This document shows positions 1-19,093 of a stretch of DNA of 19,093 nt, piece after piece. Below the pieces are notes generated by a model that was not told the origin of the DNA, ran no database searches, and was given only the letters and a program-made list of their open reading frames with translations. The stretch is taken from contig JBBIJB010000033.1 in assembly GCA_037446215.1 (NCBI GenBank), positions 1 to 19,093 on the forward strand. The letters are read 5' to 3'. Each line of letters begins with the position of its first letter. Within the stretch, counting starts at the first letter, position 1. The translations under genes and the position numbers were made by a program. Source of the stretch: Armatimonadota bacterium (lineage in GTDB: Bacteria; Sysuimicrobiota; Sysuimicrobiia; Sysuimicrobiales; Humicultoraceae).

Positions 1-2004
1 GCCCTCCTTGTCGAGCTGTGGCGCGCCCACGTTGCTGGTCATGATTATGACGGTGTTCTTGAAGTCCACTGTGCGACCCTGAGCGTCCGTGAGCCGGCCG
101 TCGTCGAGGATCTGCAGCAGCACGTTGAAGATCTCCGGGTGCGCCTTCTCAATCTCGTCGAACAGCACCACCGAGAAGGGGCGCCTGCGGACCGCCTCCG
201 TAAGCTGGCCGCCCTCCTCGTAGCCGACGTACCCTGGGGGCGACCCCACAAGTCGGCTGACCGTGTGACGCTCACTGTACTCGGACATGTCGATGCGGAC
301 CAGGGCTGCCTCATCGCCAAACAGAAACTCGGCGAGGGCACGCGCCAGCTCGGTCTTGCCGACCCCTGTCGGGCCCAGGAAGATGAAGGTCCCGATCGGC
401 CGGCGGGGATCCTTCAGCCCCGCGCGGGCACGCCTCACCGCCTTGCTCACCGCCCGAACTGCCTCCTCCTGGCCTACGATCCGCTCGTGGAGGGTCTCCT
501 CCATCCGGAGGAGCTTGTGGCTCTCCTCCTCGACGAGCCGGGTAACCGGGATCCCGGTCCAGGAGCTGACTATTTCCGCGATGTCGTCATCCGTAACCGT
601 ACCCAGTCCGGTCCGTCCCCTCTCCCGCTTCGCCTCTCCCTCGATCTCCTCCAGTTTCTGGCGCAGTGCCCGCTCGCGGTCGCGCAGCTGCGCGGCGCGC
701 TCGAACTCCTGGGCCTTGCTGGCCTCCTCCTTCTCGCGCCGGGTACGCTCGATCCGCTCCACGACCTGGCGGACCTCCTGCGGCAGGGCCGACGCCTGGA
801 GGCGGATCTTCGAGGAGGCCTCGTCCATTATGTCGATCGCCTTGTCGGGAAGCGCACGGTCCGAGATGTACCTGTCCGCCAGCGTGGCCGCGGCAACCAG
901 CGCCTCGTCCGTGATGGAGACGCCGTGGTGGGCCTCGTAGCGGTCCCGCAGCCCGTGCAGGATCTCGACCGTCTGCTCCACAGTAGGCTCGGGTATCAGC
1001 ACGGGCTGGAAGCGCCGCTCCAGTGCGGCATCCCGCTCGACGTACTTGCGGAACTCGTCGAGGGTCGTGGCCCCGATGCATTGCAGCTCACCGCGGGCGA
1101 GTGCGGGCTTGAGGATGTTGCTGGCGTCTATGGCGCCCTCGGCTGCCCCGGCGCCCACCAGGGTGTGCAGCTCGTCTACGAACAGCACCACCTCGCCGGC
1201 CGCCTTGCGGATCTCCTCGATCACCTTCTTCATCCGCTCTTCGAACTCGCCGCGGTACTTCGTCCCCGCGACGAGCGCGGCCAGGTCGAGCTGAACCACG
1301 CGCCTGTTGCGCAGCGCGTCGGGGACCTCTCCCCTGATGATCCGCTGCGCCAGGCCCTCGGTGATCGCCGTCTTGCCCACCCCCGGTTCTCCGATGAGGG
1401 CGGGGTTGTTCTTGGTGCGGCGCGACAGGATCTGGATGACCCGCTCTATCTCGCGCTCCCGTCCGATCACGGGGTCCAGCTTGTTCTCCCGCGCCAGCTT
1501 GGTCAGGTCGCGGCCGAACTCGTCCAGGGTTGGGGTCTTGCTCGCCTGCTTGGTATAGGTAACGGTGCCTTCCTCGCCCAGGAGGTAGACCACCTGCGCG
1601 CGGACCCTGTCGAGATCCGCCCCCATGGCATCCAGGACCCTCGCGGCCACCCCCTCGCCCTCGCGGATCAGGCCTAGGAGGAGGTGCTCGGTTCCGATGT
1701 AGTTGTGGCCCAGGCGGCGAGCCTCGTCGAGGGCGAGCTCCAGCACCTTCTTGGCCCTGGGCGTGAAGGTCACTTCCTCGTGCGGCGAGCGCTCACCCCG
1801 GCCGATGGCGCCCTCAATCTCCGCGCGCACCCGCTCCGGGCTGATGTTGAGGCTCTCGAGGACCTTGCTGGCGACCCCCTCGCCTTCACGGATGATCCCC
1901 AGGAGTATGTGCTCGGTTCCCACAGCGCTGTGGTTGAGGCGCTTTGCCTCCTCCTGCGCCAGGATAATCACGCGGCGAGCGCGCTCTGTGAACCGCTCAA
2001 ACAT
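1..2004 (-). CDS. clpC: ATP-dependent Clp protease ATP-binding subunit ClpC (3' end runs off the window)
   Basis: Translated by hand (not in the ORF track because there is no stop in the window). Starts [36 protein letters not shown]; second Clp-N repeat [33 protein letters not shown]; Walker A GEPGVGKT and GPTGVGKT; short M-domain [13 protein letters not shown]; pore loop [39 protein letters not shown]. An in-frame GTG at 2010 is an alternative start; SD-like AGAGGGGAG upstream. Confidence 0.97.
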
Positions 2005-2162
2005 CGCCACCGCACTCTCCCCTCTTACTGGGACGAGAGGGAACCCAGACCTCGCAGATCTCGACTTCTGCCCTCCGTGACCCCACTCCTGCCGCCGGGC
2101 GTGCCGGCGGCCGTGAGGGCGTGCCGCCCTCCTCCCCCCAGGTCTACGGAGGGAGGGCCGGG

Positions 2163-2191
2163 CCTATTCCACGCTCGCCTATCTATTGCCC
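2163..2191 (-). promoter_or_regulatory. Candidate alternative-sigma (SigH-like) promoter for clpC
   Basis: Minus strand GGCA-N17-GAAT (GGGCAATAGATAGGCGAGCGTGGAATAGG), similar to the B. subtilis sigma-H AGGA-N17-GAAT architecture; -35 match is imperfect. Confidence 0.3.
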
Positions 2192-2220
2192 ATCCGGGGC
2201 GCGTTTCGGACAGAGGCCGG

Positions 2221-2727
2221 CTACGGGACTATCTCCAGGATCTCGTACTGAAAGGTCCCTGCGGGCACCCGAACGGTCACGGTCTCGCCCTTGCGCCGGC
2301 CTATCAGGGCCTGTCCCACCGGGGATTCGTTGCTGATGCGATCGCTGACGGGGTCGGCCTCTGCCGATCCCACTATCGTGTAACTCATCTCGCTGCCGGC
2401 CGCGATGTCTCTCAGCCGCACCGTGACCCCAACCGAGACCGTGTCCTCCGAGGCCTCGCTGGTATCGATGACCCGGGCGCTCCTCAGCATCTGCTCGATC
2501 TGGAGGATGCGGCCCTCCACGAACGCCTGCTCGTTCTTCGCGTCATCGTACTCGGCGTTCTCGGTCAGATCTCCGAACTCCTTGGCCTGCTTGATCCTCT
2601 CGGCCACGTCACGGCGCTTCGTGGTCCTGAGATGGTCGAGTTCGTCCTCGAGCTTCCGGCGGCCGGCCTCGGTGAGGATCGTCTCCCTGCCGGGCTCTGA
2701 AACCCTCAAGCTTCTGTTGTTCTTCAT
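2221..2727 (-). CDS. greA: Transcription elongation factor GreA
   Basis: LTEAGRRKLEDELDHL, AKEFGDLTENAEYDDAKNEQAFVEGRI (acidic D/E tip), EADPVSDRISNESPVGQALIG. ATG at 2727 chosen; exact start uncertain because there is no strong SD. Confidence 0.96.
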   Translation of the reverse strand: MKNNRSLRVSEPGRETILTEAGRRKLEDELDHLRTTKRRDVAERIKQAKEFGDLTENAEYDDAKNEQAFVEGRILQIEQMLRSARVIDTSEASEDTVSVGVTVRLRDIAAGSEMSYTIVGSAEADPVSDRISNESPVGQALIGRRKGETVTVRVPAGTFQYEILEIVP

Positions 2728-2753
2728 CGGGCAACCCAGGGCCACAACGGATA

Positions 2754-2782
2754 CCGACCGCCGGACAATGCCCGGCGGTCGG
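2754..2782 (-). terminator. Strong hairpin in the greA 5' leader (possible attenuator or pause hairpin)
   Basis: Perfect 11-bp stem CCGACCGCCGG / CCGGCGGUCGG with 7-nt loop GCAUUGU, followed by an imperfect U tail (UAUCCGUUGU). Confidence 0.45.
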
Positions 2783-2795
2783 GAGAACTGGGTCG

Positions 2796-2824
2796 AGTAT
2801 AGCCGCCGCCCGTCCGTGCGTCAA
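2796..2824 (-). promoter_or_regulatory. Sigma70/SigA promoter of greA
   Basis: Minus strand TTGACG (2824-2819), 17-nt spacer, TATACT (2801-2796): 5/6 matches to both consensus hexamers in a GC-rich intergenic region. Confidence 0.85.
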
Positions 2825-2846
2825 GCGCAACCGCCCGCGTCTGCGC

Positions 2847-3953
2847 TCAACCTCGGCCGATCACGGCGGTCCGCTTCGCTTTCGCGGCCTGCCTGATCGC
2901 GGCGATCTCCTCTCCGGTGATCGCGCGCTCGAACCGACGGAAGCCTGCTATCCGGAATCCGTGCTTGGTGGCGAGCGTGGAGATCTCGTCGACCTGACCG
3001 CAGGTGAGGTCCCGGCCGAGCGTGTAGTCCTCGTACCTTCCATCGAGGGCCAGGACCATCGTCTCCGCCATGCAGGCCTCGCTGAGGCCCGGAGGGAAGC
3101 CGAAGTCGATCCCGAAGTCCGGCTCTCCCGGGACCTCTATCACGCCGCCGTCGAAGACCAGCACGTCATCTCGGCTCTCGTAGACCATCCTGGAGACGTT
3201 CCTTGGTCGGGCCACGTCGCACACGACCGCTCCGGGGTGCAGGTCCTCCGGCTCGATCAGCACGTCCGTCGCGGCGGAGACCGCGAGCAGCAGATCGGCC
3301 TGCCGCACCGCGGCATGCACGTCGGTGGTGACGTCCACGATCGCCCCTGTGGCGTCGCGGATCCGCCCTGCGAGCCCATTGAGTAGGTCCAGGCTGCGGG
3401 CCACGAGCCGGAGCGAGCCGACGTGCCTGGCAAGGATCTGGCTGCATACCGCACCGATCGACCCCGTCGCCCCGATGACGACCGCCCGCAACCCGGCCGG
3501 GTCCATCTCCATCTCACGGGCCGCCAGCAGGGCGCTCTCTACCGCGGCGGCCGCGGTGTAGCTGTTGCCGGTCGTGACCGGCAGCCGCAGCCGCTCGGCC
3601 ACGGTCACGCCGCGGTCCCCGATCACCTTGGTGAAGGCACCGAGCCCCATGATCCTCGCTCCCAGTGACTCCGCCAGGCGGCCGCACGCAACCAGCTTCC
3701 TGTAGACCGCCTCCGGCTCGGTTCTCAGGATCAGCCGCGAGGTCATCGGCAGGCCAATGAACCACCCCTCGGCGCGTGCCCCGGTGGGAGAGCGGACCCC
3801 TGTAATCCGGGAGGCGACCAGCGGGCTCATCTGGCCGCCGATCCACTCGAGGACGCGGTCCGGGATCTTCCGCGCTATCGGGAACTTCCGTACGAAGTCG
3901 CGCGCAACCAGGGGATGGACGACAAACGCGAAGCGCCTGGGTTCGTCGTGCAC
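2847..3953 (-). CDS. Long-chain acyl-ACP/acyl-CoA reductase-like protein (AAR/COG5322-like; often auto-annotated as shikimate/quinate dehydrogenase)
   Basis: Collinear motifs with cyanobacterial AAR as recalled: FAFVVH, SPTG, GLGAFT, TTGNSYT, Rossmann GATGSIG, DGGV, ACMAE (catalytic Cys; AAR has ACFAE), LGRD, KHGF. GTG start with AGGAGG SD. Confidence 0.8.
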   Translation of the reverse strand: MHDEPRRFAFVVHPLVARDFVRKFPIARKIPDRVLEWIGGQMSPLVASRITGVRSPTGARAEGWFIGLPMTSRLILRTEPEAVYRKLVACGRLAESLGARIMGLGAFTKVIGDRGVTVAERLRLPVTTGNSYTAAAAVESALLAAREMEMDPAGLRAVVIGATGSIGAVCSQILARHVGSLRLVARSLDLLNGLAGRIRDATGAIVDVTTDVHAAVRQADLLLAVSAATDVLIEPEDLHPGAVVCDVARPRNVSRMVYESRDDVLVFDGGVIEVPGEPDFGIDFGFPPGLSEACMAETMVLALDGRYEDYTLGRDLTCGQVDEISTLATKHGFRIAGFRRFERAITGEEIAAIRQAAKAKRTAVIGRG

Positions 3954-3963
3954 TGACGGCCTC

Positions 3964-4884
3964 CTATGCCGGATTCGACAACCTCTCCACGCGCGGGTGA
4001 AACCCGGCGCGCTGGAACCAACTGAGGTAGTCCTCCGGGGTCAGATCCTCGGGCCTGCGCCCGGAGAGCGCCACGAGGACTGCCTCAAGCACGTTGGTGG
4101 CGAATGAGCGGCCGTCCATCTCGGGCGTGGTGGTCACGAGCAGCTCCACCTTCCGGCGCCGCAGATCCTCTAGATCCGCACCGGTGATGGTGTTGGTAAG
4201 GATCGTCTTGCCGGAGAGATCGTCCGGCATGTATCTCTGGATCAGGTGGTAGTCGCCGGCGACGATCTCTGCCCACCGGTAGGCCCTGCCGTACCTGGGT
4301 GTCACCTGCTCCTGCTCCTTGCCTGTGGGATAGAGCCATGTGAACGGTCCGCGCGTCAGCACCGGTAGCAGGATGCCGGCGAGGATCTTTATTGTCACCA
4401 GCCCTCTCAGGCCAACCGGGACTCCGAGGCCGAACATCAGATCGCCGAAGACCACGTCCGCGCCGGCCTCCGTGAACGCCTGAGCCATCCCGTAGCGGTC
4501 CACGGAAGCCACCAGGAGCACCCTCCTGCCCCGGATGCGCACCCCCATCTCTTCGGGCAGCAGGGTCCTGACCAGGTAGCGCTCCCACCCCTGCTTGATG
4601 CCGGAGCCGTCCACGACCGGCGTCCGGAGACCTTGCACCGCGCGCACGGCATCCCTGATGTAGTACTTGCGGCTGCCGACGGTGAGCGCTAGGTTGATGC
4701 CCCCCAGCCCGATCGCGTCCACCTTCCCATCGTAGTCGCGAAGCCGCCTGCACAGCTCCCTGTAATCTCCACCGGTGCCGACTCGTTCGATTGTGAATGG
4801 CTGTCCCAACAGCTCGGTCTCGACCCTGTGGTCACCCCGGCTGGAGCCGAGGCTGACGCTTACCACGTGCCGTCTCCGGCTCAC
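3964..4884 (-). CDS. Conserved uncharacterised protein (recalled as the family loosely labelled 'quinate 5-dehydrogenase'); probable partner of the AAR-like protein
   Basis: 306-aa ORF; GTG start at 4884 overlaps the birA stop (GTGA) with GGAGGT SD. Motifs VVSVSLGSS, ERVGTGGD, DGKVDAIGLGG, PVVDGSGIK, FGDLMFGLG, LYPTG, GRSFATNVLEA. Function not established. Confidence 0.75.
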   Translation of the reverse strand: MSRRRHVVSVSLGSSRGDHRVETELLGQPFTIERVGTGGDYRELCRRLRDYDGKVDAIGLGGINLALTVGSRKYYIRDAVRAVQGLRTPVVDGSGIKQGWERYLVRTLLPEEMGVRIRGRRVLLVASVDRYGMAQAFTEAGADVVFGDLMFGLGVPVGLRGLVTIKILAGILLPVLTRGPFTWLYPTGKEQEQVTPRYGRAYRWAEIVAGDYHLIQRYMPDDLSGKTILTNTITGADLEDLRRRKVELLVTTTPEMDGRSFATNVLEAVLVALSGRRPEDLTPEDYLSWFQRAGFHPRVERLSNPA

Positions 4885-5639
4885 GGCTCGCTCACCTCCA
4901 GCAGGTCGCCTGCGATGATGCGCCTCAAGGTCCCATCTGCTTCTCGAAGCCGCAGCGCTCCATCTTGATCCACGCCGTCGGCGGTGCCTTCGAGCGCCGC
5001 CCCCGCGACTGCGATCCTGACCCTCTCGCCTCGCGTCAGGTCCCGGTCCGACCACGCCCTAATCAGGCGGAGGTCTGCGGCGCTCCACGCATCGTACCAG
5101 ACGGCCCACCGTGCCAGCAACGCCCGGAGCAGGAGCTCGACCGACACGGGACGGCCGGCGATACGGTGCAGCGAGCCGGCGCGGGCAGCAACCTCCGCCG
5201 GAAGATCGTCGGCCTCCACGTTCGCGTTGATGCCGATCCCGACCACCGCCGCCCCCGCCGCTGCCTCGATCAGGATGCCGGCCACCTTTCGCCCTGCCAC
5301 CAGCAGGTCGTTGGGCCAACGCACTCCCGGCGAGAGCCCTGCCACCTCCTCTATGGCCTCGGCCGCGGCCAAGGCCCCGGCCAGGCTCAGTAGGCCCCAG
5401 CCGTCATCCCTGACCGGCCTGAGCAGCAGTGAGCACCAGAGCCCGCCCGCGGGCGACGCCCACGGCCTCCCCATCCGACCCCGGCCCCGCGTCTGGCGCT
5501 CGGCCACCACCACCGCGCCCTCGCGGACGCCGGCCCGAGCCAGCGCACGCGCCAGGTCATTTGTCGATTCCAGGTCAACTACCCTCACCGTCGGGCAGCC
5601 GAAGCAGGTCTGGACGGCCGGTTTGATGGGTACGGTCAT
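4881..5639 (-). CDS. birA: Biotin--[acetyl-CoA-carboxylase] ligase (monofunctional, no N-terminal HTH)
   Basis: STND, AERQTRGRGRMGRPWASP, RWPND, KVAGILIE, VGIGIN and C-terminal GVDQDGAL. ATG at 5639 overlaps the upstream stop (ATGA). Confidence 0.93.
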   Translation of the reverse strand: MTVPIKPAVQTCFGCPTVRVVDLESTNDLARALARAGVREGAVVVAERQTRGRGRMGRPWASPAGGLWCSLLLRPVRDDGWGLLSLAGALAAAEAIEEVAGLSPGVRWPNDLLVAGRKVAGILIEAAAGAAVVGIGINANVEADDLPAEVAARAGSLHRIAGRPVSVELLLRALLARWAVWYDAWSAADLRLIRAWSDRDLTRGERVRIAVAGAALEGTADGVDQDGALRLREADGTLRRIIAGDLLEVSEP

Positions 5640-6280
5640 CTGCTCTGATCGGCCCTGGTCCGGAGCGGGAAGACGGTGGGCAGCATCGCCTGCATCTCTG
5701 AGATCAGCAGGTCGGGATCGTCCAGCCTGACAGAGGCGGCGTCTACCTGCAGCATGGGGCACAGGTCGAACCTCGCGACCCACTCCTCGTAGCGATCGTT
5801 CAGCTGGGCGAGGTAATCGAACGGGATCTGGCGCTCGTAGTCGCGCGACCTCATCATTATGCGATCCTGCATCAGCTCCACCGGGGCGCGCAGGTAGATC
5901 ACGAGGTCTGGAGGCCGCAGGAACTCCACCATGATCTTGAAAAGGTCATGGTAGCAGCGGAAGTCTCGCTCGTCCATCAGCCCCTGGAGATACAAGTTGC
6001 GGGCGAAGATCTCGACATCCTCGTAGATCGTCCGGTCCTGGATCACAGGGCTGGGCCCGCGGACTATCTCCTGGTGGTGCCTGAACCGCCGCGACAGGAA
6101 GAAGACCTGCAGGTGGAAGCTCCACCGCGCCATCTCGGCGTAGAAGTCGGGCAGGTAGGGGTTCTCGTCAACGACCTCGTAGTAGGGCTGCCAGCCGAGG
6201 CGCTGGCACAACAGCGTCGTGAGCGTCGACTTGCCCGACCCGATGTTGCCGCTCATAGCCACGAACCACTTCAACTCCAT
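5636..6280 (-). CDS. dck: Deoxynucleoside kinase, Dck (dAdo/dCyd kinase)-like
   Basis: P-loop GNIGSGKST, ENPYLPDFY, RWSFHLQVFFL, QDRTIYED, lid RIMMRSRDYE; resembles B. subtilis Dck. TTG at 6274 (TTGA overlap) is an alternative start with better SD spacing. Confidence 0.85.
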   Translation of the reverse strand: MELKWFVAMSGNIGSGKSTLTTLLCQRLGWQPYYEVVDENPYLPDFYAEMARWSFHLQVFFLSRRFRHHQEIVRGPSPVIQDRTIYEDVEIFARNLYLQGLMDERDFRCYHDLFKIMVEFLRPPDLVIYLRAPVELMQDRIMMRSRDYERQIPFDYLAQLNDRYEEWVARFDLCPMLQVDAASVRLDDPDLLISEMQAMLPTVFPLRTRADQSR

Positions 6281-7020
6281 CCCTCCCCGCGGCCGGCCGC
6301 CGGTCCGGGGCCGGGCTCATCGGACACGGCGGCCGAGCGCGCGGCGTCGATGGCAGAGACCACCGCCCCGAGGCCGGCTTCCGCCAGGAGATCGATCCGG
6401 TCTGTGTCCACGGCGACGACCGGGGCATGCTCGAAGTCGGAGAAGAAGTCGTCGTAGGCCGAGGAGACGCTCGCCAGGTAGCCGGGGGTGATCTCCTGCT
6501 CGAAGGCGCGGCCGCGCAGCTCGATCCGGTGCAGCAGCGTCTCCACCGCGGCCCGCAGGTGCACTACGACGTCGGGAGCGGGTACCTGCGGGGCTATGAG
6601 CCGGTAGACGTTCTCGTAGAGGGCCAGCTCGTCGGCGTCCAGGGTGAGGCGGGCGAAGAGCCGGTCCTTTGCGAACATGTAGTCTGAGATCACACCCTCG
6701 CCGCTCGCGAGGCGCCCGCCGGCGGCCTGCTGCTGTCGGTAGCGGCTCAGCAGGAAGAACAGCTGCGTCTGAAAAGCCCGGCCCCGCATGTCGTGGTAGA
6801 AGGTCAGGAGGAACGGGTTCTCCTCGACCACCTCGAGCAGCGCAGAGGCGCCCATCTCTGCGGCCAGCCGGCGGGCAAGGGTGGTCTTGCCTACGCCGAT
6901 CGGGCCCTCCACGGCGACGAACAGCCCCCTGGGGGCCAATGGGAGAAGGGGGCGCTGGTCGGTGCGCGGCAGCCGAACGGCCACGGGCTGCGGGAGGCCT
7001 GGCGGTGTATCAGCCGACAA
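6271..7020 (-). CDS. dgk: Deoxynucleoside kinase, Dgk (dGuo kinase)-like
   Basis: EGPIGVGKTT, ENPFLLTFY, AFQTQLFFLLSRYRQ, SDYMFAKDRLFA, LLHRIELRGRAFE; resembles B. subtilis Dgk. Substrate assignment is by similarity only; TTG start uncertain (Pro-rich N-terminal extension). Confidence 0.82.
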   Translation of the reverse strand: MSADTPPGLPQPVAVRLPRTDQRPLLPLAPRGLFVAVEGPIGVGKTTLARRLAAEMGASALLEVVEENPFLLTFYHDMRGRAFQTQLFFLLSRYRQQQAAGGRLASGEGVISDYMFAKDRLFARLTLDADELALYENVYRLIAPQVPAPDVVVHLRAAVETLLHRIELRGRAFEQEITPGYLASVSSAYDDFFSDFEHAPVVAVDTDRIDLLAEAGLGAVVSAIDAARSAAVSDEPGPGPAAGRGEGWS

Positions 7021-8284
7021 CGAGCCGTCCTCTCTTTACCACCTTATGTATCAGCCCTGTGCCGAGGGCCGCGGCGAGCTCTCTGTGATCCTGGAGTTCG
7101 AGCACCAGGAGGTCGGCCGCCTTGCCGCACTCCAGGCTCCCGACCTCCTCCTCCACCCCGATCGCCCAGGCGGCGTTGATCGTCGCCGCCGCTATCGCCT
7201 CGCTCGGCAGCATCCTCATGCCAACGCACGCCAGGGAGATGGCTGCCGGCATCGACCACGTGGGTGACGACCCCGGGTTGAAGTCGGTCGCGAGCGCGAC
7301 CGGAACGCCCAGCTCGATCATGAGTCGGGCGTTGGCGTAAGGAAGCCCCAGGAAGTACGCGGTGGTGGGCATGAGGACCGCCACGGTGCCGGAGGAGGCG
7401 AGGGCCCTCAGCCCCTGCTCGGAAGCCCGGAGCAGATGGTCCGCCGAGATCGCGCCCAGCTCCGCCGCCAGCTCGGCGCCGCCGGTGTGGGAGAACTCGT
7501 CGGCGTGCAGTTTTGGGGTGAGCCCCAGCTCGGATCCCGCCTCGAGGACCCTACGCCCCTGTTCGATAGTGAAGGCGCCGACGTCGCAGTAGGCGTCGCA
7601 GAACTCCGCCAGCTCCTCCTGCGCGACCGCGGGTAGAAGCTCCTCGACGATCAGGTCCACGAAGCTGTCGGCGCGGCCCGTGAACTCCCGGGGTACCGCG
7701 TGGGCGGCCAGGAGCGTGGGCACGAGGTCGACCTCGTGCGCGGCGGAGAGCCTGTGCGCGGCGCGCAGGAGCTTCAACTCCTCCTCTACCGAGAGGCCGT
7801 ACCCGCTCTTGGCCTCGGCGGTCGTCGTACCCGAGCGCAGCATCCTGTCCAGGCGGGCGAGGCCGAGCCGCACCAACTCCTCCTCGCCGCAGGCGCGGGT
7901 GGCCTCCACGGTGCTCAGGATGCCGCCGCCCGCGGCGGCGATCTCGAGGTAGGACGCGCCCCTCAGCCGCATCTCAAACTCGTCTACGCGCGAGCCGGCG
8001 AAGACGAGATGGGTGTGTGGATCGACGAAGCCTGGAAGGACCACCCGGCCCGAGGCGTCAACCACGACGGCGCCCGGCTCCAGCTCCAGGCGGGCCCGCA
8101 CCTCGTCGGTGGTTCCGACTGCGACTACCTGCCCGTCGCGCGCGGCCACGGCGCCGTCTCGGATCGCTCCGAGGTCCGAGAGCGCCGCGCCCCTGCGGGG
8201 CCCAGTGGGGCTCCCCACGAGCGTGAGCAGCTCTGAGGCGTTCTCCACCAGCAGGTCCGCCGTCAGCGAGCCGGCCTCACTCAA
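7010..8284 (-). CDS. hutI: Imidazolonepropionase
   Basis: PGFVDPHTHLVFAGSR, GGGILSTV, EAKSGYGL, KLHADE, SADHL, ALATDFNPGSSP; hut context. Confidence 0.96.
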   Translation of the reverse strand: MSEAGSLTADLLVENASELLTLVGSPTGPRRGAALSDLGAIRDGAVAARDGQVVAVGTTDEVRARLELEPGAVVVDASGRVVLPGFVDPHTHLVFAGSRVDEFEMRLRGASYLEIAAAGGGILSTVEATRACGEEELVRLGLARLDRMLRSGTTTAEAKSGYGLSVEEELKLLRAAHRLSAAHEVDLVPTLLAAHAVPREFTGRADSFVDLIVEELLPAVAQEELAEFCDAYCDVGAFTIEQGRRVLEAGSELGLTPKLHADEFSHTGGAELAAELGAISADHLLRASEQGLRALASSGTVAVLMPTTAYFLGLPYANARLMIELGVPVALATDFNPGSSPTWSMPAAISLACVGMRMLPSEAIAAATINAAWAIGVEEEVGSLECGKAADLLVLELQDHRELAAALGTGLIHKVVKRGRLVVG

Positions 8285-9173
8285 CGAGCCTCGCCTCCAG
8301 AACCTGGCTCCTGTCGAAGTCGCGGAGCCGCAGCGCGAAGCGCGCCACCTCTATCAGCGCGTCCATCGGAACCAGGCCCACCACCTCGCTCTCCGCGATC
8401 GATATCCCGTAGCGGGCGGCCTCGATCCGCACCAACTCGAACACCCTTGCCATGGACGTCCTCGAGGCGTCGTGGATGTTTACCGTGACCTGCGCGAGGC
8501 CCGACTCGGAGATCACACCCAGGGCCTGAACGTTGACCAGCCCGCCTCCCGACTCTCGTATCGCCCGCGCCACGGCCCTGGCGATGTGAACGTCTCCGGT
8601 CCTAAGGTTGATGTTGTAGGCGACCAGGAGCCGCCGCGCCCCTACGACCGCGGCCCCAGCGGTAGGATGGGGCTCCGGCCCTCCGAAGTCAGGAGCCCAT
8701 CCCTCGCTCTTCATCTTCTCGGCTAGCCCCTCGAACTCGCCCCGGCGGATGTCGGGGAGCCTCTTCCTGTGCTGGGCCGTTGCGGCCTCGCCGTAGAGGT
8801 AAACCGGGATGCGCGCCTCGCTCCAGATGCGCTCCCCCACGCTACGTGCCAGCGCGACGCAGTCGTCCATGGAGGTCATCCCTATCGGCACGAACGGTAC
8901 GACGTCAACCGCTCCGACGCGCGGGTGTTGCCCCGTGTGCTCGCGGAGGTCTATCAGCTCGGCGGCCTTCTTCGCCATCGCCACGGCCGCCTCGCCCACG
9001 GCCTCTCCCTCGCCGGCAAAGGTCAGCACGCTGCGGTTGTGGCTCTCGTCCGACTGGACGTTGAGGAGCTTGGTGCCGGGCGTCTCCCGCACGGCGTCGG
9101 CCACCGCGTCTATCACATCGCGGCGGCGCCCCTCGCTTATGTTCGGCACACACTCCACCAAATGGACCGTCAC
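8277..9173 (-). CDS. ftcD: Glutamate formiminotransferase (stand-alone FT, no cyclodeaminase domain)
   Basis: LVECVPNISEGRR, SHNRSVLTF, HTGQHPRVGAVDVVPFVP, IRRGEFEGL, HPTAGA, LVAYNINL, ESEVVGLVP; 298 aa; GGAGGT SD before GTG. Confidence 0.95.
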   Translation of the reverse strand: MTVHLVECVPNISEGRRRDVIDAVADAVRETPGTKLLNVQSDESHNRSVLTFAGEGEAVGEAAVAMAKKAAELIDLREHTGQHPRVGAVDVVPFVPIGMTSMDDCVALARSVGERIWSEARIPVYLYGEAATAQHRKRLPDIRRGEFEGLAEKMKSEGWAPDFGGPEPHPTAGAAVVGARRLLVAYNINLRTGDVHIARAVARAIRESGGGLVNVQALGVISESGLAQVTVNIHDASRTSMARVFELVRIEAARYGISIAESEVVGLVPMDALIEVARFALRLRDFDRSQVLEARLVE

Positions 9174-9204
9174 GCGCCACCTCCGGGGAGTCCTACGCGG
9201 TATG

Positions 9205-9229
9205 GTTCGTCGTGGCGGCAGGTTCTCCT
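9205..9229 (-). promoter_or_regulatory. Candidate SigH-like promoter upstream of ftcD
   Basis: Minus strand AGGA-N17-GAAC (AGGAGAACCTGCCGCCACGACGAAC), same spacing as the B. subtilis sigma-H AGGA-N17-GAAT consensus; about 30 nt upstream of the start codon. Confidence 0.4.
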
Positions 9230-9244
9230 AGACCGCGCGGCCAA

Positions 9245-9263
9245 ATGTCAGACTACATCAGAC
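9245..9263. promoter_or_regulatory. Candidate transcription factor binding site (TCAGAC direct repeat, 10-bp period)
   Basis: ATGTCAGACTACATCAGAC: TCAGAC at 9248-9253 and 9258-9263, overlapping an ATGT...ACAT inverted repeat, in a locally AT-rich intergenic patch. Confidence 0.35.
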
Positions 9264-9308
9264 GATCTGCGGGAGCTCGGCAGGGCGGACCCGAGGCGGT
9301 TCGAGGTG

Positions 9309-9683
9309 CTAGACGTCCGCGGGCAGGGCGTCGGCGCCCTCTTCGATCCTGGAGAAATGGATCACGGTCACGGTGTCGTCGACCGTGACGGGCCGGCCGT
9401 AGACCTTGGCGAGGAAGTCGACCAGGTCTTCGTGGCGGCGCGCCTCGGGATTGTCGCGTTCGATCTCGCGGGGCGTTACCTCGCCCAGCCGCTTAACCTC
9501 GATCCGATCGATCACCGCGGCGAATACCTTCCTGCGGGTGCCGAAGCGGCGCCCTACGGTGATCCAGATGACCATGCCCTCCTGGTACTTCTCCCCCTTG
9601 TCGCCGAGGCGGATGGTGGCCGTCTTGCGGCCTTGGCGCAGGGCATCGGCGAACACGGACGAGTAGAAGTTCAGCGCGTACAT
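9309..9683 (-). CDS. ASCH-domain protein (YqfB-like)
   Basis: Signature GRKTATIR (GxKxxT/ExR), LNFYS N-terminus, LAKVYG and VTVIHF C-terminus; 124 aa; GGAGG SD. Confidence 0.85.
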   Translation of the reverse strand: MYALNFYSSVFADALRQGRKTATIRLGDKGEKYQEGMVIWITVGRRFGTRRKVFAAVIDRIEVKRLGEVTPREIERDNPEARRHEDLVDFLAKVYGRPVTVDDTVTVIHFSRIEEGADALPADV

Positions 9684-9720
9684 CGGGGCCTCCGGCGGCG
9701 AATCGAGTGCCTGTGTCTCT

Positions 9721-11406
9721 TCACCGGCCTCTGCCGGACTCCTCCTGGAAGCCGCTCATGCGGATGGCTGCCCGCCTCGCCGCGCTGATGGCCTCCGGGT
9801 AGCCGGCGTCAGCGTGGCGGATTATTCCGGTTCCGGGGTCGCTGGTCAGCACCCTCTCGAGCTTCTCGCGGGCCAGGTCGGTGCCGTCGGCCACGGAGAC
9901 CTGCCCGGCGTGGATAGCGTAGCCGATTCCCACTCCGCCCCCATGGTGCACCGAGACCCAAGTTGCGCCTGCGCACGTGTTGATCAGTGCGTTTAGGATC
10001 GGCCAATCCGCGATCGCATCGGACCCATCGCGCATCCCCTCGGTCTCCCGCAGCGGCGAAGCAACCGAGCCGGCGTCAAGGTGGTCCCTTCCGATAACGA
10101 TAGGCGCCGAGACCGACCCCTCCTTGACCAGGTCGTTGAAGGCCAGGCCGGCCTGTGCGCGCTCCCCGTAGCCCAGCCAGCATATCCTTGCCGGGAGGCC
10201 CTGCGCCGGCACCCTCTCGCCCGCCAGGCGGATCCAGCGCGCCAGCTGCTCGTTCTCCGGAAACAGCTCGAGGATGGTGCGGTCGGTCGCCGCGATGTCC
10301 GCGGGCTCTCCGGAGAGCGCCGCCCATCTGAACGGCCCCTTGCCCTCGCAGAACAGAGGCCTGATGTAGGCGGGCACGAAGCCGGGGTAGGTGAAGGCGT
10401 CCCTGTACCCCCCCTCGCGGGCCTGGCCCCTCAGGTTGTTGCCGTAGTCAAAGGCGACGGCGCCGGCCTTCTGGAGACCGACTATCGCCTCGCAGTGACG
10501 CGCCATCGCGGCGCGCGAGCGGCGGACGTACCCGGCCGGGTCCTGCTTGCGCAGGAGAGGAGCCTCCTCCGCCTCCACTCCCTCGGGCACGTACCCGTCC
10601 AGGGGGTCGTGGGCCGAGGTCTGGTCGGTGACGACGTCGATCCGGGTGCCTAGACGGGCGATCTCAGGCACGGCCTCGCTCGCGTTGCCGAGCAGGGCCA
10701 CCGACAGCGGGCTCCCCGCCTCCCGCGCCTCCTCAGCCCATGCCAGCGCCTCCTCCAGAGAGTCGGTGGAGCGGTCTACCCAACCCTGCGACCGCCTCCG
10801 GTGGATTCTGGCCGGGTCAACCTCCACAATCAGCGCCACGCCCTCGTTCATAGTGACCGCCAGGGGCTGCGCGCCGCCCATCCCGCCGAGCCCGGCCGAG
10901 AGCACGAGCCTTCCCCGGAGCGTTCCGCCGAAGTGCCTGCGGGCGACGGCCGCGAAGGTCTCGTAGGTGCCCTGCAGGATGCCCTGGGTCCCTATGTAGA
11001 TCCACGATCCCGCGGTCATCTGGCCGTACATGGTCAGCCCCTGGGCCTCGTACTCCCAGAACCTTTCCCAGGTGGCCCAGGCCGGGACGAGCATGGAGTT
11101 GCTGATCACGACGCGGGGGGCCCATGGGTGGGTGCGGAAGGCTCCCACCGGCTTGCCCGACTGCACCAGCAGTGTCTCGTCGTCGCGCAGGTCGCGCAGC
11201 GCGGCCAGCAGCGCATCGAACGCTTCCCAGGAGCGCGCGGCCCTGCCCGTGCCGCCGTAGACGATCAACTCGTCCGGCTTCTCGGCGACCTCGGGGTCCA
11301 GGTTGTTCATCAGCATCCGCAGCGCGGCCTCCTGCGGCCAGCCACGGCACGAGATCGTGGTGCCGCGGGGGGCGCGCACCTGCCGACGGCCTCTCCTCTC
11401 GGTCAT
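9721..11406 (-). CDS. hutU: Urocanate hydratase
   Basis: [88 protein letters not shown] at 11406 with GAGGAGGT SD. Confidence 0.98.
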
Positions 11407-11502
11407 GGCGGACACCTCCTCAAACGGTCGCTAGGGATGCTCGGGCGTGCCGGCCTCCCGCCACACCCGAGGAGCAGGTGGGTGCGACAGGCCGGTGGGT
11501 GG

Positions 11503-13050
11503 CTAGTCCAGCGGGCCGACGGCGCGCTCCACGGCCTCCACGATCTTCCCGCGCCGGACCAGGGCGGCTGCCCTCTCCAGATCCCCTGAGAGCACCCGGT
11601 CGTCCTCCAGGGGAGCGATCTCCTCCCTCAAGGCCGCGTGGGCGGCCCGGCTGCCCGCGCCCAGCCCTGTGGGCCCGAGGAACTCCGCCGCCTGCGCCGA
11701 GCAGAGCAGCTCGATCGCGACGATCTGCTCAAGGTTGGCAACGACCTCGAGTGCCTTGCGGGCGGCGCCGGCGCCCATGCTCACGTGATCTTCCTGGCCG
11801 GCTGAGGTGGGGATGCTGTCCGCGCTCGCGGGGTGGGCCAGGACCTTGTTCTCCGAGGCCAGCGCAGCCGCGGTGTACTGCGCCAGCATCAGCCCCGAGC
11901 ACAGGCCGCTCTCCCGTGAGAGGAAGGGCGGCAACCCGCTGAGGAGGGGGTTGAGGAGCCGGTCGATGCGCCGTTCGCTGATGGTGCCAAGGCCCGCCAG
12001 CGCGAAGGCAAGGAGATCGGAAACCACCGCGACCGGTTGGCCGTGGAAGTTGCCTCCTGAGAGCACCAGGCCTTCGTCGGGGAAGAGAAGGGGGTTGTCG
12101 GTCGCCGAGTTGATCTCGACCTCGACGATCCTGGCCGCGTGCTCAACGGAGTCGCGCACCGCCCCGTGGACCTGCGGGAGGCAGCGAACGCTGTACGCGT
12201 CCTGGATCCGAGAGGCGTCGCTGCCCAGGAGAGCGCTCCCCCCGACCAGCCTTACCACGTTCGCCGCGCTCGCCGTCTGGCCTGGATGCGGCCGCAGGCG
12301 GTGGAGTCGCGGGTGGAAGGCCTCGCTTCTTCCGCGCAGCACCTCGAGCGTCAGCGCCCCTGCGATGTCCGCGGTCCGGCACAGCAACCGGGCGCGGTGC
12401 ACGGCCAGCGCGGCGCAGGCGGTCATCATTTGGGTGCCGTTGACCAGTGCGACGCCTTCCTTGGGTGCCAGCGAGACGGGTTCGAGCCCCATGCTCTCGA
12501 GTGCCCGGCCCGCCGGCAGCCTGACGCCTCCCACCTCGACCTCGCCCTCGCCCACCGCGACCAGCGCCACATGCGCCAGGGGAGAGAGGTCACCGCTGGC
12601 GCCCACCGAGCCCTGGGACGGGATCAGGGGGTGGACTCCCCTGTTGAGGCAGGCGAGCAGCAGACCCGCGACCTCCGGCCTCACGCCCGAGTGGCCGAGC
12701 GCGAGCCCGTGCGCCCGAAGTAGCAGGATGGCCCTCACCACCTCGGTCGGAAGCGGCGGGCCGACGCCTGCGGCGTGGCTTCGGACGATGTTCAGCTGTA
12801 GGCGTCCGGCTTCGGCCGCCGAGACCGGGACCGACGCGAGGTGGCCCACGCCGGTCGTTATGGCGTAGACGGCGCGCCCCTCGGCGAGCAGTCCTTCGAC
12901 CTGGGCATGGGAGGCTTCCATGGCGGAGCGGGCGCGGTCGTCCATCTCGACCAGCGCACCGCCCACAGCAACGGCTATGATGTCTTCAATCGCGAGGGTC
13001 CCGCCTATCCGGACGGGCGGGCGACCGGTGTCGTCCGTTGAGTGCGTCAC
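11503..13050 (-). CDS. hutH: Histidine ammonia-lyase
   Basis: MIO-forming GSVGASGDL; HAL-type selectivity residues RSHAAG; QDAYSVRCLPQVHGA, NSATDNP, SGGNFHGQP, QEDHVSMG. GTG start directly abuts the upstream TAG. Confidence 0.97.
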   Translation of the reverse strand: MTHSTDDTGRPPVRIGGTLAIEDIIAVAVGGALVEMDDRARSAMEASHAQVEGLLAEGRAVYAITTGVGHLASVPVSAAEAGRLQLNIVRSHAAGVGPPLPTEVVRAILLLRAHGLALGHSGVRPEVAGLLLACLNRGVHPLIPSQGSVGASGDLSPLAHVALVAVGEGEVEVGGVRLPAGRALESMGLEPVSLAPKEGVALVNGTQMMTACAALAVHRARLLCRTADIAGALTLEVLRGRSEAFHPRLHRLRPHPGQTASAANVVRLVGGSALLGSDASRIQDAYSVRCLPQVHGAVRDSVEHAARIVEVEINSATDNPLLFPDEGLVLSGGNFHGQPVAVVSDLLAFALAGLGTISERRIDRLLNPLLSGLPPFLSRESGLCSGLMLAQYTAAALASENKVLAHPASADSIPTSAGQEDHVSMGAGAARKALEVVANLEQIVAIELLCSAQAAEFLGPTGLGAGSRAAHAALREEIAPLEDDRVLSGDLERAAALVRRGKIVEAVERAVGPLD

Positions 13051-13533
13051 CTAGTCCTTCAGGCGGTCGTCCGTGAAGGCGATCGAGATCTTGTCCTTGC
13101 CGCGCTGGGCCTCCGCGTTGGCAATGGGCTTGCCCTCGCTCAGGAGCGTTGCGGTGACGCGCCCGTACTCCTGCATCTGCAGCAGGATGGCCTGCGTGGC
13201 CAGCGTGGCCTCGGCCTCGATCAGTTCGCGCAGCTCCTTCTTGGGCCTCCCGGGCTTGAACAGGACGGAGTCGAACGTCACGGCGACCAACTTCTGCTCG
13301 CGGTCAACCTTCACGTCCCTAACCGTTCCGGATCCGACGATGTTCTCTACGAGGTTCTTGGCTATCACCTCGGGGGACGGGGGCCTGCGCCTCGCCTCCT
13401 CGGCCTTGCTGTACTGCACGTCCCAGAAGTAGAGCCCCGCGGTCAGCACCACGGCTACCGCGACGTACACCAGGATGGGCAGCAGATTGACGCCTGTCTT
13501 ACGTTCCAGTTTCTTGGATCTCGTGCTGGGCAC
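13051..13533 (-). CDS. Hypothetical membrane-anchored protein
   Basis: 160 aa; basic N-terminus, one hydrophobic helix (LLPILVYVAVAVVLTAGLYFW), then a soluble domain; GGAGGT SD; fills the gap between co-oriented genes. Confidence 0.8.
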   Translation of the reverse strand: MPSTRSKKLERKTGVNLLPILVYVAVAVVLTAGLYFWDVQYSKAEEARRRPPSPEVIAKNLVENIVGSGTVRDVKVDREQKLVAVTFDSVLFKPGRPKKELRELIEAEATLATQAILLQMQEYGRVTATLLSEGKPIANAEAQRGKDKISIAFTDDRLKD

Positions 13534-13570
13534 CCTGCACCTCCGAACTCACGGAGCGTTGATTGTCACC

Positions 13571-13600
13571 CCTCCCGCCGCGCGAACCGGCGGCAGGAGG
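13571..13600 (-). other. GC-rich intergenic hairpin downstream of the ECF S-component gene
   Basis: 11-bp stem CCUCCUGCCGC / GCGGCGGGAGG (one G-U), 8-nt loop; no U tract, so more likely an mRNA-stabilising or atypical terminator hairpin. Confidence 0.4.
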
Positions 13601-13616
13601 ACCGATCCAGCCATGC

Positions 13617-14102
13617 CTATCCTACCTTGACGAGCGGTCGGAGCAGGCGTACCGCCAGCACTATTACCATCACGTCGATCACGACCTCGGTGAGCAGGCC
13701 GACCGAGAAGATGATCACGGCCATCTGCTTCGCGGGCAGCAGCCCGATCAGGATGAACGCCAGGACGTTGAGCACGTGGCCGACCACGATCGTCAGCGCG
13801 CCCACCACCAGGTTTCGCCGACCGGCCAGGCCCGCAACGAACCCCATGATCGTGTGGGGGGCGATTGCCGCCCACTCGAACGGGTTTCCGGCAGGGCTGG
13901 CGGCGTTGGCGAAGGTGCCGATGAGGCCGACCAGGGCGCCGGGAACCGGGCCGAGCAGCATGCCGGCGATCACGACGACCGTCATATTGAGCGCGATTAT
14001 CGCGCCCGGCACCATGGGGTTGGGGATGAACCTAACCACCTGTCCCAGCACGACGTAGACTGCAGCCAGGACAGCGACCCGCGTGATCTGACGCGCCGAC
14101 AT
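13617..14102 (-). CDS. ECF transporter S-component (substrate unknown)
   Basis: 161 aa, highly hydrophobic with about 5-6 TM helices; AxxxA motif in helix 1 (AVLAA), loop IPNPMVPG, LLGPVPGALVGLIG signature; GGAGGAG SD. Confidence 0.85.
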   Translation of the reverse strand: MSARQITRVAVLAAVYVVLGQVVRFIPNPMVPGAIIALNMTVVVIAGMLLGPVPGALVGLIGTFANAASPAGNPFEWAAIAPHTIMGFVAGLAGRRNLVVGALTIVVGHVLNVLAFILIGLLPAKQMAVIIFSVGLLTEVVIDVMVIVLAVRLLRPLVKVG

Positions 14103-14144
14103 AGACTCCTCCGTTGGATAGTGGCATCGGCCGTAGCCGCCTAA

Positions 14145-14173
14145 CCTGTTCGAGGCCCCCAGCCGCTATTCCC
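14145..14173 (-). promoter_or_regulatory. Candidate alternative-sigma promoter upstream of the ECF S-component gene
   Basis: Minus strand GGGAATAGCGGCTGGGGGCCTCGAACAGG (GGAA-N17-GAAC); shares AATAG...GAAYAGG with the motif upstream of clpC. Confidence 0.3.
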
Positions 14174-14184
14174 CCCGTGGACGG

Positions 14185-15744
14185 CTAGCGGGCTGTGATC
14201 CTGCCGTCCGTGCGCGGGGCCGCCACCTGCGCCCTGCGCAGGTACTCGATGAAGAGGTCGCGCAGGTCCTTCTGCGTGTCTCGCCGCTGCCTTCCGGCCC
14301 TGAAGACGCCGTACCCGTCGCCGCCGTCAGCCAGGAAGTCGTTGGTGGCAACCGAGTAGAGCCTGCCAGGATCCAGCGGCGCTCCCGCCACCCGGACCTC
14401 GACTACCCGCGCCCCGGCCGCCCTGGCACGCTCGAAGACGTAGCTCATTCCTGAGACCTGAGGGAAGCGGCCGGCGCCCTGCTCGACCATGCTCACCCCG
14501 TTCTCTAGAGCCTCACGGAGCTGCGCGCCGGTCAGCTGGAGTGTCACTATGGTGTTGTCGAACGCGAGGACCCTGAACGCGTCCCCGAGCGTGATGGGGC
14601 CCACGTTGATCGACCCGCGGATGTTGCCCCCGTTGATGACGGCGACGTCTGTGCCCGCGTATTCCCTGACCGCGTCGGAGATCAGGTTGCCCAGGTTGGT
14701 CTCCTGCGAGCGCACGGGGCCGCGCTCCCCGTCCAGGAAGACGGCGGCGCGGCCGATCACCTCCGCGAACCTCGCCTGCATCCGCCCCTGGTAGTCGGCC
14801 ACCAGCGAGGCTACCCTGGGATCAGGCGGGATCTGGGAGGTGACCGGGATGTTGCGGGCGGTAGCCCGCCGGACCCTCCCTCCCTCCATGACCAGGTCCA
14901 GCCTGCCCAGTGTCGCCCCCAGCCTGTGCGTCTTGACGTAGGCGGTCTCTGGGTTGTCGGCCGCCATCGTTGGAGGGCCGCCGGCCGGTGTCATCAACCC
15001 GTCGAACCCCTCGGTGTGGCCTCCGACGATCACGTCTATCTCAGGCACGGCGCGAGCGAGCGCGATGTCCTGCTGGGTGCTCATGTGGGTGAGGGCGACT
15101 ACCAGGTCGACGTGCTGCCCGAATCCCCGCACCAGGCCCCTGGCCGTTCCGATAGGGTCGAAGTAGTCGAGGTCGCGCACGATCTTCGGATCGATGACGT
15201 CGGAGTACTCCTCGTCGAGCGTGCTGAAGATCAGGATGCGGAGTCCGGCCACCTGCCGGAGGACGAACAGGGGGGTGAGCTCTCGGCCGCGGGCCCTGAG
15301 CGTTGTCGAGATGATCGGGAACTTGGCCGCGGCCGCCATCTTCGCGAAGTGGTCCAAGCCGTAGTCGAACTCGTGGTTGCCCGCGGCCATGGCGTCGTAG
15401 CCCATCAGGTTCATCGCCAGGATGTCGGGTTCTCCGCGGAAGACCGAGGAGATCGCCGTCCCTATCAGGATGTCACCGGAGTCGAGCAGGAGGAGATTCG
15501 GGGCCTCCTGCCGCGCGGAGGCCACCAGGGAGGCCCTCGCGGCCATTCCGCCGACCCCTCTGGCGGTCTGGGTATCGAACGGCAGCAGGTTGCCGTGGTG
15601 TTCGCTGGTGTGAAGGATGGTGACGAGAACCTGCCGATCCTGGGCCGCCGAAGCGGAGGCCAGGAGGATGACGGCCAGTACTACAGCAGCGGCCCGTCCC
15701 AGTGCGGCGTGGTCCAACCGAGGAGCATACCACGGTGCGCGCAT
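14185..15744 (-). CDS. Secreted bifunctional metallophosphatase/5'-nucleotidase (UshA/NadN/CD73 family)
   Basis: Sec-type signal peptide (AAAVVLAVILLASASAA|QD); LHTSEHHG, LLDSGD, GNHEFDYG, LTHM, VGGHTE; C-terminal domain VRSQETNLGNL, NGGNIR, AFDN, RFPQVSG, DFLADGGDGY; AAGGAGG SD. Confidence 0.93.
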   Translation of the reverse strand: MRAPWYAPRLDHAALGRAAAVVLAVILLASASAAQDRQVLVTILHTSEHHGNLLPFDTQTARGVGGMAARASLVASARQEAPNLLLLDSGDILIGTAISSVFRGEPDILAMNLMGYDAMAAGNHEFDYGLDHFAKMAAAAKFPIISTTLRARGRELTPLFVLRQVAGLRILIFSTLDEEYSDVIDPKIVRDLDYFDPIGTARGLVRGFGQHVDLVVALTHMSTQQDIALARAVPEIDVIVGGHTEGFDGLMTPAGGPPTMAADNPETAYVKTHRLGATLGRLDLVMEGGRVRRATARNIPVTSQIPPDPRVASLVADYQGRMQARFAEVIGRAAVFLDGERGPVRSQETNLGNLISDAVREYAGTDVAVINGGNIRGSINVGPITLGDAFRVLAFDNTIVTLQLTGAQLREALENGVSMVEQGAGRFPQVSGMSYVFERARAAGARVVEVRVAGAPLDPGRLYSVATNDFLADGGDGYGVFRAGRQRRDTQKDLRDLFIEYLRRAQVAAPRTDGRITAR

Positions 15745-15801
15745 CGCGTTCCCTCCTTCGCTTGGGCGCCTCAGCCGGCTTGGCGCCGGCCCGCAACCAT
15801 G

Positions 15802-16404
15802 CTACTGCTCGAACCGGAGCCCGTCCACCTTGGTCACAAGCCCCCTGTAGAGGAAGGTCACCTGGCGGATGGAGGAGTGCATGTCAAACGGTGTTAGCGC
15901 CGAGACGGCATCGGTCGGGATGACCACTCCGTAGCCGAGCAGGGCGGCGCTCGCTGCGGTGTGGAGAACACAGACGTTGGCCACGGTACCGCACACTATC
16001 AGCGTGCGGATACCGGCCAGCCGAAGCTCGTGATCCAGGGACGTGGCAAAGAACGCGTCGTATCGAGGCTTCCGTATGACGCGCTCGCCCGGGGCCGGCC
16101 GCAGCTCGGGCACTATCTCCCAACCCCACGTTCCCTCGACCGCGTGGCCCCCCCAGATCGGGAACTCGGGATCGTCGCCGGTATGGGTGTCCTGGGTGAA
16201 GTAGACCCGGAGCCCCTGCCCGCGGGCCAGCTCGAGCAGCCTCGCGATCGCGGGGACCGTCGCCGCGGCCTCGGGCACAACCAAGGCGCCGCCCGGCGTG
16301 ACGAAGTCGTTCTGCATGTCAACCACGACCAGCGCCGTGGTGCTGACCGGAAGGCGTACTTCCTGTTCCAGCTGGTAGTGCGGCACCTCGACTCGCGCGG
16401 CCAT
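15802..16404 (-). CDS. Isochorismatase-family cysteine hydrolase, nicotinamidase-like
   Basis: ATG at 16404 with AGGAGG SD (the longer ORF-track version overlaps ftsH). Asp-Lys-Cys triad motifs VDMQNDF, KPRYDAF, GTVANVCV; metal-binding-like QDTH and WGGH. Confidence 0.9.
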   Translation of the reverse strand: MAARVEVPHYQLEQEVRLPVSTTALVVVDMQNDFVTPGGALVVPEAAATVPAIARLLELARGQGLRVYFTQDTHTGDDPEFPIWGGHAVEGTWGWEIVPELRPAPGERVIRKPRYDAFFATSLDHELRLAGIRTLIVCGTVANVCVLHTAASAALLGYGVVIPTDAVSALTPFDMHSSIRQVTFLYRGLVTKVDGLRFEQ

Positions 16405-16433
16405 GGCCGTCCTCCTGCGATGGGCGGGTGCGC

Positions 16434-18356
16434 CTATCCGGTCGCCTCGGGCTTTGGACTGAGACGCGGAGCCGGACCGTCTGGCGAGGCCCGCCCGTCC
16501 GCGGCTTCGTGTTCGACTTGGGGCGCGGCGGTGGAACCCTCGGCCGGGGGCTGCAACAGGGGCTCGCCCGAGATCAGTCGGTCCAGCTGGTCGGCCTCCA
16601 GGCTCTCGTGCTCTACGAGCGCCTTGGCGATCCGCTCCAGCTGCTCGCGGCGCTCGCCGAGCCCCTCTCGGGCCTGCTCGTAGCACTCATCGATTATCCG
16701 ACGGATCTCCTTGTCTATCTCGTAGGCGATCTCCTCGCTGTAGTTGCGGCTCTCGACGAGGTCGCGGCCGAGGAAGACGGGGCCGTGGCGCTTGCCCAGC
16801 GAGACCGGGCCGAGCTTGCTGCTCATCCCGTACTCGGTAACCATCTTCCTTGCGAGCTCCGTCGCCTGCTCGAAGTCGTTCTGGGCGCCGGTCGTGATCT
16901 CGCCGAAGACGGTCTCCTCCGCCACGCGGCCTCCCAGCCCCACGGTTATGCGGGCCAGGATCTCCTGCCGCGTGTGGGTGTACTTGTCCTCCGGGGGGGC
17001 GAACATAACGTAACCGAGAGCCATCCCCCGCGGCAGGATCGTTACCTTGTGCGGAGGATCCGCTCCGGGAATGACCTTGGCCAGCAGGGCATGGCCGGCC
17101 TCGTGATAGGCGGCCAGCTCCCGCTCCTTGGGGCTGAGGATCCTGCTCCGCCTCTGGGGACCTGCTATGACGCGCTCGATCGCCTCGTCCATCTCGAGCG
17201 CGGTGATCCTCTTCTTGTTGCGCCGCGCCGCCAGCAGCGCGGCCTCGTTGACCGTGTTGGCGAGGTCGGCCCCCGAGAACCCCGGCGTCCGCTTGGCCAG
17301 TGTGTCAAGGTTGACATTCTCTGCCATCGGCTTGCCCTGAACGTGCACGTCGAGGATCGCGCGCCTGCCCTTCGTATCGGGATTGTCGACCACGACCCGC
17401 CTGTCGAAGCGGCCCGGGCGCAGCAGCGCCGGGTCAAGGATGTCCGGTCGGTTCGTCGCCGCGATCACTATGATGCCGCTGTTGGGATCGAAGCCGTCCA
17501 TCTCGACGAGGAGCTGGTTAAGCGTCTGCTCACGTTCGTCGTGGCCGCCGCCCAGACCGGCGCCCCGCTGACGGCCCACGGCGTCGATCTCGTCAATGAA
17601 CACCAGGCAGGGCGCGTTCTTCTTGGCCTGTTCGAATAGGTCCCTGACCCGAGAGGCGCCCACGCCGACGAACATCTCGACGAACTCCGAGCCCGAGATC
17701 GAGAAGAACGGCACCTCGGCCTCTCCCGCGACCGCCCTGGCCAGCAGGGTCTTGCCCGAGCCCGGAGGGCCGACGAGCAGCACCCCGCGCGGGATCTTGG
17801 CGCCGAGGGCCTGGAATTTCTTCGGGAACTTGAGGAAGTCGATGACCTCCTGCAGTTCCTCCTTGGCCTCGTCTACGCCGGCCACGTCCGCGAAGGTGAC
17901 CTTGGGCTTGTTCTCTGTGTGGAGCCGAGCACGGCTCTTCCCGAACGACATCGCCTGATTGCTGCCGGACTGCGCCTGGCGCAGCATCAGCATCCAAAGC
18001 CCGACCAGGAGCAGGATCGGGAGCAGCGTGGAGAGCAGACTGGGCCATAGCGCCGAGCGTGAGCGCGGCTCGACCTTGATCGCGACCCCCGCCGACTTCA
18101 GCAGCTCGATGTACGAGGAATCGCCCGAGGGGACGTAGACCGTGAACTGCGTCCCGCTCTTCAGCCTGCCGATCACGACGCCGTCGCCGATCTCGACCTG
18201 GGCCACCTGCCCGGCCTGGACCTGCTCGATGAACTTGCTGTAGACCATCTCCTCACGCGGGGTCCGCCGCCAAAGCTGGAGAGCGAACGGGAGGGCGACC
18301 GCTAGGACCAGCACCCACACCAGGAGGTTGCGTAGATATCTGTTCGGCACCTGCAT
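16434..18356 (-). CDS. ftsH: ATP-dependent zinc metalloprotease FtsH
   Basis: Two N-terminal TM helices, Walker A GPPGSGKT, pore FVEMFVGVG, Walker [21 protein letters not shown], zinc motif HEAGH, GGRVAEE. Confidence 0.98.
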
Positions 18357-18413
18357 ACCATCCTCTGCGCTGCGAGGCGGGAGCGATCGCCGCCTACGCC
18401 GCGGTCTTCTCTA

Positions 18414-19093
18414 CTATCTTATCATCCGTGACCCCTGCCGCGGCCTCGCGCGGCGGAGCCGCACCTTCCCGCAGGAGAGCTCTGCCCTCAGACCCGGGAG
18501 ATCCGCCCGGTCCGCGGGGTCCTGTCGATCGGCCATCGCCACGACCCTCTCCACATGGACGAACGCGACGCGGCGGATGTTCCCGCCCGCTTCCCGGATC
18601 GCCCTGTGCGCGAGGCGCCGCTGGACCGCCGCGGGCAGCGCCCGCAGCCGGGCGCAGTCGATCTCGACGGTACCGGCTTCGCTGGCGACCACAGCGGGCC
18701 AGGCCTCGGCGGCGATGGCGTCGAGTACTGCGGCATCGGCCGACGCCTGCTCCGAGAGCCTCCGGAGCACGGCCTTGATACCGAGATTGTACCGGGCCAG
18801 GAGCGGAAGCAGTTCGTGGCGGATCCGGTTCCGCAGGGGACCCATCTGCGTGTTCGTGGGGTCCACCCGCCAGGGCACGCGCTCCGCAACCAGGTATTCC
18901 TCCACCTCGCCGCGCCAGAGGTCGGCCAGCGGCCTGATCAGACGAAGCCCCTCGTGGTCGCGCACTGCCGGCATGCCGCTCAAACCGTCGGGGCCCGCTC
19001 CTCGCAACAGCCACAGCAAGACGGTCTCGGCCTGGTCGTCCGCGGTGTGCGCCACCGCCAAGTGGGAGGCGCCCACCCGACGGGCAACCCTGG
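18414..19093 (-). CDS. tilS: tRNA(Ile)-lysidine synthase TilS (5' end outside the window)
   Basis: AHTADDQAETVLLWLLRGAG, LIRPL, WRVDPTN, RNRIRHELLP; frame stays open to the window edge; directly upstream of ftsH; ends in tandem TAG TAG. Confidence 0.95.
   Translation of the reverse strand, partial: RVARRVGASHLAVAHTADDQAETVLLWLLRGAGPDGLSGMPAVRDHEGLRLIRPLADLWRGEVEEYLVAERVPWRVDPTNTQMGPLRNRIRHELLPLLARYNLGIKAVLRRLSEQASADAAVLDAIAAEAWPAVVASEAGTVEIDCARLRALPAAVQRRLAHRAIREAGGNIRRVAFVHVERVVAMADRQDPADRADLPGLRAELSCGKVRLRRARPRQGSRMIR
18416..18424 (-). promoter_or_regulatory. Candidate extended -10 promoter for ftsH at the end of tilS
   Basis: Minus strand TGaTAAGAT (TGnTAnnnT) about 60 nt upstream of the ftsH ATG; no recognisable -35. 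Confidence 0.4.

Follow-up and report, generated by a model that had tools for sequence, protein, structure and literature searches.

P0002 and P0001, the products of two adjacent genes, probably form a two-component acyl-thioester reducing system, with P0002 as the catalyst and P0001 as a non-redox partner. The genes lie in a window (the whole stretch of DNA analysed) of 19,093 nt, positions 1-19,093 of the forward strand of contig JBBIJB010000033.1 (GCA_037446215.1). In the proposed mechanism, P0002 would load Cys294 with the acyl group of a carrier thioester (ACP or CoA), and NAD(P)H would then release the Cys294-bound acyl group as a free aldehyde, as in AAR and the PigE/TamH reductase domains. 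P0001 would be a relative of great age that has diverged strongly but shares the two-lobed fold. Three features of the reductase have apparently disappeared from it: the nucleophile, replaced by Asn264; the Thr at the TTG junction, which reads Asp92-Gly93; and the dinucleotide loop, which reads S-V-D-R-Y-G. P0001 could therefore not itself be a reductase. It would retain a strongly conserved putative polar cleft (R34, D148, K226 and others) and most likely sits physically beside the reductase, binding substrate, carrier or aldehyde in a non-redox role. For a physical complex of P0001 and P0002 we consider the case about evenly balanced, and we lean slightly towards a fatty acyl group as the substrate. 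The aldehyde would be expected to go towards alcohols, wax esters or amines and not towards alkanes.

AAR-type reductases are familiar components of alkane synthesis in cyanobacteria and of a few pathways to pigments or alkaloids; to our knowledge, each of them passes its aldehyde either to ADO or to an aminotransferase fused to it. Here, an AAR-type catalyst is tied to a conserved protein that appears to be its structural copy minus the catalytic residue and the cofactor loop. The pair points to an unstudied way in which bacteria may make fatty aldehydes, alcohols and wax esters, of relevance to lipid biomarkers and oleochemical engineering. Thousands of annotations as 'quinate 5-dehydrogenase' would gain a testable identity, and a misleading label would be corrected.

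The gene pair and its thioester reductase

Both genes are encoded on the minus strand. P0001 (306 aa; 3964..4884), labelled 'quinate 5-dehydrogenase', has a predicted AAR fold but neither the Cys nor the glycine loop, and P0002 (368 aa; 2847..3953) is an AAR/PigE-N-type (COG5322) thioester reductase. They are separated by a 10-nt spacer (3954..3963, minus strand), where a GGAGG ribosome-binding site, as read from the sequence, overlaps the P0001 stop codon. At the other end, the GTG start of P0001 (4884) overlaps the TGA stop of birA as GTGA. The birA gene (4881..5783, minus strand) encodes a biotin-protein ligase without an HTH domain, matching Pfam BPL_LplA_LipB and BPL_C only. The 306-aa start of P0001 is consistent with its homologues, which open MK.VVSVSLGSS. 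A promoter-like site between P0002 and greA (2796..2824, minus strand; TTGACG-17-TATACT, 10/12, a consensus match only) suggests that the birA-P0001-P0002 unit ends there. The coordinates, 10-bp gap, birA overlap and Cys codon reported in an earlier note on this DNA were all reproduced from the ORFs and the sequence. The strings quoted there were likewise located in the translations: TTGNSYT, GATGSIG and ACMAE in P0002, and the pairs IMGLGAF/AIGLGGI, LRLPVTTGNS/LRTPVVDGSG, KHGFR/RAGFH, REMEMDPAGLRAVVIGA/EEMGVRIRGRRVLLVAS and ACMAETMVLALDG/TNVLEAVLVALSG in the two proteins.

Against NCBIfam, P0002 matched the N-terminal half of PigE (2e-60) and the AAR model TIGR04058 (7e-24). It fell below the cut-off of each model, scoring 205 vs 850 bits for PigE NF053554, with only profile positions 48-360 of 837 covered, and 84.8 vs 449.7 bits for the TIGR04058 equivalog. 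Comparison with PDB sequences returned 4ppm (1.8e-35) and 6jzq (5.6e-20), with the Cys aligned in both. The ACMAE motif of P0002 aligns with ACFAE of AAR and GCMAE of PigE, and its Cys falls on AAR Cys294; the codon for this residue, Cys294 of P0002 and the predicted acyl-enzyme nucleophile, is at 3072..3074 (minus strand). The NAD(P)H-binding glycine loop, GATGSIG (residues 161-167; 3453..3473, minus strand), lies inside a Rossmann region (residues 151-261) that matches PF01488 (30 bits) and other NAD domains. The Cys, the glycine loop and TTGNS are invariant in 40/40 P0002 homologues, as are G161, G164 and G167 within the loop, and the AF2 model of the protein has a pLDDT of 91.6. Two features of the AAR type (COG5322), a catalytic Cys and a glycine-rich NAD(P)H loop, are thus present. 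On these sequence grounds P0002 belongs with the AAR/PigE type, is predicted to reduce thioesters with the help of its Cys and NAD(P)H, and is not a shikimate dehydrogenase, and the PigE/AAR profile and PDB alignments bear out the earlier assignment of the 368-aa protein to the AAR type with a catalytic Cys. For the PigE N-terminal domain, the available part of one report gives published support for aldehyde formation and for a Cys in common with AAR (PMC8341465).

The earlier note had also stated that the window contains no ADO. This is correct, and a PF11266 search found none in the whole genome, which is 91% complete.

Predicted fold and conserved residues of P0001

P0001 gave no Pfam or NCBIfam match and no PDB sequence match at E<=10, and a protein atlas comparison returned only its own family. 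It has more than 5,218 homologues; the protein retains 60-77% identity across phyla, with S11, R34, D148, D211 and N264 invariant. The AF2 model of P0001 (pLDDT 96.6, pTM 0.93) was compared with 48,161 PDB chains, among which AAR 6jzq_A ranked first (Z 13.4, 251 residues, rmsd 4.8) and the TAD domain 9e4s second (Z 12.1), while the next match, from an unrelated family, had a Z of 9.4. Periplasmic-binding-protein-like structures (Z 8-9) and the shikimate/quinate dehydrogenases AroE and YdiB (Z 7.9-9.0) scored lower. With Foldseek, AAR had the top TM-score among the matches listed (0.47). Judged by its model, P0001 is therefore a two-domain protein of the AAR structural superfamily, as the earlier note had proposed for the 306-aa protein; its predicted fold matches AAR best, not an unrelated protein.

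The note was also right that this protein has neither the catalytic Cys nor the glycine loop: it has Asn264 and, at the loop position, SVDRYG. The Asn264 codon (in TNVLE) is at 4093..4095 (minus strand), and the residue lies at the N-terminus of helix 263-274. Asn264 is invariant in 60/60 stand-alone homologues but is found in only 31/75 fused forms, 29/75 having Ala instead, and the Asp92 position is Thr in 24/75 fused forms. Thus, Asn264 and Asp92 do not appear to be universal catalytic residues.

Whether P0001 and P0002 are paralogues was approached through both sequence and fold. BLASTP aligned them at an E of 3.9, in a register other than that of the earlier note, and hhalign of the two family profiles gave a probability of 0.2% in default, low-mact local and global modes. 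An alignment of profiles plus predicted secondary structure did return the earlier register (G61>G105, D92>T128, G93>G129, N264>C294, E267>E297). Its score was 117, against 93.7 +/- 14.8 (maximum 120.8) for 40 circular-shift controls, that is, about 1.6 sd above the controls with 1/40 of them higher; it lies within the control spread, so the register is not significant on its own. This register, drawn from secondary structure and the profile-plus-structure alignment rather than from superposition, weakly supports a correspondence of N264 with C294. The claim that P0001 repeats the P0002 motifs in degenerate form therefore holds in that the strings are present and their register was recovered, but the repeat is not statistically detectable by BLASTP or hhalign. 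Because sequence and profile similarity are absent, homology of the two proteins rests on the predicted fold, from which we infer that they may have arisen by ancient duplication.

Linkage, genomic context and alternative readings

P0001 and the reductase are linked by fusion, adjacency and phyletic distribution, and neighbouring or fused forms of the two extend over many bacterial phyla. Among long relatives of P0001, 74/78 are fusions of an N-terminal P0001-like to a C-terminal AAR-like domain, with linkers of 5-12 residues; they span at least 74 independent protein clusters, and 5/6 long representatives are of this same type. The Cys is kept in 71/75 rows of the AAR-domain alignment, which comprises the 74 fusions and P0002. 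Beyond these two domains, the longer fusions showed one Rce1-like/CPBP domain, a single fusion to a BioF-like part, and C-terminal extensions without annotation. In the window's phylum, P0001 was present in 90/94 genomes (54/54 of those of high quality) and the orthologous reductase in 67/94; the two were adjacent on one contig in 65/67 of the genomes carrying the reductase, which never occurred without P0001 among the 94. In other phyla, the reductase lay no more than 2.6 kb downstream of P0001 in 33/80 loci. Co-occurrence and fusion had been set beforehand as tests that could refute the pairing, and both were positive. A predicted complex of P0002 and P0001, built with both alignments, scored 0.00, a value that counts neither for nor against binding.

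P0001 also occurs apart from this reductase. In 23 genomes of the phylum it was found without the orthologous reductase, and 19/23 of these have a PlsY-like::AAR-like fusion instead. No AAR-like gene of any kind accompanied it in 19/44 genomes tested, mostly Chloroflexia and Caloramator/Thermobrachium, which indicates that P0001 is not merely a subunit. Replacement of PlsX was considered separately and ruled out, PlsX and canonical PlsY both being present. TabE was also considered and, from the available part of its description, is an unrelated enzyme of the ALDH family (bioRxiv 10.1101/2025.08.11.669332).

A fatty-aldehyde role for the pair is plausible. The fused forms were surveyed in 80 metagenome loci. 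Of the 38 cases in which the gene directly upstream could be tested, 30 had there either an Fe-alcohol dehydrogenase (22) or an NAD_binding_4 protein resembling FAR (8), and WS/DGAT was found in 18/80 loci. In 7/80 loci, from Atribacterota and Actinomycetota, the order was P0001, PigE-type class III aminotransferase, SRPBCC and reductase. In the window, no alcohol dehydrogenase, wax synthase or aminotransferase adjoins the P0001/P0002 pair, and a WS/DGAT search gave 0 matches in the genome and likewise in 0/14 control genomes. The lipid or fatty-alcohol role suggested earlier is thus favoured by the neighbours of the fused forms (Fe-ADH, FAR-like and WS/DGAT genes), but the window's own pair has none such beside it. 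The coupling to birA, which had been offered as further evidence for a lipid role, adds little: the gene string ftsH..birA..P0001-AAR-greA-lysS recurs and looks like conserved housekeeping synteny, and because of this and of the missing HTH domain of BirA the link is weak evidence for lipid metabolism.

It is possible, though rather unlikely, that P0001 is an autonomous enzyme or small-molecule binder with a function of its own at the putative polar cleft, where a phosphorylated or nucleotide-linked compound might be bound or converted. Its coupling to the reductase would then be only facultative, with the reductase acting in some lineages as an accessory that supplies or consumes. Its spread beyond the reductase (90 vs 67 of 94 genomes), the 19/44 tested genomes without an AAR-like gene, the very strong conservation with S11, R34, D148, D211 and N264 invariant, the periplasmic-binding-protein-like matches (Z 8-9) and, in Chloroflexia, a MobA-like NTP transferase and a PAP2 phosphatase after P0001 in 8-10 loci all fit such a protein. 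However, 74/78 long relatives are fused to the reductase, the reductase ortholog never occurs in the phylum without P0001, and most phylum genomes without the stand-alone reductase have another AAR-like domain. It seems improbable that the pair instead serves cofactor or amino-compound metabolism by acting on a non-fatty thioester, such as the carrier thioester of a dicarboxyl or short acyl group with a link to biotin or pantothenate/CoA. Such a substrate would explain the conserved position by birA, bioY, coaX, panC and panD, as in the Bacillota order panC-panD-birA-bioY-coaX-dusB-(HTH protein)-P0001-reductase-greA-lysS, and agrees with the overlap of the P0001 start with birA in the window. 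In one relative, P0309, a BioF/KBL-like oxoamine synthase is joined to a P0001-like domain, and the substrate of PigE-type reductases is given, in the available part of the report, as a substituted medium-chain thioester (PMC8341465). Yet the block is a housekeeping string (ftsH, dusB, greA, lysS) with no common pathway, BirA here has no HTH domain, the fused forms lie in fatty-alcohol/wax-ester surroundings, and the lone AOS fusion may be an accident of assembly or annotation.

We regard it as very improbable that the database labels are correct and that P0001, P0002 or both are the shikimate/quinate dehydrogenase of the organism. AroE was detected in none of the 8 genomes of the window's genus (PF08501, TIGR00507), although chorismate synthase and shikimate kinase are nevertheless encoded in the genome; the structural matches of P0001 include shikimate dehydrogenases (Z 8.7-9.0), and P0002 matches PF01488 at 30 bits. 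Against the label, which the earlier note had also doubted, Shikimate_dh_N (PF08501) was detected in neither protein at E<=1; P0001 has no dinucleotide loop; and P0002 scores 16.9 bits against a cut-off of 295 for the AroE model NF001312, carries the thioester-reductase Cys and has far better PigE and AAR matches. P0001 and canonical AroE occur together in 78/94 phylum genomes, so the pair is no general substitute for AroE.

The two-component reductase thus remains our preferred reading. A broader form of it is offered tentatively and is more probably wrong than right: P0001 may represent a widespread, undescribed class of Cys-less AAR paralogues, serving as a required 'prozyme'-like activator or as a carrier/aldehyde subunit of non-cyanobacterial acyl-thioester reductases, with the pair as the main source of fatty aldehyde in many anaerobic and thermophilic phyla. 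In that case the aldehyde would feed membrane or storage lipids in the form of fatty alcohols and wax esters, and perhaps alkyl or ether lipids too, via the PlsY-like::AAR-like fusions. The parts of the literature covered describe neither the P0001 family nor its fusions to the reductase, and within these the pairing does not seem to have been reported.

Comparison with known systems

The general architecture of AroE/YdiB, a substrate domain plus a Rossmann-like domain, is shared by the pair, and P0002 has a weak PF01488 match. Unlike AroE/YdiB, neither protein has Shikimate_dh_N, P0001 is without the cofactor loop, and P0002 has thioester-reductase motifs. Among the structural matches of P0001, the terminal amidation domain (TAD) of the NRPS CarI (9e4s) comes second (Z 12.1); the accessible part of the source derives TAD and AAR from one ancestor, although their identity is just 9-17% (bioRxiv 10.1101/2024.10.28.620694). 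According to the same part, TAD has an invariant Cys and a GxGxxG NAD site and terminates NRPS modules, whereas P0001 is a free protein without either the Cys or the site.

With cyanobacterial AAR (TIGR04058; 6jzq), P0002 can be aligned from residue 18 to residue 334, a stretch that takes in the catalytic Cys, the TTGN junction and the glycine loop, and P0001 resembles it in its predicted two-domain fold (Z 13.4). However, P0002 is far under the TIGR04058 cut-off and has no ADO partner in the genome; in P0001, Asn replaces the Cys, the NAD(P) loop is missing, and sequence similarity is undetectable. The reductase domains of PigE/TamH/KecF (NF053554; 4ppm) are the best sequence match of P0002. 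Whereas those domains are fused to an aminotransferase, P0002 stands alone with no aminotransferase adjoining, and its partner is P0001, which the accessible parts of the publications do not report for those systems. In Atribacterota and Actinomycetota, a PigE-type class III aminotransferase does lie in one operon with P0001 and the reductase.

Gene layout and the thioester reductase

P0001, the 306-aa protein with a predicted AAR-like fold, is encoded on the minus strand at 3964-4884, directly preceded by birA (4881-5783, minus) in the same direction, and P0002, the 368-aa thioester reductase, follows at 2847-3953 (minus). The GTG start of P0001 overlaps the birA stop in a GTGA, and a 10-nt gap, with GGAGG at the junction, separates P0001 from P0002. 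A promoter-like site (2796-2824) lies between P0002 and greA, so birA, P0001 and P0002 probably form one unit. The overlap, the gap, the catalytic Cys codon of P0002 (3072-3074, minus) and every motif string quoted in an earlier, sequence-only note were recovered from the DNA and the two translations. Many of the phylum's genomes have birA and P0001 in a single open frame, and a 585-aa BirA-P0001 protein is annotated in one record.

The window's other genes, namely clpC, greA, those for two deoxynucleoside kinases and a 5'-nucleotidase, a hut operon and ftsH, have housekeeping or catabolic functions. The hut genes (7010-13050, minus; hutH, hutU, formiminotransferase, hutI) and, after them, the tandem deoxynucleoside kinase genes (5636-7020) intrude between ftsH and birA; apart from this insertion, the housekeeping string around these two genes is conserved.

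P0002 is a new member of the thioester-reductase group of cyanobacterial acyl-ACP reductase (AAR) and PigE, a reductase-aminotransferase fusion protein, because it matches both, carries the Cys and has no Shikimate_dh_N match in Pfam. It matched the NCBIfam models for the PigE N-terminal half (NF053554, 2e-60) and AAR (TIGR04058, 7e-24), with both scores far under the equivalog cut-offs, and the PDB sequences of PigE (4ppm, 1.8e-35) and AAR (6jzq, 5.6e-20). ACMAE of P0002 aligned on ACFAE of AAR, and VTTGNSYT on TTGNTHTA; Cys294, the glycine loop and the TTGNS junction were invariant in 40/40 homologues. One report (PMC8341465) describes thioester-to-aldehyde reduction by the PigE N-domain via the equivalent Cys. 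The COG5322 domain found in P0002 is also carried by KecF and other transaminase fusions. No ADO, the ferritin-like partner of AAR, is encoded in the window's genome (91% complete), in agreement with the earlier proposal of an AAR homologue without ADO.

Named P0001 homologues are mostly labelled 'quinate 5-dehydrogenase', and it is very improbable that P0001 or P0002 is a shikimate/quinate dehydrogenase as the database labels say. Such a role would fit the failure to detect AroE (PF08501, TIGR00507) in any of the eight genomes of the window's genus (G000, the window's own, and G032-G038), as compared to its presence in 82/94 genomes of the phylum, although aroC (chorismate synthase) and aroK (shikimate kinase) are present in G000 (C110). 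A gap in the pathway, or a shikimate dehydrogenase not orthologous to AroE, may account for this absence. However, P0001 and canonical AroE coexist in 78/94 phylum genomes, P0001 lacks the cofactor loop, and P0002 is a predicted Cys thioester reductase whose Pfam Shikimate_DH match (30 bits) is confined to the Rossmann domain. The earlier suspicion that the dehydrogenase label is wrong is thus upheld.

Coupling of P0001 to reductases

Our phylum sample comprised 94 genomes, all of one order (G022 and G030 are flagged unpublished). P0001 was present in 90/94 (54/54 high-quality) and the orthologous reductase in 67/94 (43/54 high-quality), with no case of a reductase without P0001. Coordinate comparison placed the two genes next to each other on one contig in 65 of the 67, the other two being at contig ends. 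Outside the phylum, tblastn found a reductase downstream of P0001, at a distance of no more than 2.6 kb, in 33/80 loci, plus one divergent case; the order P0001, PigE-type class III aminotransferase, SRPBCC, reductase occurred in 7/80. The search for the remaining 47 loci covered 44 genomes (G099 among them is flagged unpublished) and found an AAR-like gene elsewhere in 25. It was absent from the other 19, mainly Chloroflexia and Caloramator/Thermobrachium. Coupling of P0001 to the reductase is therefore strong, yet not obligatory for P0001. In Chloroflexia loci (L061-L079), genes for a MobA-like NTP transferase and a PAP2 phosphatase come after P0001, and in most of these genomes no AAR-like gene was found, which hints at a reductase-independent role.

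Phylum genomes missing the stand-alone reductase largely contain a second paralogue, in which a divergent PlsY-like membrane domain is joined to an AAR-like domain keeping the Cys and glycine loop (19/23 P0001-positive genomes without the orthologous reductase). The window's genome has both P0002 and this form (592 aa; C11:19281-21056, plus strand; L082:760-2538), alongside canonical PlsX and PlsY. Its PlsY-like domain scores 70 bits, under the TIGR00023 cut-off, and full-length relatives occur in the majority of genera of the family to which the window belongs, as well as in two further families of the phylum.

Fusions told the same story as co-occurrence, both of which the earlier note had put forward as checks: 74/78 relatives longer than 536 aa join an N-terminal P0001-like to a C-terminal AAR-like domain by short linkers. 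Their source records carry the labels Chloroflexota, Gammaproteobacteria, Burkholderiaceae and Desulfobacterales. The Cys is present in 71/75 rows of the AAR-domain alignment (74 fusions and P0002). Of the 78, the four that are not such fusions comprise a BirA-P0001 read-through, P0001-LysS, CPBP-P0001 and one with an unknown extension. A single metagenomic protein without context (P0309, 762 aa) joins a BioF/KBL/serine-palmitoyltransferase-like oxoamine synthase to a C-terminal P0001-like domain.

Genomic context and possible substrate

The earlier note held that the birA coupling fits a lipid role. In Bacillota, the pair lies in the string panC-panD-birA-bioY-coaX-dusB-(HTH protein)-P0001-reductase-greA-lysS, of which the window retains the skeleton ftsH...birA-P0001-reductase-greA; the birA link is therefore best read as old housekeeping synteny. 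The window's BirA has ligase and C-terminal domains only, without an HTH domain, and differs from the Bacillota BirA of syntenic loci. The gene directly upstream of P0001 in 24/80 loci (among L004-L048, e.g. L017:5435-6010) encodes a protein of ~190 aa that has an HTH-like segment at its N-terminus and matched no family; this protein also occurs in genomes without the reductase, is absent from the window, and could be a dedicated regulator.

For a fatty substrate, the strongest evidence lies in the neighbours of the fused forms. Among 80 metagenome loci (L098-L177), 38 had enough upstream DNA, and the same-strand gene directly upstream encoded an Fe-alcohol dehydrogenase in 22/38 and a FAR-like NAD_binding_4 protein in 8/38. 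As flanking genes, these were found in 33/80 and 16/80, respectively, and a WS/DGAT wax-ester synthase in 18/80, with at least one of the three in 57/80. This is the classic setting of a route from thioester through aldehyde and alcohol to wax ester, and the loci look like a type of wax-ester or fatty-alcohol cluster that is apparently undescribed. None of the three lies beside P0001-P0002 in the window's own genome, which has only a generic Fe-alcohol dehydrogenase (34% identity); WS/DGAT was not found there, by a search also silent in control genomes. Overall, the earlier interpretation is partly supported: paralogy by fold, co-occurrence, fusions and mislabelling hold, and the two proteins may form the heterocomplex that it proposed.

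Family and fold of P0001

The P0001 family is very large and very conserved, with more than 5,218 matches, 926 representatives at 50% clustering, and 60-77% identity across records labelled Armatimonadota, Methylomirabilaceae and Gemmatimonadales. S11, R34, G36, G61, G62, G93, D148, G210, D211 and N264 are invariant in a 60-sequence alignment. In Pfam, NCBIfam and PDB sequences P0001 had no match that passed the threshold (best E in Pfam 0.11), and we found no description of the family or its reductase fusions in the literature searched.

The earlier claim that P0001 is a Cys-less, loop-less divergent AAR paralogue is supported at the fold level by the AAR match and secondary-structure correspondence of its model, although pairwise and profile-profile comparison detected no similarity to P0002. 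In the models, Asn264 of P0001 begins helix 263-274 as Cys294 of P0002 begins helix 293-304, strand-to-helix junctions fall at Asp92-Gly93 and Thr128-Gly129, respectively, and SVDRYG of P0001 comes after the strand matching that before GATGSIG in P0002. A profile and secondary-structure alignment gave exactly the same register, but scored only ~1.6 sd above circular-shift controls; this residue correspondence is plausible rather than proven.

The AlphaFold2 model of P0001, built from the 60-sequence alignment, had pLDDT 96.6 and pTM 0.93. Foldseek placed sugar-binding proteins top by E-value, with AAR having the highest TM-score among matches listed (0.47). In an independent structural ranking against 48,161 representative PDB chains, AAR (6jzq_A) came out on top at Z 13.4, with 12% identity over 251 aligned residues and an rmsd of 4.8; glutamate/shikimate dehydrogenases and periplasmic binding proteins scored Z ≤9.4. 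Between these, as second-best match, was the AAR-related terminal amidation domain (9e4s, Z 12.1), whose superfamily members, according to its description, share as little as 9-17% identity (bioRxiv 10.1101/2024.10.28.620694).
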